Part shown: one piece after another, positions 1 to 64,000 of the stretch
Layout of the letters: each line of letters starts with the position of its first letter
How positions within the stretch are numbered: position 1 is the stretch's first letter
IMG/VR virus record: IMGVR_UViG_3300045988_153285
Span: 32,001-96,000 of that record
Direction: 5' to 3' (one strand)
Source: a virus
DNA length: 64,000 bases
The notes under the pieces: generated by a model
What the model was told of the DNA's origin: nothing
Database searches by the model: none
What the model saw: only the letters and a program-made list of their open reading frames with translations
Made by a program: the position numbers and the translations under genes

Positions 1-1
1 A

Positions 2-94
2 AAGGAAACTGTGAAAAAAGAGAAAGAAACTTCATCAAGAGTAACTTCTGAAGACCTAGATGCTATGTACGAAGATGATTCTTTCTGGGATTAA
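2..94 (+). CDS. C-terminal end of a gene starting upstream of the window (product unknown)
   Basis: Frame open from window edge to TAA 92-94 (..DAMYEDDSFWD*), followed at once by a terminator hairpin. Confidence 0.35.
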   Translation, partial: KETVKKEKETSSRVTSEDLDAMYEDDSFWD

Positions 95-101
95 TTTAAT
101 T

Positions 102-125
102 AGACGGGTATATCCCGTCTTTTAT
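102..125 (+). terminator. Rho-independent terminator
   Basis: AGACGGG / CCCGTCT stem, 5-nt loop, then T-run. Confidence 0.7.
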
Positions 126-245
126 ATTTTCATAAACATTTTTTGTAAATAATAGTAAACATTTCTGATTATTCTTCATATACTATCATATAAGCATTGA
201 TAAACAATGTGCATCATTGATTAAGTTGTAAAAAGGAGAAAGTAT

Positions 246-413
246 ATGCCAAAAAGATTAATAATCCCAATTGAATTTAGTGCTAATAAGGAGGATGAAA
301 TATCTATGTATCTAAAATTAAAATCATTTACCAATCCAGCTTCAATAATAAAAGACATATTGAAGGGTAATTTAAGCCCATCTATACTATCTGAAGACAA
401 AAAACAACCATAA
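246..413 (+). CDS. small hypothetical protein, 55 aa (below ORF-track cutoff)
   Basis: AAAGGAG SD about 7 nt before ATG 246; MPKRLIIPIEFSANKEDEISMYLK..; preferred over antisense ORF 221..481. Confidence 0.45.
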   Translation: MPKRLIIPIEFSANKEDEISMYLKLKSFTNPASIIKDILKGNLSPSILSEDKKQP

Positions 414-515
414 TCTAAAAATACGTAGACTATGGCTAAATAACTACTTTCAAAACTTGTTTTTACAAGTAGTTTATGCAAAACAACTTTAAAAGATGAC
501 TATTTATCTAAATTT

Positions 516-584
516 CTATAAAATTACTACAGCACAAGCTACAGCAAAACAAGCTAAATATCCTAATGCAAACCCAGTTATCAT
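516..584 (-). CDS. 22-aa hydrophobic peptide MITGFALGYLACFAVACAVVIL (small membrane or toxin-like peptide)
   Basis: GGAGG SD (complement of 592-596) 7 nt before ATG at 584; one TM-length hydrophobic stretch; stop at 516-518. Confidence 0.35.
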   Translation of the reverse strand: MITGFALGYLACFAVACAVVIL

Positions 585-654
585 AAAAGCACCTCCGATA
601 AATTTATACTTTATAGTATTAACAAATTTTTAAATATTATACATGGAGGATCAA

Positions 655-1068
655 ATGGAAATTGGAATCACTTTAAATAATAAATTAATTTATAATAAAA
701 ATTTTTCAAAAAAAGATGAATTAAAAGCCAAAGAAGAACTTGCTAGATATATTTTAAAGGACAAAAGGTTAACTAAATGTGCCGTATTTTTAATAGCTGG
801 TTTAAATTATACTACCGATGCAATGGCTGATATTAATCAAACTATGTCTAAAGTAGATGCTGCAGGCTTTATGTTTTTAGGAATTATACAACGGATAGGC
901 TTTTGGATTTGTCTTTTAGGATGTTTATTAGAAATCCTATTAGCAGTATTCAAAGAAGGTCGTGGTAAAAATGCTATATTGCCAATAGTATTGAAATGGT
1001 TGGGAATATTTGCTACATTCTATTTTTTACCAGCATGTTTTGAATTAATAAGAGATTTATTTGCATAG
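655..1068 (+). CDS. membrane protein with pilin-like (VirB2/TrbC-like) layout, function uncertain
   Basis: ORF-track 643..1068 trimmed to ATG 655 after GGAGGA; long leader ending ..TDAMA followed by hydrophobic helices. Confidence 0.55.
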   Translation: MEIGITLNNKLIYNKNFSKKDELKAKEELARYILKDKRLTKCAVFLIAGLNYTTDAMADINQTMSKVDAAGFMFLGIIQRIGFWICLLGCLLEILLAVFKEGRGKNAILPIVLKWLGIFATFYFLPACFELIRDLFA

Positions 1069-1080
1069 GAGGGAATTTCT

Positions 1081-1311
1081 ATGATTGAAGATGTTACAGA
1101 TAGCATTGGACTAGGATTTAAACATATGATAACTGATTTTTTTAAATGGATATTTGGTGGAGTATTAGCTAATTCTTTTTGGATATGCTTGATTATTTCA
1201 ATGATCTGCTTAATATTGTATATCTCTGGATTGAAAAAGGCGGGTAAGTATTGCACAGTTTCATTTGTGATTTATATAGTTATAGAAGCTTTAGGAAGTG
1301 CTTTTTTATGA
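1081..1311 (+). CDS. small two-helix membrane protein (VirB3-like position)
   Basis: SD AGGAGGG upstream; two hydrophobic segments; stop overlaps next start (ATGA). Confidence 0.6.
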   Translation: MIEDVTDSIGLGFKHMITDFFKWIFGGVLANSFWICLIISMICLILYISGLKKAGKYCTVSFVIYIVIEALGSAFL

Positions 1312-3626
1312 AGAGTATTAAACTAAGTAAGTATTTTGAATTGGTAAAGCCAGAATATGAATATATTCAAGTTATTCCTCACAAAAGCATAAGAAACTAT
1401 AATAGTGGGAATATAGCTAAAGCTATAGCTCATACATTCAAAAGGGCTGATAAGTTAATTAAAATAGAACAGAAAAAACTATTTTTTAGGACAAACTTTA
1501 AAATATCCTATGTAATAGATGTAAACAAGGATAATGCTAACTTTTATTTTATAGTACCTAAACCTTTTACAAATTTAATAGTTGAAAAAATATATGAAAT
1601 ATGGAGTAAAGCTACTGTAAAGATACTAGATAGCGGAATACAAGGATTTTCACCTAATGCTGAATACTTTGAACTGAGCTATAAAAAAGAAGATGCTCTA
1701 AGTCTAAATACTGATTTTAGAAGTAATGAACCTTTAAATTCTCTGCTAAATGTTATGGATATTATGAAAGATGATGACAGAGTAACTATTATATATAACT
1801 TTGTATCTAATCCTCAATTCAATTGGATAGATAGATACAACAACACTATGGATAAAATAAAAGCAAAGAAATCTATAGATAAAAATATATTTAACTTTAA
1901 CGCAATTATGAGAAATGGGCTTATTTACATGCTAGATACAATAAATGCAATCATAGGAGTTATAAATGATTTTACTGGTGGGAATCATGAAAGCTCTAAC
2001 GAAAGTATATATAATGCAGTTTTGGGCATTTTAGAAAAGCAAGATAAATTAAGTATTGCCACAAAAAAGAAAAAGGATTCTACTGTAATAAATACTCAAA
2101 TAGGGGTTATAAGTGATAGTGTAGATTATACTAGGAAGAGTAACAACATCAATGTTATCACTCAATCATTTAGAGCAATTGATGGTGATAATGAATTAAT
2201 TGCTGATAAGGTTAAGAAACCTTTTTATTTAGAACAAACTAATTTTAACACTAAACTTAGTACAATTTCTACCGATGAAGGAGCTAACTTTATACAAATA
2301 CCAGCAAGAACGTTACTAACACAACACAAAATAAATCACATATCAATAGAGGAAACGAGAGTCCCCGAAAGATTAAAAGAGGGTTATATATGTTTAGGTA
2401 AAAATAAAAATAAGGGCACAATATGTTCAGTTTATTTGGAAGATGATTATGATATAGGATCTTTACCTTTGATGTTATTAGGTCGGCAAGGTGGAGGAAA
2501 GTCTACTTATTTAGCTAACTACTGTAAATATGCAATGAGCAGAAATGAAAGCATATTTGTATTAGACTATATTAAAAATTGCGAAATGAGTAAAGATATA
2601 GAAAAAGTAGTACCAAAAGATAAATTAGTAATCTTAGATTTCTCAAAAGCTGATAATTTACAAAGTTTTGCCTATAATGAATTAAAATTCAAAGAAGATA
2701 CTTTTGAAAGTAGATATGAAATAGCTAATAAGAAAAGTCAATTAACTTTAGAACTTGTCAATTCCATTAATTTAAATGGTGATCCTTTTAGTCCGAAGAT
2801 GGAGAGATTTCTAATGAGTGCATGTGATATAGTTTTCACTATTAAAGAAAATGCCACATTTAAAGATATTATAAGATGTTTAACAGACTTTAAATATAGA
2901 GAACATATCATTGAGTCAATTCAAGATGATTATAGAAAATATTTTGAAGAAGATATTTCAACATTAGAGGAGTTAGATGAATGGTCAAAACCAACAAAAG
3001 ATAGTCCATCAGAAAAGATAGGGACTAGAGAGAGTAAAATTGAAGGTATTTTAGACAGAATGACCTTATTAAAAAGAGATTTTTACCTAAAAATGATGTT
3101 TAATAAATCTCCTGATAAGAATGTTGACTTTGTTGATCTAATGGAGCAAGGGAAAGTAGTATTGATAAGATTACCACAAAGCAAGTTTAAAAAGTATGTT
3201 AAGAATGTTATTTGCACTTTTTTAATAACTAAATTATGGACAAGTGCAGAAATAAGAGGAGAGATGTATAAGAAGCCAACCCGAAGCCACATTATTATTG
3301 ATGAGCTTAGTCAAATTCATACTGCTGAAATGTATTTAGATAGCTTGATAACAGAAACTAGAAAATATGGTTTCAAATTAGTTTTAACAGGACAAAGATT
3401 ATTCCAATTAAGTAAGGAATTTGTTGAAGATTTAAAAAGTGCTGGTTCTAGTTTTATGTTATTAAAAGGAAGCTTAAAAGAAGATTTCAATTATTTTAAA
3501 GAAGAAATTGGAGAGAATTTCACTTATGAAGATTTAGATAGCATGGAGCAATATAGTAGTTTAAATTTAATTCAATATAGTGAAGGCTTTTCTAGTTTTA
3601 TTACTAAATTACCAAAGCCTGTATAA
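1308..3626 (+). CDS. P-loop NTPase of the FtsK/HerA/VirB4 superfamily
   Basis: Walker A GRQGGGKST, Walker B HIIIDE, RKYGFKLVLTGQR motif; ATG 1308 overlaps upstream TGA; ORF-track start 1251 lacks SD. Confidence 0.7.
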   Translation: MKSIKLSKYFELVKPEYEYIQVIPHKSIRNYNSGNIAKAIAHTFKRADKLIKIEQKKLFFRTNFKISYVIDVNKDNANFYFIVPKPFTNLIVEKIYEIWSKATVKILDSGIQGFSPNAEYFELSYKKEDALSLNTDFRSNEPLNSLLNVMDIMKDDDRVTIIYNFVSNPQFNWIDRYNNTMDKIKAKKSIDKNIFNFNAIMRNGLIYMLDTINAIIGVINDFTGGNHESSNESIYNAVLGILEKQDKLSIATKKKKDSTVINTQIGVISDSVDYTRKSNNINVITQSFRAIDGDNELIADKVKKPFYLEQTNFNTKLSTISTDEGANFIQIPARTLLTQHKINHISIEETRVPERLKEGYICLGKNKNKGTICSVYLEDDYDIGSLPLMLLGRQGGGKSTYLANYCKYAMSRNESIFVLDYIKNCEMSKDIEKVVPKDKLVILDFSKADNLQSFAYNELKFKEDTFESRYEIANKKSQLTLELVNSINLNGDPFSPKMERFLMSACDIVFTIKENATFKDIIRCLTDFKYREHIIESIQDDYRKYFEEDISTLEELDEWSKPTKDSPSEKIGTRESKIEGILDRMTLLKRDFYLKMMFNKSPDKNVDFVDLMEQGKVVLIRLPQSKFKKYVKNVICTFLITKLWTSAEIRGEMYKKPTRSHIIIDELSQIHTAEMYLDSLITETRKYGFKLVLTGQRLFQLSKEFVEDLKSAGSSFMLLKGSLKEDFNYFKEEIGENFTYEDLDSMEQYSSLNLIQYSEGFSSFITKLPKPV

Positions 3627-3643
3627 TATATTATTTTAAAATA

Positions 3644-3675
3644 AAATCCCCACTACCATAGTGAGGATTTTTTTC
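3644..3675. terminator. bidirectional terminator between convergent genes
   Basis: AAATCCCCAC / GTGAGGATTT imperfect stem (one mismatch), 7-nt loop, T-runs on both strands. Confidence 0.6.
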
Positions 3676-3705
3676 TATTTTATTGACTAATGGAATATTA
3701 TTTAA

Positions 3706-4932
3706 TTATAACTCAATCATATACTTATTCACATCATATTTTCCATAAGGCAATCCCTTTTGGGTATATTTTTTTATGTCATCTACAAATCCCATCTTTA
3801 TTCTGTCATCAATGTATCTAAGTAGAGCTGCTATGTAGTCCATACTTTCTAATCTACAATATTTTATTATGTCATCATAATCTATTCCAAGTTCTCTTAA
3901 TCTACTAACTATTTCTTCATCAGTAGTATATTTATCTAGCCCTCTAGCTTTTTCTCTGCTAGTGGTATTGAATACTAAATTCACACCTTCATTTATAAAG
4001 CTATATTCTTGAATAAATTTAATTGATTTTAATTCTTCTAGAGCTATTTTTAATTGCTTATTAGAATAATATATCTCATCTTTTGTGATACAATCTAGAC
4101 CTATATAGTCACATAAGGTTTGAAATTTAATATATTTTTCATATCCCCTAGACCATTGAGTGAGTATTAGCTGCAGTTTCTTTGCAACACTACTTTTTAA
4201 ACTTTTATAAATATCGTAATCATATATCTTTAAAAAATTATTGCATAGATTTTTATAGAAAAAGTCATCAATTTCAACACTTTGATGTTCTTCTATCTTA
4301 GCAGGATCTAATAATTTCTTATTTGCCATTTTACGTTTTGAAACACTATAAGACTTATAATTCTTTAATATTCTTGAACTTTCACACCCATCAAAATCTA
4401 TTACATATTCTCCTACCTCCTGATCTCTTATTGCTAGAGTAGAGTATATGGTGCATTCATTTAAGCATAATATAGATTTTTCTAACCTTTCTTTTGTGGC
4501 CTTCCCAAATCCGCTCAACCCCATTTCTTTCGCTAATCCTCTATATGTGAAGTTTATTTTCTGTGGCATATTAGTTATGGAATGCTTAGAAGTCAATACC
4601 TCACCATTTTCATCTACGGTTTTAGAAGTCAATACCTCAATCTTATCATCCATATTTTTAGAATGAATTTTAAATAATGCCATCAATACATCTAGTTCAT
4701 ATATTGTTGGACATAGATATTTAGCTCCACCTACAACCTTCAATGCAACTTCTTGACCATCCCTAATCCAAAATCTTTTTATTTCAGGAACTCTCTTTCT
4801 TTTTAAAGATATAAATGGCAACGTCATTAAATTTGATTCATTAAAGCTTTGACTTTTCTTCATATTAATAACTTTTCCACATGATAAATCCTCATTTTTA
4901 CTTGTTTCTACAATGTTTTCCACATTATTCAC
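3706..4932 (-). CDS. plasmid replication initiator (RepA / Replication initiator protein A-like)
   Basis: LMTLPFISLKRKR and G..CPTIYELDVLMAL motifs typical of the initiator family; iteron array lies directly upstream. Confidence 0.7.
   Translation of the reverse strand: MNNVENIVETSKNEDLSCGKVINMKKSQSFNESNLMTLPFISLKRKRVPEIKRFWIRDGQEVALKVVGGAKYLCPTIYELDVLMALFKIHSKNMDDKIEVLTSKTVDENGEVLTSKHSITNMPQKINFTYRGLAKEMGLSGFGKATKERLEKSILCLNECTIYSTLAIRDQEVGEYVIDFDGCESSRILKNYKSYSVSKRKMANKKLLDPAKIEEHQSVEIDDFFYKNLCNNFLKIYDYDIYKSLKSSVAKKLQLILTQWSRGYEKYIKFQTLCDYIGLDCITKDEIYYSNKQLKIALEELKSIKFIQEYSFINEGVNLVFNTTSREKARGLDKYTTDEEIVSRLRELGIDYDDIIKYCRLESMDYIAALLRYIDDRIKMGFVDDIKKYTQKGLPYGKYDVNKYMIEL
4586..4639. repeat. 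two inverted iteron-like copies inside the rep coding sequence
   Basis: TTAGAAGTCAATACCTCA at 4586 and 4622; reverse complement shares 15 nt (GGTATTGACTTCTAA) with the iteron at 4984; encodes the duplicated VLTSK in Rep. Confidence 0.7.
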
Positions 4933-4962
4933 ACCCCTTTATCAACAGTTAACAATTACTTG

Positions 4963-5088
4963 TGGTACTCAGTTCAAATGCTAGTGGTATTGACTTCTAA
5001 TCCTTGTGGTATTGAAATCAAAAGACTGTGGTATTCAATGATAATGCTAGTGGTATTGAAATTATCCACAGTGGTATTCACTTCTAAA
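4963..5088. repeat. iteron array of the plasmid origin (6 copies, about 21-22 bp spacing)
   Basis: GTGGTAYT cores at 4963, 4984, 5006, 5028, 5050, 5071. Confidence 0.85.
5062..5070 (+). promoter_or_regulatory. consensus DnaA box TTATCCACA
   Basis: Exact 9-mer between iterons 5 and 6. Confidence 0.6.
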
Positions 5089-6196
5089 GAATCTTCTGTA
5101 TCAATTTATATAACTAATTTCCAGCATCCTTGTTACACGTTTATAGTTACTTAGTATTTTATTACATTTGTATTTAGAGTTTAGTATTAGGTTTAAAGTA
5201 ATAGTAACACAAATACCTCTAGCACTCAATACCTCACCCAATTCATTTCTATAATTTTCAAAAGATCTAATTCTTATTGTATATTTAAGTTGCATACTTA
5301 ATTGCATATATACAGTATACAACTATATTAAATAAAACATGTAAATATAAAGCACTATTTTCTCAATAAGAAATCAGTAGGGAATAGTAGAGAAGTAGTA
5401 ATGATATATAAATTTCTTATATTTCTTATATTAGGACTTGTACAATTGGACATGCTGCAATAATGAAAATCATACCCCTAGCGCAAATCTTTCAGATACG
5501 CCCTACTAAGGGACTTTGCTTATAAGCCTTTATTTGCCTTTCTAAAGGATTTTATTTTTAGACGATAAATTATATCTATAATAAATTTAAATTGATTCTA
5601 GGACGTATTATGGCTTTTCTTTTCGAATATCAAAACAACGACTAACGTGTATCGGTAAAATGTTATTAAATTTGTCAAAACTAGCTATTTATCTATATTT
5701 TAATGAGATTTATTAAAGATCATAATTGACGATATTTGATTGCAGGAAGTGTTACTCGATAGAAACCTAGTGTTTATAAGGGTTTTGAGGATATAAATAG
5801 TGCATATTTTAAGATTATTGATGGGTTTTAAGTTTGTGAAATAGGGGATAAGTGGCTTAAAATAAGGGTTTTTACGATAGCATTTACGATAACATTTTGG
5901 ATTTTTAGTCGAAGTTGATATTTAAAAAGTGGTGTAAAAATTGAATAGTTAGCTCACATTCCCCACAACCGATCAATCCAAAAAATGAAAATGTACCCCT
6001 CCAAACCCTTTATTTTAGCGGTAAGTCATTATAATTATATATTATAGGTAGTTAAGACAATGGTAAAATATCATATAATGTAGTAATTAAAACCATATAA
6101 AGAACTAAAATATTATGTTGAATAGCTGTGATTTCTTGGCTTTGGTTCGTTTTAAAGCTTTGAGAAGTAAGCAAACACTTATACGTACAACTCAAG

Positions 6197-6358
6197 TACA
6201 ACTAATCAATACAAACTCAATCTAATCAAATAACAATCCAATCACAACCAATCCAATCTATACATCATACACCACTTAATCATTACTTATCTTATTATCT
6301 ATCAATATCCAATCACACTATATCAATCACACCATACCAACCAATAAAAATACCAATA
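6197..6358 (+). repeat. G-free CA-rich tract with reiterated CCAAT/AATCA units
   Basis: No G on the + strand across 162 nt; CCAAT occurs about 7 times. Confidence 0.7.
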
Positions 6359-6446
6359 GAAAAATAAATAATAAGATCATCAACCAACTAACACATATTT
6401 TATAAAGGCAGTTGCCGACTGAAACTAAGAAAATAATATAAAAAAT

Positions 6447-6498
6447 ATTATAAAAATTAACAAAAAAGTTTGACAAATAACTACTTATAATATATAAT
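6447..6498 (+). promoter_or_regulatory. dispersed motif + sigma-A type promoter
   Basis: ATTATAAAAATTAACAAAA, TTGACA 6470-6475, 17-nt spacer, TATAAT 6493-6498. Confidence 0.65.
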
Positions 6499-6538
6499 AA
6501 TAGTATAGTAATTAATAAATCAATTGGAGGAGTTAACA

Positions 6539-6751
6539 ATGACAAATAATCAAATTGAATTAAAAGTGCAAGAATTAACGAACACATATTACAGCTATTC
6601 ACAATTAGAGGACTACTTAATAAATTCTGCTGATGATATAGGGTACAACGATAAAAATATTTATTTATCAAATGGTTGGGAAGAAATAGAAATAAATTTT
6701 AAATACACATTAACCGAAGATTATGACGTTATAATCCATTCTATAAATTAA
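6539..6751 (+). CDS. hypothetical protein
   Basis: ORF-track 6524..6751 trimmed to ATG 6539 after GGAGGAG SD. Confidence 0.6.
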   Translation: MTNNQIELKVQELTNTYYSYSQLEDYLINSADDIGYNDKNIYLSNGWEEIEINFKYTLTEDYDVIIHSIN

Positions 6752-6773
6752 CAAAGTAAAAGAGGATAGAACA

Positions 6774-7049
6774 ATGAATAAATTATTATTAACAATAAGA
6801 TCTAAAAGAGATTATCACAATATCAACAAGCTACTAACTAAATACATCAAGACGCAAGACAATAGTATTATAGATAAGATAATGGCTACTGTAATAGCGA
6901 CAACAGCCCAATATAAAGCTTATAGCTTAGAAGGTATAAATTATTTATATAATACGTTAACAGTAGTTACAAATGCACTAAGTAATAAATATAAGGCATT
7001 AGCTACACAATTACAAATACAATTCATGAACTTCATAATAAACTATTAA
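6774..7049 (+). CDS. hypothetical protein
   Basis: AGAGGA SD upstream; 91-aa ORF. Confidence 0.6.
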   Translation: MNKLLLTIRSKRDYHNINKLLTKYIKTQDNSIIDKIMATVIATTAQYKAYSLEGINYLYNTLTVVTNALSNKYKALATQLQIQFMNFIINY

Positions 7050-7072
7050 AATAATAAAGCGAGGTAATTAAA

Positions 7073-7444
7073 ATGGAAAGATTAATTAAAATCTTATTAA
7101 CAATATCAATTATATTAGGAGCTTTAATAACTACAGCAGCAATATCAACAATTAACTCAATAGATAGAACTGAAACAGGAATATCAATAAACTTTAATGA
7201 TGGATCTGGGTACTACATAGAAACAGCTAACAAAGAAGAAATACAAACAACTTTTGAAGTGACTAATGTATTATATGAATCAACTAATGATTTCTATTTA
7301 GAACCGAATGAAATTGCATTAATACTAAGCAATAATGATTATACAATAATCAATACAGAAACAAATAGAGGATATTATAATAATAAAAATGATATAGATA
7401 TTTCTACACTAAGTATAAACAATTATGGCATAAATATAGAATAA
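7073..7444 (+). CDS. hypothetical membrane-anchored or secreted protein
   Basis: GAGGT SD; N-terminal hydrophobic segment ILLTISIILGALITTAAIS. Confidence 0.65.
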   Translation: MERLIKILLTISIILGALITTAAISTINSIDRTETGISINFNDGSGYYIETANKEEIQTTFEVTNVLYESTNDFYLEPNEIALILSNNDYTIINTETNRGYYNNKNDIDISTLSINNYGINIE

Positions 7445-7450
7445 ATAACC

Positions 7451-7487
7451 AATAAATTATTGACTTATTCTGTAAAAGTAGTATAAT
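7451..7487 (+). promoter_or_regulatory. sigma-A type promoter
   Basis: TTGACT 7460-7465, 16-nt spacer, TATAAT 7482-7487. Confidence 0.55.
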
Positions 7488-7492
7488 AGAAT

Positions 7493-7510
7493 TATAAAAA
7501 TTAACAAAAT
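7493..7510 (+). repeat. dispersed motif copy (SD-proximal class, lies downstream of the -10)
   Basis: TATAAAAATTAACAAAAT followed by AAAGGAG and ATG 7527. Confidence 0.7.
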
Positions 7511-7526
7511 AAAGGAGTAAATAATT

Positions 7527-7766
7527 ATGAAAGATTTACAATTATATGAATTATTAAAAGATGCTTACGAATCAACAACTAAAAACTATAATAGATTTAA
7601 AAAGGTAATAGAGTCTACTAAATGGGATAATACATTTACAGCAGACGGCGAACACTATTTCATTAAAGATAATCTCACATTAACAATAGAAAATACAGAT
7701 CCATTTAAGGAAGCCTGGAAACCTACTGTATGGATTGGATCAGATTATTATAGTTTAAGCAATTAG
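7527..7766 (+). CDS. hypothetical protein
   Basis: AAAGGAG SD; 79-aa ORF. Confidence 0.65.
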   Translation: MKDLQLYELLKDAYESTTKNYNRFKKVIESTKWDNTFTADGEHYFIKDNLTLTIENTDPFKEAWKPTVWIGSDYYSLSN

Positions 7767-7834
7767 GCCTAAAAGGTCTTTTTGTTGTTTATATAGATAT
7801 TCTAATAAAAAGGAGATGATTAAGTTGAATGTGT

Positions 7835-7852
7835 TATAAAAATTAACAAAAT
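7835..7852 (+). repeat. dispersed motif copy (SD-proximal class)
   Basis: TATAAAAATTAACAAAAT upstream of TAGGAGA SD and ATG 7880. Confidence 0.7.
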
Positions 7853-7879
7853 AAATATATAGATAGGAGAAATAAGAGA

Positions 7880-8050
7880 ATGAATAAATTATATGTAATT
7901 AAAACAATAACAATGTACAAGCATCTATGTAACAAGGGTATATATCCAATTGAGATAGAACCGAACATTTACATACCTAAATTTGTTGTATGGAAATACG
8001 AGAATACTCCAGAGCTTCATGCAGCAATGAGGGAATTTAAAAATAATTAA
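7880..8050 (+). CDS. small hypothetical protein, 56 aa (below ORF-track cutoff)
   Basis: TAGGAGA SD; MNKLYVIKTITMYKHLCNKG.. Confidence 0.5.
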   Translation: MNKLYVIKTITMYKHLCNKGIYPIEIEPNIYIPKFVVWKYENTPELHAAMREFKNN

Positions 8051-8104
8051 TTAATCAATTAAGCTAAAAGTCAAAACTAAAAACTAAAAGGAGAATTAAA
8101 AAGC

Positions 8105-8995
8105 ATGAAATTAGAAGATATAACGGAAAACTTTACAATGATACCAAATGAGGTTATTAAATTAGAAAATGAATTAACTACTAAAGAATTATTAATATTA
8201 ACTATTATATTAACTACTAGAGCAGGAAATAAAAATATATGTATATTTAATTTACAATCTATTTATAGTACGTTAGGAATAAAAAGTAATAATACAAAAA
8301 CTAAAAAAGAAGTAAAGGATATATTGCAGTTATTTAAGGATGAAAATATACTACAGTATTTCACCGATATATTTTGCACTGAAGAAATAGATAACATATT
8401 AAACTATGATAAAAACAATTTAATTTATGCACATATCATTGACTTAGATTCTGAAGGATTTACTTACATATTAGATCAAGAAATTAAATACATATTAGAC
8501 CATTCTAAAGAAAACAAACTAGATACAAGTATAATGTTAAAAATATGTTTATATATTCTTAGCTTTATAAATGAAAATGAACAAGATGAATATTATAAAC
8601 TAGCTTTTCCTAAAATGACCACAATAGCTGAAAATGTAGACGTAACAGAAAAAACAGTATTAAAACATGTCAACGCCTTAAAAGAGTTGAAAATATTAAA
8701 TTTTGACTATGCAGGATTTAAGGAAATGAGAGACGGAAAAATAAAAAATGGAAATATGTTTTATTGTAGATATGAAGATAGTAAAATATTACTTGAGCAG
8801 TTAGAAAGAGAAAGAAGTACAAAAGGATTTATAAAACAAAATAAATTACAAAAAGATAAAAGTAATCTAAAGAGAAGAATAACACAAGAAATAAATTACA
8901 TAAATAAAAAGATAGAAAATAATACAGCTGATGAGATAGAAAGAGAAAAGATAAAACTACTAAAAGAAGAGTATAGCAAACTTGAAAATCGCTAG
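8105..8995 (+). CDS. winged-helix replication-initiator / DnaD-like DNA-binding protein (putative)
   Basis: N-terminus ENFTMIPNEVIKLE..LTTKELLILTIIL resembles Firmicute RepA_N / replisome-organizer proteins; repeat-rich DNA directly downstream. Confidence 0.5.
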   Translation: MKLEDITENFTMIPNEVIKLENELTTKELLILTIILTTRAGNKNICIFNLQSIYSTLGIKSNNTKTKKEVKDILQLFKDENILQYFTDIFCTEEIDNILNYDKNNLIYAHIIDLDSEGFTYILDQEIKYILDHSKENKLDTSIMLKICLYILSFINENEQDEYYKLAFPKMTTIAENVDVTEKTVLKHVNALKELKILNFDYAGFKEMRDGKIKNGNMFYCRYEDSKILLEQLERERSTKGFIKQNKLQKDKSNLKRRITQEINYINKKIENNTADEIEREKIKLLKEEYSKLENR

Positions 8996-9090
8996 GTTTT
9001 CAATGATTCATATTTATAAATTAGTGATGTTGTTATTTATTTATGTTGATAATTAGTAATATTGTTACACTATACTGTGTTATTAATTTC

Positions 9091-9310
9091 TTCTACAATT
9101 TGAATTTTGAAGTATTAAAAATTTCTACAATTTGAGTTGATGAGTATAAGAAATTAATAAAATGAAGTTTTAGTCTGTAAACCTAGTAAAATAGCCACTT
9201 TTGAGGGAATTATAAAAATAAATATATTATTAAAACCTAGTAAACAAGCCATTTATAACAGATAATAGACTAAAACTTCAAAATATAAGAAATTAATAAA
9301 ATAAAGTTTT
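9091..9310. repeat. cluster of direct and inverted repeats (possible origin or binding-site array)
   Basis: TTCTACAATTTGA at 9091 and 9123; ATAAGAAATTAATAAAATRAAGTTTT at 9146 and 9285; AAACCTAGTAAA at 9179 and 9233; 14-bp inverted repeat 9163-9176 / 9267-9280. Confidence 0.7.
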
Positions 9311-9355
9311 CAAGCAAAATAATAAAATCTAAAAGTAAAGAAAGGAATAAAAGAC

Positions 9356-10330
9356 ATGAGAGAATTTAAAGTGAATAATTGGTTAGGGCTAACAAAAGAA
9401 GGAGAATATGTTACAATAGATCAAGTGACAGATATACATACAGATTACTATTGTCCATCATGCGGTGAAATTTTACATGGCAGAGCTTTAGAGTCTGAAT
9501 TAGTCGAAAGACATTTTTACCATTTACAAAATAATAACTTAGAAAGTTGCAACTGTGAACAAGCCTATAAAAGATATTGGAAAGATAAATTTATTTCAGT
9601 TGGTGAAATTATGACATTACCATTTTTAAACGAGATAACTTGTATTGCTAAAGAAATTGATCATAAGGTTAATAGTGATTTAACAGCAGATATTTACATA
9701 AAGTCATCTAATGATGATAATATAGTGATATTGTTTGAAGATAGTAAACAAGTTGAAAATAGTAATTTAAATTATACAATTTTTTATTTAAATTTTATGG
9801 AGCTAAAAAGAGATTTAACAAATATAAACGAGTGTTTAGTATTACTACATAGTGAACAAATTAACAAAATAAATATTGAATTTAAAAATAAAATCAATGA
9901 TATTGCAAGCATTTTTACAAGATTTTTAAAAATTGATTTTTCAGAATGTGCGGTTAATATAAATAAATGTGTAGGTATAAAAAAGGAATTTGAATTATTG
10001 GGTTATAAAGACGAGTGTATTATTATGGATTGTTTAATAGATTCTTTGAAAAAGAGAACAATAACTATTTGTAAATATAAAAATATAAACATAACAAAAG
10101 ATGAAGTAAAAGCGGTCGAATTTTTAATTAATAAATTAAGATCAATTACAAAGTACAATATATCTTTAGATGTAAAAATGTTAAAGTCTATGAAATACAA
10201 AATATATAATAAAGGTTATTATAATAATAGTTGGACTAAATCAGTTTATTTTGACTTAATAAAGCCAATAGGAGCAGAATTTAACTCATACATAAATAAA
10301 ATTGAAAATATTCTAAATAACAATGAATAA
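9356..10330 (+). CDS. CoiA-like competence/nuclease family protein (putative)
   Basis: YYCPSCGEIL..ERHFYHLQ matches the CoiA N-terminal Zn-ribbon + HF(A/Y)H pattern; ADIYIK..ILFEDSKQ resembles the nuclease core. Confidence 0.55.
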   Translation: MREFKVNNWLGLTKEGEYVTIDQVTDIHTDYYCPSCGEILHGRALESELVERHFYHLQNNNLESCNCEQAYKRYWKDKFISVGEIMTLPFLNEITCIAKEIDHKVNSDLTADIYIKSSNDDNIVILFEDSKQVENSNLNYTIFYLNFMELKRDLTNINECLVLLHSEQINKINIEFKNKINDIASIFTRFLKIDFSECAVNINKCVGIKKEFELLGYKDECIIMDCLIDSLKKRTITICKYKNINITKDEVKAVEFLINKLRSITKYNISLDVKMLKSMKYKIYNKGYYNNSWTKSVYFDLIKPIGAEFNSYINKIENILNNNE

Positions 10331-10380
10331 ATTAACAAAATTAAGTATGCAATATAAATATAAGTCTATAATATTCATAA

Positions 10381-10424
10381 AAGGAAGCACTAACAAGAAA
10401 CGAAATAAAGTTAGTGCTTTCCTT
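10381..10424 (+). terminator. strong hairpin after the CoiA-like gene (no clear T-run)
   Basis: AAGGAAGCACTAAC / GTTAGTGCTTTCCTT arms (about 14 bp, one bulge). Confidence 0.4.
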
Positions 10425-10450
10425 ATTCTAATAAAAATTAACACAATCTA

Positions 10451-10499
10451 ATATAAATTAACAAAACAAATTGACAAAAGAATAAGTAAATGTTTTAAT
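10451..10499 (+). promoter_or_regulatory. dispersed motif + promoter driving the ORF-free region
   Basis: ATATAAATTAACAAAAC, TTGACA 10471-10476, TGTTTTAAT extended -10-like element at 10491-10499. Confidence 0.5.
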
Positions 10500-10505
10500 A
10501 TAATT

Positions 10506-10998
10506 AAAATTTAAAAATATTATTTTATATAAATTAATAAAAATATAGGAAGTCCTATAAGGCAACTGGAACACAGAAAAACAGTATAAATAAACTGTGG
10601 TTGGCCACCGACTAAAAAGAAGGCTCGGATATAAGTATTACTTACTATATGCTTATAACCGTCAAACGGGTACATATGACCGTTAAATAAATTATATGGG
10701 TTTGGTTAGCTTAGGTTAGAAATAACGGACTTATAATAAGCTTTAAAGCGTATTCTATGGGCTAAGAGTAGAATGTTAAAGTTATAAGATAACAAAGTAA
10801 GTAATATTACTAAGATACAATAGCGATATACAGTAGTATTTTTGTTTGCCTCGAAAAACAGGGGTAAACTATACCCAAAAATGTGTCCAAGCTCAACCAG
10901 TAGTATATAGCTTCGCTACCTAATTGCAAGTAAAAACTATATTTTATTTATATAAATTAATAAAACAAAGAAGAAGTTTAACGACTTCTTTTTATTTT
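10506..10998 (+). ncRNA. candidate structured non-coding RNA, class unknown
   Basis: About 0.45 kb without an ORF. G+C is visibly higher than in the flanks. A promoter lies upstream and an AAGAAGT/ACTTCTT hairpin + T-run terminator at 10971-10998. Several local hairpins, e.g. GGGTA-aacta-TACCC. Confidence 0.4.
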
Positions 10999-11038
10999 GT
11001 CTAATATTTGATATAATATCCATTAGGAGGTGTTTTGA

Positions 11039-11302
11039 ATGGTTATAAATAAAAACAATGGAAAAATAGTAATAGAAGAATATAGAGAGTTTAACGGGTT
11101 TATAACGGGCATTAAAACAATTAAGGCTTATAACATTACTGTGTTGGATCTTGAAGGTATAGAAAAGTTAAAAGGTAAATTAAGAGTGCAGCAATTAGAG
11201 AATAGAAAGAATTATAAATTTTCTCACAATAGTACCAACAAGGATTTGGTTGAATATGTATTGAATGAATTGAAGAAATACAAGTATATTACTATAAAAT
11301 AA
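11039..11302 (+). CDS. hypothetical protein
   Basis: AGGAGG SD; TGATATAAT extended -10 at 11008-11016. Confidence 0.65.
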   Translation: MVINKNNGKIVIEEYREFNGFITGIKTIKAYNITVLDLEGIEKLKGKLRVQQLENRKNYKFSHNSTNKDLVEYVLNELKKYKYITIK

Positions 11303-11426
11303 GGATTTTAAGCTGTTTTAAGCCTGAATTTAAAGCGTTTAGCATTTAGAGGATAAATTATATTATTAAAAACAAAAACTAAAATTATACTGTTTTAATG
11401 AGATTTACAAGCTATAAAAAATTTAA

Positions 11427-11476
11427 AATATAAATTAATAAAATAGGTTGACAAATATTAAATAAGTCATTATAAT
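11427..11476 (+). promoter_or_regulatory. dispersed motif + consensus sigma-A promoter
   Basis: AATATAAATTAATAAAAT, TTGACA 11448-11453, 17-nt spacer, TATAAT 11471-11476. Confidence 0.75.
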
Positions 11477-11515
11477 ATAATTAAAGATTGAAATTGATTT
11501 AAGGAGTTGTTGAGA

Positions 11516-13339
11516 ATGTGTAAAATATTATTAAATGAAAAATTAAATGGTGTAGAATTATATTTTGAGGAGAAACCAGCAGGAACAGTATTAACAGATT
11601 TAAAAGCTAATGGTTTTAGATGGAATGGTAAAAAGGTTTGTTGGTATGCTAAACAATCAGAAGAAACTTTAAAGGTTGCTAATACATACAGTGAAGGATC
11701 AAAAGAAGTTGCAACAGCTTCATTAAAGAAAATTAACAAAATAGATTTATTTGAATTAACTACTTATACAGAAGTAGAAAGAGAAAAGAATTATAATACA
11801 AAGGAAATAGCAAAGAAAATAAGAACACACTTAAAAGCTAGATTTAAATTTGTTAAATTTTCAGTTACTTCTAAAGATAGAATAAGAGTAGAAATAAAAT
11901 CAGCACCATTTGAAAAAGATACTATTTATTTAAAGGCTATTCAAGAATACGTTGATAAATTAGTAGAATCATACAATTTTTGTACTTGTTATGATCCATA
12001 TGGTGACTATGGTTCAAGTTATAATTTTTATTTCTTTGGTTGTAGAGTTGATTATGATTATATTCAAGTTGAAGCAACACAAGAAATAATTGAAGCTATG
12101 AAACAGTTTGATATTAAAGTAGCCGAAGCCGAAGAATTAAAAAGAGTTGAAGAAGAAAGACAATATCAAGAATATTTAAAAGAACAAGAACAAGCGAATA
12201 AAGAAGCAGAAAAAAGACAAAAACAAATAAAAGCCGATAAAGAATATATTAATAATAATATTGAAGTTGTTGATCTAGAAGAAGGAAATCAATATTTTGT
12301 TAAAAATGCTTATTTTGCAAATTTAAATAAAAATAACACATTAGAAAGATATCAAGAAGAAGTTTCTAAAGGTGACTACTATTTAAATACTTTAAAAGTA
12401 ACTAGAGAAGTTCACTTCAAAGATTTAAAATCATATAATCTATACATAAATATGTTATTACATGATTTTGATTTTATTGACGGTACTGGTGGAAGTTATA
12501 CAGATGATTTAAGAATTAATTCAATGACAGACTATTATAATATGACTAGCGAAGAACAAAAAACTATTGAATGGCTTTTAAAGGGCGTAGCAGTATATAT
12601 TGATAATGAGTTAATGTTTGTTATAGATGCTCAGGGTTATTGTTATGCTAGATATGTTGGATTAATTGGAGAAAATACAGTTACTACAAAGGAATATACT
12701 TGTAAACAAGTTGTAGCAGTTGAAGAGGTAGAAGAAAGAAAAATTGAAGCTGAAGAAATTCAAGAGGTTTATAATAATGTAATTAATAATACTTTTGATA
12801 ATTGGTATGATACTAGAAAAGCAATAGCAGCAGCTATAAGAAAAAATCCGTTATTGACTTTTGATAATACAGTGGTACAACAAATCAAAGATGAAAAAAT
12901 TAAAATTGATTTATATAAAGTGCTAAAGGAAGTCGATACGATTCAAGATCAGTTTAATGAATCAGGATTAAGCAAGGGCGATAAATTAACCATTGTAAGG
13001 GGTTCAATGATTGGCGGGGCTTCTATATCACATATTATATTAGAAGGTTTTACAATGGAAGAATATGCACAATATAAAGACAATGTAAAAATAACTATGA
13101 ATGTTAAGGGTAAAAAAGGTTTATATTTAACTAATGTGCATGATAAAGATATTGTAATATATAAAGGTTGGATTGATATACCTACTAGCGTATTATATGA
13201 AGATACAAGCAATGGAAACTTTAACGGAATGGCTACAAAATACGGAAGTTATGACGAAAGAGCAATAAGTGATATTATGAGTTATTTACAAGAAAAAAAT
13301 ATATTGCCAATAATAAATACATTCAAGCCAATATTTTAA
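11516..13339 (+). CDS. large hypothetical protein with coiled-coil centre
   Basis: AAGGAG SD, ATG 11516; N-terminal NGVELYFEEKP..LKANGFRWNGKKVCWYA domain recalls mobile-element proteins; EEERQYQEYLKEQEQANKEAEKRQ coiled coil. Confidence 0.7.
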   Translation: MCKILLNEKLNGVELYFEEKPAGTVLTDLKANGFRWNGKKVCWYAKQSEETLKVANTYSEGSKEVATASLKKINKIDLFELTTYTEVEREKNYNTKEIAKKIRTHLKARFKFVKFSVTSKDRIRVEIKSAPFEKDTIYLKAIQEYVDKLVESYNFCTCYDPYGDYGSSYNFYFFGCRVDYDYIQVEATQEIIEAMKQFDIKVAEAEELKRVEEERQYQEYLKEQEQANKEAEKRQKQIKADKEYINNNIEVVDLEEGNQYFVKNAYFANLNKNNTLERYQEEVSKGDYYLNTLKVTREVHFKDLKSYNLYINMLLHDFDFIDGTGGSYTDDLRINSMTDYYNMTSEEQKTIEWLLKGVAVYIDNELMFVIDAQGYCYARYVGLIGENTVTTKEYTCKQVVAVEEVEERKIEAEEIQEVYNNVINNTFDNWYDTRKAIAAAIRKNPLLTFDNTVVQQIKDEKIKIDLYKVLKEVDTIQDQFNESGLSKGDKLTIVRGSMIGGASISHIILEGFTMEEYAQYKDNVKITMNVKGKKGLYLTNVHDKDIVIYKGWIDIPTSVLYEDTSNGNFNGMATKYGSYDERAISDIMSYLQEKNILPIINTFKPIF

Positions 13340-13341
13340 TT

Positions 13342-13361
13342 AAGGGCTGAAATATGCCCTT
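13342..13361 (+). terminator. hairpin after the 11516..13339 gene
   Basis: AAGGGC / GCCCTT stem with 8-nt loop; weak T-run. Confidence 0.4.
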
Positions 13362-13373
13362 GAAAAATATTTT

Positions 13374-13423
13374 AATATAAATTAACAAAATATATTGACA
13401 AACGATTTATAAAGTAATATAAT
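13374..13423 (+). promoter_or_regulatory. dispersed motif + consensus sigma-A promoter
   Basis: AATATAAATTAACAAAAT, TTGACA 13395-13400, 17-nt spacer, TATAAT 13418-13423. Confidence 0.75.
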
Positions 13424-13466
13424 AATAATTGTAGATGAGAAATAAATAATTTATGAGGTGATTAAA

Positions 13467-13940
13467 ATGTGTAAACAAATGGTTTTAGTATGTAAATTAA
13501 ATAAGGTAGATTTTTCAATAGCTGATAAGGAGCTAGATAAATACATAAGTGGATTAAAAGAGATCAGTTACAAAGAAAAGCATAATGGAACAACAGAAAT
13601 TGCAACTTATGCAAATGAGGAAAGAACGAAGGTGTTTGAAGTAAATACTCATTGGTACAAAGATATAAATAAATATGATCTTTCAGTTTATGAATTAGTT
13701 GAAAGTAGAGAAATAAAAGTGACTAAAGTTAATGGAGATTATTTCTATACTAAGATAAATGGAAGCGAAGAAGATGTAATAAATCATTATAATGATAGTA
13801 ATTTTCTAAGCAGTGATTTATCAGAACAAGTAAAGGAAATAGAATTTAATACAAATGATAATTTACTACCAGGAGAGAAGGAAAGAAAAGTTATTTATAA
13901 CTTTGTATATGATAACAAAGCAGAATGTTATTTATATTAA
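13467..13940 (+). CDS. hypothetical protein
   Basis: GAGGTG SD; ORF-track 13458 trimmed to ATG 13467. Confidence 0.65.
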   Translation: MCKQMVLVCKLNKVDFSIADKELDKYISGLKEISYKEKHNGTTEIATYANEERTKVFEVNTHWYKDINKYDLSVYELVESREIKVTKVNGDYFYTKINGSEEDVINHYNDSNFLSSDLSEQVKEIEFNTNDNLLPGEKERKVIYNFVYDNKAECYLY

Positions 13941-13976
13941 TAAAAGAGTTTGTTAGTATCTCATCAAAAACTAATT

Positions 13977-13993
13977 ATATAAATTAACAAAAT
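13977..13993 (+). repeat. dispersed motif copy (SD-proximal class)
   Basis: ATATAAATTAACAAAAT followed by AGAGGTGG and ATG 14006. Confidence 0.7.
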
Positions 13994-14005
13994 AGAGGTG
14001 GAAAA

Positions 14006-14218
14006 ATGGATAATTTAATTTTAACTTTAAAGGTATTAGCGAAAATGGCGTTTATATGGGGAACATGTGGAATAGTTTTATTTTTGATATTAGCAACTAT
14101 AACAGCTATTACAGGATCTAAAACATGGTTAAGGGAATTATTGTTCGGAAGACCAATACATAAAAAGAAAAAGAAAAGACTTGAAATGATTAATATAGAG
14201 CTAGATGAAGTAGCTTAG
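14006..14218 (+). CDS. small membrane protein
   Basis: SD GAGGTGG; hydrophobic core FIWGTCGIVLFLILATITAI then a KKKKKR tract. Confidence 0.6.
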   Translation: MDNLILTLKVLAKMAFIWGTCGIVLFLILATITAITGSKTWLRELLFGRPIHKKKKKRLEMINIELDEVA

Positions 14219-14264
14219 AAAATAAATAGAATATTAGTTTTATTAAAAATTGGAGGATTGAAAA

Positions 14265-14486
14265 ATGAAAAATTTAGAAATGATAACTAGTTATAAAGGG
14301 TTTAATTTATGTAAAGAAGATAACTTTTATTTCATAACAGGAATAAGCGAAAATTACTTAGATATTTCAGGAGAGAAAGAAGAATTAATAGCAGAGCTTA
14401 AACGTTGGAGAAATGAAATAGATTTTGATAATGCACATATGTTGGATATAGAAACATTTTTTATAAATATATTAGAAAACAGATAA
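14265..14486 (+). CDS. hypothetical protein
   Basis: GGAGGA SD; 73 aa. Confidence 0.6.
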   Translation: MKNLEMITSYKGFNLCKEDNFYFITGISENYLDISGEKEELIAELKRWRNEIDFDNAHMLDIETFFINILENR

Positions 14487-14535
14487 AAGAATAAGTATAA
14501 AATAATACTTTTATATGTGAATGGAGAGTTTGAAA

Positions 14536-14742
14536 ATGATTATAGAACAAAAAATAATATTAAATTGTAGTAATACAAAACAAGGAAAAGATAAAGGCTG
14601 TATGATAAGGTTATTAAGAGTTAATCCAAATGGAGAATATGGACGTTCAGAATATCAAGGAGTAATTACAGAAGAACAAAGGCGCTCAATAGAAAAAATT
14701 TTAGGTATATCAGAATATAACGATTATAGAAGAATTATATAA
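14536..14742 (+). CDS. hypothetical protein
   Basis: ORF-track 14521 trimmed to ATG 14536 after GGAGAG. Confidence 0.55.
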   Translation: MIIEQKIILNCSNTKQGKDKGCMIRLLRVNPNGEYGRSEYQGVITEEQRRSIEKILGISEYNDYRRII

Positions 14743-14760
14743 ATGAATTGTTTTATTTAT

Positions 14761-14780
14761 ATATAAAAATTAATAAAAAT
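14761..14780 (+). repeat. dispersed motif copy (SD-proximal class)
   Basis: ATATAAAAATTAATAAAAAT followed by TGAGGT and ATG 14794. Confidence 0.65.
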
Positions 14781-14793
14781 ATGAGGTAGAATT

Positions 14794-14991
14794 ATGGAAT
14801 TAAATAAATCAATGTTAGAATTAAATTTAACTGATTTTAATAAAGCAATAATTAAAAATTTAGGCAAAGAAGTTTGGAGAAAAATCAACAGTGATTTAGA
14901 TACAAGTTGCGTATTACTTGCAGGTGGATCAGAGAAGTATAAAAATTTAGTTTATAACTATTTAGGTAATAAAGGTTATATAAATAATTAA
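14794..14991 (+). CDS. hypothetical protein
   Basis: GAGGT SD; 65 aa; GCCGA/TCGGC hairpin at 15001-15015 downstream. Confidence 0.55.
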   Translation: MELNKSMLELNLTDFNKAIIKNLGKEVWRKINSDLDTSCVLLAGGSEKYKNLVYNYLGNKGYINN

Positions 14992-15075
14992 AATAAGTTT
15001 GCCGAGTTTATCGGCTTCTTATATGAGTATATAAAAATTATATATTGATATGAGAATATATTAAGAGGTGAAAAT

Positions 15076-15312
15076 ATGAAACGAATAGGTAAATTAACAA
15101 AATATAGAGTAATATGCAATACGCTTGATGTATTAGTTAGAAATAATATAGATAATAGATTTAATATTATACAAGAAAAATTCAATAGGAGAGAATCTGA
15201 AACTATTCAGGAGCTTTTGAGTGTTATAGATGAGTTGTTATGTTCTACAGAAGATTATGATGTTAAACAGTGTTTAATAGCATATAGAGACAGATTGAAG
15301 GTAATAATATAA
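15076..15312 (+). CDS. hypothetical protein
   Basis: AGAGGTG SD; 78 aa. Confidence 0.6.
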   Translation: MKRIGKLTKYRVICNTLDVLVRNNIDNRFNIIQEKFNRRESETIQELLSVIDELLCSTEDYDVKQCLIAYRDRLKVII

Positions 15313-15328
15313 TATAGGAAGTGGTTGT

Positions 15329-15574
15329 ATGAAAAGATATATAGTAAATAACACAAAAGTATATGAAGCAGATCCAGCAAAAGAAATGAGATTTATAAAA
15401 AGATTGGCTAAACTCGACTATATAATTGTATACGATAAACAAATAATAGAGCAAGAGAATAAAATATTGCTTATACCTAACCGATTAACATTGTTAGAAA
15501 CTTATGATATTATTAAGAGAGTGTATCCTATTAGTTATGTTGTAAAAAATTTCAAAGAAATAGGTTTAATATAA
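15329..15574 (+). CDS. hypothetical protein
   Basis: AGGAAGTGG SD-like; 81 aa. Confidence 0.55.
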   Translation: MKRYIVNNTKVYEADPAKEMRFIKRLAKLDYIIVYDKQIIEQENKILLIPNRLTLLETYDIIKRVYPISYVVKNFKEIGLI

Positions 15575-15584
15575 AAAATAATTT

Positions 15585-15635
15585 AATAAAAATTAACGAA
15601 ATGTGTTGACAACGATAAGAAGAATATGGTAATAT
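15585..15635 (+). promoter_or_regulatory. dispersed motif + promoter with extended -10
   Basis: AATAAAAATTAACGAAAT, TTGACA 15606-15611, TGGTAATAT at 15627-15635. Confidence 0.65.
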
Positions 15636-15677
15636 ATAGGTATAGTAAGTAATAAAAAATTTAAGGAGATTTGAGAA

Positions 15678-16268
15678 ATGAATAATGAATTTATTATAAA
15701 AAGAGGAATGATATTTTATGCAGATCTAGGAATTAGCGAAGATAGTGTTCAAGCTGGGCTTAGGCCGGTAATTATCGTGGGAAATGGCTTACAATGCAAA
15801 TTCGGGCCGATTATAACAGTAATTCCAATAACTTCAAAGATAGCGAAGAAACGTTTAATGACACAAACATTATTAATTAATGAAATTGGTTTAAATAGAG
15901 AAAGTATGCCAATGGCAGAACAAATTACAACAATATCAAAGGACAAATTAGTTAGTTACATAGGTAGATTAAGAAAAAGTACAATGGAGGAAATTGATAA
16001 AACAATAGATGCAGCGTTAGCATTAACAGATATAAGAGAAAAAGAAATAGAAAAACAAGTTGAAGAAGTTAAGAGATGGGAAAACAATATAAATGATCTA
16101 AAAGATATAGTTCCAAAGACTGCTTTAGAACAAATAAAACTAAGATATAAAATAGAGTTAAATAAATTAGATAATATATGTAATTCAAATAGGAAGAGTA
16201 TAAATAATTATTATATAGCAAATATAAATACATTTTCAAATGAGATGAGTATGGTAGCAACAAGATAA
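15678..16268 (+). CDS. MazF/PemK-family toxin domain with about 80-aa C-terminal coiled-coil extension
   Basis: RGMIFYADLG..GLRPVIIVGN..ITVIPITSK..AEQITTISKDKL..GRL matches the PemK/MazF fold pattern; AAGGAG SD. Confidence 0.7.
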   Translation: MNNEFIIKRGMIFYADLGISEDSVQAGLRPVIIVGNGLQCKFGPIITVIPITSKIAKKRLMTQTLLINEIGLNRESMPMAEQITTISKDKLVSYIGRLRKSTMEEIDKTIDAALALTDIREKEIEKQVEEVKRWENNINDLKDIVPKTALEQIKLRYKIELNKLDNICNSNRKSINNYYIANINTFSNEMSMVATR

Positions 16269-16294
16269 AAAGAATTTATGGGGGCGGATGTAAA

Positions 16295-16903
16295 ATGGAT
16301 ATACAAAAAATTGTAAAAGAAGAAATATTCCCTATGTTAGGCGAAGGGAAAATAGATGAAGCAGAAAAGAAACTAAGAAGATTAATGTTAACTTTGACGG
16401 ATAAGAATTGCACAGAAGACCATAGAATAGTTTTATGTTCTCTTAGCAGAATAAAGTATATTACTGGTGATATTGATAATGCAAAATATTATATAAATAG
16501 ATTCATAGATATTCTGCAGCATGATAATGAATATGCAGAAACATATAAGGATGGTTATTGTAATTATATAAATTTATATGCTGAGATATTTAAAGATAGT
16601 ATTGATATAGATGAAAAAAATAAGATAAACAATATAAATTTAGATAATGCTATAAATAATAACGATACAGCAAGGATATATACAGCTAAAGCAAATATAG
16701 CATTTCTAAGAGATGATATAGAAGAAATAGAAAATGTCCTTATGGACATACATAATTATGAAAAATCTAAACTAATAGATGAAAATAAGCTAATTAGCGC
16801 AGAGGTTTTAAATGATCTTTGCAATTTAAAAATAGAAATATACAAAGAGTTAAAGGAAAAATATCCTAATTATGTACAAGAAGATTATAACTATGCTTAC
16901 TAG
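16295..16903 (+). CDS. helical-repeat (TPR-like) protein; candidate peptide receptor or antitoxin
   Basis: Repeated helix-pair signatures (GKIDEAEKKLRRLM, GDIDNAKYYINRFIDI, ARIYTAKANIAFLRDDIEE); 27 nt after the MazF-like gene. Confidence 0.6.
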   Translation: MDIQKIVKEEIFPMLGEGKIDEAEKKLRRLMLTLTDKNCTEDHRIVLCSLSRIKYITGDIDNAKYYINRFIDILQHDNEYAETYKDGYCNYINLYAEIFKDSIDIDEKNKINNINLDNAINNNDTARIYTAKANIAFLRDDIEEIENVLMDIHNYEKSKLIDENKLISAEVLNDLCNLKIEIYKELKEKYPNYVQEDYNYAY

Positions 16904-16959
16904 ACAATTTCCTCTTTAGAGGGGTTGAATATATATATATAATTTTTGGAGGTACATTT

Positions 16960-17124
16960 ATGAAAAAAACAATTGGAAAAGGAATTATTCTAGGAGCAGC
17001 TATAACAATAGCAATAGGTGTAATAGGAGGTGCAACAATGATGAAACCTAGAATATTAAATCCATGGGGAGGTACAAATGATAAAGACGGGATTGAATTA
17101 GCAATATTGAATCCTTGGGGATAA
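16960..17124 (+). CDS. 54-aa signal-peptide-bearing propeptide with duplicated ILNPWG motif (below ORF-track cutoff)
   Basis: TGGAGGT SD. Sequence MKKTIGKGIILGAAITIAIGVIGGATMMKPRILNPWGGTNDKDGIELAILNPWG*. Basic n-region + hydrophobic h-region; second ILNPWG at the extreme C-terminus. Confidence 0.5.
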   Translation: MKKTIGKGIILGAAITIAIGVIGGATMMKPRILNPWGGTNDKDGIELAILNPWG

Positions 17125-17199
17125 TTGGAAGAGTGGGCATCTTAATTGGTGTCCACTTAAAATTGTATAGATTAATATAATAAAGGAGAATGAGAAAAT

Positions 17200-17976
17200 A
17201 TGAACAATAATGTAGAAAAATTTTTAAGTGAAGTATTTGGAGAAGTTAGAGTAGAAAAAGATAACTTAAAATTATGGTTTTGCGCTAGTGATATAGCAAA
17301 AGTATTAAATTATAGCTCAACACAAAAGATTACCGATAAAGTTGATGATGAAGATAAAGATTACCGAACTTGGGTAACCCTTGGAGGAAAACAAAATATG
17401 ATTTGCATAAACGAATCAGGCTTATATCAAGCGGTATTAAGTATTACTAAAAAGGATAAGGAGAGATACGAAAAATCAAGAGAGTTTAAAAGATGGATCA
17501 CAGGAATAGTTATACCTGCTATAAGAAAAGATGGAGCTTATATTCAGGATGAGGAAAAAGTTTCTCATGGAGAATTAAGCGAGGAAGAATTTATTTTAAA
17601 AGCTATGACAATAATGCAGAATAAAATTGATAGGCTATCAAGAGAAAATGCAGAGATGAAACCAAAAGTAGAATATGTTGATAAAATACTATCAAGTACG
17701 GATGCAGTTACAACAACTCAAATAGCAAAAGATTATGGATTATCTGCAAGACAATTGAACGATATATTAAAAGAAGAAAAAATTCAATACAAACAAAATT
17801 CTCAATGGCTACTATATTCTAAATATGCAGATAAAGGATATATGAAATCTGATACATTTAGATATGATAAACATAATGGTGAAGTTGGAACCAAGATAAA
17901 CTCTAAATGGACTCAACAAGGTAGATTATTTATACACGAAGTATTGAAAGGTAGAAACATAAAACCGGTAGCATAA
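17200..17976 (+). CDS. phage antirepressor (Bro-N domain + KilA-C/ANT domain)
   Basis: FGEVRVEKDN..LWFCASDIAKVLNY (Bro-N) and TTTQIAKDYGLSARQLNDILKEEKIQYKQN (KilAC). Confidence 0.8.
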   Translation: MNNNVEKFLSEVFGEVRVEKDNLKLWFCASDIAKVLNYSSTQKITDKVDDEDKDYRTWVTLGGKQNMICINESGLYQAVLSITKKDKERYEKSREFKRWITGIVIPAIRKDGAYIQDEEKVSHGELSEEEFILKAMTIMQNKIDRLSRENAEMKPKVEYVDKILSSTDAVTTTQIAKDYGLSARQLNDILKEEKIQYKQNSQWLLYSKYADKGYMKSDTFRYDKHNGEVGTKINSKWTQQGRLFIHEVLKGRNIKPVA

Positions 17977-18021
17977 TACATATAAATAGTTTTAGGTGGC
18001 TAATCTATAAAACCACCTTCA

Positions 18022-18071
18022 AATATAAATTAACAAAACTCATTGACTGAATTTGAAAAGTATGGTAATAT
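18022..18071 (+). promoter_or_regulatory. dispersed motif + promoter
   Basis: AATATAAATTAACAAAAC, TTGACT 18043-18048, 17-nt spacer, TGGTAATAT. Confidence 0.7.
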
Positions 18072-18109
18072 ATAAATATAGAAATTAAGAAAAATGAGAG
18101 GTCAAAAAA

Positions 18110-19054
18110 ATGAGTATTATAATTGATAGATTTGAAAGAGAATTAATAAGATCCGAAGCTTCTGTTGATACAATAGCAGCATATAAAAGTGATTTGAAAA
18201 AATTTCATGAATATATAAGAGAAAATGTTTTTTACAGCGATAGCAGTTTCGATGAATCTCTTTGTGCTATTACCTATGAGGTTTTAGAAGATTTTATTTA
18301 TTGGCTTGAAGATAGAGAATATTCAAGAGCAACAATTAACAGAATGGTCGCATCACTAAAAGCATTTTATAAATACTATTCTAAGCATAGCGGATTTAAT
18401 CCTGCTATTGGACTTAAAGGATATAAGAATGTGAATAGTAGACGTAGAACTGTATTATCAAAAGAACAAGTAATTAAAATAATAAACCAAACACAGATAA
18501 AAAGATATGGTGAACCTTATATGTTATTTAATGCACAAAGAAATAGATTTTTAATAGCTTTACTTGCAACAACTGGACTGAGAATAGGAGAAGCACTTAA
18601 TATTAAGTTCGGAAATATAGAACACTACGATGGATATAAAATGGTTAATATCGACATACATAAAGGAAAAACTAAACTTAACAAAAGAGTTCCTATTTGT
18701 GAAAAAATATTGCCATACTATGATTTATATATAGAAGAATATAAGAAAAAATTTAAGATAAGTGATGAAAAATATTTAATTGTTGCTGGAAGATCAGGAG
18801 GACAATTGTGTTCAAAATCTAGTAATGTGATGATAAAAAAATATTGTAAAGAATTAGAGATAGAAGATGTGACAAACCATTGTTTTAGACATTACGCTAA
18901 TACATCACTGGAAGAACTTGAAACACCAGATTCAATAAGAAAAAAAATATTAGGGTGGAGTTGCAATGGTGATATGGGGAATAGTATATATTCGCATGAT
19001 ACAGAAAAAAAAGATAAGATAATGGCGAAGTATTGCAATAAAATATTAGAGTAG
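18110..19054 (+). CDS. tyrosine recombinase (XerC/D / phage integrase family)
   Basis: TGLRIGEAL (Arg), HCFRHYANT (H-x-x-R), LGWS..GNSIYSH (Tyr); N-terminal SAM-like domain ..IAAYKSDLKKF. Confidence 0.85.
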   Translation: MSIIIDRFERELIRSEASVDTIAAYKSDLKKFHEYIRENVFYSDSSFDESLCAITYEVLEDFIYWLEDREYSRATINRMVASLKAFYKYYSKHSGFNPAIGLKGYKNVNSRRRTVLSKEQVIKIINQTQIKRYGEPYMLFNAQRNRFLIALLATTGLRIGEALNIKFGNIEHYDGYKMVNIDIHKGKTKLNKRVPICEKILPYYDLYIEEYKKKFKISDEKYLIVAGRSGGQLCSKSSNVMIKKYCKELEIEDVTNHCFRHYANTSLEELETPDSIRKKILGWSCNGDMGNSIYSHDTEKKDKIMAKYCNKILE

Positions 19055-19067
19055 GGTTTTCCTACTC
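19049..19067. terminator. bidirectional hairpin between convergent genes
   Basis: GAGTAGG / CCTACTC stem overlapping both stop codons. Confidence 0.5.
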
Positions 19068-19367
19068 TTCTAATAAAAACATGTGAGAACAACCTTTATT
19101 AATATGATTTTTACGGCAAGTCTTTCGTAACTCCTTCGTGGGCATAATAACACAATTATTACAATTGTATTGAATTATTTCACTAGGACAGGTTTTTAAG
19201 TTTTTACAAACTTCAATAAATCTGTCACGTTCATTAGATCCACGATATCTGAAATTATTTGTTTCTAATCTACTTATGTAAGTTTGAGATACTTTTGATT
19301 TAATAGCTAGTTCATCTTGTGTAAGTTTATTTTTCGTCCTATGTTCTTTTAAATTTAATTTTATCAT
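19062..19367 (-). CDS. XRE-family HTH repressor with Cys-rich C-terminus
   Basis: ORF-track 19062..19478 trimmed to MIKLNLKEHRTKNKLTQDELAIKSKVSQTYISRLE (HTH_3 pattern) with an AAGGAA SD; C-terminal CPSE..CNNC..C..C. Confidence 0.7.
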   Translation of the reverse strand: MIKLNLKEHRTKNKLTQDELAIKSKVSQTYISRLETNNFRYRGSNERDRFIEVCKNLKTCPSEIIQYNCNNCVIMPTKELRKTCRKNHINKGCSHMFLLEE

Positions 19368-19575
19368 TCTTATTCCTTTCTTAATATTTTTATTATATTT
19401 AATAATATTAAAAAATGAAAGAAAAACAAAGCAATACAAATACAAAAAATGAAGAAATATGGAAGAAATAAACGACAAATATTACTATACGGAATAAAAA
19501 TGTGAGAAAAATGTTATATAATGTTATTGTAGACAAATGGTTGCCTCATTTGATATAATAGCAATAAGAAAAGAG

Positions 19576-19589
19576 AGAACATGTGTTCT
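19576..19589. promoter_or_regulatory. candidate operator (inverted repeat AGAACA-tg-TGTTCT)
   Basis: Lies between the TGATATAAT extended -10 (19551-19559) and the SD of the 19609 gene, in the divergent repressor region. Confidence 0.45.
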
Positions 19590-19608
19590 TTAGAAAGGGG
19601 AAATTAGG

Positions 19609-19821
19609 ATGGGAGAATTAAGTTTATTAGACTTAAAGGTATTATTAATAGAAAAGGAGGTATTCGATATTGAGAGAAATGGAGAAAAAATGTTTGATGT
19701 TGGCTCAGATGAATTATGGGAAGAAATACATAAAGAAAAAATTATAAAAGCCGAGTTTTTCGGAGATGAAAGTATAGTATACATAAAGTTACAAAGCAAT
19801 GAATTAATATTATTGTTGTAG
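19609..19821 (+). CDS. hypothetical protein (first rightward gene of the switch region)
   Basis: AAGGGG SD; 70 aa. Confidence 0.55.
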   Translation: MGELSLLDLKVLLIEKEVFDIERNGEKMFDVGSDELWEEIHKEKIIKAEFFGDESIVYIKLQSNELILLL

Positions 19822-19851
19822 AATAAGCACAGTTAAGTGCTAACATGTAAG

Positions 19852-19866
19852 TAAAATTAACGAAAT
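19852..19866 (+). repeat. dispersed motif copy (variant)
   Basis: TAAAATTAACGAAAT. Confidence 0.5.
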
Positions 19867-19978
19867 ATAAACATAAATCACTCCTTTTAGGGTATAATAC
19901 ATATATAAAATAATAAAAAAGATTGATTAAACTGTTGTTTTTATATATAATTATATTTATAGAAGGAGTGTTTTTATC

Positions 19979-21319
19979 ATGGAAAGTTTAGAAAAATTAA
20001 AAGAGAGAATATTAGAATCTGTAGAAGATAATATTAACAATAAAAAATTATTAAAAGAGTTGAGAGAGGAATTTATAAAGAAAAAATTACCTTCAGCCAT
20101 ACCAAACCAATTGTTTAGTGAGTCTATAGATGAAGATCACTTAGATAAAAATGTATTGATTGCTATAACAAAAGTATTTAAGAATGAATTAGACTCTGAA
20201 AAATTTAAACTATCTAATTACTTTAGTGAAGGTGAAATATTTAGCTACAACAATGAGATAGAAGTTAAAGAAAAAATAGATTATGTATTGTTTAAAGGAA
20301 TCAGACAGATAGATGGCAAGAACTTTTTAGGTGTTATTGATGGTAAGCAAGCAGTTGAAATGAGAAAAAATTCACTATATTCCTATAATAAGTTATTTCA
20401 ACGTGCGCCTAAGGTGGTCAGAACATCTTCTGGAAGAACTATAAAGAAAATTGATGCGAATAAAGAAAATATATTAGATATGGAAAAAGAGTTTTCAGAA
20501 GAAAAAATGACACCAACATCTATTCATTTTGCTATATTAGTTAATAATACGGCAGGAATAAGCGAAAACTTTAAATTTAAAAAAATGTATGAAAATATAG
20601 GTGATATGTGGATTAAGCCGAACTTTGATTTTGAATCTGAAACTTATTTACCATTAATGTGTGTTGATGGGTGGCATAGATTAACAGCTATGTGCAATGC
20701 AGTTGAAAAAGCTGAAGCAGAAGGAAAAACAATAAAGGCTGAATTAGGATGTTTTGTTCATATTTTTGATAATGAAGCAGCTATTAGACACTTTATAGTT
20801 AGTACATTTAAACGCTGTACGACTAATCTAGATTATTTAAATGCAATTACTCCTAATGATGACAATATATTTATAGATGAATTTATAAAAGAATGCAAAT
20901 GGTTAAATGGACATACAGCATTAACTAAGCAAGAAATGAAATTAGAAAATAATTATACTGAAAAAAGAATATTAATAGATTCATTTAAGAAAACTAATAT
21001 AGAGATGAATGATGATCTAAAGAACACAATAAGTCGAGAAAAAGTGGCAAAAGTAATCGATGAAACATTAGATTATGTATTAAAAGAATTATATGATAAC
21101 AATTTAGAAAAAATGATTAATACTATTTATTTGAATAGAAATATATTTAAAATGTATATAAAGTTTGCAGCAGAAGTTAGAGATAAAAAATATGGAATGG
21201 ATATTTATAACCTGATTCAGTATATAGAAAATAATTGCGAAAAAATTACAAACACATTTAATGAAAAGTATATAGCAGATAGTAGTATAGATTTAATTCT
21301 GAGCGAGGTGATTAAATAA
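19979..21319 (+). CDS. ParB/Srx-fold protein with DGQHR-like motif (DndB-like)
   Basis: LMCVDGWHRLTAM resembles the DGQHR signature of DndB/DGQHR-domain proteins; AGGAG SD. Confidence 0.5.
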   Translation: MESLEKLKERILESVEDNINNKKLLKELREEFIKKKLPSAIPNQLFSESIDEDHLDKNVLIAITKVFKNELDSEKFKLSNYFSEGEIFSYNNEIEVKEKIDYVLFKGIRQIDGKNFLGVIDGKQAVEMRKNSLYSYNKLFQRAPKVVRTSSGRTIKKIDANKENILDMEKEFSEEKMTPTSIHFAILVNNTAGISENFKFKKMYENIGDMWIKPNFDFESETYLPLMCVDGWHRLTAMCNAVEKAEAEGKTIKAELGCFVHIFDNEAAIRHFIVSTFKRCTTNLDYLNAITPNDDNIFIDEFIKECKWLNGHTALTKQEMKLENNYTEKRILIDSFKKTNIEMNDDLKNTISREKVAKVIDETLDYVLKELYDNNLEKMINTIYLNRNIFKMYIKFAAEVRDKKYGMDIYNLIQYIENNCEKITNTFNEKYIADSSIDLILSEVIK

Positions 21320-22461
21320 TGAAGACTTTTGAGGAATTAATAAAGAGCGAAAGAAATAAATTGGAAAATAAAAATTTAAAATTTGATGAGTACGAGAACA
21401 ATAAGATAAACTGGTTAAACGATGATGAGAATAACGGATATATAGCAGAAAAAACAAAGATAACTTATTATAGATTGTTAGATGTGCATGTGCATAGTTC
21501 GGAAATAGCTAATAACAAAGATTTAAGAAAATTTACAAGTGTAGAAATAGAAAACCTAGTTAAAGGAGCAATAACTAATAGTAGTACAACTAAACGTGCT
21601 ATATTTGCAGCTATAAATAATTATATGATATATAACGTTGAAAGAGGATTTATAAGCTACAATCCATGTGACTCAATACCAACAACTGATTTATTTGAAG
21701 TAAATAATAAAGCATTAAAAGAACAATACATGCCGTTAGATGAGTTCTATGCATATGTAGATGAATTATCTGCTGATAATGTTGAAAAAATGGTATATGT
21801 ACTAATTAGATACGGTGTACCAGTAAGTGATGTACCTAATGTCAAATGGGAAGATTTGAATGAAGAAGAAATGGTATTAACAACTATTGTTAAGAAAAAA
21901 GCAGTGTCATTACCTATAGATGAAGATTTTATAAGAAAAGCAAGGTTGTGTAGGGCATGTTCAGAGTATGAAGATGGTGGCTATATGATAAAAACAGTAG
22001 ATGGAAGACTTTCTTCTGTAAGTAGAATATATGGAATAATTGATAGGGTTAGTAAAGCTAGCGAAGTTGCAAGACCAGATATGGGAATGTTATTTAAAAA
22101 TAGAAGATATGATCTCGCATTAGAAATTTATGAAGATGAAGGACAAATAGAATCAAACGATCTAAAAGAAATATTAGATATATTAGGTTTATCAAGTGGA
22201 AATTCTAGTTTAACTACATTTAGAAAAGAATTAGAAAATATCTTTGGTTTAGAAGTTAAAACAAAAAACAAAAGAGCTATTGATGTTATAGATATTAATA
22301 CAGGTGAAATAATAAAGACTTATGAATCTATTAGAAATGTGGTAAAAGATAGCAAAGAAACTTTCGGATTCTATATAGATAAGAGTGTTGTTGGGAAAAC
22401 ATGCAAAGGTGAAAGAGAAGGCATGAGAGGATTAACATTTAGATATTCAGAGCAGGGGTAA
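21319..22461 (+). CDS. tyrosine-recombinase-like DNA-binding protein, probably catalytically inactive, with C-terminal NUMOD-like tail
   Basis: Start overlaps upstream stop. SAM-like N-domain (..TTKRAIFAAINNYMIYNVERGFISYNP). VLIRYGVPVSD keeps the Arg. LFKNRRY replaces H-x-x-R and LGLSSGNSSLTTF has Phe where Tyr is expected. Confidence 0.45.
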   Translation: MKTFEELIKSERNKLENKNLKFDEYENNKINWLNDDENNGYIAEKTKITYYRLLDVHVHSSEIANNKDLRKFTSVEIENLVKGAITNSSTTKRAIFAAINNYMIYNVERGFISYNPCDSIPTTDLFEVNNKALKEQYMPLDEFYAYVDELSADNVEKMVYVLIRYGVPVSDVPNVKWEDLNEEEMVLTTIVKKKAVSLPIDEDFIRKARLCRACSEYEDGGYMIKTVDGRLSSVSRIYGIIDRVSKASEVARPDMGMLFKNRRYDLALEIYEDEGQIESNDLKEILDILGLSSGNSSLTTFRKELENIFGLEVKTKNKRAIDVIDINTGEIIKTYESIRNVVKDSKETFGFYIDKSVVGKTCKGEREGMRGLTFRYSEQG

Positions 22462-22482
22462 AACCTGTTCTTTTATTATATA

Positions 22483-22543
22483 AATATAAATTAATAAAAT
22501 TTGAGAGAAAAGTGTTTACTTTTATTTCAAACTATGATATTAT
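22483..22543 (+). promoter_or_regulatory. dispersed motif + weaker promoter
   Basis: AATATAAATTAATAAAAT, TTTACT 22515-22520, TGATATTAT extended -10. Confidence 0.5.
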
Positions 22544-22606
22544 AATGACATAAGCTAAATATAAATAAATTTGAATTCTATTAGAAAATAAAGGAGAATT
22601 GTAGCA

Positions 22607-22759
22607 ATGTTAAAGAGATTTCAATGTGAAGAATGTGATAGTTATGATTATTTAGATCGTGAAGGTAGTGGAGAAGATGAGTATGGAGAATACGAAGCTT
22701 TTAGTTGTGAATGTGGCCATATAACACACATATATTATGAAGAAGATGATTCAATATAA
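22607..22759 (+). CDS. 50-aa zinc-ribbon protein (below ORF-track cutoff)
   Basis: AAGGAG SD; CEEC..CECGH. Confidence 0.5.
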   Translation: MLKRFQCEECDSYDYLDREGSGEDEYGEYEAFSCECGHITHIYYEEDDSI

Positions 22760-22791
22760 AAAGTTAAATTTATTTAAAAGAGGTGGATACT

Positions 22792-23085
22792 ATGGGGGAT
22801 AAACTAACAATGCAAGAAAGAAGTAAAATAAAAAGATTTTTAATTTACTTATATCAAAATAATAAATATGATGACCAAAAGTATTGTACGAATAAGAAAA
22901 GATTATTGGAATGTATAGATTTAGTCGAAAATGAGTCTATTTTTAAAAAGGAAGATGCTTTAGATTTGAGGTTGTTTTTAGATAGTGCTGTTATAGACTT
23001 TAAGAAAACAAGAATTGGATCATTAATAGATGATGATGTATTTAAAAATGCATATAATAAAATATTCAATATGTATTTGGCATAA
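22792..23085 (+). CDS. hypothetical protein
   Basis: GAGGTGG SD; ORF-track 22783 trimmed to ATG 22792. Confidence 0.6.
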   Translation: MGDKLTMQERSKIKRFLIYLYQNNKYDDQKYCTNKKRLLECIDLVENESIFKKEDALDLRLFLDSAVIDFKKTRIGSLIDDDVFKNAYNKIFNMYLA

Positions 23086-23115
23086 AATATGTATTTTAGG
23101 AGGAATAAAAGTTAT

Positions 23116-23475
23116 ATGGATAAAATAGAATTAATAAAATATTTGGCGGACAATATTTTAACTACAGATTTATTAGAAGGATGGGCTAAAGATGAAATTA
23201 AAGAATTGAAAAAATTAAGAGATGGAAATTTTAATATAATGAATAAACATATTTATGAAATATCGAACTATTGGTATGATGAAGAAATTATGGATAATCA
23301 TTATGGATTTTTATATCTTCAAAGTGATAGAGAGTATAGTCAAGATGAGTTTTGGAGATTATGTGAGGAAATAGGTAAAGAACACGGAAATGATAATGTA
23401 TATGATATTCTTATAAGTAAATATGGATTCGAGCGTATGGAGATTACATCGAAGTATGAATATGAAGAAGAATAA
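23116..23475 (+). CDS. hypothetical protein
   Basis: AGGAGG SD; trimmed to ATG 23116. Confidence 0.6.
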   Translation: MDKIELIKYLADNILTTDLLEGWAKDEIKELKKLRDGNFNIMNKHIYEISNYWYDEEIMDNHYGFLYLQSDREYSQDEFWRLCEEIGKEHGNDNVYDILISKYGFERMEITSKYEYEEE

Positions 23476-23553
23476 GATAAAAAGATTATTTTAAGACTAT
23501 TTATATAAAAATAGTATATAATAATATAATAACAAAAGATGAGGAGTTTTATT

Positions 23554-23886
23554 ATGAAATATGATTTTAAGGTTAACTTAACAGAAGATTTATATAAAAT
23601 ATTTTTAGAAAGCGAATCAGATTTTAATTTAAATAAATTTAATAGTATCAAAGAAGAGTTTGAGGAATTTAGAATATTATATAATGATTCACCAGAAGAT
23701 GATGCGATGATATACACAGCAGCATTTAATGAACATAGCGATCATTATCAAATCTTATTAGTCGGTATGAAAGAAGAAAAAGGGACTATATTGTGCTACT
23801 ACTATGTAGGTGACGATAAAAATGATGTGTGGTACAGACAGGGTAGAAATGACTTTAAAAAGATTTTGAGATTTAAAATAAAGTAA
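23554..23886 (+). CDS. hypothetical protein
   Basis: GAGGAG SD; trimmed to ATG 23554. Confidence 0.6.
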   Translation: MKYDFKVNLTEDLYKIFLESESDFNLNKFNSIKEEFEEFRILYNDSPEDDAMIYTAAFNEHSDHYQILLVGMKEEKGTILCYYYVGDDKNDVWYRQGRNDFKKILRFKIK

Positions 23887-23914
23887 AATTATGATTTTTA
23901 AGGAGGCAATAATT

Positions 23915-24238
23915 ATGAAATTTAAAAACTCAGATGAATTACTGAAAATGATATTAAATAATAAGTTAAAGGTGGAAATGAAATTAAAGGAGGGTATTAC
24001 ACAAAAATTCCCTTACTTTAATTTAGGAGTAACTTTTTATGAAGGAAAGGAGAAATGGGTTGAATGTAAATTCGAAGACTATGCAAGTTTCTCACCAATT
24101 TCAGCGAAGTATAAATTAAATGTAGTTCCAATTGATAAGAATTTCAATAAGAGAGATTATTATTTTAGTGATCTATATGACACATTGAACCTGGAAGATC
24201 CAGAAAGAACAAAAATAAGAGTGAAATTAATAAATTAA
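23915..24238 (+). CDS. hypothetical protein
   Basis: AAGGAGG SD; trimmed to ATG 23915. Confidence 0.6.
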   Translation: MKFKNSDELLKMILNNKLKVEMKLKEGITQKFPYFNLGVTFYEGKEKWVECKFEDYASFSPISAKYKLNVVPIDKNFNKRDYYFSDLYDTLNLEDPERTKIRVKLIN

Positions 24239-24247
24239 CTATTTTAT

Positions 24248-24298
24248 AATATAAATTAACAAAAATGATTGACAACAATTAGAAAGTTATGGTAATAT
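24248..24298 (+). promoter_or_regulatory. dispersed motif + promoter
   Basis: AATATAAATTAACAAAAAT, TTGACA 24269-24274, TGGTAATAT extended -10. Confidence 0.7.
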
Positions 24299-24332
24299 AA
24301 ATTTGCAAGATAGATCAAAAGGAGTTGAGAAT

Positions 24333-24920
24333 ATGAAAAATAAATTATTTGTTTTGTTAAGTGAGTCATCTGGTGGCAAAGATACATTATTAAATATGAT
24401 AGTAAAAAATGAATTTTTAAAACCTGTTATTTCTACAACAACAAGAAGAATGAGAAGTAATGAAGAACAAGAGCGTGAATATCATTTTATAACTAAAGAA
24501 GAATTTATGTTGATGGAAGCAAAAGATGAATTCCTAGAGACTACGAGTTATCTAATTCCTTCAGAGGGAATAGTCAAATACGGATTAGCAAAGAAAGATG
24601 TTGTTTTGAGTAAAAGCAGCTACGGAGTAATATTGAATCCAATAGGTCTCCAACAAGTAGAAGAACAATTAGGAAAAGAGAATGTTGTTAGTATTTATAT
24701 ACATAGAAATGATAAAGATAGATTTATAAGTTATCTAAATAGAGAAGAAAAAAGGTTTGATTTAATATTGGATGATGCGTACGAAAGATATAAGAGAGAT
24801 TTAAAGGACTTCGCAGGAATAGAAACAAAAGTGGATTATGTAATTAATAATGATGGTTATTCAGAAGATATGTTATTACAATTCTTAGAGATATTAAATG
24901 CAGAAAGTTATAAAAATTAA
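24333..24920 (+). CDS. guanylate-kinase-like nucleoside monophosphate kinase
   Basis: P-loop SESSGGKDT and STTTRRMRSNEEQEREYHFITKEEF (guanylate kinase signature pattern). Confidence 0.65.
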   Translation: MKNKLFVLLSESSGGKDTLLNMIVKNEFLKPVISTTTRRMRSNEEQEREYHFITKEEFMLMEAKDEFLETTSYLIPSEGIVKYGLAKKDVVLSKSSYGVILNPIGLQQVEEQLGKENVVSIYIHRNDKDRFISYLNREEKRFDLILDDAYERYKRDLKDFAGIETKVDYVINNDGYSEDMLLQFLEILNAESYKN

Positions 24921-24941
24921 AATAATAAAGGAGAAAATGAT

Positions 24942-25124
24942 ATGATTGAATTGTTAAAATTATATGGAATGAGGGAAAGAGCTTTGAAGAGAGCTAGAGA
25001 TTTGGAGGTGTTGCTTAATATAAGGAAAGAACAAGATGTTGAATTAGAATTTAATATATTAGTTAGAAAAATACATAAGTTAGATGATGAAATATTTGAA
25101 GCTGAAAGAAAATTACAACAATAG
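24942..25124 (+). CDS. hypothetical protein
   Basis: AAGGAG SD; 60 aa. Confidence 0.55.
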   Translation: MIELLKLYGMRERALKRARDLEVLLNIRKEQDVELEFNILVRKIHKLDDEIFEAERKLQQ

Positions 25125-25139
25125 AGTGATGGTGGAGAT

Positions 25140-25376
25140 ATGTATATAAGTTTTGGTCAAGCTATGGCAAAGCCTAATAGGGTTGTGATTTTAGAGGGCA
25201 TAAATGCAGAAAGAGTTGCAGCTAAAGATAAGAAAAATAAATTTAGAATTGATAAGATCAGAAGAAAAATTCCAATGAATTTTACAAAAATCAATACTGT
25301 GTTACATAGAGAGTTAAATAGCATTGAATACATAGAATTTTGGAAAGGCATCAGGATAAAAGAAGTTATAGATTAA
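25140..25376 (+). CDS. hypothetical protein
   Basis: GGTGGAG just upstream (short spacing); 78 aa. Confidence 0.5.
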   Translation: MYISFGQAMAKPNRVVILEGINAERVAAKDKKNKFRIDKIRRKIPMNFTKINTVLHRELNSIEYIEFWKGIRIKEVID

Positions 25377-25426
25377 TAAAATCATGTTTTTAATGGAAAT
25401 GAAATAAATTTATAAGGGAGATTATT

Positions 25427-25891
25427 ATGGGAAAATGTATAATATGTAATTGCGAAACAGAAGATTTTAGATGTTGTGTAAGAGAGGAAAATGGAGAATA
25501 TTTTGATGATTTTCAGTGTGGAGAATGTACTGATAAAATAGTTGAAAAAGAAAGAATAAAATGGGAAAGTGATTTTAATAATAAAGCGTTACCATATTTC
25601 ATAGAGAATAATTTTAAGGTAATAGTTGAAGGTAATGATAAAATAGAAGAATTTCCTATAAAAGATTCAGATGTGATGTACTGTGTAAATATAATCAGAA
25701 AAAGAATGGAAGAAAGAGGATATTATGAAAATTGGATAGATGTGCATTGGGAAGAGTGTAATGGAGTAGATTTTGAGGTTGTAGATTATTTATGTTATGC
25801 ATTACCCGAAGATGACGAAGGTGGCGAGTGGATTAGTTATCACTTGAAAATTGTTGGTAATAACAATATGAGATTAAAGAAGATATGTTAA
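25427..25891 (+). CDS. Cys-rich hypothetical protein
   Basis: AGGGAG SD; N-terminal CIICNC..C..CGEC. Confidence 0.65.
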   Translation: MGKCIICNCETEDFRCCVREENGEYFDDFQCGECTDKIVEKERIKWESDFNNKALPYFIENNFKVIVEGNDKIEEFPIKDSDVMYCVNIIRKRMEERGYYENWIDVHWEECNGVDFEVVDYLCYALPEDDEGGEWISYHLKIVGNNNMRLKKIC

Positions 25892-25984
25892 TAAATTGAA
25901 TTACATAAAAGACGAATTTTATTAGAAAAATATCTGTGAAAAACGGAGTAAATAGAAGTATGAGTGAGAATGGAGGAGATTAAA

Positions 25985-26347
25985 ATGAAAATTCTTTACA
26001 CTGTAAATCTAAATAATTACTATTCAAAACATTTTAATACATTTTATTGGAGAGAGTTAATTATTGATAAAGATGGTTTAGTAGAAAAAACCGTAGATGA
26101 GTTTAGAGGTTATTTAGATTATAAATTGTTTGATAAAGAAGATGAGGCAAAAGCTCATAAAGAGGCTAGAGAATTGTTTCAAGGAGACTTAGATAAAATA
26201 ATTTATGATATAGAGATTGTTAATAATATTGCAGAAGCTATAAAAATAATAGAAAACAGTAAATGTATTCAAACTATAAGGTTAAAAGATACAACATATA
26301 AAGTTAAAGAACACGATTTTACATTATCAGTAAATATAAGTAATTAA
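25985..26347 (+). CDS. hypothetical protein
   Basis: GGAGGAG SD; trimmed to ATG 25985. Confidence 0.6.
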   Translation: MKILYTVNLNNYYSKHFNTFYWRELIIDKDGLVEKTVDEFRGYLDYKLFDKEDEAKAHKEARELFQGDLDKIIYDIEIVNNIAEAIKIIENSKCIQTIRLKDTTYKVKEHDFTLSVNISN

Positions 26348-26367
26348 AAGAAATATTTTAAAAGAAT

Positions 26368-26383
26368 CTAAAATTAACAAAGG
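26368..26383 (+). repeat. dispersed motif copy (partial, SD-proximal)
   Basis: CTAAAATTAACAAAGG merging into the SD of the 26393 gene. Confidence 0.5.
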
Positions 26384-26392
26384 AGAGATAGT

Positions 26393-27161
26393 ATGCAAAT
26401 AAATTTGATTAAAGGTGATTGTTTAGAAAAGATGAAAGATATATCTGATAAGAGTATAGATATGATTTTATGCGATTTACCATATGGGACAACTAAAAAT
26501 AAATGGGACTCAATCATTCCTTTAGATAAGCTGTGGGAACAATATAATAGAGTTGTTAAAGATAATGGAGCGATAATATTGTTTGCACAAACTCCATTTG
26601 ATAAAGTTTTAGGATATAGCAATTTAAAAATGTTAAAATATGAATGGATATGGGAAAAGACTTCGGCCACTGGTTATTTAAACGCCAAAAAGATGCCGAT
26701 GAAAGCCCATGAGAACATATTGGTATTTTATAAAAAATTACCTACATATAATCCACAAAAGACTACTGGACACAAAAGAAAAGTGAGTAAAGCAGAACAT
26801 AAAATTAATTGTGTTAAAACAACTAATTATGGAGTTCATGATTTGACTACATATGATAGCACAGAAAGATATCCAAGAAGTGTACAAGTTTTTAAAACTG
26901 ATAAACAAAAAGAGGCTTTACACCCCACTCAAAAAACCAGTAGAGTTATTAGAGTATCTAATTAAGACTTATACCAACAAAAATGAAACTGTACTGGATA
27001 ACACAATGGGTTCAGGATCTACAGGCGTAGCTTGTGTAAATACAAAAAGAAACTTTATAGGCATTGAATTAGAGGACGATTATTTTGATATAGCAAAAAA
27101 CAGAATTGATACATATATAGAAGATAATAAAATAGAAAATATTGAATTAAATATAAATTAA
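26393..27161 (+). pseudogene. beta-class N4/N6 DNA methyltransferase split by a +1 frameshift in an A6 run
   Basis: DLPYG (motif IV) then HPTQK|PVELLEYLI and MGSGSTG (motif I). The two ORF-track pieces 26393..26965 and 26853..27161 join if one A of 26931-26936 is removed. Confidence 0.75.
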
Positions 27162-27167
27162 TAAAAT
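27150..27167 (+). repeat. dispersed motif copy overlapping a stop codon
   Basis: AATATAAATTAATAAAAT encodes the ..NIN* end of the methyltransferase. Confidence 0.7.
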
Positions 27168-27220
27168 AATAAAATAAGTGATTTATTAAAAATAAATTAA
27201 AATAAAAAGGAGATAGACGG

Positions 27221-28165
27221 ATGAAATATTTTGAATTATTTGCAGGGACAGGTATAGGAGGACTAGCATTAGATAGAAATGGATTTAAAAATGTAGGATA
27301 TTCCGAATATGATACGTATGCCATTAAGAATTATGAAGCTAATTTTCCAGGAAGAGTTAACTATGGAGATATAACAAAAATTAATGAAAAAGAATTACCT
27401 AATTTTGATCTATTAATAGGTGGCTCACCATGTCAAGATATAAGTATAATGCGAAAAACTTGGACGGAAGGTAATACAGAAGGGTTGCAGGGGAATGAAA
27501 GTAAATTATTCTTTGATTATGCGAGAATATTAAACTATAAATTACCAAAATGGTTTATATTTGAGAATGTTCAGAATTTAACTACATGTAATAACGGGGA
27601 AGACTGGGATATAGTCAAAACCGCTTTAGAGAGAAATTATTTTATAAAGTATAAAATATTAGATACTAAAAATTATAATATACCTCAAACTAGAAGAAGA
27701 ATATACATACTTGGACAAAGAAAAGATTTGGGAGAATTTAATTATGAATTTCCTAAACCATTGAAATTAAACAAAACAGTATTTGATCTATTAGAAAGAA
27801 ATGTTGATGATAAATATTATTTAAGTGATAAAATGTATGACTATGTTATGAAAGAAGGTACTGGGAACTTTAAGCAAAAGCCTGAGACTGATCTTGAAAT
27901 TGCTAGACCTCTTACAGCTACTATGCATAAAATGCACAGAGCTGGAACGGATAATTATTATCATACTAACTATAAGCCAAATAATAAAACAAATTTAAGA
28001 AAATTAACACCTAGGGAATGTGCTAGACTACAAGGTTTGGATGATACATATAAAATAGTAGTTAGTGACACAAGGGCTTATAAATTAATGGGAAATGCTA
28101 TGAGTCTAAATGTTATTGAAGCAATAGTTAAAGAATTATTGGAATACATAAATAAATTAAAATAA
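27221..28165 (+). CDS. C5-cytosine DNA methyltransferase
   Basis: FAGTGIGG (I), GGSPCQDIS (IV), FENV (VI), QTRRRIYILG (VIII), GNAMSLNV (X). Confidence 0.9.
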   Translation: MKYFELFAGTGIGGLALDRNGFKNVGYSEYDTYAIKNYEANFPGRVNYGDITKINEKELPNFDLLIGGSPCQDISIMRKTWTEGNTEGLQGNESKLFFDYARILNYKLPKWFIFENVQNLTTCNNGEDWDIVKTALERNYFIKYKILDTKNYNIPQTRRRIYILGQRKDLGEFNYEFPKPLKLNKTVFDLLERNVDDKYYLSDKMYDYVMKEGTGNFKQKPETDLEIARPLTATMHKMHRAGTDNYYHTNYKPNNKTNLRKLTPRECARLQGLDDTYKIVVSDTRAYKLMGNAMSLNVIEAIVKELLEYINKLK

Positions 28166-28247
28166 AAAATATTAGAGAGAGCTAACAAAATAAATTGATA
28201 AAATTAATCTTTTATAGAAAATAATAAACTAAAAGGAGGAAATAAGA

Positions 28248-28970
28248 ATGGTTTATATGGGAAGTAAGAATAGATTAGCAAAATGTTTAGTGCCAATAAT
28301 ACAAAATTATATAACAGAAGATACAAGAGGATATTTAGAACCATTTGTAGGTGGTGCAAATATGATTGATAAGATACAATGCAACAATAAAATAGGTTGC
28401 GATATACATAAACCATTAATAGCATTATTGAACAAAGCAAAAGATGATAGTGAATCTTTGCCAACGAATATAACAAAAGAAGAATATGAGGACGTTAAAA
28501 ATAATAAGGAGAGTTACGAAGATTGGTATGTAGGATTAGTCGGTTTCTGTTCTAGTTTTGGCGCTAAGTATTTTGGTGGATATGCAAAAGCTAATGATAA
28601 GAGAAACAGACAATTAGAGATGATAAATAATTTAAAGAAACAATCACCTAATTTAAAAAATATAGAGTTTAAATGTTGTGATTTTCTTGATTTGCCAAAA
28701 GAAGATATAAAAGGATATGTTATTTATTGCGATCCACCATATAAAGGGACAACCAAGTATAAGACAGAAGAATTTCCATATGAAGAATTTTATGAATGGT
28801 GCAAAGAAATGTCAATACATAATACAGTTTTAATTAGTGAATATAATATGCCCGATGATTTTGAATGCATATGGGAGAAAGATCTTAAAACTTCTTTGGG
28901 TAGTGGTGTTAATAAAGAGAGTGATAGAAATAGAACTGAAAGATTATATACATATAAAATAACTAAATAA
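28248..28970 (+). CDS. Dam-like N6-adenine DNA methyltransferase (D12 class)
   Basis: MGSKNRLAKCLVPII N-terminus and CDPPYKGTTKY motif. Confidence 0.85.
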   Translation: MVYMGSKNRLAKCLVPIIQNYITEDTRGYLEPFVGGANMIDKIQCNNKIGCDIHKPLIALLNKAKDDSESLPTNITKEEYEDVKNNKESYEDWYVGLVGFCSSFGAKYFGGYAKANDKRNRQLEMINNLKKQSPNLKNIEFKCCDFLDLPKEDIKGYVIYCDPPYKGTTKYKTEEFPYEEFYEWCKEMSIHNTVLISEYNMPDDFECIWEKDLKTSLGSGVNKESDRNRTERLYTYKITK

Positions 28971-29014
28971 AATCAACCTTTTATAAAAAATAAATTAAAA
29001 ATGGAGGAATTATA

Positions 29015-29588
29015 ATGAGTGCAACTAACCGAGGAGCAGAAAGAAAGGCGTATGATTTTTATGCTACACCAATAGATGTTGTTTTAAACTTTTTGGAAAA
29101 ACAAAATATATCAAAATTAAATCAAGGTGGGGGGGGTAATTCTTGAACCATCTGCAGGGAATGGAAATATAATAAAAGCATTGAATACATATTATAAAGA
29201 TAGAAAAATAGAGGCTTGCGAAATTAGGCAGGAAGAAGAATTGGGATTAAAAGAGATTTCAGATGAAGTAATTATAGGGAATTTCTTAGAATTAGACATT
29301 GATAAGAAATATGATGTTATAATAGGTAATCCACCTTATAGTTTGGCAAGGGAGTTTGTAGAAAAATCTTTAAACAGCTTAAAAGATGATGGCGTATTGA
29401 TATTTCTTTTAAGAACAGCTTTCTTGGAAAGTAAATCTAGGTATGAATTTTGGCAAAAGAATCCTTTGAGTGGATTGTATACATTAAGTAAGAGACCAAG
29501 TTTCACAGGGAAAGGTACTGATGCAACATCTTATAGTTGGTTTGTTTGGGATAAAGGTTCAGATAAACAAACAATTAAAGTTATATAA
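29015..29588 (+). pseudogene. N6-adenine DNA methyltransferase interrupted by a G8 tract (candidate phase-variable gene)
   Basis: ATG 29015 (SD GGAGGA) reads ..KLNQGGGGNS* in frame 1. Frame 2 continues ILEPSAGNGNI (motif I) and IGNPPYS (motif IV). G8 lies at 29129-29136, and G7 would fuse the two frames. Confidence 0.75.
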
Positions 29589-29600
29589 GGAGAATTTTAA

Positions 29601-29774
29601 ATGTATAAATGTAATAATTGTGGAAATGAGAAATATTTCGAAGAAACTAATATTATTAAAATTTTTGTATTACAAGATGAAGATGGTAATATAAACACTT
29701 CAAGTGATAAATTTTTATATAACCAAAATGTGATTTGTTCAAAATGTAAAAGAGTAATAGAGAATAAATCTTAA
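29601..29774 (+). CDS. 57-aa zinc-ribbon protein (below ORF-track cutoff)
   Basis: AAGGAG SD; CNNC..CSKC. Confidence 0.5.
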   Translation: MYKCNNCGNEKYFEETNIIKIFVLQDEDGNINTSSDKFLYNQNVICSKCKRVIENKS

Positions 29775-29783
29775 AATAATTAT

Positions 29784-29832
29784 ATATAAATTAATAAAAT
29801 AAATTGACAACTCATTTCCGAAATGTTATCAT
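29784..29832 (+). promoter_or_regulatory. dispersed motif + promoter of the sigma-factor gene
   Basis: ATATAAATTAATAAAAT, TTGACA 29804-29809, TGTTATCAT extended -10. Confidence 0.65.
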
Positions 29833-29893
29833 GAATAGTAGTAATTAACAGATAAGGAGTGAGTTGTAAAAAAAATTAAAGAGGTAGAACAGT

Positions 29894-30535
29894 ATGGAAT
29901 TAGGGAGATATAAACATAAAATAACTGAGAAAGAATTTAAAAGTGCAACTAATGTGTGCAAAAGGTTGGCTAGAGAATATTATGAAAAGAATGATAGATA
30001 TACATACGAAGAATATTTAAGTACGGCATATTATGGGTTATCAAGGGCTATTAAATATTATGATAGCAGGAAAGCATCGTTTATTAGATTAATTTATATA
30101 TGCTGTGAACAAGATTTAGCAATGATGATTAATACAATAGATAAAAAATATAATCAAAATAAAAGAGAATTTGAACCTAAAATAGTTGCAGATTATAGTT
30201 TGAATGAGGTTATTAAAACAGAAAAGAGCTTAAACAACACCGACAATACATTAGAAGATCTCATTGGAGATAAAAGAGTAGATTATACATATATAGAGGT
30301 AAAAGATTATATACATACAATATTCAATAGTTTTTATGAAAATATAAATCCTAAAATGAAAAGATTTAAAGTTAATAAAGATAGAGATATAAGATTAATA
30401 GAGTTGATTGTAAAAGGCTACACAGTAATGGAGGCTAGTAATATTATAGGTATTTCTAATCAGTTGGCAAATAGTATAATAAAGAAATTTAGAAATTATG
30501 CCATAGAAAATAACTTGAAATATAATATAAATTAA
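29894..30535 (+). CDS. sigma-70 family RNA polymerase sigma factor (small, ECF/phage-type)
   Basis: Region-2-like YEEYLSTAYYGLSRAIKYYD and C-terminal HTH GYTVMEASNIIGISNQLANSIIKKF. Confidence 0.6.
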   Translation: MELGRYKHKITEKEFKSATNVCKRLAREYYEKNDRYTYEEYLSTAYYGLSRAIKYYDSRKASFIRLIYICCEQDLAMMINTIDKKYNQNKREFEPKIVADYSLNEVIKTEKSLNNTDNTLEDLIGDKRVDYTYIEVKDYIHTIFNSFYENINPKMKRFKVNKDRDIRLIELIVKGYTVMEASNIIGISNQLANSIIKKFRNYAIENNLKYNIN

Positions 30536-30541
30536 CAAAAT
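30524..30541 (+). repeat. dispersed motif copy overlapping a stop codon
   Basis: AATATAAATTAACAAAAT encodes the ..NIN* end of the sigma-factor gene. Confidence 0.7.
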
Positions 30542-30577
30542 AAAAGATAGGTTTTATTGAAAGCAAGGAGGTATAAA

Positions 30578-30793
30578 ATGAAGCAGCAGGAATATTATGT
30601 GACGTTAAAGTTAAAAATTGAATCTGATCCAATCCAGGAAGAAGACTTATTAACTAAAGAAATAATCGATGATAGATTTAAACAAAGAATGAGTTGTATA
30701 TTTGATGAGGAGACTATTGAAGTTAAGGAATTTAAAAGCAAGTTAAAAGTTAAGGAGGTGGAAAATAAAAATGAGCGAGAAACAGATTTATAG
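30578..30793 (+). CDS. hypothetical protein
   Basis: AAGGAGG SD; trimmed to ATG 30578. Confidence 0.55.
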   Translation: MKQQEYYVTLKLKIESDPIQEEDLLTKEIIDDRFKQRMSCIFDEETIEVKEFKSKLKVKEVENKNERETDL

Positions 30794-30869
30794 ACATTAC
30801 CAACAAGGGTTTATTTCAAATGAAGAATTAAAGAGTTGGATTAAAAAAATAAATACATAATAGTTGAAT

Positions 30870-30887
30870 TATAAAAATTAACAAAAT
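30870..30887 (+). repeat. dispersed motif copy (SD-proximal class)
   Basis: TATAAAAATTAACAAAAT followed by AAAGGAG and ATG 30902. Confidence 0.7.
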
Positions 30888-30901
30888 AAAGGAGAAGGTA
30901 A

Positions 30902-31057
30902 ATGACAAAATGTTATTTTTGCGGAGAAGAAATGATGTGGAATATTGATTACACAAAAGAAGATTATGGCATGGAAGGAACAGGGCTTATTGTTAGTTTA
31001 AGTTGTTCGAATTGCGGTGCTAGTTGTGATTTTTATGAAGGGGAGGAAGAAGAATAA
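30902..31057 (+). CDS. 51-aa zinc-ribbon protein (below ORF-track cutoff)
   Basis: CYFC..CSNC; stop abuts ATG 31058. Confidence 0.5.
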   Translation: MTKCYFCGEEMMWNIDYTKEDYGMEGTGLIVSLSCSNCGASCDFYEGEEEE

Positions 31058-31948
31058 ATGAGAGTTTTAAGTTTATGTGATGGAGTTTCGGGAGGACAAC
31101 AAGCATTTGATATGCTTGGAATAAAATTTAATGGAGTAGAAAATACGTACTATGCGAGTGAAATAGCCGAATATAGTATAAAAGTTACACAGAAAAATTA
31201 TCCTACAACCATACAACTTGGAGATATGACAGCATTGACAAATGATTTTTTTGACAGTTTGGGTGAAATTGATATTTTACTTTCAGGCACACCATGTAAA
31301 TCGTTAAGCCGTACTCACATAGGTAATTATAATGAAGGCTTAGATGGATCTTCTAAATTATTTTGGGATTTTGTAAGAATAAAAGATTATATAAAACCTA
31401 AATATTTCTTATTTGAAAATGTAGAAAGTATGAAAGACAGTGATAGAGATATAATTACAGAGGCACTAGGTGTTGAACCAATTATGATTAATAGCAGTTT
31501 ATTTACTGCGCAGGATAGAAAAAGATATTATTGGACTAATATACCTATATTACCATTACCAGAAGAAAGCTCATCGGTATTAAAAGATATAATGATACAT
31601 AATCCAGAAGAGAAATTGTTTTATAAGCAAGATTTTGAATTTCATGGCTGGGATAAAAAACAGATAGCAACTTTAAATTTAAAATGCCATGACATAGGTA
31701 AAAGAGTTTATAATCCAAATATGAAATGTGCTACTTTAACTGCTGTAACAGGTGGATATCAAGAAAAGAAGGTTTATGATAATGGAAGGTGTAGAAAATT
31801 AACTCCATTAGAATATGAAAGGTTGCAGGGTATGAAAGATAATTATACTGAGGGTATAGCTAATTCAAAAAGATATTGTGCTTGTGGTGATGGATGGACT
31901 ATACCTGTAATAGCACATATATTAAAGGGTTTAAAAGAATACATATAA
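31058..31948 (+). CDS. C5-cytosine DNA methyltransferase (divergent)
   Basis: LCDGVSGG (I-like), SGTPCKSLS (IV variant), FENVESM (VI), QDRKRYYW (VIII), GDGWTIPV (X). Confidence 0.75.
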   Translation: MRVLSLCDGVSGGQQAFDMLGIKFNGVENTYYASEIAEYSIKVTQKNYPTTIQLGDMTALTNDFFDSLGEIDILLSGTPCKSLSRTHIGNYNEGLDGSSKLFWDFVRIKDYIKPKYFLFENVESMKDSDRDIITEALGVEPIMINSSLFTAQDRKRYYWTNIPILPLPEESSSVLKDIMIHNPEEKLFYKQDFEFHGWDKKQIATLNLKCHDIGKRVYNPNMKCATLTAVTGGYQEKKVYDNGRCRKLTPLEYERLQGMKDNYTEGIANSKRYCACGDGWTIPVIAHILKGLKEYI

Positions 31949-32101
31949 TAAAAAATAACAAAATTAAAATATTAATAAAACTAACATTTTATCAGGAAAA
32001 ATATAAATTAAAATAATACAATAAATATATTAAATTTACGAATATTATTGAATAAAATGGAAAGTATAATAAATGATGTTTAGTTTAAAGGAGATGTATT
32101 T

Positions 32102-32626
32102 ATGGGAACAATAGGTTTTTTTGGAATTAAGAAAGGTAATTTATATAAAAGGTGTTATACTTTCTATGATGCGTATCCATCATGCTTAGGAATTGAGATT
32201 GTTAAATTTATAAATAATTCTACAATTCAAGAAATTAATAGCATATATGATAATATAGTGTTGGTAAATATGGATGACTTCCCTACAAGAAATCAATTTT
32301 CTGATTGTGTATCGAATGGTTTTTATTCTAATCAAGAGTTTGGAGATGCTTGGGAATATATTATAAGGACTCCGAAAGATTTTGATCTAAGTATTTATAA
32401 AAATTTTAGATATATGATAGATTTTGATAATGAAGAAAATAGAAGTAATTATAATTATTGGGACTATAACTATGTAATAAATTTAAATGAAAACACCTTA
32501 GATATATACTACGATAATAAAAAAGATATTTATATTAGCTTTCCATTAGACGATGTTAATACACAAGATATGATAGAATTAGAAGATGATATAAATAGTG
32601 ACGAATGTAATGAATATATTTATTAA
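32102..32626 (+). CDS. hypothetical protein
   Basis: AAGGAG SD; 174 aa. Confidence 0.7.
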   Translation: MGTIGFFGIKKGNLYKRCYTFYDAYPSCLGIEIVKFINNSTIQEINSIYDNIVLVNMDDFPTRNQFSDCVSNGFYSNQEFGDAWEYIIRTPKDFDLSIYKNFRYMIDFDNEENRSNYNYWDYNYVINLNENTLDIYYDNKKDIYISFPLDDVNTQDMIELEDDINSDECNEYIY

Positions 32627-32740
32627 TATCAAATCAGGTTGTATAAGTATTATTATATGAATCATATTTGAAAGAAGAGTAGATAAGATAAATTATTGAT
32701 TATATCCTAAGTATGATGTAAAACTGCTTAAAAATAATTA

Positions 32741-32790
32741 AATATAAATTAATAAAATATGTTGACAAAAGAAAAGATTGGCATTATAAT
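32741..32790 (+). promoter_or_regulatory. dispersed motif + consensus sigma-A promoter
   Basis: AATATAAATTAATAAAAT, TTGACA 32762-32767, 17-nt spacer, TATAAT 32785-32790. Confidence 0.75.
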
Positions 32791-32854
32791 TAAATCATAC
32801 CAAAGAGATACAAAAAAACAAAAGACTATAATATATATAAAAGGAGGTGAAAGC

Positions 32855-33088
32855 ATGAAAATTGAAACTTTGGAAATGGGGAAAAGATATGTTGTGACAA
32901 AAGATTCTATGAGTGGATTTGCCAATATTGTAGGAATGGCTGAAGGAAATAAAATTGAATTTAAAAATGTTGATATTGACAATGTGGAGCTATATAAAGA
33001 AGATGATAAGATGTTTATCAAATTAGAAGTAAAAAGAGATAGTAAAGGCAACTTTGGATACATAACAACACCAAAGAATGAATTTTAA
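32855..33088 (+). CDS. hypothetical protein
   Basis: AAGGAGGTG SD; ORF-track 32759 start lies inside the promoter, so trimmed to ATG 32855. Confidence 0.6.
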   Translation: MKIETLEMGKRYVVTKDSMSGFANIVGMAEGNKIEFKNVDIDNVELYKEDDKMFIKLEVKRDSKGNFGYITTPKNEF

Positions 33089-33122
33089 TATAAAATAATA
33101 AATAAAAAGGAGACAAGAAGAT

Positions 33123-33299
33123 ATGTCATCAACAATAATAGCAAATTTTAAGGAAATTATAACGGATGAAAAAGGAATTCAAATAGAATGTGATAAAACA
33201 ATTCAAAGTGTAGGAGAAACATTAATATTGAAAGGAGAACGAGTAATTAAAGATTTTGAAATAAAAATTGAAAATGAAAATAAGGAGGTGAAAGTATGA
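33123..33299 (+). CDS. 58-aa hypothetical protein (below ORF-track cutoff)
   Basis: AAGGAG SD; stop overlaps ATG 33296; paralogous fragment at 33695-33860. Confidence 0.5.
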   Translation: MSSTIIANFKEIITDEKGIQIECDKTIQSVGETLILKGERVIKDFEIKIENENKEVKV

Positions 33300-33679
33300 A
33301 TACATTACTAAAAGTTTATCAATGCAGCATATCAAAGAAGTTTGAATATAAACTGATCAATGATCTTGAAAATTATACGGTTAAATCAATACATAATAAT
33401 AGAGTCGCTATTGAAGATAATGTAGGAGATATCTTGTGGATAGAAGACAGGGGTTATGGCTTAGATATTGGAGACACCATAAGATTTAATAGATACGGTA
33501 TCAAAATATATAATGAAGATGGATATGTGGTAGATACAAAAGATTATAATTACAAGACTAGAGTTAAAGATATAAAAAATACTAAAGGTAAATATTTTGC
33601 AATTAAATCAATTTTAAGTTCATGTGACGAATTAAGAAAAACTATTGAAGAAGCTGAAATTGATTTTAATATAAATTAA
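33296..33679 (+). CDS. hypothetical protein
   Basis: AAGGAGGTG SD; 127 aa; ends ..NIN* within a motif copy (33668-33683). Confidence 0.65.
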   Translation: MNTLLKVYQCSISKKFEYKLINDLENYTVKSIHNNRVAIEDNVGDILWIEDRGYGLDIGDTIRFNRYGIKIYNEDGYVVDTKDYNYKTRVKDIKNTKGKYFAIKSILSSCDELRKTIEEAEIDFNIN

Positions 33680-33878
33680 TAAAGGAGATGAGAGTGTGAA
33701 GACAGTAACAGTAAAATTAAAAACAATAATTACAGATGAAGAAGGAAATGAAATAGATTTAGAAAACATAGATCAATACATAAGATAAACGTTGACATTA
33801 AAAATTGTACAAGTTAGCACAAGTAAAATTATTAAAGAAAAAGAAATAAAAATCAATAAATAAAAGGAGAGATAGAAA

Positions 33879-34391
33879 ATGAAATTAAATTTAATACCAG
33901 ATTTAATACTCATAAATGAAAGAGGAGAGAGGTTTAAAATTATAACTCAGCAAGCTGTAATTAGAATAGGTGATAGCGTTTTAATTAAAAATGACTTTGA
34001 CATTAGAGATGAATTAGAAAAGTTTTTTGAAGAATCAAAAGAATCAATTCTTGAATTAGAATACCATCCGTTAGATCAAAATCTAGAGCATACAGAAATA
34101 ACTACTAAGCGAATATATATTAATACATATGAAGTTAGAGAGTATTATAACACTGAAAAGGATAAAAATGATATGATATATATGTTTAGCGTTTCTGGTG
34201 AGAATACAAAGGAATTAATTGAAGAATATAGACACAGACAGATAGTTGAAAGTTTAAAAGAACAAAAATCAAAAGAAATAAAGTTTATTGATGAGGCAAC
34301 TCTGGAAAGATTGCTTAACGAAATGAGTGTAGGAACGCAAGAATTGATAGATTCAAATACAGAATTAATAAATAAATATTTAAGTATATAG
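33879..34391 (+). CDS. hypothetical protein immediately upstream of the cas operon
   Basis: AAGGAGAG SD; 170 aa. Confidence 0.7.
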   Translation: MKLNLIPDLILINERGERFKIITQQAVIRIGDSVLIKNDFDIRDELEKFFEESKESILELEYHPLDQNLEHTEITTKRIYINTYEVREYYNTEKDKNDMIYMFSVSGENTKELIEEYRHRQIVESLKEQKSKEIKFIDEATLERLLNEMSVGTQELIDSNTELINKYLSI

Positions 34392-34396
34392 ATTTT

Positions 34397-34414
34397 AATA
34401 TAAATTAACAAAAC
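34397..34414 (+). repeat. dispersed motif copy heading the cas operon
   Basis: AATATAAATTAACAAAAC followed by an AGCCC/GGGCT hairpin and the cas5 SD. Confidence 0.7.
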
Positions 34415-34465
34415 ATAGAGGATAAAGCCCGGAGTTGGGCTATTAAATAGATGTGAGGTGAAGAA

Positions 34466-35098
34466 ATGAGGTTTCATAAATTAATTATAACTGGCAATGA
34501 AGCACACTTTAAAATACCTATGAGAAGCAAATTTCAAAATACTTATAAAATACCTCCTATATCAACAGTTGTAGGAATGCTGCAAAATATATACGGTAAA
34601 GATATAAATGACTTTGAATTAGGATATTTCATAGAGTATGAGGGTGTTGGAAAAGAAATAATAAATATATATAAAGAAGTAAATAGTAGGCAGAAGACAT
34701 TGACTTGTTCAGATAGATTTACGAAAGATATTATATATGTTGAAAATTTATATAAAGTTAGGCTAGTTATCTACCACAATATAGAAAAAGAAATTGAATT
34801 CAAAGAACCATTGACATTAGGGAAAGCTAATTATCTTGCAAATGTAAAATTTGAGGAGATAGATCTAACTAATAAATTAGGTTTAGGATATAATCAATAT
34901 ACCCCTAAAGATATAGGATATGGTATGTTGACAAGAATTAATACAGTAACAAAATACAATGAATTAAAAGGTTATTATGAATATGAAACAGAACTTGTAA
35001 GAGAAAACTTGGAGGAGTTTGAGTTAGATAATAACTATGATGAAACAGAAGATATGAATATTTATGTGTGGAAATGGAGTGATGGAGTTGTTAGTTAA
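34466..35098 (+). CDS. cas5: CRISPR-associated protein Cas5
   Basis: MRFHKLIITGNEAHFKIPMRSKFQNTYKIPPISTVVGMLQNIYG is the classic Cas5 N-terminal pattern; LTLGKANYLANV. Confidence 0.8.
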   Translation: MRFHKLIITGNEAHFKIPMRSKFQNTYKIPPISTVVGMLQNIYGKDINDFELGYFIEYEGVGKEIINIYKEVNSRQKTLTCSDRFTKDIIYVENLYKVRLVIYHNIEKEIEFKEPLTLGKANYLANVKFEEIDLTNKLGLGYNQYTPKDIGYGMLTRINTVTKYNELKGYYEYETELVRENLEEFELDNNYDETEDMNIYVWKWSDGVVS

Positions 35099-35849
35099 AA
35101 AAATAATAATTATGAAAGGTGAGGGCAAGTTAGATTATAATTATCATTATGAATTAATGAAGAGATTATACGAAGCATTAACATTAACGGATGATAAGAA
35201 GGCATTGAATCTACACGATAAAGGAATAAGTGTAGATAAAAAGAGGTTTAAATTATTTAATTATACATTATGTTTCGATAAGGAAGTAAAATATTTAAAT
35301 GATGGTATAAGTTTTAATAAGGATAATAGTATTAGATTAATTCTATCAGGTGATACAGATATATTAAATCCAATAATTAAAGGACTTATAACTAAACAAG
35401 TAATAACCTTGAATGGTGTTGAATTAAAAATAACAAATATGGAAGACGATAAAAAATTTAACTTCAAAAATATAATGCTATATAAAGTAAGATCACCAAT
35501 AGTTGAAACAATATTTAATGGCGAAAGAATAGAGTATTTAAATCCTTGTCAAGAGAATTGGTATTCAGCTTTGGCAAATAACTTAAAGAGGAAATATAAA
35601 GCGGTGTACAATGAAGAATATGAAGGTGAGTTATTCTTTGACATAGAAGATATATTAAATGTTAAAAAGAAAATGATAAATAAAATCAAGAAAGGATTTT
35701 TAATAGGATATACAGATTTTGAAATATTTGTACAAGCTACTCCTAAGATGCAAAAAATAGCTTATAATTTAGGATTAGGGCAAAATAGTAGCTTAGGAAT
35801 GGGAGCTATATCTTATATAAAAGGGTGGAACAATGAACAGGACATATGA
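35082..35849 (+). CDS. cas6: CRISPR-associated endoribonuclease Cas6
   Basis: Trimmed to MELLVKK..; LHDKG..FKLFNYTL; C-terminal Gly-rich loop GLGQNSSLGMGAI typical of Cas6. Confidence 0.75.
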   Translation: MELLVKKIIIMKGEGKLDYNYHYELMKRLYEALTLTDDKKALNLHDKGISVDKKRFKLFNYTLCFDKEVKYLNDGISFNKDNSIRLILSGDTDILNPIIKGLITKQVITLNGVELKITNMEDDKKFNFKNIMLYKVRSPIVETIFNGERIEYLNPCQENWYSALANNLKRKYKAVYNEEYEGELFFDIEDILNVKKKMINKIKKGFLIGYTDFEIFVQATPKMQKIAYNLGLGQNSSLGMGAISYIKGWNNEQDI

Positions 35850-36960
35850 TGTATTCGTAGATAATGGGTTATTTGTGTTAGCATACTATCTAGATAAGGA
35901 AATAGAGAATATAACAGAACAAGATATATTTGATAGTATAGATATGATGTGTGAAAAGATAAATGAATTTACTGGTTGTGAAAAGTATTCAAATTTAAAA
36001 TCTATGATGTTTGCAAATTCAGCTTTGACACAACCTAATTCATCAAAGAAAGTAAATGACTTTTTAAATGACTTTTATAATTCTAAAGGCGAAGAAACTT
36101 GTTGTACTTGTGGAAATAAAACAGCAAATATAATTAATGGAGATTTAAATAGAAGTTATCTACCAAATAAAGTAGCACATACATTTTATAATTTCTCTAA
36201 CAATCTACAGGGTGTAAATGTATGTGGAATATGTTCTATACTTACAATGTTTAGTATATTAAATGCTAGAGTATATGGATTGGCTTACTTATATAATAGC
36301 GATAATGATGACTTTATGTATGACTATACATATGAACGTCAAGAAGAGAATGAAAGAGATATATTATCAGAAGCAAAGAAAAGTAAAGAAAAGATCAATA
36401 GTTTAAATACAGTTGAGCAGTTGATGAATAATACTAAGCTATATGATGGATATATACAAATATATAAATTCAACAATTCAGGACAAAACCAAGACATAGA
36501 AATACAAGATATTAATTCTGAAAGTGTTAAGCTATTATCCAATATAGTTAAATCAGGTATGTTAAATGAATTTAAACAATTTGGCTTAATGTACAATCTA
36601 ATCATAGGCAATTTAAGAAACGTATATCTTAGTAAAATAACAAAAGATGATGAAATGATATGCAGCAAAGAATTATTTGAGATGTTAAATAGAGAGGTAA
36701 ATATTTTGAGTAGTGAATTAAAGGAAGTTATAATAAAAATAGCCGATAGGTTAAAGAATGAAGATATAGTTAAGATAAGAAAAACATTAAAATTAATAAA
36801 AACATTTAAAGACTTTGAAGGGTTTATTGTTAACCTAGCTGAAGATTATAAAGATAAATATGATGACAATTTGTATACAGTTGACGAGTATATGCTATTA
36901 GATAATAAATTAAAATATAACCAAATTAAAAATTTAATGATAGTAAGCTTGATGCAATAA
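35833..36960 (+). CDS. cas8: Cas8b-like large subunit (short, 375 aa)
   Basis: Position between cas6 and cas7; CCTCGNK..CGICS Zn-finger as in the TM1802/Cas8b family; helical C-terminus. Confidence 0.55.
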   Translation: MNRTYDVFVDNGLFVLAYYLDKEIENITEQDIFDSIDMMCEKINEFTGCEKYSNLKSMMFANSALTQPNSSKKVNDFLNDFYNSKGEETCCTCGNKTANIINGDLNRSYLPNKVAHTFYNFSNNLQGVNVCGICSILTMFSILNARVYGLAYLYNSDNDDFMYDYTYERQEENERDILSEAKKSKEKINSLNTVEQLMNNTKLYDGYIQIYKFNNSGQNQDIEIQDINSESVKLLSNIVKSGMLNEFKQFGLMYNLIIGNLRNVYLSKITKDDEMICSKELFEMLNREVNILSSELKEVIIKIADRLKNEDIVKIRKTLKLIKTFKDFEGFIVNLAEDYKDKYDDNLYTVDEYMLLDNKLKYNQIKNLMIVSLMQ

Positions 36961-36974
36961 TAAATTAATAAAAT
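36956..36974 (+). repeat. dispersed motif copy (variant) inside the cas operon
   Basis: AATAATAAATTAATAAAAT overlapping the cas8 stop, upstream of the cas7 SD. Confidence 0.55.
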
Positions 36975-37000
36975 TAGAGAGTAAAAGGAGAATGATTAAA

Positions 37001-38029
37001 ATGAAAAGAATGTTAAATATGAATTATGTTATTGAAGTTTTAGATGGAAGATTAAACGGAAGTGCAGTGGAAGTCGAAAGCAATAAGGATGGATTTAATA
37101 ATACAACTTTTACAAAGAAAATCGGTGGTAGAGCTAAGGTATCGGCAGTTTGTCAAAAGGCGAACATGAAGAATTATATGTGTGAAGTATTAAAAGAAAC
37201 TATTGGAGAAAAGACTAAAGAAGGTAAGCAAGTTTTAAGCACGCCTAACCCATATGCTAATTTATTTGATGATGTATTTGGATTTATGTTGGCGACAAAG
37301 ATTGAGTTGACTGAGGGAGAATATAAGGAATTACCAGAAGATGTGCAAAAAACATTTGAAAAGAAAGGTAAAAAATATACTAATAATGCAACTAAAAAGA
37401 GAACTTCTAACTTACAAATGAGTTCATTAATCAATGTGAGTAATAGAAGGGTTGAAACGGAATTTAATGTTTGTGCTACAAGTGGAGACAATATGCCTTA
37501 TAAAATTGAAACATATTCAGGAATTATGTCAGGAATAGCAAACTTAAATATAGGTAAGATAGGTGAATTTACTATATCAGATATTGCGTCAGAATATAGA
37601 GATTATACTGTTAAAGAAGCAGAAGTTCTAGGGGTTGAAAACCTATCAAGAGAAGATAAATTATCTAGAATAGAAAAGACATTAAATGCTTTAGAGTATA
37701 TGTCAATCAAAGGAAATCAGACAAACCACTTAACAGATACAAAACCTAAATTTATTATAATGGCTGATTATGGTTGGGGTAATAATGTATTCCAAGGAGT
37801 GATAAATAAAGATGGGTTAGATATAGAAATGCTAAAAGAATCAATAGATCAAAATGAAGAATATAGATTAAGTAATATTTATATAGGAGTTAATAAATTC
37901 TTTGATAAAAATAACAATTTAGATTTAGATACAATAAGAGAAGAATTAAGGGAATATGATTTCATAAAAGTTGATAATGTTCATAATACATTTAAGAATT
38001 ACATAAAAGAGTTAAGAGAGAATATTTAA
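37001..38029 (+). CDS. cas7: Cas7-like backbone subunit
   Basis: Size and position; GGRAKVSAVCQKANMKNYM resembles the Cas7/DevR R..(V/I)S....K..R segment; trimmed to ATG 37001 for SD spacing. Confidence 0.6.
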   Translation: MKRMLNMNYVIEVLDGRLNGSAVEVESNKDGFNNTTFTKKIGGRAKVSAVCQKANMKNYMCEVLKETIGEKTKEGKQVLSTPNPYANLFDDVFGFMLATKIELTEGEYKELPEDVQKTFEKKGKKYTNNATKKRTSNLQMSSLINVSNRRVETEFNVCATSGDNMPYKIETYSGIMSGIANLNIGKIGEFTISDIASEYRDYTVKEAEVLGVENLSREDKLSRIEKTLNALEYMSIKGNQTNHLTDTKPKFIIMADYGWGNNVFQGVINKDGLDIEMLKESIDQNEEYRLSNIYIGVNKFFDKNNNLDLDTIREELREYDFIKVDNVHNTFKNYIKELRENI

Positions 38030-38127
38030 TTGTCGATGTAGTGGGATTTTAACACTAAGTTAATTAGACAGAAAATAAAAGACGGTCAGAGGTTGCAAAC
38101 TTAGTGTTAGAGCCAATATAGATACGG
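38030..38127 (+). other. CRISPR leader-side region with 11-bp inverted repeat
   Basis: AACACTAAGTT 38051-38061 / AACTTAGTGTT 38098-38108; comparatively G+C-rich; no obvious sigma-A promoter. Confidence 0.5.
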
Positions 38128-38751
38128 GTATTAATTATAATATGGTTATTTATAAACAACAACCTTTTAAAGTCATTATGAGTATTCCAATATGTATTAA
38201 TTATAATATGGTTATTTATAAATGAATGTGGACTCCTATATAAGATTATCTTCGATACGTATTAATTATAATATGGTTATTTATAAATATATATAAATTT
38301 TATGTGTTTCTTCAGTTTCTTCTGTATTAATTATAATATGGTTATTTATAAACTATAAATAGGTGTTTTTAACTCTAAATAGTGTCAAAGTATTAATTAT
38401 AATATGGTTATTTATAAATAGATCTACTGCCATTTTAATATTCATACTATTCACTTGTATTAATTATAATATGGTTATTTATAAACAGTGGTAATTCTAT
38501 TGTCAATATATCACCATAACTAGTTTTAATATTAATAATATATATTTATAAAGGTAGTAACAGTTTTAGGAACATTGACAGCTGGTGTGTTTAAATAGTA
38601 ATATAATTATTTATAAATGGTGTAGTGGTATACGACATCGAAAATAAAACTGCGTTTAAATATTAATATAGTTATTTATAAACTAAAAGGTCTTCCTAGA
38701 TACATTACATCTAAAGAAGTGTATTAATTATAATATAAATTATTTTATAAA
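38128..38751 (+). CRISPR. CRISPR array, 10 repeats / 9 spacers (36-38 nt)
   Basis: Six identical 29-nt repeats GTATTAATTATAATATGGTTATTTATAAA at 38128, 38194, 38259, 38324, 38390, 38457. Variants follow at 38523, 38589, 38654, 38721. Confidence 0.95.
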
Positions 38752-38771
38752 ATTGAAAGGAGTAAAATAAA

Positions 38772-40718
38772 ATGTTAAAAGAGTATATAGCAAAAACAGA
38801 TAAAACATCATTAGAAGATCATAATAAAGAATTGACAAATATACTGAAACAAATAATTGATATATATGATATAGAAAATATAAAAGAATCATTGAATAGA
38901 TGTATTGAATATCATGACATAGGAAAATGTTCTGATTCAATGCAGAATAGATTAAAGGGAAAAGACGTTAATTTTATAAGACATGAATGGGTCGGTGCAA
39001 GTGTAGAAGATCTGACAGATGGTGAAAGATTGGCTATATTAACGCATCATAAAGATATTAGTAAGTCATTAGAATTAATTGATAATGATAAGTATATATC
39101 TGAATTAGAAGAAATTAAAAATAAATTGAATATAAAATTAAATAATATTGATGATTTTGTTAAGAAAGTAAACAAACCGAGGTGTAGTATTACAAAAGAT
39201 TTAGATAATATATTATTAAAGGGTTATTTAAATTATTGTGACCATTTATGCAGTGCAGGTAATATAACTATAGATAAAGGATTTAATTCTTTAGATAGGT
39301 TTAAGTTTAATAATTATAATTCTATTCAGAATAAGGCTATGAATACACGTGAAGACGTTTTAATTCAAGCTATGACAGGATTAGGTAAAACAGCGGCATC
39401 TTTATTGTGGAGTAATAATGTTCAGAATGAGGACAAGTCTAAAAGAATATATTACATATTGCCTTTTACAGCTAGTATAAATTCGTTATATAAAGATTTC
39501 TTAAATAGAAATATATCTACCACAATGCTACATAACAAAGCTGAATATTTTATGGACAAGCTGCATGATGAATATAATTATAAATTAATGAAGTATTCCA
39601 CTAAGCAACTAAACATTTGCACAATATTTCAATTAGCTAAGGCAATTTTTAGTTGTAAGAACTTTGAAATGATAATAGCTCAAATGAAGAACAGTATAAT
39701 AATGGTAGATGAAATACATTGCTTTGATTTAAAAACGTTGAGTTATATTTTAGAATTATTAAGATTTTTAAAATATAAATTAGGATGTAGAATCTGCATA
39801 ATGAGTGCCAGTATTCCAACTGTATTACAGAAATTAATAAAGGATAGACTAGATATAAACAAGGTTATATATGCTGATAAGCGTGATCTAAAAATAAGAC
39901 ATAGAATACATAGAGTAAATAAAACAATTTTGGATGACATAGAAAAAATAGAAAATGATCTAAGAGAAGGAAAGCAAGTTATAGTGTGTGTTAATAATGT
40001 GACTACTTCTCAGATTATTTATAAAATATTTAAAGATAAATATAAGTGCAAGTTGATACATGGTAGATTTAATACTAGAGATAGAGAAATTGCTGAACAA
40101 GGGCTAAAGGTAAATCAATTACTTGTAGGAACTCAAGCGATAGAAGTATCTTTAGATATTAGTTATGATACAATGTATACTGAAATAGCGCCATATGATG
40201 CTTTACTGCAGCGTTTCGGAAGAGTTAATAGACGTGGAGAAAAGGGAATTAGAGATATTTACATATATAATAACTATAATAAATGTATTTATGATGATGA
40301 ACTAATTAATAATACAGATTTAGTTATAGATGAAATAATACATAATGATAATAGAATAATACTTGAAGAAAAAGTTGAGCATTATTTGGATAAAGTTTAT
40401 ACATATATAGATATAATTAGCTACAATAAATATTCAAATTCTTTAGAAAAAGTAATAAATAATCTTAGAGTTGGAAACTATAATAAAAATAGCATAAAAG
40501 AGATGATTCAAGGTGATACAGTATCGGTAATTCCTGAGTGTCTATTGGAAGAATATCAAAAGCTGATAAATGATAGAGAATATTTAAAAGCTCAATCACT
40601 AAAGTTAAATATTAATTCTAATAGAATGAAATACAATAGTGACATGTTTTATATATGCGATGATTTGGTTGTATCGAAATATAAATATACATATGATTTA
40701 GGTATGGAGTTTGAATGA
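38772..40718 (+). CDS. cas3: Cas3 nuclease-helicase (HD domain + SF2 helicase)
   Basis: HD motifs (EDHNKE, YHDIGK, THHKD); helicase AMTGLGKT (I), VDEIH (II), QRFGRVNRRG (VI). Confidence 0.85.
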   Translation: MLKEYIAKTDKTSLEDHNKELTNILKQIIDIYDIENIKESLNRCIEYHDIGKCSDSMQNRLKGKDVNFIRHEWVGASVEDLTDGERLAILTHHKDISKSLELIDNDKYISELEEIKNKLNIKLNNIDDFVKKVNKPRCSITKDLDNILLKGYLNYCDHLCSAGNITIDKGFNSLDRFKFNNYNSIQNKAMNTREDVLIQAMTGLGKTAASLLWSNNVQNEDKSKRIYYILPFTASINSLYKDFLNRNISTTMLHNKAEYFMDKLHDEYNYKLMKYSTKQLNICTIFQLAKAIFSCKNFEMIIAQMKNSIIMVDEIHCFDLKTLSYILELLRFLKYKLGCRICIMSASIPTVLQKLIKDRLDINKVIYADKRDLKIRHRIHRVNKTILDDIEKIENDLREGKQVIVCVNNVTTSQIIYKIFKDKYKCKLIHGRFNTRDREIAEQGLKVNQLLVGTQAIEVSLDISYDTMYTEIAPYDALLQRFGRVNRRGEKGIRDIYIYNNYNKCIYDDELINNTDLVIDEIIHNDNRIILEEKVEHYLDKVYTYIDIISYNKYSNSLEKVINNLRVGNYNKNSIKEMIQGDTVSVIPECLLEEYQKLINDREYLKAQSLKLNINSNRMKYNSDMFYICDDLVVSKYKYTYDLGMEFE

Positions 40719-40737
40719 ACTTAAATTAAAAATTTAA

Positions 40738-40787
40738 AATATAAATTAATAAAATAGATTGACAAATTTAAATAAGTAATATATAAT
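40738..40787 (+). promoter_or_regulatory. dispersed motif + consensus sigma-A promoter just after cas3
   Basis: AATATAAATTAATAAAAT, TTGACA 40759-40764, 17-nt spacer, TATAAT 40782-40787. Confidence 0.75.
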
Positions 40788-41039
40788 AAATAATGTAAGA
40801 TTAAGGCATAAACCTTTAGCATAAGTATTGTCATAAATAATATGAAGGGCGGTGATTATCAAATTTAGGATAAATACATAAAACAAATCAAGATCAAACC
40901 AATTTAAATAAAAAATAAACCTATTCACACATTATTAACGGTTGACCTTAATTGGTCAATCTGAGGATATTGAAAAGTATCTTGAGATTAACTAATTAAG
41001 AAATGACTTATAAATTAAAATTACAAAGGAGTTGGGAAA

Positions 41040-41213
41040 ATGAATGCATATGAATTAATGAAAGAATTCTATGATCTAGATAATGAGATTTTAGAATTGG
41101 TAAACAAGAAAAATAAGAAAGATGTAGCCTGGATGGACAAGGCGATCGATTCAAAATTAAGCAGACAATTAGAAATTAAGCACACTTTAGAAAGAATAAA
41201 TGTAGTGTTATAG
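41040..41213 (+). CDS. 57-aa hypothetical protein (below ORF-track cutoff)
   Basis: AAGGAG SD; MNAYELMKEFYDLDNEILEL.. Confidence 0.5.
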   Translation: MNAYELMKEFYDLDNEILELVNKKNKKDVAWMDKAIDSKLSRQLEIKHTLERINVVL

Positions 41214-41223
41214 GAGGGAAATT

Positions 41224-41610
41224 ATGAATCATAAATACATAGAAGAAATTATGGATATAGAAGAATCGCCTTATGGTTGGTCAAAAAATACGGGTAGAGA
41301 TGAAATGTGGGAAGATCAAAGAAGAATATATGGGTTTGATGAAAGAGAAACTTGGAGTTTAGATGCAACATTTATCTATTGGCTATATGAACGATTGAGA
41401 ATGTTTAATGAAGTAAATTGTATAAATACTGATTTTCATACATTCGATATAAACGGTAAGAAACTTACTCAACAAGAATGCATAGATACTATGATAGCTA
41501 AATGCAAAGATTATATAGCATATCGAGGAATAGATGATAATTATACTTACAACTTAAAAAATGAAATTTTAGATATATGGAAAGAATGCATTCATGCTAT
41601 GTGGTGGTAG
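41224..41610 (+). CDS. hypothetical protein
   Basis: AGGAGGG SD; 128 aa. Confidence 0.7.
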   Translation: MNHKYIEEIMDIEESPYGWSKNTGRDEMWEDQRRIYGFDERETWSLDATFIYWLYERLRMFNEVNCINTDFHTFDINGKKLTQQECIDTMIAKCKDYIAYRGIDDNYTYNLKNEILDIWKECIHAMWW

Positions 41611-41647
41611 CAAATAAAATGCGGATTTTAAAAGGAGTTGAATAAAA

Positions 41648-41992
41648 ATGGATAGAGAAATAATATTGAAAGCTTTAAGAATTCATGAAGATGGAATAAT
41701 GCAATTTACTCTAGGAGAGGTAACTGTTGACGAAGATGAGACAATTAAATGTAGTGATATTTATAGTTCAGAATGGGAAAATCATAGTGAAGAAATAGCA
41801 GTTTCGATAGAAAGTATATTATGTAGTAATATGCCTTTAAAACCAGATATGTTGGTAGGTATTATAGTAAATGAATGGTTTAACTATGTTGGTAGTGATG
41901 TTGAAGATTTAAACTATTATGGTTTACTAGGTGTAGCTATAGAAATTATAGATTATATAGAAAGATGCCAACACAAGGATGATAATGAATAA
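41648..41992 (+). CDS. hypothetical protein
   Basis: AAGGAG SD; 114 aa. Confidence 0.65.
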   Translation: MDREIILKALRIHEDGIMQFTLGEVTVDEDETIKCSDIYSSEWENHSEEIAVSIESILCSNMPLKPDMLVGIIVNEWFNYVGSDVEDLNYYGLLGVAIEIIDYIERCQHKDDNE

Positions 41993-42024
41993 TTTGAAAT
42001 TATTGCGAAAGAGAGGATTTTAAA

Positions 42025-42219
42025 ATGGTAGTAAGAAATGATAAAGATAAATTAGTTTTTCAAAGTTTAGATTTTGAAATAATGTTAGGTGATATGTTTA
42101 TGAAGTGTAGGAATGTAAGAGAAGCACAGTGGTTAGCATGTCAATTACAGGGTGCAGTTGAAGTTATTTGTGAAGAGAAAATAGATGAAATTGAAAGTGA
42201 CGAAGAATTATGTGATTAA
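42025..42219 (+). CDS. hypothetical protein
   Basis: AGAGAGGA SD; 64 aa. Confidence 0.55.
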   Translation: MVVRNDKDKLVFQSLDFEIMLGDMFMKCRNVREAQWLACQLQGAVEVICEEKIDEIESDEELCD

Positions 42220-42267
42220 TTCGCAATTTAAAAATAGGACTTTGAAATTATTACGAGGTAAATGGAT

Positions 42268-42363
42268 ATGGTTATTTTAAAAATTATAATAGGGTTATGG
42301 TTAATTTTTGTAGTAATACCAACATTATTTAAGATACTAGAAGATTACAAACATACAAAATAA
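42268..42363 (+). CDS. 31-aa hydrophobic peptide (below ORF-track cutoff)
   Basis: GAGGT SD 8 nt upstream; MVILKIIIGLWLIFVVIPTLF.. Confidence 0.35.
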   Translation: MVILKIIIGLWLIFVVIPTLFKILEDYKHTK

Positions 42364-42420
42364 AGGAGTAGCAAGTAATTCATTAAAAAAATTAACGAAT
42401 AACTGAAAGGAATAATATAA

Positions 42421-42591
42421 ATGATGGTTTATCAAATAATGGAATATAGAAATTGTGACGAACATTATAGTTGGGGAATGTATTCATCTGAAGAGAATGC
42501 AATACTTTACTTAAAACAAATGGGATGGGATAAATGTGAGGATTTTGAGATTGTATCATATGAGTTGGATGAAAAACTAAAAAAGTAATTC
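42421..42591 (+). CDS. 56-aa hypothetical protein (below ORF-track cutoff)
   Basis: AAAGGAA SD; preferred over antisense ORF 42392..42619. Confidence 0.45.
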
Positions 42592-42756
42592 GCAATTCAA
42601 AAAGTGAAGAAAAATACATAGATAATTATGAAGAGTATTCAAATATTGGCGATGACGGATGTCTAGAGTACGAAAGTAAATTAGGGTATTAATTAAACAA
42701 TAATTAAAAATAAAGTGAATTGATAAAATTACAAATTTATTAAAGTAGGTGATAAT

Positions 42757-42966
42757 ATGAAAAAGAAATTAACAGAAGAAATAGAAAATCTGGAAAGAAA
42801 AATGATGACTGCTGGAACAATATTAGCTGTAATATCATCAATAGGATTGTATGCTTGGGCGTTTGGTGTAAAGATGGTGCATCCAGCAATATATGTTATG
42901 AGTATGATAATGGGTATAGGTTTCTTTTGCACAGCCTGTGTAGATAAAATTAGGAGGTTGAAATAG
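42757..42966 (+). CDS. small membrane protein
   Basis: AGGTG SD; two hydrophobic segments. Confidence 0.6.
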   Translation: MKKKLTEEIENLERKMMTAGTILAVISSIGLYAWAFGVKMVHPAIYVMSMIMGIGFFCTACVDKIRRLK

Positions 42967-42967
42967 T

Positions 42968-43405
42968 ATGAAGCAAATAGTTGTAAATGGTGGAGAAACT
43001 CATGGAGGTTTATTAACTCCAAAGTGGGTAGTTGAATATTACAGAAGAAAAGGAATTGAGTTATTTGTTTATATTCCTGAATTAATAGAAGATGATTATA
43101 TATATGAATTGAAAGATCCAAACGAGTTAGATGATAACACTTGTATATATTGTCCGTTATATTTACTTGATAATTTTGGTGATATTATTGAAGAAATTAC
43201 CGATGAAATAGCTCAGAAAGTAGTTAATGAATACGATATGTTTAAAGATAGAGAAGATAAGACATTAATAGATATTGTAAAAGAAATAAATAATGAAAAC
43301 TTAGTTAAAATCATAGAGATACCTGATGACGTTGAATATGACGTTGCAGAATCAGATTGTGGATTTAGGGAATGGGTAGAAGAAAAACATAGAGTGTGGT
43401 ATTAG
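42968..43405 (+). CDS. hypothetical protein
   Basis: AGGAGG SD; 145 aa. Confidence 0.7.
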   Translation: MKQIVVNGGETHGGLLTPKWVVEYYRRKGIELFVYIPELIEDDYIYELKDPNELDDNTCIYCPLYLLDNFGDIIEEITDEIAQKVVNEYDMFKDREDKTLIDIVKEINNENLVKIIEIPDDVEYDVAESDCGFREWVEEKHRVWY

Positions 43406-43416
43406 GAGAAATAAAT

Positions 43417-43542
43417 ATGAGTAGATTAGATTTTGAATTAAAGGTTATTGATATATTAGATGATGCATGTAGTAATTTATCAAGTCAAGAATTTGACAAG
43501 CTGTTAGAAAGAATTAAAGAAACTATTGAAGATTATGAATAA
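43417..43542 (+). CDS. 41-aa hypothetical protein (below ORF-track cutoff)
   Basis: AGGAGA SD; MSRLDFELKVIDILDDAC.. Confidence 0.4.
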   Translation: MSRLDFELKVIDILDDACSNLSSQEFDKLLERIKETIEDYE

Positions 43543-43560
43543 GTATATGGAGGCAAGAAT

Positions 43561-43812
43561 ATGAAAAATGATAATAAAGTTATACAAACAAATATAACAA
43601 ACAAGGATATAGTTATTAGAATACCAAAGAAATTTATACTTGAAGACTTTGAAAACAGTGTTGAAGACTATAAAATAAAAGGAAATAAGAAAACAGAATT
43701 TATAAATGAATTCACTAAGTTATTTAGAGAACATATAGAAGATAACGATATTGTAGTTGATATTTATGATGAATTATGTGATACAGATTTAGTTAAAGAA
43801 ATAGAATATTAA
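43561..43812 (+). CDS. hypothetical protein
   Basis: GGAGG SD; 83 aa. Confidence 0.6.
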   Translation: MKNDNKVIQTNITNKDIVIRIPKKFILEDFENSVEDYKIKGNKKTEFINEFTKLFREHIEDNDIVVDIYDELCDTDLVKEIEY

Positions 43813-43851
43813 AATTAATAAAAACAATATTTTAAAGAAAGGAATAGTTAT

Positions 43852-43989
43852 ATGTTTTGCTTAGATGACAATAAATATAAAAATGAGTGCGGTAAGTGTT
43901 GTAGTAAATGTATGGATAGACAAACTCATTTATGTAAGAAAAGCTGTTTTTATTTGACTTTTAGATGTGATGAATGTATGCATCAATAA
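43852..43989 (+). CDS. 45-aa Cys-rich protein (below ORF-track cutoff)
   Basis: AAAGGAA SD; 9 Cys in 45 aa (CGKCCSKC..C..C..C..C). Confidence 0.4.
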   Translation: MFCLDDNKYKNECGKCCSKCMDRQTHLCKKSCFYLTFRCDECMHQ

Positions 43990-44011
43990 AATAATAGGAG
44001 GTTAATTAGAT

Positions 44012-44209
44012 ATGAACACAGAATTTTATACAATTATGATTGGTGATAAGTTCTTAAATTCGAATTTATTTAGAAAAGAAAATGAATTGATAACAGAGGC
44101 AGTTAAATTTACATATGAAGAAGATTGTAGAGAATATTTTAATGATCTTAGAAAAGACAAGCCATTTAAAATAGTTAAGGTTAAATGCGAATTAGAGGAA
44201 GTAGAATAG
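44012..44209 (+). CDS. hypothetical protein
   Basis: AGGAGG SD; 65 aa. Confidence 0.6.
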   Translation: MNTEFYTIMIGDKFLNSNLFRKENELITEAVKFTYEEDCREYFNDLRKDKPFKIVKVKCELEEVE

Positions 44210-44223
44210 AGGAGGAATATACA

Positions 44224-44385
44224 ATGAAAGCAAAAATAGCATTACATGGTTGTGATGATATTACACGTTTTGAGGTTGAAGTTGATGATAACAAGTTAGA
44301 ATTTATTAAAGAATTGTCTGAAAAGTCTATAGAAGAATCAGAATATGCGTGTATGCCAGTTTTAAAATATGAAATATGTGAATAA
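44224..44385 (+). CDS. hypothetical protein
   Basis: GAGGAGG SD; ORF-track 44185 trimmed to ATG 44224. Confidence 0.55.
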   Translation: MKAKIALHGCDDITRFEVEVDDNKLEFIKELSEKSIEESEYACMPVLKYEICE

Positions 44386-44397
44386 AATTTACGATTT

Positions 44398-44414
44398 ATA
44401 TAAATTAATATAAT
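44398..44414 (+). repeat. dispersed motif copy (variant, SD-proximal)
   Basis: ATATAAATTAATATAAT followed by AAAGGAG and ATG 44432. Confidence 0.6.
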
Positions 44415-44431
44415 AAAAGGAGTGTTTATTT

Positions 44432-44632
44432 ATGAAAAACAAATTAACAATAGCTGTAACAATTTTACTATTAAACATTGCAGTCGGAGGATGGTCAGTA
44501 AATGAAATACTATCCTGGTTCGGCAAGAATATACCATTTGCATTTGATATAATTTTAGGATTAATAACAGGATCTATTTCAATACCAGTAGCAATTGTAG
44601 GATGGATATTAAAAGTTTGTGGAGTATTTTAA
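44432..44632 (+). CDS. small membrane protein
   Basis: AAGGAG SD; two hydrophobic helices. Confidence 0.6.
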   Translation: MKNKLTIAVTILLLNIAVGGWSVNEILSWFGKNIPFAFDIILGLITGSISIPVAIVGWILKVCGVF

Positions 44633-44650
44633 AAAGGAGTTAATACATAT

Positions 44651-44824
44651 ATGAACGTAATAGCATGGACAGTGTTAACGTTAAGCTGGTTAAGTGCAGC
44701 AATATGTTTAACAGGTGTAATTATAGAAGGTAATACTAAAGATAAAGTTAAGAATTTAGTACGAGCTAGTATAAACATAATGACAATGTATTTAATGTTA
44801 TATATGTTAGGATTTATAATTTAA
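44651..44824 (+). CDS. 57-aa membrane protein (below ORF-track cutoff)
   Basis: AAGGAG SD; two hydrophobic helices. Confidence 0.5.
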   Translation: MNVIAWTVLTLSWLSAAICLTGVIIEGNTKDKVKNLVRASINIMTMYLMLYMLGFII

Positions 44825-44853
44825 GTAAAAATATAATTTTACAAAAAAAACAT

Positions 44854-44903
44854 AATATAAATTAACAAAATTGGTTGACAAGTTCTTTTATATGATATAT
44901 AAT
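44854..44903 (+). promoter_or_regulatory. dispersed motif + consensus sigma-A promoter of the replication module
   Basis: AATATAAATTAACAAAAT, TTGACA 44875-44880, 17-nt spacer, TATAAT 44898-44903. Confidence 0.75.
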
Positions 44904-45015
44904 AAATTATGTAAGGAGGACAAGTTAATAAATAATAAAAATTAAAATACAGAGATAAGAATAAAACCTGTGAGAAGATGGTTAAATAAATTGAAATAAA
45001 AAGGAGAAATGAATT

Positions 45016-45945
45016 ATGGAAAGAACAGCAAACAAATTATCAATCGTAGGAGTTTTAGTTAAGAAAGGTTTAGAAATCAGAAATGTAGGAGAAGACAAAG
45101 AATGCATATCTGGAAGTTTAGTTTTAAGAACTGATGATGGTAGTGAACACGAAGTTAATTATTTTGCAAATAAATATAAGAAGGATGAGAATGGAAATTT
45201 CACAAGTGAAATTAGTAAAATGTATACTGGTTATGAAACAATTATTTCAGATTACATATCTTTAGAAATGGATAAAGATAATGCAGATGTTATTAAAACA
45301 GGAAGCACTGAGTTAACAGCAAATGATTTTAAGAATAAAGAAGGAAATTTAATATCAACTAATAAGATTAGAGCAAATTTTGCAAATAGATTGTCAGATC
45401 AAGAAAGAGAAATAACGCCAAAAGCGGCAACATTTGAAGTATCAGGAGTGATAACAAAAATTCAACCTGAAATGATTAAAGATGAAGCAACTGGAAATGG
45501 AATAGTAATGTTAGATGTAATTGGTTATAATGGTACTATAATTCCTGTCAAATTAACAATTCCATCAAACTTAGTAGATGGATTCGGAAAAGCAGGTTTC
45601 TATGAAGGTGGTACAGGGAAGTTTACAGGTAACATTATAAATACAAAAACAATAGAAACAGTTGTAGAAAAACAAGCGTTTGGAGAAGATAAGGTTTATG
45701 AAACAACAAAAACTGTAAAAAGATATGAAGTTAGAGGTGGATCTCCATTAGGTGGATTCGAATCATTAAAAATAACTCAAGAAGAATATTCAGCGGCACA
45801 ATCTAAGAGAAGATTAAAATTAGATGAAATTAAAAATGGTACAAATAATTCAAATACAAACAATGTAAATAATATGAACAATCCTTTTGGACAAGCAGCT
45901 CAACCACAAGTTAATCCATTTAGCAGTAACCCTTTTGCTAGATAG
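45016..45945 (+). CDS. hypothetical protein, possible ssDNA-binding protein
   Basis: First gene of the replication module; low-complexity N/Q/P tail ending ..NPFSSNPFAR recalls SSB tails; function is inference. Confidence 0.6.
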   Translation: MERTANKLSIVGVLVKKGLEIRNVGEDKECISGSLVLRTDDGSEHEVNYFANKYKKDENGNFTSEISKMYTGYETIISDYISLEMDKDNADVIKTGSTELTANDFKNKEGNLISTNKIRANFANRLSDQEREITPKAATFEVSGVITKIQPEMIKDEATGNGIVMLDVIGYNGTIIPVKLTIPSNLVDGFGKAGFYEGGTGKFTGNIINTKTIETVVEKQAFGEDKVYETTKTVKRYEVRGGSPLGGFESLKITQEEYSAAQSKRRLKLDEIKNGTNNSNTNNVNNMNNPFGQAAQPQVNPFSSNPFAR

Positions 45946-45951
45946 CAATAC

Positions 45952-45991
45952 ATATAAATTAACAAAATAAGGGTGTTTAATAAACACCCTT
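45952..45991 (+). repeat. dispersed motif copy followed by a hairpin
   Basis: ATATAAATTAACAAAAT then AAGGGTG / CACCCTT stem. Confidence 0.65.
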
Positions 45992-46037
45992 ATGAAATAT
46001 AAATTAAATTTATTAGATTGAAGGAGAGATTATTAAT

Positions 46038-47027
46038 ATGATGGGATTAAATATTTTTGATATTCAAGAAAACAAGGTAACTACAAATTTAAATCAATAT
46101 GGAATTATATTAATGAGTGAAACTGGTGATGGTAAAACAACAACAATGAATAATATATTAACTCAATTAGCAGATGGAGATAAGAAACCATTATTCATAA
46201 TGTTAGAAGATCGATATCAACATATTCCAGGAATCAAAGCAATAAGAGTTAGAAATATGGGAGAATTAAATACAGTAAAATCACAATTAATGAACCCTAA
46301 AGCTAAAGAGTTATTTAGTTGTATAGTATTTGATACAGTTGATAAATTAGATTCAATGATTGAAAAATATGTTGCTGATTCAAAGGAAGTGCAAATAACT
46401 GGTGATTTAGGGTTTGGAAAAGGTAATAAATACATAAAGAGTACAATTCAATTCATTACAGAGTTAAGAAATAATGGATGGACACCACATTATATAGCAC
46501 AAGCTGTAAAAAATGAAGATATAACAACGAAGAGTGTAACTTATACAGTTAAGGTAAATAAAGAGATTTGGGGGCTTATTTCACATGATGCATATTTAAT
46601 AGGATTTTTAAGTGTAAATGCTAAAGGTGATAGATTAATTAATTTTAAGAAAACTAAAGAATATCCTCAATTAAAAGATTCTATAGGAATGCCAACGAAT
46701 GTTAAACCTCAAGAATTTAAAAAAGTTTTCAAAGAGGGAGTTACTAAAATGGCAGGTGGAATGCTTACAGATGAAGATACAATAAATGTAGTAGTTAATG
46801 ATACTAGAGACTTTGAAGCTATAAAACAAAAGGGAATGGATTTAGGATCAGAACTTGCAGCTAATGGTTATTTAAATGATGCCATGTTTGTATTAAGTCA
46901 AACAATAGGAACTGATGAAAATGGAAATGCTAAAATGTTCGATTCATTAATACCTGCTCAAATAGATTTAGCTGAAGTAGTGGTTCAAAAATTAGAAGAA
47001 TTAAAGAGAACAAAAGGATTAGCTTAA
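46038..47027 (+). CDS. AAA-type ATPase (Sak4 / AAA_24-like recombination or replication ATPase, putative)
   Basis: Walker A MSETGDGKTTT, then LFIMLEDRY; phage replication context. Confidence 0.6.
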   Translation: MMGLNIFDIQENKVTTNLNQYGIILMSETGDGKTTTMNNILTQLADGDKKPLFIMLEDRYQHIPGIKAIRVRNMGELNTVKSQLMNPKAKELFSCIVFDTVDKLDSMIEKYVADSKEVQITGDLGFGKGNKYIKSTIQFITELRNNGWTPHYIAQAVKNEDITTKSVTYTVKVNKEIWGLISHDAYLIGFLSVNAKGDRLINFKKTKEYPQLKDSIGMPTNVKPQEFKKVFKEGVTKMAGGMLTDEDTINVVVNDTRDFEAIKQKGMDLGSELAANGYLNDAMFVLSQTIGTDENGNAKMFDSLIPAQIDLAEVVVQKLEELKRTKGLA

Positions 47028-47030
47028 ACG

Positions 47031-47059
47031 AATAGGGGCGTATATCGTCCCTATTTTTA
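47031..47059 (+). terminator. Rho-independent terminator
   Basis: AATAGGGGCG / CGTCCCTATT 10-bp stem (one G-U), 5-nt loop, T-run. Confidence 0.75.
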
Positions 47060-47080
47060 TAAAGAGATGGGTGGTGTAAT

Positions 47081-47566
47081 ATGGCAAGATTAGCAAAATG
47101 TAAATTGTGTGGGATCGAAATTCCCAAAGATGAGAAATTACTAATATCCAATAAAAGATATTGTAGATCTTGTTATGATATAAAGATTAAAGAAAATGAA
47201 GATTATACTAATTTAAAATTAAATATATGTACAATATTTAATATTGATGTTCCAAGTGGGTTAATGTTGAAGCAAATAAAACAATTTAAAGAAGAATTGA
47301 ATTATACATACGCAGGGATTAATTATTGTTTATGGTATTTAACTCAAATTAAAGGAGTTAAATTAGAATTTAAATATGGAATAGCTCTAGTTAAGTTTGA
47401 ATATGAAAATTCAAAAAATTATTACATGCAACAATGCAAAATAAAAGAAAGTGTTAAACCACCACAAAATATAGAAATTAAGAAAATTATAAAGATGAAA
47501 ACAAATAGAGATTATAAAAATAAATTTCTAATTGATATAGATGATATTATAAAGGATGGTGTATGA
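47081..47566 (+). CDS. zinc-ribbon protein of the replication module
   Basis: CKLCG..CRSC at the N-terminus; 161 aa. Confidence 0.65.
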   Translation: MARLAKCKLCGIEIPKDEKLLISNKRYCRSCYDIKIKENEDYTNLKLNICTIFNIDVPSGLMLKQIKQFKEELNYTYAGINYCLWYLTQIKGVKLEFKYGIALVKFEYENSKNYYMQQCKIKESVKPPQNIEIKKIIKMKTNRDYKNKFLIDIDDIIKDGV

Positions 47567-47567
47567 T

Positions 47568-49202
47568 ATGAAATTTCAAGGATTGACAGATAAAAGAAAT
47601 ATATATTTATTGTTAGGTTGTTATTGTAATAATCCTAAATTCATACTAGATGATAAATACAAAACTTGTCCTTCAGATTATCCAGAAAAGTTCCATAAGA
47701 TAATATTTGGAGCAATATTTAATATTGCTAAGAAATCAAATGTTAACAAAATTACAGCAGTTGAAATTGAAAATGAATTAAGTTCGTTCAAAACATCTTT
47801 TGATATATGGAATATAAATAATGGATTTGATTATATAGAAGGTGCTATACAAGAAACAAAAGACAAAGCATTCAATGTAGATTTATACAGAGATGAGGTT
47901 AGAAAATATAGCATACTGAGAAATGCAGCAGAAGAATTAGGTTTAGACATATCTTTCATTTATGAAGAGTTTGATGAGTTGGATACTACAGATTTAAGAT
48001 TAAAAGAAAAACAATCAAAAATGGAAAAATTCAATAATATGAAAAGTATAGAAGTTTCATCTTTAATAAATAATAAATATTTAAATTTTAAAAACATGTG
48101 GGATGATAAGTTCTCAGATAATTATAGTTTTCATATAGGGGACGGAATTGATGAAAGGTTGGAAGCTCATAAAAATCAAGATGATTCGTGGGGTTATCCG
48201 TTCCAAAGCGGATATATGACTACTGCCTTTAGAGGAATGAGAGGGAAGAAGTTCATGATTAGATCTAGTATATCGGGAGGTGGAAAATCTAGGTCTTCGA
48301 TGGCAGAAGCATGTAATATAGGTTGTGATAGGATTTATGATTGGGGGAGTCGTCAGTGGATTAGTACTGGTGAAAAACAACCATGTTTATTCATATCAAC
48401 AGAATTAACAAAAGAAGAAATTCAAGATTGTATACTGGCTCATATCAGTGGTATTGAGGAGGATAGAATTGGAGAATGGAGAGATATAACTGACGAAGAA
48501 TATGAAATATTAAAGGAATCATCAAGGTTAATGAAAGAATCATGTGTTTATGGTGAACATTTACCAGATTTCACAATAGATTTAATAGCTGATACTATTG
48601 AGGAATATGTATTAAATTATAATATAAGATATGCTTTTTTCGATTATATAAATGATTCACCATCATTATATTCTTATTATATGGAAAAGACTGGTGTTAG
48701 ATTACAAACACATCAAATACTATTCTTATTCTCTCAATCACTAAAAGCTATGGCAAATAAATATGATATTTATTTAGGAAGTGCAACTCAATTGTCATCT
48801 AACTGGAAAGAAGAAAAGGATGCAAATGCACTAAAAGGTTCTAAAGCTATAATAGAAAAGGCTGATTATGGGGTGATATCATTACCAGCAACTCCACAAG
48901 ATCTAAAAAAATTAAAATCTGTATTGGAAAGCGGGTTTTATGAAACTCCTAATTATTGCTATCATATATTCAAAAATAGAGGTGGAAAATGGAATTCAAT
49001 TGTAATCTGGACAAAGTTAAACATGGGTACTATGAGGGAAAAAGATTGCTTTGTTACTAATACTGAATTTGAAATAATATCAGATATTGAAAAGACAATA
49101 TTAGAATTTGAATTAGATTATATTGGAAATGCCACTGAATTTGAAGCTACAGATGCAAATGCTAAAGAATACATAGAAGAATTAAATAAAACTAAGCTGT
49201 AA
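47568..49202 (+). CDS. DnaB-like replicative helicase (putative)
   Basis: Walker A SISGGGKSRSS, Walker B-like AFFDYINDS; sits just upstream of the primase. Confidence 0.6.
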   Translation: MKFQGLTDKRNIYLLLGCYCNNPKFILDDKYKTCPSDYPEKFHKIIFGAIFNIAKKSNVNKITAVEIENELSSFKTSFDIWNINNGFDYIEGAIQETKDKAFNVDLYRDEVRKYSILRNAAEELGLDISFIYEEFDELDTTDLRLKEKQSKMEKFNNMKSIEVSSLINNKYLNFKNMWDDKFSDNYSFHIGDGIDERLEAHKNQDDSWGYPFQSGYMTTAFRGMRGKKFMIRSSISGGGKSRSSMAEACNIGCDRIYDWGSRQWISTGEKQPCLFISTELTKEEIQDCILAHISGIEEDRIGEWRDITDEEYEILKESSRLMKESCVYGEHLPDFTIDLIADTIEEYVLNYNIRYAFFDYINDSPSLYSYYMEKTGVRLQTHQILFLFSQSLKAMANKYDIYLGSATQLSSNWKEEKDANALKGSKAIIEKADYGVISLPATPQDLKKLKSVLESGFYETPNYCYHIFKNRGGKWNSIVIWTKLNMGTMREKDCFVTNTEFEIISDIEKTILEFELDYIGNATEFEATDANAKEYIEELNKTKL

Positions 49203-49215
49203 AGTAGGTGTTCAA

Positions 49216-50298
49216 ATGGACGCTAAAGAATTAAAGAATAAATTGAATAGTGAACAAATCAAGATTATACTTGAAAATTTAGGCGGCGTAATTTGGTATG
49301 AAGATGATGATAAATTGATATTAAATACAATATGTCATGGAGGGGATTCACCAAATAAGTTATATTATCTAAAAGAAGAGAAGCACTTTTTTTGTTACAC
49401 TCATTGTGGACAAACTGATATATTTGCAATAGTTTCAGAGGTGAAAGACTTCAATTTACCACAAAGTATAAATTATATTTGTACATTATTAGGAATATCT
49501 CAAATAAAAGAAGGTTTTGGACAAGATTGTGCAGATGTATTAGATGATTGGAGTTTTATAAATTCATATAAACGTAAATATGAAAAAATAAATAAAGTTG
49601 AAAAATCATATGAAGTATTAAATAATAAAATATTAAATATGTTTCAAAATATTTATACTAATGAGTGGATAAATGATGGTATTTCAAAAGAAGTTATGGA
49701 AAAATACAATATAATGTATTCTACATTAAAACAATCAATCGTAATCCCACATTATAGTATTAACGGAGATTTAATTGGTATTAGACAAAGAGCAACAATT
49801 CAAGAAGACATTGATTGTTTTGGAAAATATACTCCTTTTTCAATTTGTGGTGAAATGTACAATCATCCATTATCTACAAACTTGTATGGGTTAAATATAA
49901 ATAAAGATTGCATAAAAAGAACTAAGAAAGTAATGATTGTTGAATCTGAAAAGGGGACTTTACAAGCAGCTACAATGTTTGGAATAGATAATAATTTTAC
50001 AGTGGCTTTATGTGGTTGTTCTAAAATAAGTAAAATTCAAAGAAAATTATTACAAGATTTAGGTGTCATAGAGGTGATAATTGCATTAGATCGTCAATAT
50101 GAAAAAGTTGATAGCGAGGAATATAATAAATGGAGAAAACATATAAGCGAAAAAATAATTAATCCATTATTACCATACTTTAACGTAAGTGTAATATGGG
50201 ATACAGAAGGTTTATTAGGATTTAAAGATAGTCCAACAGATAGAGGGAAAGAAACATTATTAAGATTAATGAAATCAAAAATTAAAATAAGTGGGTGA
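49216..50298 (+). CDS. DNA primase (zinc-binding + TOPRIM)
   Basis: CHGGDSPNKLYY..FFCYTHCG zinc motif; TOPRIM-like MIVESEKG..IALDRQ. Confidence 0.7.
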   Translation: MDAKELKNKLNSEQIKIILENLGGVIWYEDDDKLILNTICHGGDSPNKLYYLKEEKHFFCYTHCGQTDIFAIVSEVKDFNLPQSINYICTLLGISQIKEGFGQDCADVLDDWSFINSYKRKYEKINKVEKSYEVLNNKILNMFQNIYTNEWINDGISKEVMEKYNIMYSTLKQSIVIPHYSINGDLIGIRQRATIQEDIDCFGKYTPFSICGEMYNHPLSTNLYGLNINKDCIKRTKKVMIVESEKGTLQAATMFGIDNNFTVALCGCSKISKIQRKLLQDLGVIEVIIALDRQYEKVDSEEYNKWRKHISEKIINPLLPYFNVSVIWDTEGLLGFKDSPTDRGKETLLRLMKSKIKISG

Positions 50299-50302
50299 TA
50301 TT

Positions 50303-52045
50303 ATGAATTTTAAAATTGAAAAAAGAAATAAATTAAACATAGGGTTCGGAAATGTATTAGAATCATTGTTAAAAGTTAGAGGTGTTGAAGATGTAAATAA
50401 ATTTCTAAATTTAACAGATGATGTTATAGAGGATATTAATAATTATGATAACATTGAAGTAGCTTCCCATATATTACTTGAACATTTAAAATGTAATAGT
50501 AAAATTGCAATAATAGTTGATAATGATGGTGATGGTTTTTCTAGTGCAGCTTTATTATATAATTACATAAAACGAATAAAACCTTCAATTAAATTAGAGT
50601 ATTTAATTCATAGCAATAAGGCTCATGGTTTAACTGAAGAGATGATGGAAAATATAAGAGCGGGAAATTATAATTTATTATTTATACCTGATGCTGGTAG
50701 TGGAAATATACAGCAACATAAGATATTGAAAGAAAAACTAGCTATGGATATTATAGTATTAGATCATCACCAATGCAATAAATATTCTCCATATGCTTGT
50801 GTTGTAAATAATCAAATGTCTAAAAATGTGAGGAATAAATCAATCACAGGAGTTGGAGTCACATATAAGTTTTGCAAGTATATTGACAATATACTGAATT
50901 TAAATGTAGCAGATGATTTTTTAGACTTATTAGCATATGGTATGGTTAGTGATAGTGCTGATTTAAGAGAATTGGAAAGTAGATATTTAGTATTGGAAGG
51001 ATTGAATAGAATTCAAGATGGTGTAAATTCAAATGAACTTTTAAAGAAACTATATAAATCTAAATCATATTCGATGAATAATAAATGTACAATAAGTGGA
51101 ATGGCTTTTTACATGTGTCCTGCTATAAATTGTATAATACGTGGAGGAGATTTAGAGATAAAGACAATATTATTCAAGGCATTTATAGGTTCAGATGAAA
51201 TATTTAAAGATAAAATTAGAGGTAAAGGTGAAGTTGAATTATCAGTTGAAGATTATATATTAAGAGTTTATACAAAATTAAAAAAGGTTCAAGATAAAGC
51301 TGCGGAAGAAGGAGTTGAGTTGATGAAAAATCAAATTAATCAATTTAACTTAAATAATAGTGAAATTATTATTGTCAATGGAACTGAAATAGAAAATAAA
51401 ACTTATAATAGATTAATAGTTAATAAATTATGCAGCGCTTATAATAAACATATACTTCTATTAAGTGAAACTGGAAGTTCACTATCTGGTAGTGGAACTG
51501 GAGCAAAAAATAAAGAGATTTCTGATTTTAGAAAATGGTGCGAATTAACTGGATTATTTAATTATTGTGAAGGACACCCTTCTGCATTTGGATGTCAAAT
51601 TCCAACATATAATATAAATAAATTATACGAATTGATATCAACAATTCCTTCAAGTGATGTATTAGTATATAACGTGGATGAAATATTTACAGAGAAATCT
51701 TTAAATAAAGCTACTGTATCATTTATAGGTAGCTATGATTATATATGGGGTAATAAATTAGATGAACCTATATTTGCAATAGAAGATATTATTGTTGACT
51801 CTAATAACATCAAGTTAATGGGAAAAAATAAAAATACTATAAAAATAATACATAATGGAATTGAGTTTATAAAGTTCAAGTCATCTGAAGATGAGTATAA
51901 TAATATAATGAAAAATAAACATAATATTTTTACAATAGTAGGAAAATTTAAAGTTAATGAATATTGTGGTAATACTACACCACAAGTATTAATTGAAGAT
52001 TATAAATATAAAGCTACAGAAGTAAAACCAAAATTTATATTTTAA
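50303..52045 (+). CDS. RecJ-like DHH-family phosphoesterase / ssDNA exonuclease
   Basis: IIVDNDGDGFSS and IVLDHHQ (DHH motifs). Confidence 0.75.
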   Translation: MNFKIEKRNKLNIGFGNVLESLLKVRGVEDVNKFLNLTDDVIEDINNYDNIEVASHILLEHLKCNSKIAIIVDNDGDGFSSAALLYNYIKRIKPSIKLEYLIHSNKAHGLTEEMMENIRAGNYNLLFIPDAGSGNIQQHKILKEKLAMDIIVLDHHQCNKYSPYACVVNNQMSKNVRNKSITGVGVTYKFCKYIDNILNLNVADDFLDLLAYGMVSDSADLRELESRYLVLEGLNRIQDGVNSNELLKKLYKSKSYSMNNKCTISGMAFYMCPAINCIIRGGDLEIKTILFKAFIGSDEIFKDKIRGKGEVELSVEDYILRVYTKLKKVQDKAAEEGVELMKNQINQFNLNNSEIIIVNGTEIENKTYNRLIVNKLCSAYNKHILLLSETGSSLSGSGTGAKNKEISDFRKWCELTGLFNYCEGHPSAFGCQIPTYNINKLYELISTIPSSDVLVYNVDEIFTEKSLNKATVSFIGSYDYIWGNKLDEPIFAIEDIIVDSNNIKLMGKNKNTIKIIHNGIEFIKFKSSEDEYNNIMKNKHNIFTIVGKFKVNEYCGNTTPQVLIEDYKYKATEVKPKFIF

Positions 52046-52094
52046 ATATAAATTAATAAAATATATTGACAAATAAATTGAATTTTGTTAACTT
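52045..52094 (+). promoter_or_regulatory. dispersed motif + promoter upstream of the polymerase gene
   Basis: AATATAAATTAATAAAAT overlapping the upstream stop, TTGACA 52066-52071, weak TGTTAACTT -10. Confidence 0.55.
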
Positions 52095-52114
52095 GAATAT
52101 GAGGTGATGAAAAT

Positions 52115-54640
52115 ATGAAGTATGACATAATAGCTTATGATTTTGAGGTATTCAGTAAAGCTAAATGGTGGATGGTTGTTTTTATTGATTATGAAACTAG
52201 AGAAAAAACTATAATATTAAATAATAAACAGGAGCTAGAGGAATACTATAGATTACACAAAGATGATATTTTTATAGGGTATAATTCTAGGGGATATGAC
52301 CAATGGATTTTAAAAGGAATATTATTAGGTAAAGATCCATTTAAAATTAATGATGGTATTATAGAAGAAGATAAAAAAGGCCATCAATTATTAAGAAATG
52401 CCAAAGAAGTCGTTTTAAATAATTTTGATGTTGCTAATCCTATGAATAGCTTAAAACAATTGGAGGGTTTCATGGGAAGTATGATTAAAGAATCATCAGT
52501 ACCATTTGATTTAGATAGACCTTTAACAGAAGATGAAATACAAGAAACGATAAAATATTGTACACATGATGTAGAAGAAACGATAAAAGTTTTTGAATAT
52601 AAAAAAGAAGATTTTGATAGCCAACTATTATTAATTGAAACTTTTGATTTAGGAATGGATATGTTCAATAAAACTAAAGCACAATTATCAGCTCATATTC
52701 TTGGAACTGTAAAACAAGAATCTATAGATGATGAATTTGATTTTGAATTTCCAAAAACATTAATTTTAAATAAATATAAATACATACAAGATTGGTACAG
52801 AAATCCAAGGAATTTAACTTACGATAGAAAATTAGAAGTTGAGGTTGCTGGATGTCCTACAACATTTGCTTATGGTGGGGTTCATGGTGCAAAATCTAAT
52901 TGTTTCAGAGAAGGTATAATATTATGTTTTGACGTTGCATCCCTATATCCATCAATTATGATAAATTATAATTGTCTTAGTAGGAACGTATTGGAACCTA
53001 AAAAATATGAAGAAATAAAACACCAAAGATTAGAGTTTAAGAAACAAAAAGATAAAAGGCAAGCTCCACTAAAAATCGTATTAAATTCAACTTACGGTAT
53101 ATTGAAAGATAAAAACAATCCTTTTTATGATCCTAGAATGAGTAATCAAGTTTGTGTTACTGGGCAATTACTACTTTTAGATTTAGTTGAGAAAGTTGAA
53201 CACTTAGGTGAAGTGTTACAGATGAATACTGATGGTGTTTACATGTATATGAAAGACATGGAATCTGTTGAAAAAGTAAAGCAAATTGCACATGAATGGG
53301 AAAGAAGAACAATGTTAGAGTTGGAGTTTGATATTTACGCTAAGATATACCAAAGAGATGTAAATAATTATATTATAGTTGATGAAAATGGTCACTATAA
53401 ATCTAAAGGTTGTGTGAAGAAAAAGTCTCCAATTGATTACGATTTACCTATTATAACTAAAGCAATTATAAATTATTGTGTAAATGATATACCAATAGAA
53501 GACACAATAAATAATTGTGACGACTTAATGGAGTTTCAAAAAATAGTAAAAGTATCAAAGCTATATAAATATGCTTATTATGGTACAGTAAAACAAATAA
53601 CAGAAGGTAAGAATAAATTTACTGTTAGAGATGAGGGAATTAAATTACCAGAAAAAGTATTAAGAGTATTTGCCTCATCAAGAGATGATGATAAAGGAGT
53701 ATTCAAAGTAAAAAATGAAAAGAAAGTAGAGAAAATAGCTAATACTCCAGATAAATGTTTTATATTTAATGAGGATGTTAAGTATGAAAAATGCCCAGAC
53801 TATTTAGATAGATCATATTATATTGAATTAGCCAAAGAACAATTAAATGATTTCCTTGGGCTAAATGATAAAGTTATAAAAATTAAAAAAAGTAATGAAG
53901 AACAGATATTAGAGGTATTAAATAAAAATTACACTGATTTTTACGATGTTCTAGTAGATATAAAGTTAAATACAAATATAACTAATGCGATTCTATTGAA
54001 ATATATAAATATAGAAGCATTCAATAGATTTGGTAAGTGTAAAAAGCTATCAAAGTACTTAAATTTATTTAAAATGATATACGGCAAGAAAAGTGTAACA
54101 CCTAAAATGATAAAAGATATAAATAATGATGAAATATTAGATATATTGAAATCTAATTGCGATTATGATTCTATCAAGAATACATATAAGAACTTAAATA
54201 GTGAACAAGCTCTTAGAGATATATTTAAATATTTACCAGATGAGGATATTCATATCTCAACAAAAATAAAACAAGAGTATGACTTGTATGATGATTTAAC
54301 AATAAAAGATTCTTCACTAGATGAAAATTTAATTTTCATAATGAATATAAACAATACAAAAAATCCTTCCATCATAGCTTATAACTTAAAGTATGGAGTC
54401 GTAAATATACTTAAAATTAATAAAGAAATATTCAATATATTAGAATTAAGAGTTGGAGACTTTGTTTATATAAAATCGATGGAACGAAAACCAAAAGTCA
54501 AAGTTATAGATAAGGTGGATGGTGTTAATGTATTAGGGTGTTCTGAAGAGTTTTATGATTGGTGGTTAAATGAGTATGAAATCATACTTAGAGATTATGG
54601 TAAAAACAATAAATTAATTGTAGATACTGAAATGGAGTGA
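52115..54640 (+). CDS. family B DNA polymerase
   Basis: Exo I IAYDFEV, Exo II GYNSRGYDQWIL, Exo III YCTHDVEET; Pol A DVASLYPSIM, Pol B KIVLNSTYG, Pol C MNTDGVY. Confidence 0.9.
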   Translation: MKYDIIAYDFEVFSKAKWWMVVFIDYETREKTIILNNKQELEEYYRLHKDDIFIGYNSRGYDQWILKGILLGKDPFKINDGIIEEDKKGHQLLRNAKEVVLNNFDVANPMNSLKQLEGFMGSMIKESSVPFDLDRPLTEDEIQETIKYCTHDVEETIKVFEYKKEDFDSQLLLIETFDLGMDMFNKTKAQLSAHILGTVKQESIDDEFDFEFPKTLILNKYKYIQDWYRNPRNLTYDRKLEVEVAGCPTTFAYGGVHGAKSNCFREGIILCFDVASLYPSIMINYNCLSRNVLEPKKYEEIKHQRLEFKKQKDKRQAPLKIVLNSTYGILKDKNNPFYDPRMSNQVCVTGQLLLLDLVEKVEHLGEVLQMNTDGVYMYMKDMESVEKVKQIAHEWERRTMLELEFDIYAKIYQRDVNNYIIVDENGHYKSKGCVKKKSPIDYDLPIITKAIINYCVNDIPIEDTINNCDDLMEFQKIVKVSKLYKYAYYGTVKQITEGKNKFTVRDEGIKLPEKVLRVFASSRDDDKGVFKVKNEKKVEKIANTPDKCFIFNEDVKYEKCPDYLDRSYYIELAKEQLNDFLGLNDKVIKIKKSNEEQILEVLNKNYTDFYDVLVDIKLNTNITNAILLKYINIEAFNRFGKCKKLSKYLNLFKMIYGKKSVTPKMIKDINNDEILDILKSNCDYDSIKNTYKNLNSEQALRDIFKYLPDEDIHISTKIKQEYDLYDDLTIKDSSLDENLIFIMNINNTKNPSIIAYNLKYGVVNILKINKEIFNILELRVGDFVYIKSMERKPKVKVIDKVDGVNVLGCSEEFYDWWLNEYEIILRDYGKNNKLIVDTEME

Positions 54641-54644
54641 TAAT

Positions 54645-56876
54645 ATGAATAAAGAAAATATTGTAAAATGTATAGTTGAGTTAGGGAAGGTATTCTTCCC
54701 TAAAGGTAAATCTCATATAAAATCAGGTGAATTTGGTATATTTGTCGCTGATATAATTGAACCAATAGATAATTGTGAAAATATATATAAGAACATCAAA
54801 TTAAAAGGTACTTGCTGTGAAATACAATATGGTGAAAAATATAAAGTATCTTGTAAATTATGTGATGTAAATGAGAAGTTTGGGAATACATATGAAATAG
54901 TATATATAAATAGAATTGTTGATTTAAAAGATGAAGTCAAGCAAAAGAATTTTTTAATGTCAATATTAAATGAGAATGTTGTAGCAAGATTGTACGATGA
55001 ATGTGAAAATGTCATAGATTTATTAGATAATGAAGATGTAGAAAGTTTAAGTAAGATTAAAGGAATTGGTGTAAAATCAGCAATGAGATTAATTGAGAAA
55101 TATAAAGATTGTAAGGATTACAGTGAAGTATATTCTGAACTAGGCCATTTAGGTTTTACAAGTAACTTAATAAAGAGATTGGTAGATTATTATAAATCAC
55201 CAGATGTTGTAATTGATATAGTTAAAACTAATCCATATCAGTTAGTAAATGTAGATGGTATTGGATTTAAAAAGGCAGATGAAATAGCAGCTAAAACTGG
55301 AATAAAAGGAGCTAATCCAAACAGAATTAAAGGTTGCATATTGTATATATTAAATCAATCAGGTGAAATAGGTAAAAGTTTTTTACATTATAGTGATTTA
55401 TTGAAGCAATTAAGCGATAATATTGGGTTTATTGAACAGGATGTTATAAATAAGGTTGCTAGTGATTTAATATCAAAGAATGAAGTTTATTTAAGTGAAA
55501 ATGGGGAGTACATTGGTTTAAAAAAATATTATAATTTAGAAAATAAAATTAAAAATGAATTATTAAGAATAGCTAATAGTGAAAGTAAAATGAAAATAAA
55601 CAATATTGAAGAAACAATACAATTAACAGAAAAAGATCAAGGATTTGATTTCACAGAAGAACAAAGAAATGCAATTATTGAATTTACAAAAGCAAATGTA
55701 TTAGCATTAACTGGAGGTGCTGGTTGTGGTAAAACTAGTGTGTCTAAGGGTATGATGGATTTGATAAAGAAATATTCAATATGTGCATGCGCTTTAAGTG
55801 GAAAAGCTTCTGTTAGAATTACTGAGGCTACTGGAATAGAAGCAAGCACAATACATAGATTATTAGGATTCCAACATGGAGAGTTTGTGTACAATAAAAA
55901 GAATCAATTAATTGCTGATGCAGTATTTTTAGATGAAGCTACTATGGTCAACGGTGAATTATTTTTAAGTCTATTAGAGGCAATTCCAAATGGTTGTAAA
56001 TTAGTAATGATGGGTGACGTGCAACAATTAACACCTATTGGAAGTTGTCAAGTATTCGCAGATGTATTGAGTTCAAAATCCATAACTTCATGTAAATTAA
56101 CAAAACCTCATAGACAAGCTATGAAATCAGGAATTATTCCATTATCAATGAATATAATAAATCAAAATAATATATTTGATTCAACATTTGAAGGTAGAAC
56201 TATATTAGGTGAGTTAAAAGACATGGAATTGAATATATATAAATCGAATGAATCGCATTTAAATGAAGTAGTTGAGTGTTTCATGAGGGAGTATAACAAG
56301 ACAAATGATTTAATGGAAACCCAAATAATAGCACCAATGAGAAATAGAGGAGACTTCTCAACATATGCAATTAACATTGAAGTTCAAAAAAGAATAAATC
56401 CCATTAATTCAAATAGAAAACATATAACTGTGTCGCTAGATAAGGAAAGATTTTATACTATTCAAGTAGGGGATAAAGTTATAAATACTAAAAATAATTA
56501 TAAATCGAAAAATGCAGATGGTATTGAAGTTCCCGTTTTTAATGGAAATATGGGTATTGTTAAAGATATAGATGGTGAGTTAATTACAGTAGACTTTATA
56601 GGTATTGGTGAATTAATATTAGATGCAAAAGGCGCAAAGAGTTTAGAGTTAGGCTATGCAATTACAATACATAAAAGTCAAGGTTCTGGATTTTCAACTG
56701 TAATTGGAGCTATAGACTCATCTGCATATGTTTTATTAAATGCTGAATTATTATATACATTGGTAACTAGAGCTAAAAAGTATTGTGTGTTAATTGGTAA
56801 AAATACAGCAATCAGAACTGCGATCAAAAAAAGAGAAATAAAAAATAAACAAACATATTTAAATAATATTTTATAG
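54645..56876 (+). CDS. RecD-like SF1B DNA helicase
   Basis: LTGGAGCGKTS, VFLDEATMV, GYAITIHKSQGSGF; HhH-like N-terminal region. Confidence 0.85.
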   Translation: MNKENIVKCIVELGKVFFPKGKSHIKSGEFGIFVADIIEPIDNCENIYKNIKLKGTCCEIQYGEKYKVSCKLCDVNEKFGNTYEIVYINRIVDLKDEVKQKNFLMSILNENVVARLYDECENVIDLLDNEDVESLSKIKGIGVKSAMRLIEKYKDCKDYSEVYSELGHLGFTSNLIKRLVDYYKSPDVVIDIVKTNPYQLVNVDGIGFKKADEIAAKTGIKGANPNRIKGCILYILNQSGEIGKSFLHYSDLLKQLSDNIGFIEQDVINKVASDLISKNEVYLSENGEYIGLKKYYNLENKIKNELLRIANSESKMKINNIEETIQLTEKDQGFDFTEEQRNAIIEFTKANVLALTGGAGCGKTSVSKGMMDLIKKYSICACALSGKASVRITEATGIEASTIHRLLGFQHGEFVYNKKNQLIADAVFLDEATMVNGELFLSLLEAIPNGCKLVMMGDVQQLTPIGSCQVFADVLSSKSITSCKLTKPHRQAMKSGIIPLSMNIINQNNIFDSTFEGRTILGELKDMELNIYKSNESHLNEVVECFMREYNKTNDLMETQIIAPMRNRGDFSTYAINIEVQKRINPINSNRKHITVSLDKERFYTIQVGDKVINTKNNYKSKNADGIEVPVFNGNMGIVKDIDGELITVDFIGIGELILDAKGAKSLELGYAITIHKSQGSGFSTVIGAIDSSAYVLLNAELLYTLVTRAKKYCVLIGKNTAIRTAIKKREIKNKQTYLNNIL

Positions 56877-56933
56877 TTAAATTTTCAAATAAAAGTCTAG
56901 TTTTATAAAAATTAAAATAATAGGAGTGATTAA

Positions 56934-57026
56934 ATGAAATATGTAATGAGTGATATACATGGTTGTTACGATGAATTTATAAATATGTTAGAGTTAATTA
57001 ACTTTAATGAAGGTGATGAATTATAA
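56934..57026 (+). pseudogene. N-terminal remnant of a calcineurin-like metallophosphoesterase
   Basis: [30 protein letters not shown] stops just before the expected GDxxDRG motif; AGGAG SD. Confidence 0.55.
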
Positions 57027-57040
57027 AAGGAGTGAATGAT

Positions 57041-58258
57041 ATGAGGAAAGTTTTCTTAGATAATTTACCTAAAAAAATGAGGATAGATAAAGAAATTATT
57101 GATTGGAAGGGTAGTATGGGAATCAAAGTACCGTTTATCTATGATGATATTGAAGGAGAAGTTGAGATTATTAACTATGATAATGGAATTTTAACTATAA
57201 AAAATTTATTGAATAATGAATTTTTTAAAATAAAAACTGATAAATTATCAAAATGTAAACTTGGGAAGATGCTAACGAAGTATACAAAAAACTTTAAATA
57301 TAACATCAATAACAATATTATAAGCGAAAATAGAGATTTAATCATAACCGATAGAGAATATAGGGAGAGAAAACATTCTAATGCAAACAGTATTATAAAT
57401 GATAAATACTATAAATATACATGTAATAAATGTGGTTGGACTGAGGGATGGATTGTAGAGGGAAGCTTAAGTAAGGGTGTTGGATGTTCTTGTTGCTACA
57501 ACAGATCTGCTGTTTTAGGCATAAATACAATATGGGATACTGATAGATGGATGTGTGATTTAGGTGTATCTGAAGAAGATGCAAGAAAATTTACTAAGTC
57601 TAGTGGGAAAAAGATAGAAGTTATATGTCCTGATTGCAAGAAAAGAAAATTGGTTTCGATTGATAAAATATACAAAAATAAATCCATAGGTTGTAGTTGT
57701 GGAGATGGAATTAGTTATCCTGAAAAATTTATAAATGATGCGCTAAATCAATTAAATGTTGAATTTCAAAGTCAATTAACAAAGACAACATTTGAATGGT
57801 GCGGAGACAAAAGATATGACTTTTATATACCAGAATATAATATGATAATTGAAACTCATGGCATACAACACTATGAAGATTGTAATTGGGGTAAAGCATG
57901 TGATATTCAAGAGAACGATAGAATTAAAAAGGAATTAGCAAAAGAAAATGGTATTGAGCATTACGTTGTTATAGATTGTAGATATAGTGAATTAGAATGG
58001 ATTAAGAATTCTATATTAAATAGTAAATTGGTAGATATGCTTAATTTATCTAAAATTGATTGGCTAAAGTGTGAAGAATTTGCACTGAAGAATATTGTCA
58101 GGGAAGTATGTGATTATTGGAATAATAAAGAGGAGTGGGAGACTACAACAACCATTGCAGAAAATAATGAATGGGGAATTAGAAGTGTTATTACAGTAAT
58201 AAAATATCTCAAAAAAGGAACAATCTTAGGATGGTGCAACTATAATCCTAAAAGATAA
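57041..58258 (+). CDS. putative homing endonuclease (zinc ribbons + Vsr/DUF559-like PD-(D/E)XK core)
   Basis: CNKCGW..CSCC, CPDCKK..CSCG; YDFYIPEYNMIIETHGIQHY nuclease-core pattern; sits where the phosphoesterase gene is truncated. Confidence 0.55.
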   Translation: MRKVFLDNLPKKMRIDKEIIDWKGSMGIKVPFIYDDIEGEVEIINYDNGILTIKNLLNNEFFKIKTDKLSKCKLGKMLTKYTKNFKYNINNNIISENRDLIITDREYRERKHSNANSIINDKYYKYTCNKCGWTEGWIVEGSLSKGVGCSCCYNRSAVLGINTIWDTDRWMCDLGVSEEDARKFTKSSGKKIEVICPDCKKRKLVSIDKIYKNKSIGCSCGDGISYPEKFINDALNQLNVEFQSQLTKTTFEWCGDKRYDFYIPEYNMIIETHGIQHYEDCNWGKACDIQENDRIKKELAKENGIEHYVVIDCRYSELEWIKNSILNSKLVDMLNLSKIDWLKCEEFALKNIVREVCDYWNNKEEWETTTTIAENNEWGIRSVITVIKYLKKGTILGWCNYNPKR

Positions 58259-58356
58259 TATAGTTCACTATGTTTTTTTGTGTATTTAAGAAAGCAAACG
58301 GTAAATTAGCTTGTTTGTGCTTAGATACTATGGAAGAATTTTATATCTAAATTCAA

Positions 58357-58384
58357 GGCAGCTTAACGGCTGTCTTTTCTTTTT
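58357..58384 (+). terminator. Rho-independent terminator
   Basis: GGCAGC / GCTGTC stem (one G-U), 6-nt loop, T-rich tail. Confidence 0.65.
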
Positions 58385-58393
58385 AAATTTTTT

Positions 58394-58443
58394 AATATAA
58401 ATTAATAAAATAGGTTGACAAAGGTATAATATGGGTATATAAT
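58394..58443 (+). promoter_or_regulatory. dispersed motif + consensus sigma-A promoter
   Basis: AATATAAATTAATAAAAT, TTGACA 58415-58420, 17-nt spacer, TATAAT 58438-58443. Confidence 0.75.
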
Positions 58444-58484
58444 TAAATCATCAAGTAAATAAAATAATAAATGAGGTGGTTAAT

Positions 58485-59096
58485 ATGGCAGAAAGAAATT
58501 ATACTTTAAGTGAATTAAAACTAATTGAAAAGGTAAAAGAAGAAAACACAACTTGTTATTATTGTGGTGATCCATTGAAATCTAAAAATAGAACAATAGA
58601 TCATAAAGTTCCAATAAGCAGAGGTGGACAAACTACATTAGACAATCTAGTAGTAAGCTGCAAAAGATGTAATGAAGAAAAGGGAATGATGAATGATGAA
58701 GAGTATTTAAGTTTCTTAGAAAAGTTTAGAAAATACATAGATGAAGATATTAACTTTAATGAATTAAAAGATATAAAGACTAAATACCAAGGAATATTAG
58801 ATAGGCACAAAGAATTATGTGAGAAGCATCGCTTGATAGGGTGTGAAGTTAGAAAAGTTCAAGATATAATAATGGTTATGAAGATGAATGCAGCAGATGG
58901 ATACATATTAGCAAGAGATTTACAAAAGTTATTAAATGAACAAAATGAAATTAAAAAGCAAAAAGAAAGTATAGCTAAATTAAGAGATATGGCTATAAAT
59001 CAAATAAATGAAATATCTAAGAATATGACGGCTTTAGCAGATACAGTAAGGAGCAATTACAGGAATGATGTAATAAGAAATATCAGATATAAATAA
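58485..59096 (+). CDS. HNH endonuclease with coiled-coil C-terminus
   Basis: CYYCG..IDHKVPISRGGQTTLDNLVVSCKRCNEEKG. Confidence 0.85.
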   Translation: MAERNYTLSELKLIEKVKEENTTCYYCGDPLKSKNRTIDHKVPISRGGQTTLDNLVVSCKRCNEEKGMMNDEEYLSFLEKFRKYIDEDINFNELKDIKTKYQGILDRHKELCEKHRLIGCEVRKVQDIIMVMKMNAADGYILARDLQKLLNEQNEIKKQKESIAKLRDMAINQINEISKNMTALADTVRSNYRNDVIRNIRYK

Positions 59097-59109
59097 AAAT
59101 TAACAAAAT
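59093..59109 (+). repeat. dispersed motif copy overlapping a stop codon (SD-proximal)
   Basis: ATAAAAATTAACAAAAT followed by AGAGGTG. Confidence 0.7.
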
Positions 59110-59122
59110 AGAGGTGATAAAG

Positions 59123-59365
59123 TTGAATGTAAAGGCATATTATAACCTAACAGAAAGAAGAAGTAAAGTAGAAAGATACATAGAAGATTATGATGTAGTC
59201 ATAAAAGAACTTAGAGATGAAGCTAAGAAGTTGAAGAAGGGTAGCATGGAGAGACAAGAGTTGATGAAAAGAGCGAATGACCTAAAGAATGATTCTACCT
59301 ATAGAGAACTACAAATTGAGCTTAGAACATTAAATTATTGTATTAATACAGTATTTTATAATTAG
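59123..59365 (+). CDS. hypothetical protein (start uncertain, TTG 59123 or GTG 59114)
   Basis: GAGGTG SD; coiled-coil-like sequence. Confidence 0.5.
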   Translation: MNVKAYYNLTERRSKVERYIEDYDVVIKELRDEAKKLKKGSMERQELMKRANDLKNDSTYRELQIELRTLNYCINTVFYN

Positions 59366-59377
59366 GTGGTGATTTGA

Positions 59378-59623
59378 ATGAATGCTTTAATAATTGATAA
59401 TAAACCTTATTGCTCTAAATGTAAAGTGCAATTAGGGAATGGAACAGGTGAATATTCACTAATAACACATGAAGGTAAAAATTACGTAAAGTTTCAAAGA
59501 TATTGTAATAGTTGTAGAAATAAGATTGATTACTATGCAGATATAACTTTAGAAGGAACTACCAGATATTCATTTAGTAATGATGTCAAAGAAATAAAAG
59601 ACGAGGTGAGCAATAATGATTAA
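59378..59623 (+). CDS. zinc-ribbon protein
   Basis: AGGTGG SD; CSKC..CNSC. Confidence 0.6.
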   Translation: MNALIIDNKPYCSKCKVQLGNGTGEYSLITHEGKNYVKFQRYCNSCRNKIDYYADITLEGTTRYSFSNDVKEIKDEVSNND

Positions 59624-59783
59624 ATTAATTGCTGAAGAGAAGTGTTGTAGAACTACTATAACATTCAGTGAACACAACCAAGAGAAAGAGAATCAGTACT
59701 TAGCAGATTTTAAGGTAAACTCTAATATATATAAGATAATTAGAATTGAAAATGATGAAGAAGTAATTTTATTAGAGAGGTAG
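59616..59783 (+). CDS. 55-aa hypothetical protein (below ORF-track cutoff)
   Basis: GAGGTGAG SD within the upstream gene end; overlaps it by 8 nt. Confidence 0.4.
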   Translation: MIKLIAEEKCCRTTITFSEHNQEKENQYLADFKVNSNIYKIIRIENDEEVILLER

Positions 59784-59786
59784 AAA

Positions 59787-59999
59787 ATGAATAAAAGATT
59801 AAAAACAGATTTAGAAGTTATATGTGAACCGACTTGGGTAAAGATGTGTTGTCCTCATTGTGATGAAGAAATAGAAATTGATTACGATGAATTTACTAGA
59901 AGTATGATCGGTGAGTATTGGTGTGATTGGGAAGGTGAACTAATCACCTGTGAACATTGTGATGAAATTTTTGAAATAGGCTGTGTTCATATGGAATAA
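59787..59999 (+). CDS. zinc-ribbon protein
   Basis: CPHC..CEHC; AGAGAGG SD. Confidence 0.6.
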   Translation: MNKRLKTDLEVICEPTWVKMCCPHCDEEIEIDYDEFTRSMIGEYWCDWEGELITCEHCDEIFEIGCVHME

Positions 60000-60046
60000 A
60001 AACGACATTTTATTGAAAAATAAATTAAATAAAAAGGAGTATGATT

Positions 60047-61243
60047 ATGGAACAAACAGTTAAGGTAAAAGATTTTATTATAGATTTAAGTAAAGTTAAA
60101 GAACCAACTACTATGAGTAAAAAAGCAGTAGCGCCCAAGGTTAATTATTCATTGGTGTTAGAGAATGATATGGATTTTGTAATAAAAAGAAAAACATCTA
60201 AAACAGATAAGGATCTTGTATTTTTGGTGAGTCAAGATTTATATTATATAAAAAATAATGGCGATGATACTGTGATTCAGTTAGATATGAATAACTATAA
60301 AAGGCAAATAAGTGCATTTTTAAGAGATATGGGAATGTGGATGAATTTTGAAAAGGTAAAATGGACTGAAAATTGTTATACTGAGAACCTTTATAATATG
60401 TTTACAGATGAAACTAAGAGGATTCTAACAAGACATGGAATTAATTTAAGAGGTAGTTATTATAAAAATGAGGTAGCTAATGCATTAAAGACTAATCCCA
60501 AAATAGTAAAGTATTGGTTTTCAAAGTTTAACGATATACATAGATACACGTTAGAAGCAATACTTTATTTAAATAATGAGTATAACTTTAATAATGCTAA
60601 ATATTTAATAGATTCTATGTATGACTTAAATAGGACTAAATTAAGTGGATATTATACAACTCAAATGTTATCTTTAGCAAAGGGTTATAATTGTAATATA
60701 AATACACTTATAGATTACATAGTAAGAGGATTATATTCTCAAGGAATAGATTCTATAGAAAATGACATTTATAACGACTATAGGGATTATTTATCAATGA
60801 CAAATGCTATGAAAGGCAAGATAAAGGATAAATATCCTAAATATTTAAAAACAGAACATGATAAGGTATCAATGAGATATAGCATTTGGAGAAAATACAA
60901 AGATGATTTAGAAATATTTAAGATTACTGAAGAGAATAAGAAATTGGAATTTAGTGATAAAAAATATAGCATTATATTACCTGAAACAAGTTCAGATATA
61001 GTTGATGAAGGGATTAATCAATCGCATTGTGTTGCATCATATGTTAAGAGAGTAGCAAATGGAGATACATTAATATTATTTATGAGATATACAGATATTA
61101 TTGATGAATCATTAGTAACCATTGAAGTAAAAAATGGTGAAGTATGCCAAGCTAGGGGATATGCAAATAGAGGTTTAAGCAAAGAAGAGTCGGCTTTTAT
61201 TAAAAAGTGGGCTAAAATAAATGAATTAAAGGTTAATTATTAG
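60047..61243 (+). CDS. PcfJ-like protein (putative)
   Basis: C-terminal GINQSHCVASYVKRVANGDTLILFMR resembles the PcfJ domain; AAGGAG SD. Confidence 0.55.
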   Translation: MEQTVKVKDFIIDLSKVKEPTTMSKKAVAPKVNYSLVLENDMDFVIKRKTSKTDKDLVFLVSQDLYYIKNNGDDTVIQLDMNNYKRQISAFLRDMGMWMNFEKVKWTENCYTENLYNMFTDETKRILTRHGINLRGSYYKNEVANALKTNPKIVKYWFSKFNDIHRYTLEAILYLNNEYNFNNAKYLIDSMYDLNRTKLSGYYTTQMLSLAKGYNCNINTLIDYIVRGLYSQGIDSIENDIYNDYRDYLSMTNAMKGKIKDKYPKYLKTEHDKVSMRYSIWRKYKDDLEIFKITEENKKLEFSDKKYSIILPETSSDIVDEGINQSHCVASYVKRVANGDTLILFMRYTDIIDESLVTIEVKNGEVCQARGYANRGLSKEESAFIKKWAKINELKVNY

Positions 61244-61255
61244 GAGGAATGTAAA

Positions 61256-61639
61256 ATGGAATTAAAAGTAGGAATGAAATTAGAGTTAATAAAGAATTTA
61301 GATTGTGGAATTAGAGTCATAGAGAAAGGTGAAGTATTTAAAATTAAACATATATCAGCAAATAAAGTGTCTTTAATTAATAATGAAATAGGTGTGGGCG
61401 TATTTGAATTAGAAGAAGTTAAGGAATATTTTAAAGAACACATAGAAGAAATTAAAACAGATGAAGATGTTAAGAGAGTAATATATAGTGATAAAGTTAC
61501 AGTAGTAATTCTAAATAGTGGAATCAAAGGAATTGCTAAATGTTTAGAAGAAGATGAATATGATAAGAAGGTAGGATATAGAATCGCATATTTAAAAGCT
61601 AAAATCAAAGAAATGAATAAGGAGTTGAAAAGTTATTAA
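61256..61639 (+). CDS. hypothetical protein
   Basis: AGGAGG SD; 127 aa. Confidence 0.7.
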   Translation: MELKVGMKLELIKNLDCGIRVIEKGEVFKIKHISANKVSLINNEIGVGVFELEEVKEYFKEHIEEIKTDEDVKRVIYSDKVTVVILNSGIKGIAKCLEEDEYDKKVGYRIAYLKAKIKEMNKELKSY

Positions 61640-61908
61640 TGATAAAGAAATTAATTAGAATATACATACAAAGTTTCAAATATTCCAGGAGATTATCCAA
61701 GCTATATAAAACATTAGATATACTTATGAAAGAATTTGATTGCACACAAAAGTCTGAAGATAAGAAGATGTTATATAGATCACTAACAGAACTTCATAAA
61801 TACACAAGTGGTTTATTAAAAGAGTTTGATAATTATATAGAAAATAATAAATTTAAGAGTGGAGGAATGAATAATGCAAGTAACAATGACAATGGAAGAA
61901 TACACTAA
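61639..61908 (+). CDS. hypothetical protein
   Basis: Start overlaps upstream stop; 89 aa. Confidence 0.55.
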   Translation: MIKKLIRIYIQSFKYSRRLSKLYKTLDILMKEFDCTQKSEDKKMLYRSLTELHKYTSGLLKEFDNYIENNKFKSGGMNNASNNDNGRIH

Positions 61909-62467
61909 GTTAATAACTGCCAATGCCAAACAGGTTGAACAGTTAAATAAAATGATGGAGAAATATGATAATATCAGCAAAGAAAGATATGAACTGTTAA
62001 AATCTCAAAATAATAATGAAGATTGCAAATACTGCAACGGTAATGAAGAAACAATAATGTATACATCTGATGGTAATAGCATCTATATAGGTGAAGGTGG
62101 TACTTACAAGCGATATGGTGATAATAGTGGGAAGATATGCTTAATAAATAGTGATAGCTATAAAGGTAATGAAGTGGAAATAAATTATTGTCCTATGTGT
62201 GGCAAGAAGTTAGGCGATAATACAAATCAAATGAGTAAAAGTCAGGGAAATAAATTAAAATACATACAAACATTGTTAGAAGAGACTGGTAATAGTTGTT
62301 TTATAAACCTATATAAAAGATGGGATTATGTATTTTCTATAGAAATAATATATTTCGATGAATTAACAACAATTTCAGAATCATTTGGTATAAAAGAGTT
62401 CGATGAATTGAATCCACATATCATAGTAAATGATTTATTAGATAAATTTGATAAACAAAAACGATAA
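61874..62467 (+). CDS. hypothetical protein with central Cys cluster
   Basis: GGAGGA SD; CKYCNG..CPMCG. Confidence 0.65.
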   Translation: MQVTMTMEEYTKLITANAKQVEQLNKMMEKYDNISKERYELLKSQNNNEDCKYCNGNEETIMYTSDGNSIYIGEGGTYKRYGDNSGKICLINSDSYKGNEVEINYCPMCGKKLGDNTNQMSKSQGNKLKYIQTLLEETGNSCFINLYKRWDYVFSIEIIYFDELTTISESFGIKEFDELNPHIIVNDLLDKFDKQKR

Positions 62468-62558
62468 GATCAGATTTCAAAAGTAGTTATTTAAATAGGA
62501 TTTAGATAGTTTAAATTAATATAAAAGAAGAATTCTATTAGAATTGGAGGATTAAAGA

Positions 62559-62738
62559 ATGAGTGTTTATACTGAATACGATAGATTAAGAGATGAATTA
62601 AAATGTAATTTAGAGAATTGTTTAGAGAAAGCAAAAGAATTAATGTTAGGCACAGAAATATGGGGTTACGATCACATGAAAGAAGATTATGCTGAAGAAT
62701 TATATTTTGCTATTAAAAATGCAATAAAGAAAGTTTAA
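62559..62738 (+). CDS. 59-aa hypothetical protein (below ORF-track cutoff)
   Basis: TGGAGGA SD. Confidence 0.5.
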   Translation: MSVYTEYDRLRDELKCNLENCLEKAKELMLGTEIWGYDHMKEDYAEELYFAIKNAIKKV

Positions 62739-62760
62739 TTGATTAGGGGGGGGTAGAAGT

Positions 62761-62919
62761 ATGAGAGAAGGTAAAATTTTAATATTATCAGATTGTTCCG
62801 AATGTACTTTTAGAAATGGATATTATTGTGATTTTGAAAGAAAGAATATTGCAAAGGAAGATATGGTTAAATATCACTATGGTGTATTTCCTAATTGGTG
62901 CAAATTAAAAGATTATTAA
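62761..62919 (+). CDS. 52-aa Cys-containing protein (below ORF-track cutoff)
   Basis: ATG 62761 preceded by a G8 tract (62746-62753) acting as the only SD-like element. Confidence 0.45.
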   Translation: MREGKILILSDCSECTFRNGYYCDFERKNIAKEDMVKYHYGVFPNWCKLKDY

Positions 62920-62945
62920 AATATAGATTAGTAGGAGGAGTAATA

Positions 62946-63053
62946 ATGAAATTAAGCTATGGGGATGGTTTTAAATATGTAATGATTGCATTAGGTGCAT
63001 TTTGGATTATATTGGCAATATTTTTAGGAACAATATGTTATATAAGAATGTAA
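62946..63053 (+). CDS. 35-aa membrane peptide (below ORF-track cutoff)
   Basis: AGGAGGAG SD; hydrophobic core MIALGAFWIILAIFLGTI. Confidence 0.4.
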   Translation: MKLSYGDGFKYVMIALGAFWIILAIFLGTICYIRM

Positions 63054-63291
63054 ATAAATCAGTTGTTTTATATAGTTAAAAATAAATTAAATAGGTATGT
63101 ATATGAAAGAGTTTAAAGTAGTATCTTATAAAAGTACGGATAGACACATACATAGTGTTAGAAAGATATTCGAAGGGACTTATGACGAATGTTTAAAGTT
63201 TTATATATAGAATAAAAGTAAATACCGATGCAAGAATGAATTATTAGAATTAATGTATAATAACTAAAAATTAAAATAAGGAAGTGATATT

Positions 63292-63636
63292 ATGATTAAG
63301 TTAAGTGAATTAAAAGATGATGAAATGTTAATTGTAGATATGGGGAGTTATGGCCATGTAATATCAAAAGAAGATTACTTAAATGAAATAGAAGAACATC
63401 GAGGAAACAAAGTATATACTTCAAATAAATATAAGGCTAGTATAGATGCATACGATATGCTTGAAAGTGCTATAGAACGTGAATATCAAAATATGTATGA
63501 AGATTGGGATATTGAAATAAGGCAAGATACAACCAAGGAAGATATAGAAGATATTCAGATTGTCTTAGATAGAATTTTAAGTAGAAGTGATAATATATCT
63601 TATACAGAAAAAGAACAAGTAGAAATTGATATGTAG
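63292..63636 (+). CDS. hypothetical protein
   Basis: AAGGAAGTG SD; 114 aa. Confidence 0.65.
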   Translation: MIKLSELKDDEMLIVDMGSYGHVISKEDYLNEIEEHRGNKVYTSNKYKASIDAYDMLESAIEREYQNMYEDWDIEIRQDTTKEDIEDIQIVLDRILSRSDNISYTEKEQVEIDM

Positions 63637-63644
63637 GTGATTGA

Positions 63645-63998
63645 ATGAGTAGAGAAATTAAATTTAGAGCATGGGATAAACATTATAAGAGGTTTAGAGA
63701 TATCGTATTGAATAGTCCTATAAGTGCATTAAACAACAATGAAATTGATGAGAGATTTGAATTAACTCAATACACAGGATTAAAAGATAAAAATGGGAAA
63801 GAAATATATGAAGGTGATATACTAAGGGTTTATGACGACTTCTTTAGAGATGGGTTAGACGATATGTATGGAGTCGTAAAGTTTGACAATGGTAGATTTT
63901 ATCTAAATACATTTAAGCCTTATTATAATGAAACTTGGATATACTTTGAAGTTGTGGGCAACATCTATGAAAATCCTGATTTATTGGAGGAGGAGTAA
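63645..63998 (+). CDS. YopX-family phage protein
   Basis: IKFRAWDK..LTQYTGLKDKNGKEIYEGDIL..GNIYENPDLL is the YopX pattern. Confidence 0.7.
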   Translation: MSREIKFRAWDKHYKRFRDIVLNSPISALNNNEIDERFELTQYTGLKDKNGKEIYEGDILRVYDDFFRDGLDDMYGVVKFDNGRFYLNTFKPYYNETWIYFEVVGNIYENPDLLEEE

Positions 63999-64000
63999 TT

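Follow-up and report, generated by a model that had tools for sequence, protein, structure and literature searches.

The CRISPR locus examined here raises two questions: how a single array came to combine several versions of its repeat, and what it means that this array lies among cas genes, with its last repeat close to the start of cas3. It was found in a 64,000-nucleotide stretch of viral DNA (positions 32,001 to 96,000 of IMGVR_UViG_3300045988_153285, hereafter the window). All ten direct repeats proposed by an earlier, sequence-only reading were recovered at a period of 65-67 nt, with nine unique spacers of 35-37 nt (Table 1), and a degenerate repeat pattern gave 8 matches in the window against 0.00 expected (100 shuffles). 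Contig L140, which comes from an independent metagenome sample, carries exactly the same array and, therefore, the window array is not an assembly artefact. Besides regular repeats and unique spacers, it has foreign targets with a consistent PAM and a conserved leader opposed to a degenerate terminal repeat, as a genuine CRISPR array should. All repeat variants are unstructured, without hairpins. Exact and degenerate repeat patterns had no match in IMG/VR, no Rfam family matched the repeats or the leader, and a 19-nt repeat pattern proved unspecific against GTDB genomes, the 120 stretches returned being single chance matches with no array in any of them.

The first six repeats, R1-R6 (family 1), share the 29-nt core GTATTAATTATAATATGGTTATTTATAAA. 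The base that follows the core varies along R1-R9 (C,T,T,C,T,C,G,T,C), and since it is a mismatch to the target in each of the three protospacers described below, the repeat unit is 30 nt, counting this variable last base. R1-R6, initially described as identical, are so over the core only because the last base of the unit varies (C,T,T,C,T,C). The description of R7-R9 as repeats that keep the 3' half and have a different 5' half agrees with our results: their 5' ends read GTTT(T/A)AAT and the 3' TTATTTATAAA is kept.

Table 1. Features of the CRISPR-Cas module and their positions in the window
Feature	Position	Strand	Description
cas5b	34466-35098	+	PADLOC Cas5b I-B/TNEAP, E 2.5e-18; NCBIfam TIGR01895, 64.6 bits, below the 96.7 cut-off
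cas6b (endoribonuclease expected to cut the repeats)	35064-35849	+	TIGR01877 cas_cas6, 68.3 bits (cut-off 58.65); PADLOC Cas6b, E 4.9e-39
cas8b (Cst1-like large subunit, short, 375 aa)	35833-36960	+	PADLOC Cas8b, E 2.7e-11, model positions 99-485 of 496
cas7b (Cst2/DevR)	37001-38029	+	TIGR02585, 73.0 bits (cut-off 72.75); PADLOC Cas7b
Array leader	38030-38127	+	15-bp stem, 38047-38061 with 38098-38112; 36-nt loop
Ten direct repeats, R1-R10	38128-38751	+	
R1-R6 (family 1) and spacers s1-s5	38128-38486	+	Repeat starts 38128, 38194, 38259, 38324, 38390, 38457
Spacer s2	38224-38258	+	35/35 match to viral contig, 5'-CCA PAM
Spacer s3	38289-38323	+	33/35 match to viral contig, 5'-CCA PAM
R7 (AATAATATATA variant, 1-nt insertion)	38523-38553	+	Start 38523, about 30 nt; GTTTTAATATTAATAATATATATTTATAAA
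R8 and R9 (GTTTAAAT type) with spacer s8	38589-38683	+	Starts 38589 and 38654; R8 GTTTAAATAGTAATATAATTATTTATAAA, R9 GTTTAAATATTAATATAGTTATTTATAAA
R10 (terminal repeat)	38721 to about 38751-38752	+	Family-1 5' half, degenerate 3' half; GTATTAATTATAATATAAATTATTTTATAAA
Shine-Dalgarno sequence of cas3	38756-38762	+	AAAGGAG; invariant in window, L003, L132 and L004
cas3b (fused HD nuclease and helicase, 648 aa)	38772-40718	+	TIGR01587 cas3_core, 212.5 bits (cut-off 102.45); PADLOC Cas3b, E 8.6e-137

The module has the order cas5b-cas6b-cas8b-cas7b-[array]-cas3b, with all genes around the array on the + strand and a G+C content of about 26%. Cas7, Cas6 and both Cas3 domains pass their NCBIfam cut-offs (for the HD domain, TIGR01596 with 44.3 bits against 43.45), and Cas5, below its cut-off, has its best match in subtype I-B. 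Cas8b, the signature protein of type I-B, is called with moderate support; the product has no match in Pfam or NCBIfam, and JGI gives an identical protein the name Cst1. Relatives of Cas7 have 342 aa, and cas6b is called in relatives from the equivalent of position 35082. By its proteins and PAM, the system can be assigned to type I-B, without an adaptation module and with a non-canonical gene order. No Cas1, Cas2 or Cas4 was found among the 25 of 48 matching Pfam families listed for the window (74 ORFs, 64 kb), nor in the precomputed Pfam lists for the related loci L004, L008, L133 and L135. In the canonical type I-B layout (cas6-cas8b-cas7-cas5-cas3-cas4-cas1-cas2, then the array), adaptation genes are present and the array follows cas2, whereas here it is inserted between cas7 and cas3.

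The carrier of this module is a clostridial phage of about 134-140 kb related to SPbeta and to phage c-st. Identical or at least 90%-identical copies of window proteins occur on contigs of 134-140 kb in many metagenomes, and outside the module the window has SPbeta-type genes for replication and recombination, including a DnaB-like helicase, a RecJ-like exonuclease, a DNA polymerase, YopX, an integrase, several methylases, and a further helicase with the PHROGs label exonuclease V / Dda-like. A near-identity search with 25 kb of the window gave no match in phage and plasmid collections, and the lineage, known only from metagenomes, is much less studied than the group of c-st and p2BKT015925.

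Targets could be identified for two of the nine window spacers. Spacer s2 matches a viral contig (IMGVR_UViG_3300045988_175147, L148) over 35 of 35 positions, within a 58-aa zinc-ribbon-like ORF (protospacer 4180-4214, - strand), and s3 matches the same contig over 33 of 35 (protospacer 10920-10954, + strand). Spacer 5 of the related locus L004 has a diverged match (30/36) about 175 nt from the s3 protospacer. All three protospacers are preceded by a 5' CCA, a trinucleotide that represents 0.87% of those in L148, so that three out of three would arise by chance with a probability of about 7e-7. This motif is of the 5' CCN type of clostridial I-B systems, and in C. difficile experiments have established 5'-CCW as the PAM of the I-B system (PMC4556805). 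L148, a siphovirus-like contig unrelated to the window phage, has genes for a Dit-like tail protein, an HNH endonuclease and a helicase. Because s2 and s3 match this unrelated contig beside CCA, the module appears to be aimed at other phages, the window phage probably carrying its own CRISPR weapon against a rival. The 5' position of CCA also indicates that the array is read on the + strand, an orientation likewise suggested by the G-U pairs of the leader stem (see below); the reverse orientation was rejected, given that CCA is on the 5' side in 3/3 protospacers and the 3' flanks have no consensus. Exact searches of IMG/VR with s7, s8 and s9, the spacers that follow R7-R9, retrieved no target. 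Comparison of 45 spacers with phage records produced chance-level matches only, and that of 62 spacers with plasmids only a marginal one (E=0.3), between spacer 3 of L003 and C. botulinum plasmids. We also searched the 64-kb window for a regulatory self-targeting spacer and found no candidate, the best self matches covering 23-24 of 35-37 nt and none having a CCW PAM.

For comparison, we used arrays from relatives found through Cas7. These related arrays are metagenome assemblies, and the key array structures recur in several independent samples. A locus search with Cas7 as the single query protein gave no confirmed relatives in viral and genome collections, and a scan of JGI metagenomes yielded one useful locus, L132. 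In L004 and L005 (Cas7 81% identical to that of the window) the repeat is GTTTAAATATTAATATAGATATTTATAAA, and R2 of L004 is identical to R9 of the window. Repeats begin with GTTTCAAT in L149 (73%), with GTTTTAAT in L008 (70%) and with GTATCAAT in L007 (76%); in L150 (77%) the first one begins with GCTTAAAT and later ones with GTTTAAAT or GTTTCAAT. The GTTTAAAT type is the standard repeat of the sister lineages L004, L149, L150 and L008, and what had been seen as a second family is therefore their normal repeat. The alignment of repeats from all arrays has the 90% consensus GT.T.AAT...AATA......TTTATAAA, with the 3' TTTATAAA at least 90% conserved and the 5' two thirds variable. Most repeats, R7-R9 included, contain TTATTTATAAA, which together with the variable base makes up a nearly invariant 3' end of about 11 nt.

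The arrays of the closest lineages are mosaics as well. L003 and L132 (Cas7 about 98% identical) have no spacer in common with the window and possess the same three repeat types, interleaved. The R7-type variant is also present in L003 (R15), L132 (R6, R9 and R10) and L139 (R5 and R12), beside different spacers. All 8 contigs with identical Cas7 that reach the first spacer have s1 in common and their arrays differ only internally: L138 corresponds to the window array minus s8 and R9, L139 and L141 contain an additional five-unit block between s1 and s2 that holds four further repeat variants, and L142 equals L139 minus s2 and s3. One cassette of the L139 block, s23-R(AATAATATATA type)-s24-R(GTGTTAAT), is found again in L003, with 1 and 3 mismatches in its spacers, close to the trailer end and hence at a different array position in this 98%-identical relative. 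Moreover, L139, L003 and L132 show one, four and two re-appearances, respectively, of an earlier repeat variant further downstream; therefore, leader-end addition combined with deletion cannot produce these three arrays. Recombination between repeats, involving deletion within arrays and cassette exchange between related ones, is the most economical origin of the mosaic, and would act on repeat versions that diverged at the positions where they can vary freely. The window array then derives, by trimming, from a more complex mosaic of the kind seen in L139. The earlier proposal that two arrays were joined, or that one was overwritten from the leader side, is too simple for the internal blocks and the L003 cassette, which point to inter-repeat recombination and deletion.

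Two other histories of the repeats have to be considered. According to the simplest, R7-R10 are the oldest units and have drifted by point mutation at the trailer end, in which case the families would be accidental and the distal units inert. The leader-distal position of the variant repeats in the window fits this idea, as do s7-s9, for which no targets were found, and the 77% relative L150, where all eight repeats are different, indicating that repeats do drift in this adaptation-less family. However, the same variants are found beside other spacers in L003, L132 and L139, in the interior of the arrays and flanked by family 1, R9 has an exact counterpart among the repeats of the L004 lineage, and only the 5' two thirds differ, with TTATTTATAAA maintained in R7-R9 as expected under selection. 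Trailer decay, which the sequence-only reading had already dismissed, thus seems very unlikely and is already contradicted by these comparative data, in which the variants recur with other spacers and the GTTTAAAT type is the sister-lineage standard. An alternative that we consider unlikely is a polarised replacement, in which an ancestral GTTTAAAT-type array gained a family-1 repeat once, next to the leader, and copied it six times by leader-end acquisition with host Cas1-Cas2 acting in trans, with no recombination in the window array. GTTT(A/C/T)AAT opens the first repeat of L004, L149, L150 and L008 and is plausibly ancestral, the six identical 29-nt cores imply recent duplication, and the window array, taken alone, shows no re-appearance of an earlier variant. 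Nevertheless, the s1 shared by 8/8 contigs that reach it reveals no leader-end gain at this time scale, and in L139, from the same phage, the units that separate s1 from s2 bear variant repeats, after which family 1 resumes. Serial copying of one repeat would not lead us to expect the last bases of R1-R6 (C,T,T,C,T,C), and family 1 and R9 differ at 5 positions at once.

The leader that precedes the array is 95-96% identical to that of the window in L003 and L132 and 72% in L004. Across 8 lineages its stem is 99.2% paired, with compensatory changes in 3 pairs, values reached by 0-1 of 500 shuffles, and G-U pairs are possible on the + strand only. This covariation and the strand-specific G-U pairs suggest that the leader is transcribed. 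We speculate that its hairpin might stabilise the 3' end of the upstream cas mRNA once Cas6 has cut R1.

At the opposite end of the array, R10 combines the family-1 5' half (GTATTAATTATAATAT) with the 3' half of an old terminal repeat (AAATTATTTTATAAA), an end also present in L138, L139 and L140. The terminal repeat is GTTTAAATTATAATAAATTATTTCATAAA in L003 and L132 and GTTTTAATATTAATATAGTTATTTCATAAA in L004, and these three keep the GTTT 5' end. An extra base in TTATTT(C/T)ATAAA is common to the terminal repeats of the window, L138, L139, L140, L003, L132 and L004, and the terminal repeat is therefore older than the split from the 81% lineage (L004). R10 is best explained as a crossover hybrid between a family-1 repeat and this old terminal repeat. 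The two halves distinguished earlier are indeed there, but a hybrid implies no 'return' to the first family. The 1-nt insertion of R10 is located in the presumed cleavage and handle region and may abolish cutting.

The separation between R10 and the cas3 ATG, estimated beforehand at about 20 nt including the Shine-Dalgarno sequence, is 20 nt, with AAAGGAG inside it. The window and L004 agree at 33/35 positions of the stretch that runs from TTATTT to the ATG, compared with 72% identity in the leader and 67% at cas7 third codon positions, and this conservation exceeds the neutral level (binomial P 1.5e-4 to 1.2e-3). Part of this stretch, the Shine-Dalgarno sequence and the start context, is constrained whatever the promoter, and terminal repeats are usually the most stable part of an array. 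In L008 the terminal repeat is shortened directly into the AAGGAGG of cas3, and in L135 (a Terrisporobacter MAG, Cas7 54%), with at least about 46 repeats between cas7 and cas3, a degenerate last repeat is followed by AAAGGAG. In this way, the fusion of the terminal repeat with the cas3 Shine-Dalgarno sequence is conserved among lineages whose Cas7 identity ranges from 98% to about 54%. This layout is not universal: in L133, a C. difficile integrative element (Cas7 56%), cas3 comes directly after cas7 and the array after cas3, and in p2BKT015925, unlike in the window, a 154-aa ORF and about 740 nt separate the array from cas3 and a second array follows cas3. L008 also has a lone full repeat 17 nt past the cas3 stop codon; in the window and L004, no significant repeat remnant was found after cas3.

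Between positions 34000 and 41500 (cas5 to the end of cas3) we detected no terminator-like sites. Promoter-like sites were at background level (57 versus 64.7 expected), a scan that is uninformative at 26% GC. With no terminator, no conservable position for a -35 element and a conserved junction, co-transcription of the array and cas3 would be the simplest and most economical reading, consistent with the suggestion of the sequence-only reading that the pre-crRNA may have cas3 at its 3' end. The competing view places a separate cas3 promoter within the last spacer and the terminal repeat, attributes the tight spacing to compaction of the phage genome, and gives Cas6 no role in the cas3 mRNA. 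It can invoke a TATAAT about 37 nt upstream of the ATG in R10 and in the terminal repeats of L003 and L132, as well as the many promoter-like sites that AT-rich sequence yields; in addition, a search for RNA structure that would mask the cas3 Shine-Dalgarno sequence before cleavage was negative (z-score 0.24), which leaves no sequestered site for cleavage to release. Against it, the -35 element of the R10 TATAAT, 17 nt upstream, would fall in the last spacer, which differs among the window, L003, L132 and L004, no TG extension precedes the TATAAT, the L008 terminal repeat that runs straight into AAGGAGG offers even less room, and there is no terminator between the array and cas3. An autonomous cas3 promoter consequently seems to us somewhat unlikely. 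TATAAT is present in every family-1 repeat and in R10, and internal starts without a -35 element are possible.

The explanation that we favour, and hold to be fairly probable, unites these observations in a phage-borne I-B interference module devoid of adaptation genes, with an array that is a recombinational mosaic and a single cas-array-cas3 transcription unit. The conserved 3' part of the repeats would contain the Cas6b cut site and the 8-nt crRNA 5' handle, so that every repeat version could still function. A single transcript would span the cas genes, the leader, the array and cas3, and Cas6b cleavage would release the crRNAs from it, leaving the upstream cas mRNA to end just past the leader hairpin. 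Cleavage by Cas6 may extend to R10, and would then free a cas3 mRNA with a short 5' UTR starting in the terminal repeat. New spacers could be provided by host Cas1-Cas2-Cas4 acting in trans or by cassette exchange between the arrays of co-resident phages. A bolder version, which we put forward only tentatively and do not regard as likely, has arrays renewed by cassette swapping between co-resident phages and, in addition, makes the 3' part of the pre-crRNA the sole source of cas3 expression, so that cas3 would resemble a giant last 'spacer'. In this bolder version, the Cas6b cut in the terminal repeat would make the 5' end of the cas3 mRNA and, in L008, the lone repeat after cas3 would also make its 3' end.

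CRISPR systems carried by phages have several precedents, among them the type I-F system of Vibrio phage ICP1, compact systems without Cas1 and Cas2 in huge phages, and virus-borne mini-arrays. These provide interference machinery or arrays against competing mobile elements, often without adaptation genes, in subtypes and hosts that differ from those of the window. To our knowledge, none of them has an array between the Cascade genes and cas3. Degenerate repeats within a cas operon and near the start of a cas gene characterise CreTA (between cas6 and cas8 in the I-B system of Haloarcula) and crRNA-like autoregulators, in which a pseudo-spacer is partly complementary to a promoter in the same genome. 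In contrast with them, the window contains a full array with external targets, and a CCW-flanked partial self match is absent from its 64 kb.

The nearest annotated relatives are the loci of c-st and p2BKT015925 of C. botulinum group III (Cas7 46% identical to that of c-st, DNA about 65%). They share with the window the order cas5-cas6-cas8-cas7-array, with cas3 next in p2BKT015925, the absence of cas1, cas2 and cas4, a related repeat (GTATTAAT...GTTATAAA), and their carriers, which are SPbeta-like phages and plasmids. The window module represents a sister lineage of these loci, distant (Cas7 46%) and on a different element. The partial I-B loci on mobile elements of Clostridium novyi sensu lato (BoNT phage c-st, plasmid p2BKT015925, pCLG2/pCN2) lack the adaptation module, their spacers are not shared between elements, and phage-against-phage targeting was suggested (Le Gratiet et al. 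2021, PMC8473940). Phage-against-phage targeting and the absence of cas1/2/4 are already described for the c-st / p2BKT015925 group; as far as that study was consulted, it does not touch on mosaic repeats, on an array lying within the operon or on a terminal repeat fused with the cas3 ribosome-binding site. The chromosomal I-B system of C. difficile (Boudry et al. 2015, PMC4556805) has the same subtype and a 5'-CCW PAM (here CCA in 3/3), repeats of about 29-30 nt, spacers of about 36-37 nt, and prophage arrays that target competing phages. Those prophage arrays have no cas genes and use the host's, whereas the window phage carries the whole interference set; the gene order also differs, with the window array between cas7 and cas3 and no adaptation module. 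A limited literature search found nothing relevant on the placement of an array between cas7 and cas3, on array-cas3 co-transcription or on mosaic repeat variants. The conserved placement of the array within the operon, the fusion of its terminal repeat with the cas3 ribosome-binding site, and the recombinational mosaic of repeat versions therefore appear to be new.

Phage-borne I-B systems without adaptation genes are known in clostridia, and the embedded array layout found here is directly testable. The CCA PAM and the perfectly matched target contig offer a practical basis for interference assays. If Cas6 cuts at R10, this would be a natural case of crRNA maturation that also processes a cas mRNA and, if cas3 is indeed the last 'spacer' of the pre-crRNA, availability of the nuclease would be coupled to the processing of crRNAs. 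The array populations illustrate change without Cas1-Cas2 at two ranges, the shorter one with internal deletions behind a fixed first spacer and the longer one with shared cassettes and mixed repeats, a picture that bears on how CRISPR arrays of mobile elements obtain new spacers. If cassettes are truly swapped by inter-repeat recombination, these phages would gain new immunity without any adaptation machinery.

The leader of the window's array can fold into a conserved stem, the pairing of which is maintained at 99.2% over eight lineages, with three compensatory pairs. Its G-U pairs are possible on the + strand only. Because it lacks a U-tract, the stem is not a typical terminator; possible roles are stabilisation of the 3' end of an RNA or recognition of the leader.

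The repeats of this family can diverge strongly. In the array of L150 (2187-2726), a locus whose Cas7 is 77% identical to that of the window, all eight repeats differ from one another in their 5' two thirds, whereas TTATTTATAAA is kept in every one of them. This extreme heterogeneity is as expected if, without adaptation, nothing homogenises the repeats. L139, a contig encoding a Cas7 protein identical to that of the window, has the same common spacers apart from s7, which differs at 2 of 36 positions (L139 4886-4921 versus window 38553-38588); single cassettes may thus be exchanged between alleles. The spacers of L008, a related locus (70% Cas7 identity), provide two further observations: spacer 5 matches a site further downstream on its own contig exactly over 24 nt (11545-11568), and spacers 12 (8305-8340) and 14 (8435-8471) have an identical 15-nt stretch in common, CTACAGCAGAGTCTA, and may correspond to the same target site or to paralogous sites.

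Features of the window and of related loci, with their coordinates
Feature	Location	Remarks
Leader stem	window 38047-38061 with 38098-38112	15 bp, 36-nt loop; conserved
Sigma-70 perfect consensus	window 40759-40787	TTGACA, 17 nt, TATAAT; 41 nt downstream of cas3 stop codon
Tyrosine integrase	window 21319-22461	
Lone repeat, nearly perfect	L008 10503-10531	17 nt downstream of cas3 stop codon
L133 integrative element	6428-13600, C. difficile GCA_045983915.1	same cas5-6-8-7 block as window
Third array of plasmid p2BKT015925	L001 17166-17528	repeat GTTGAACATTAACATGAGATGTATTTAAAT

The predicted sigma-70 promoter downstream of the window's cas3, the sole 12/12 site within 34000-41500, probably drives the next transcription unit. 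Genes for anti-restriction and conflict functions are numerous around the CRISPR module: across positions 1-64000, the window encodes two C5 and two N6/N4 DNA methyltransferases and one D12-class adenine methyltransferase, together with a PemK/MazF toxin, a KilAC antirepressor and the tyrosine integrase.

Gene and array order varies among the relatives. The third array of p2BKT015925 adjoins both arrays of the plasmid's own system and has a typical clostridial I-B repeat unrelated to that system. The lone repeat of L008 places repeats on both sides of cas3. In the C. difficile integrative element, which also carries genes for an integrase, Fic, a cI-like repressor and DnaB, cas3 lies 10 nt downstream of cas7 and is followed on its 3' side by degenerate repeats and a nine-copy array (GTTTAAATTACACTAAGTTAG...). 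This layout, with the array after cas3, is the alternative arrangement of the family.
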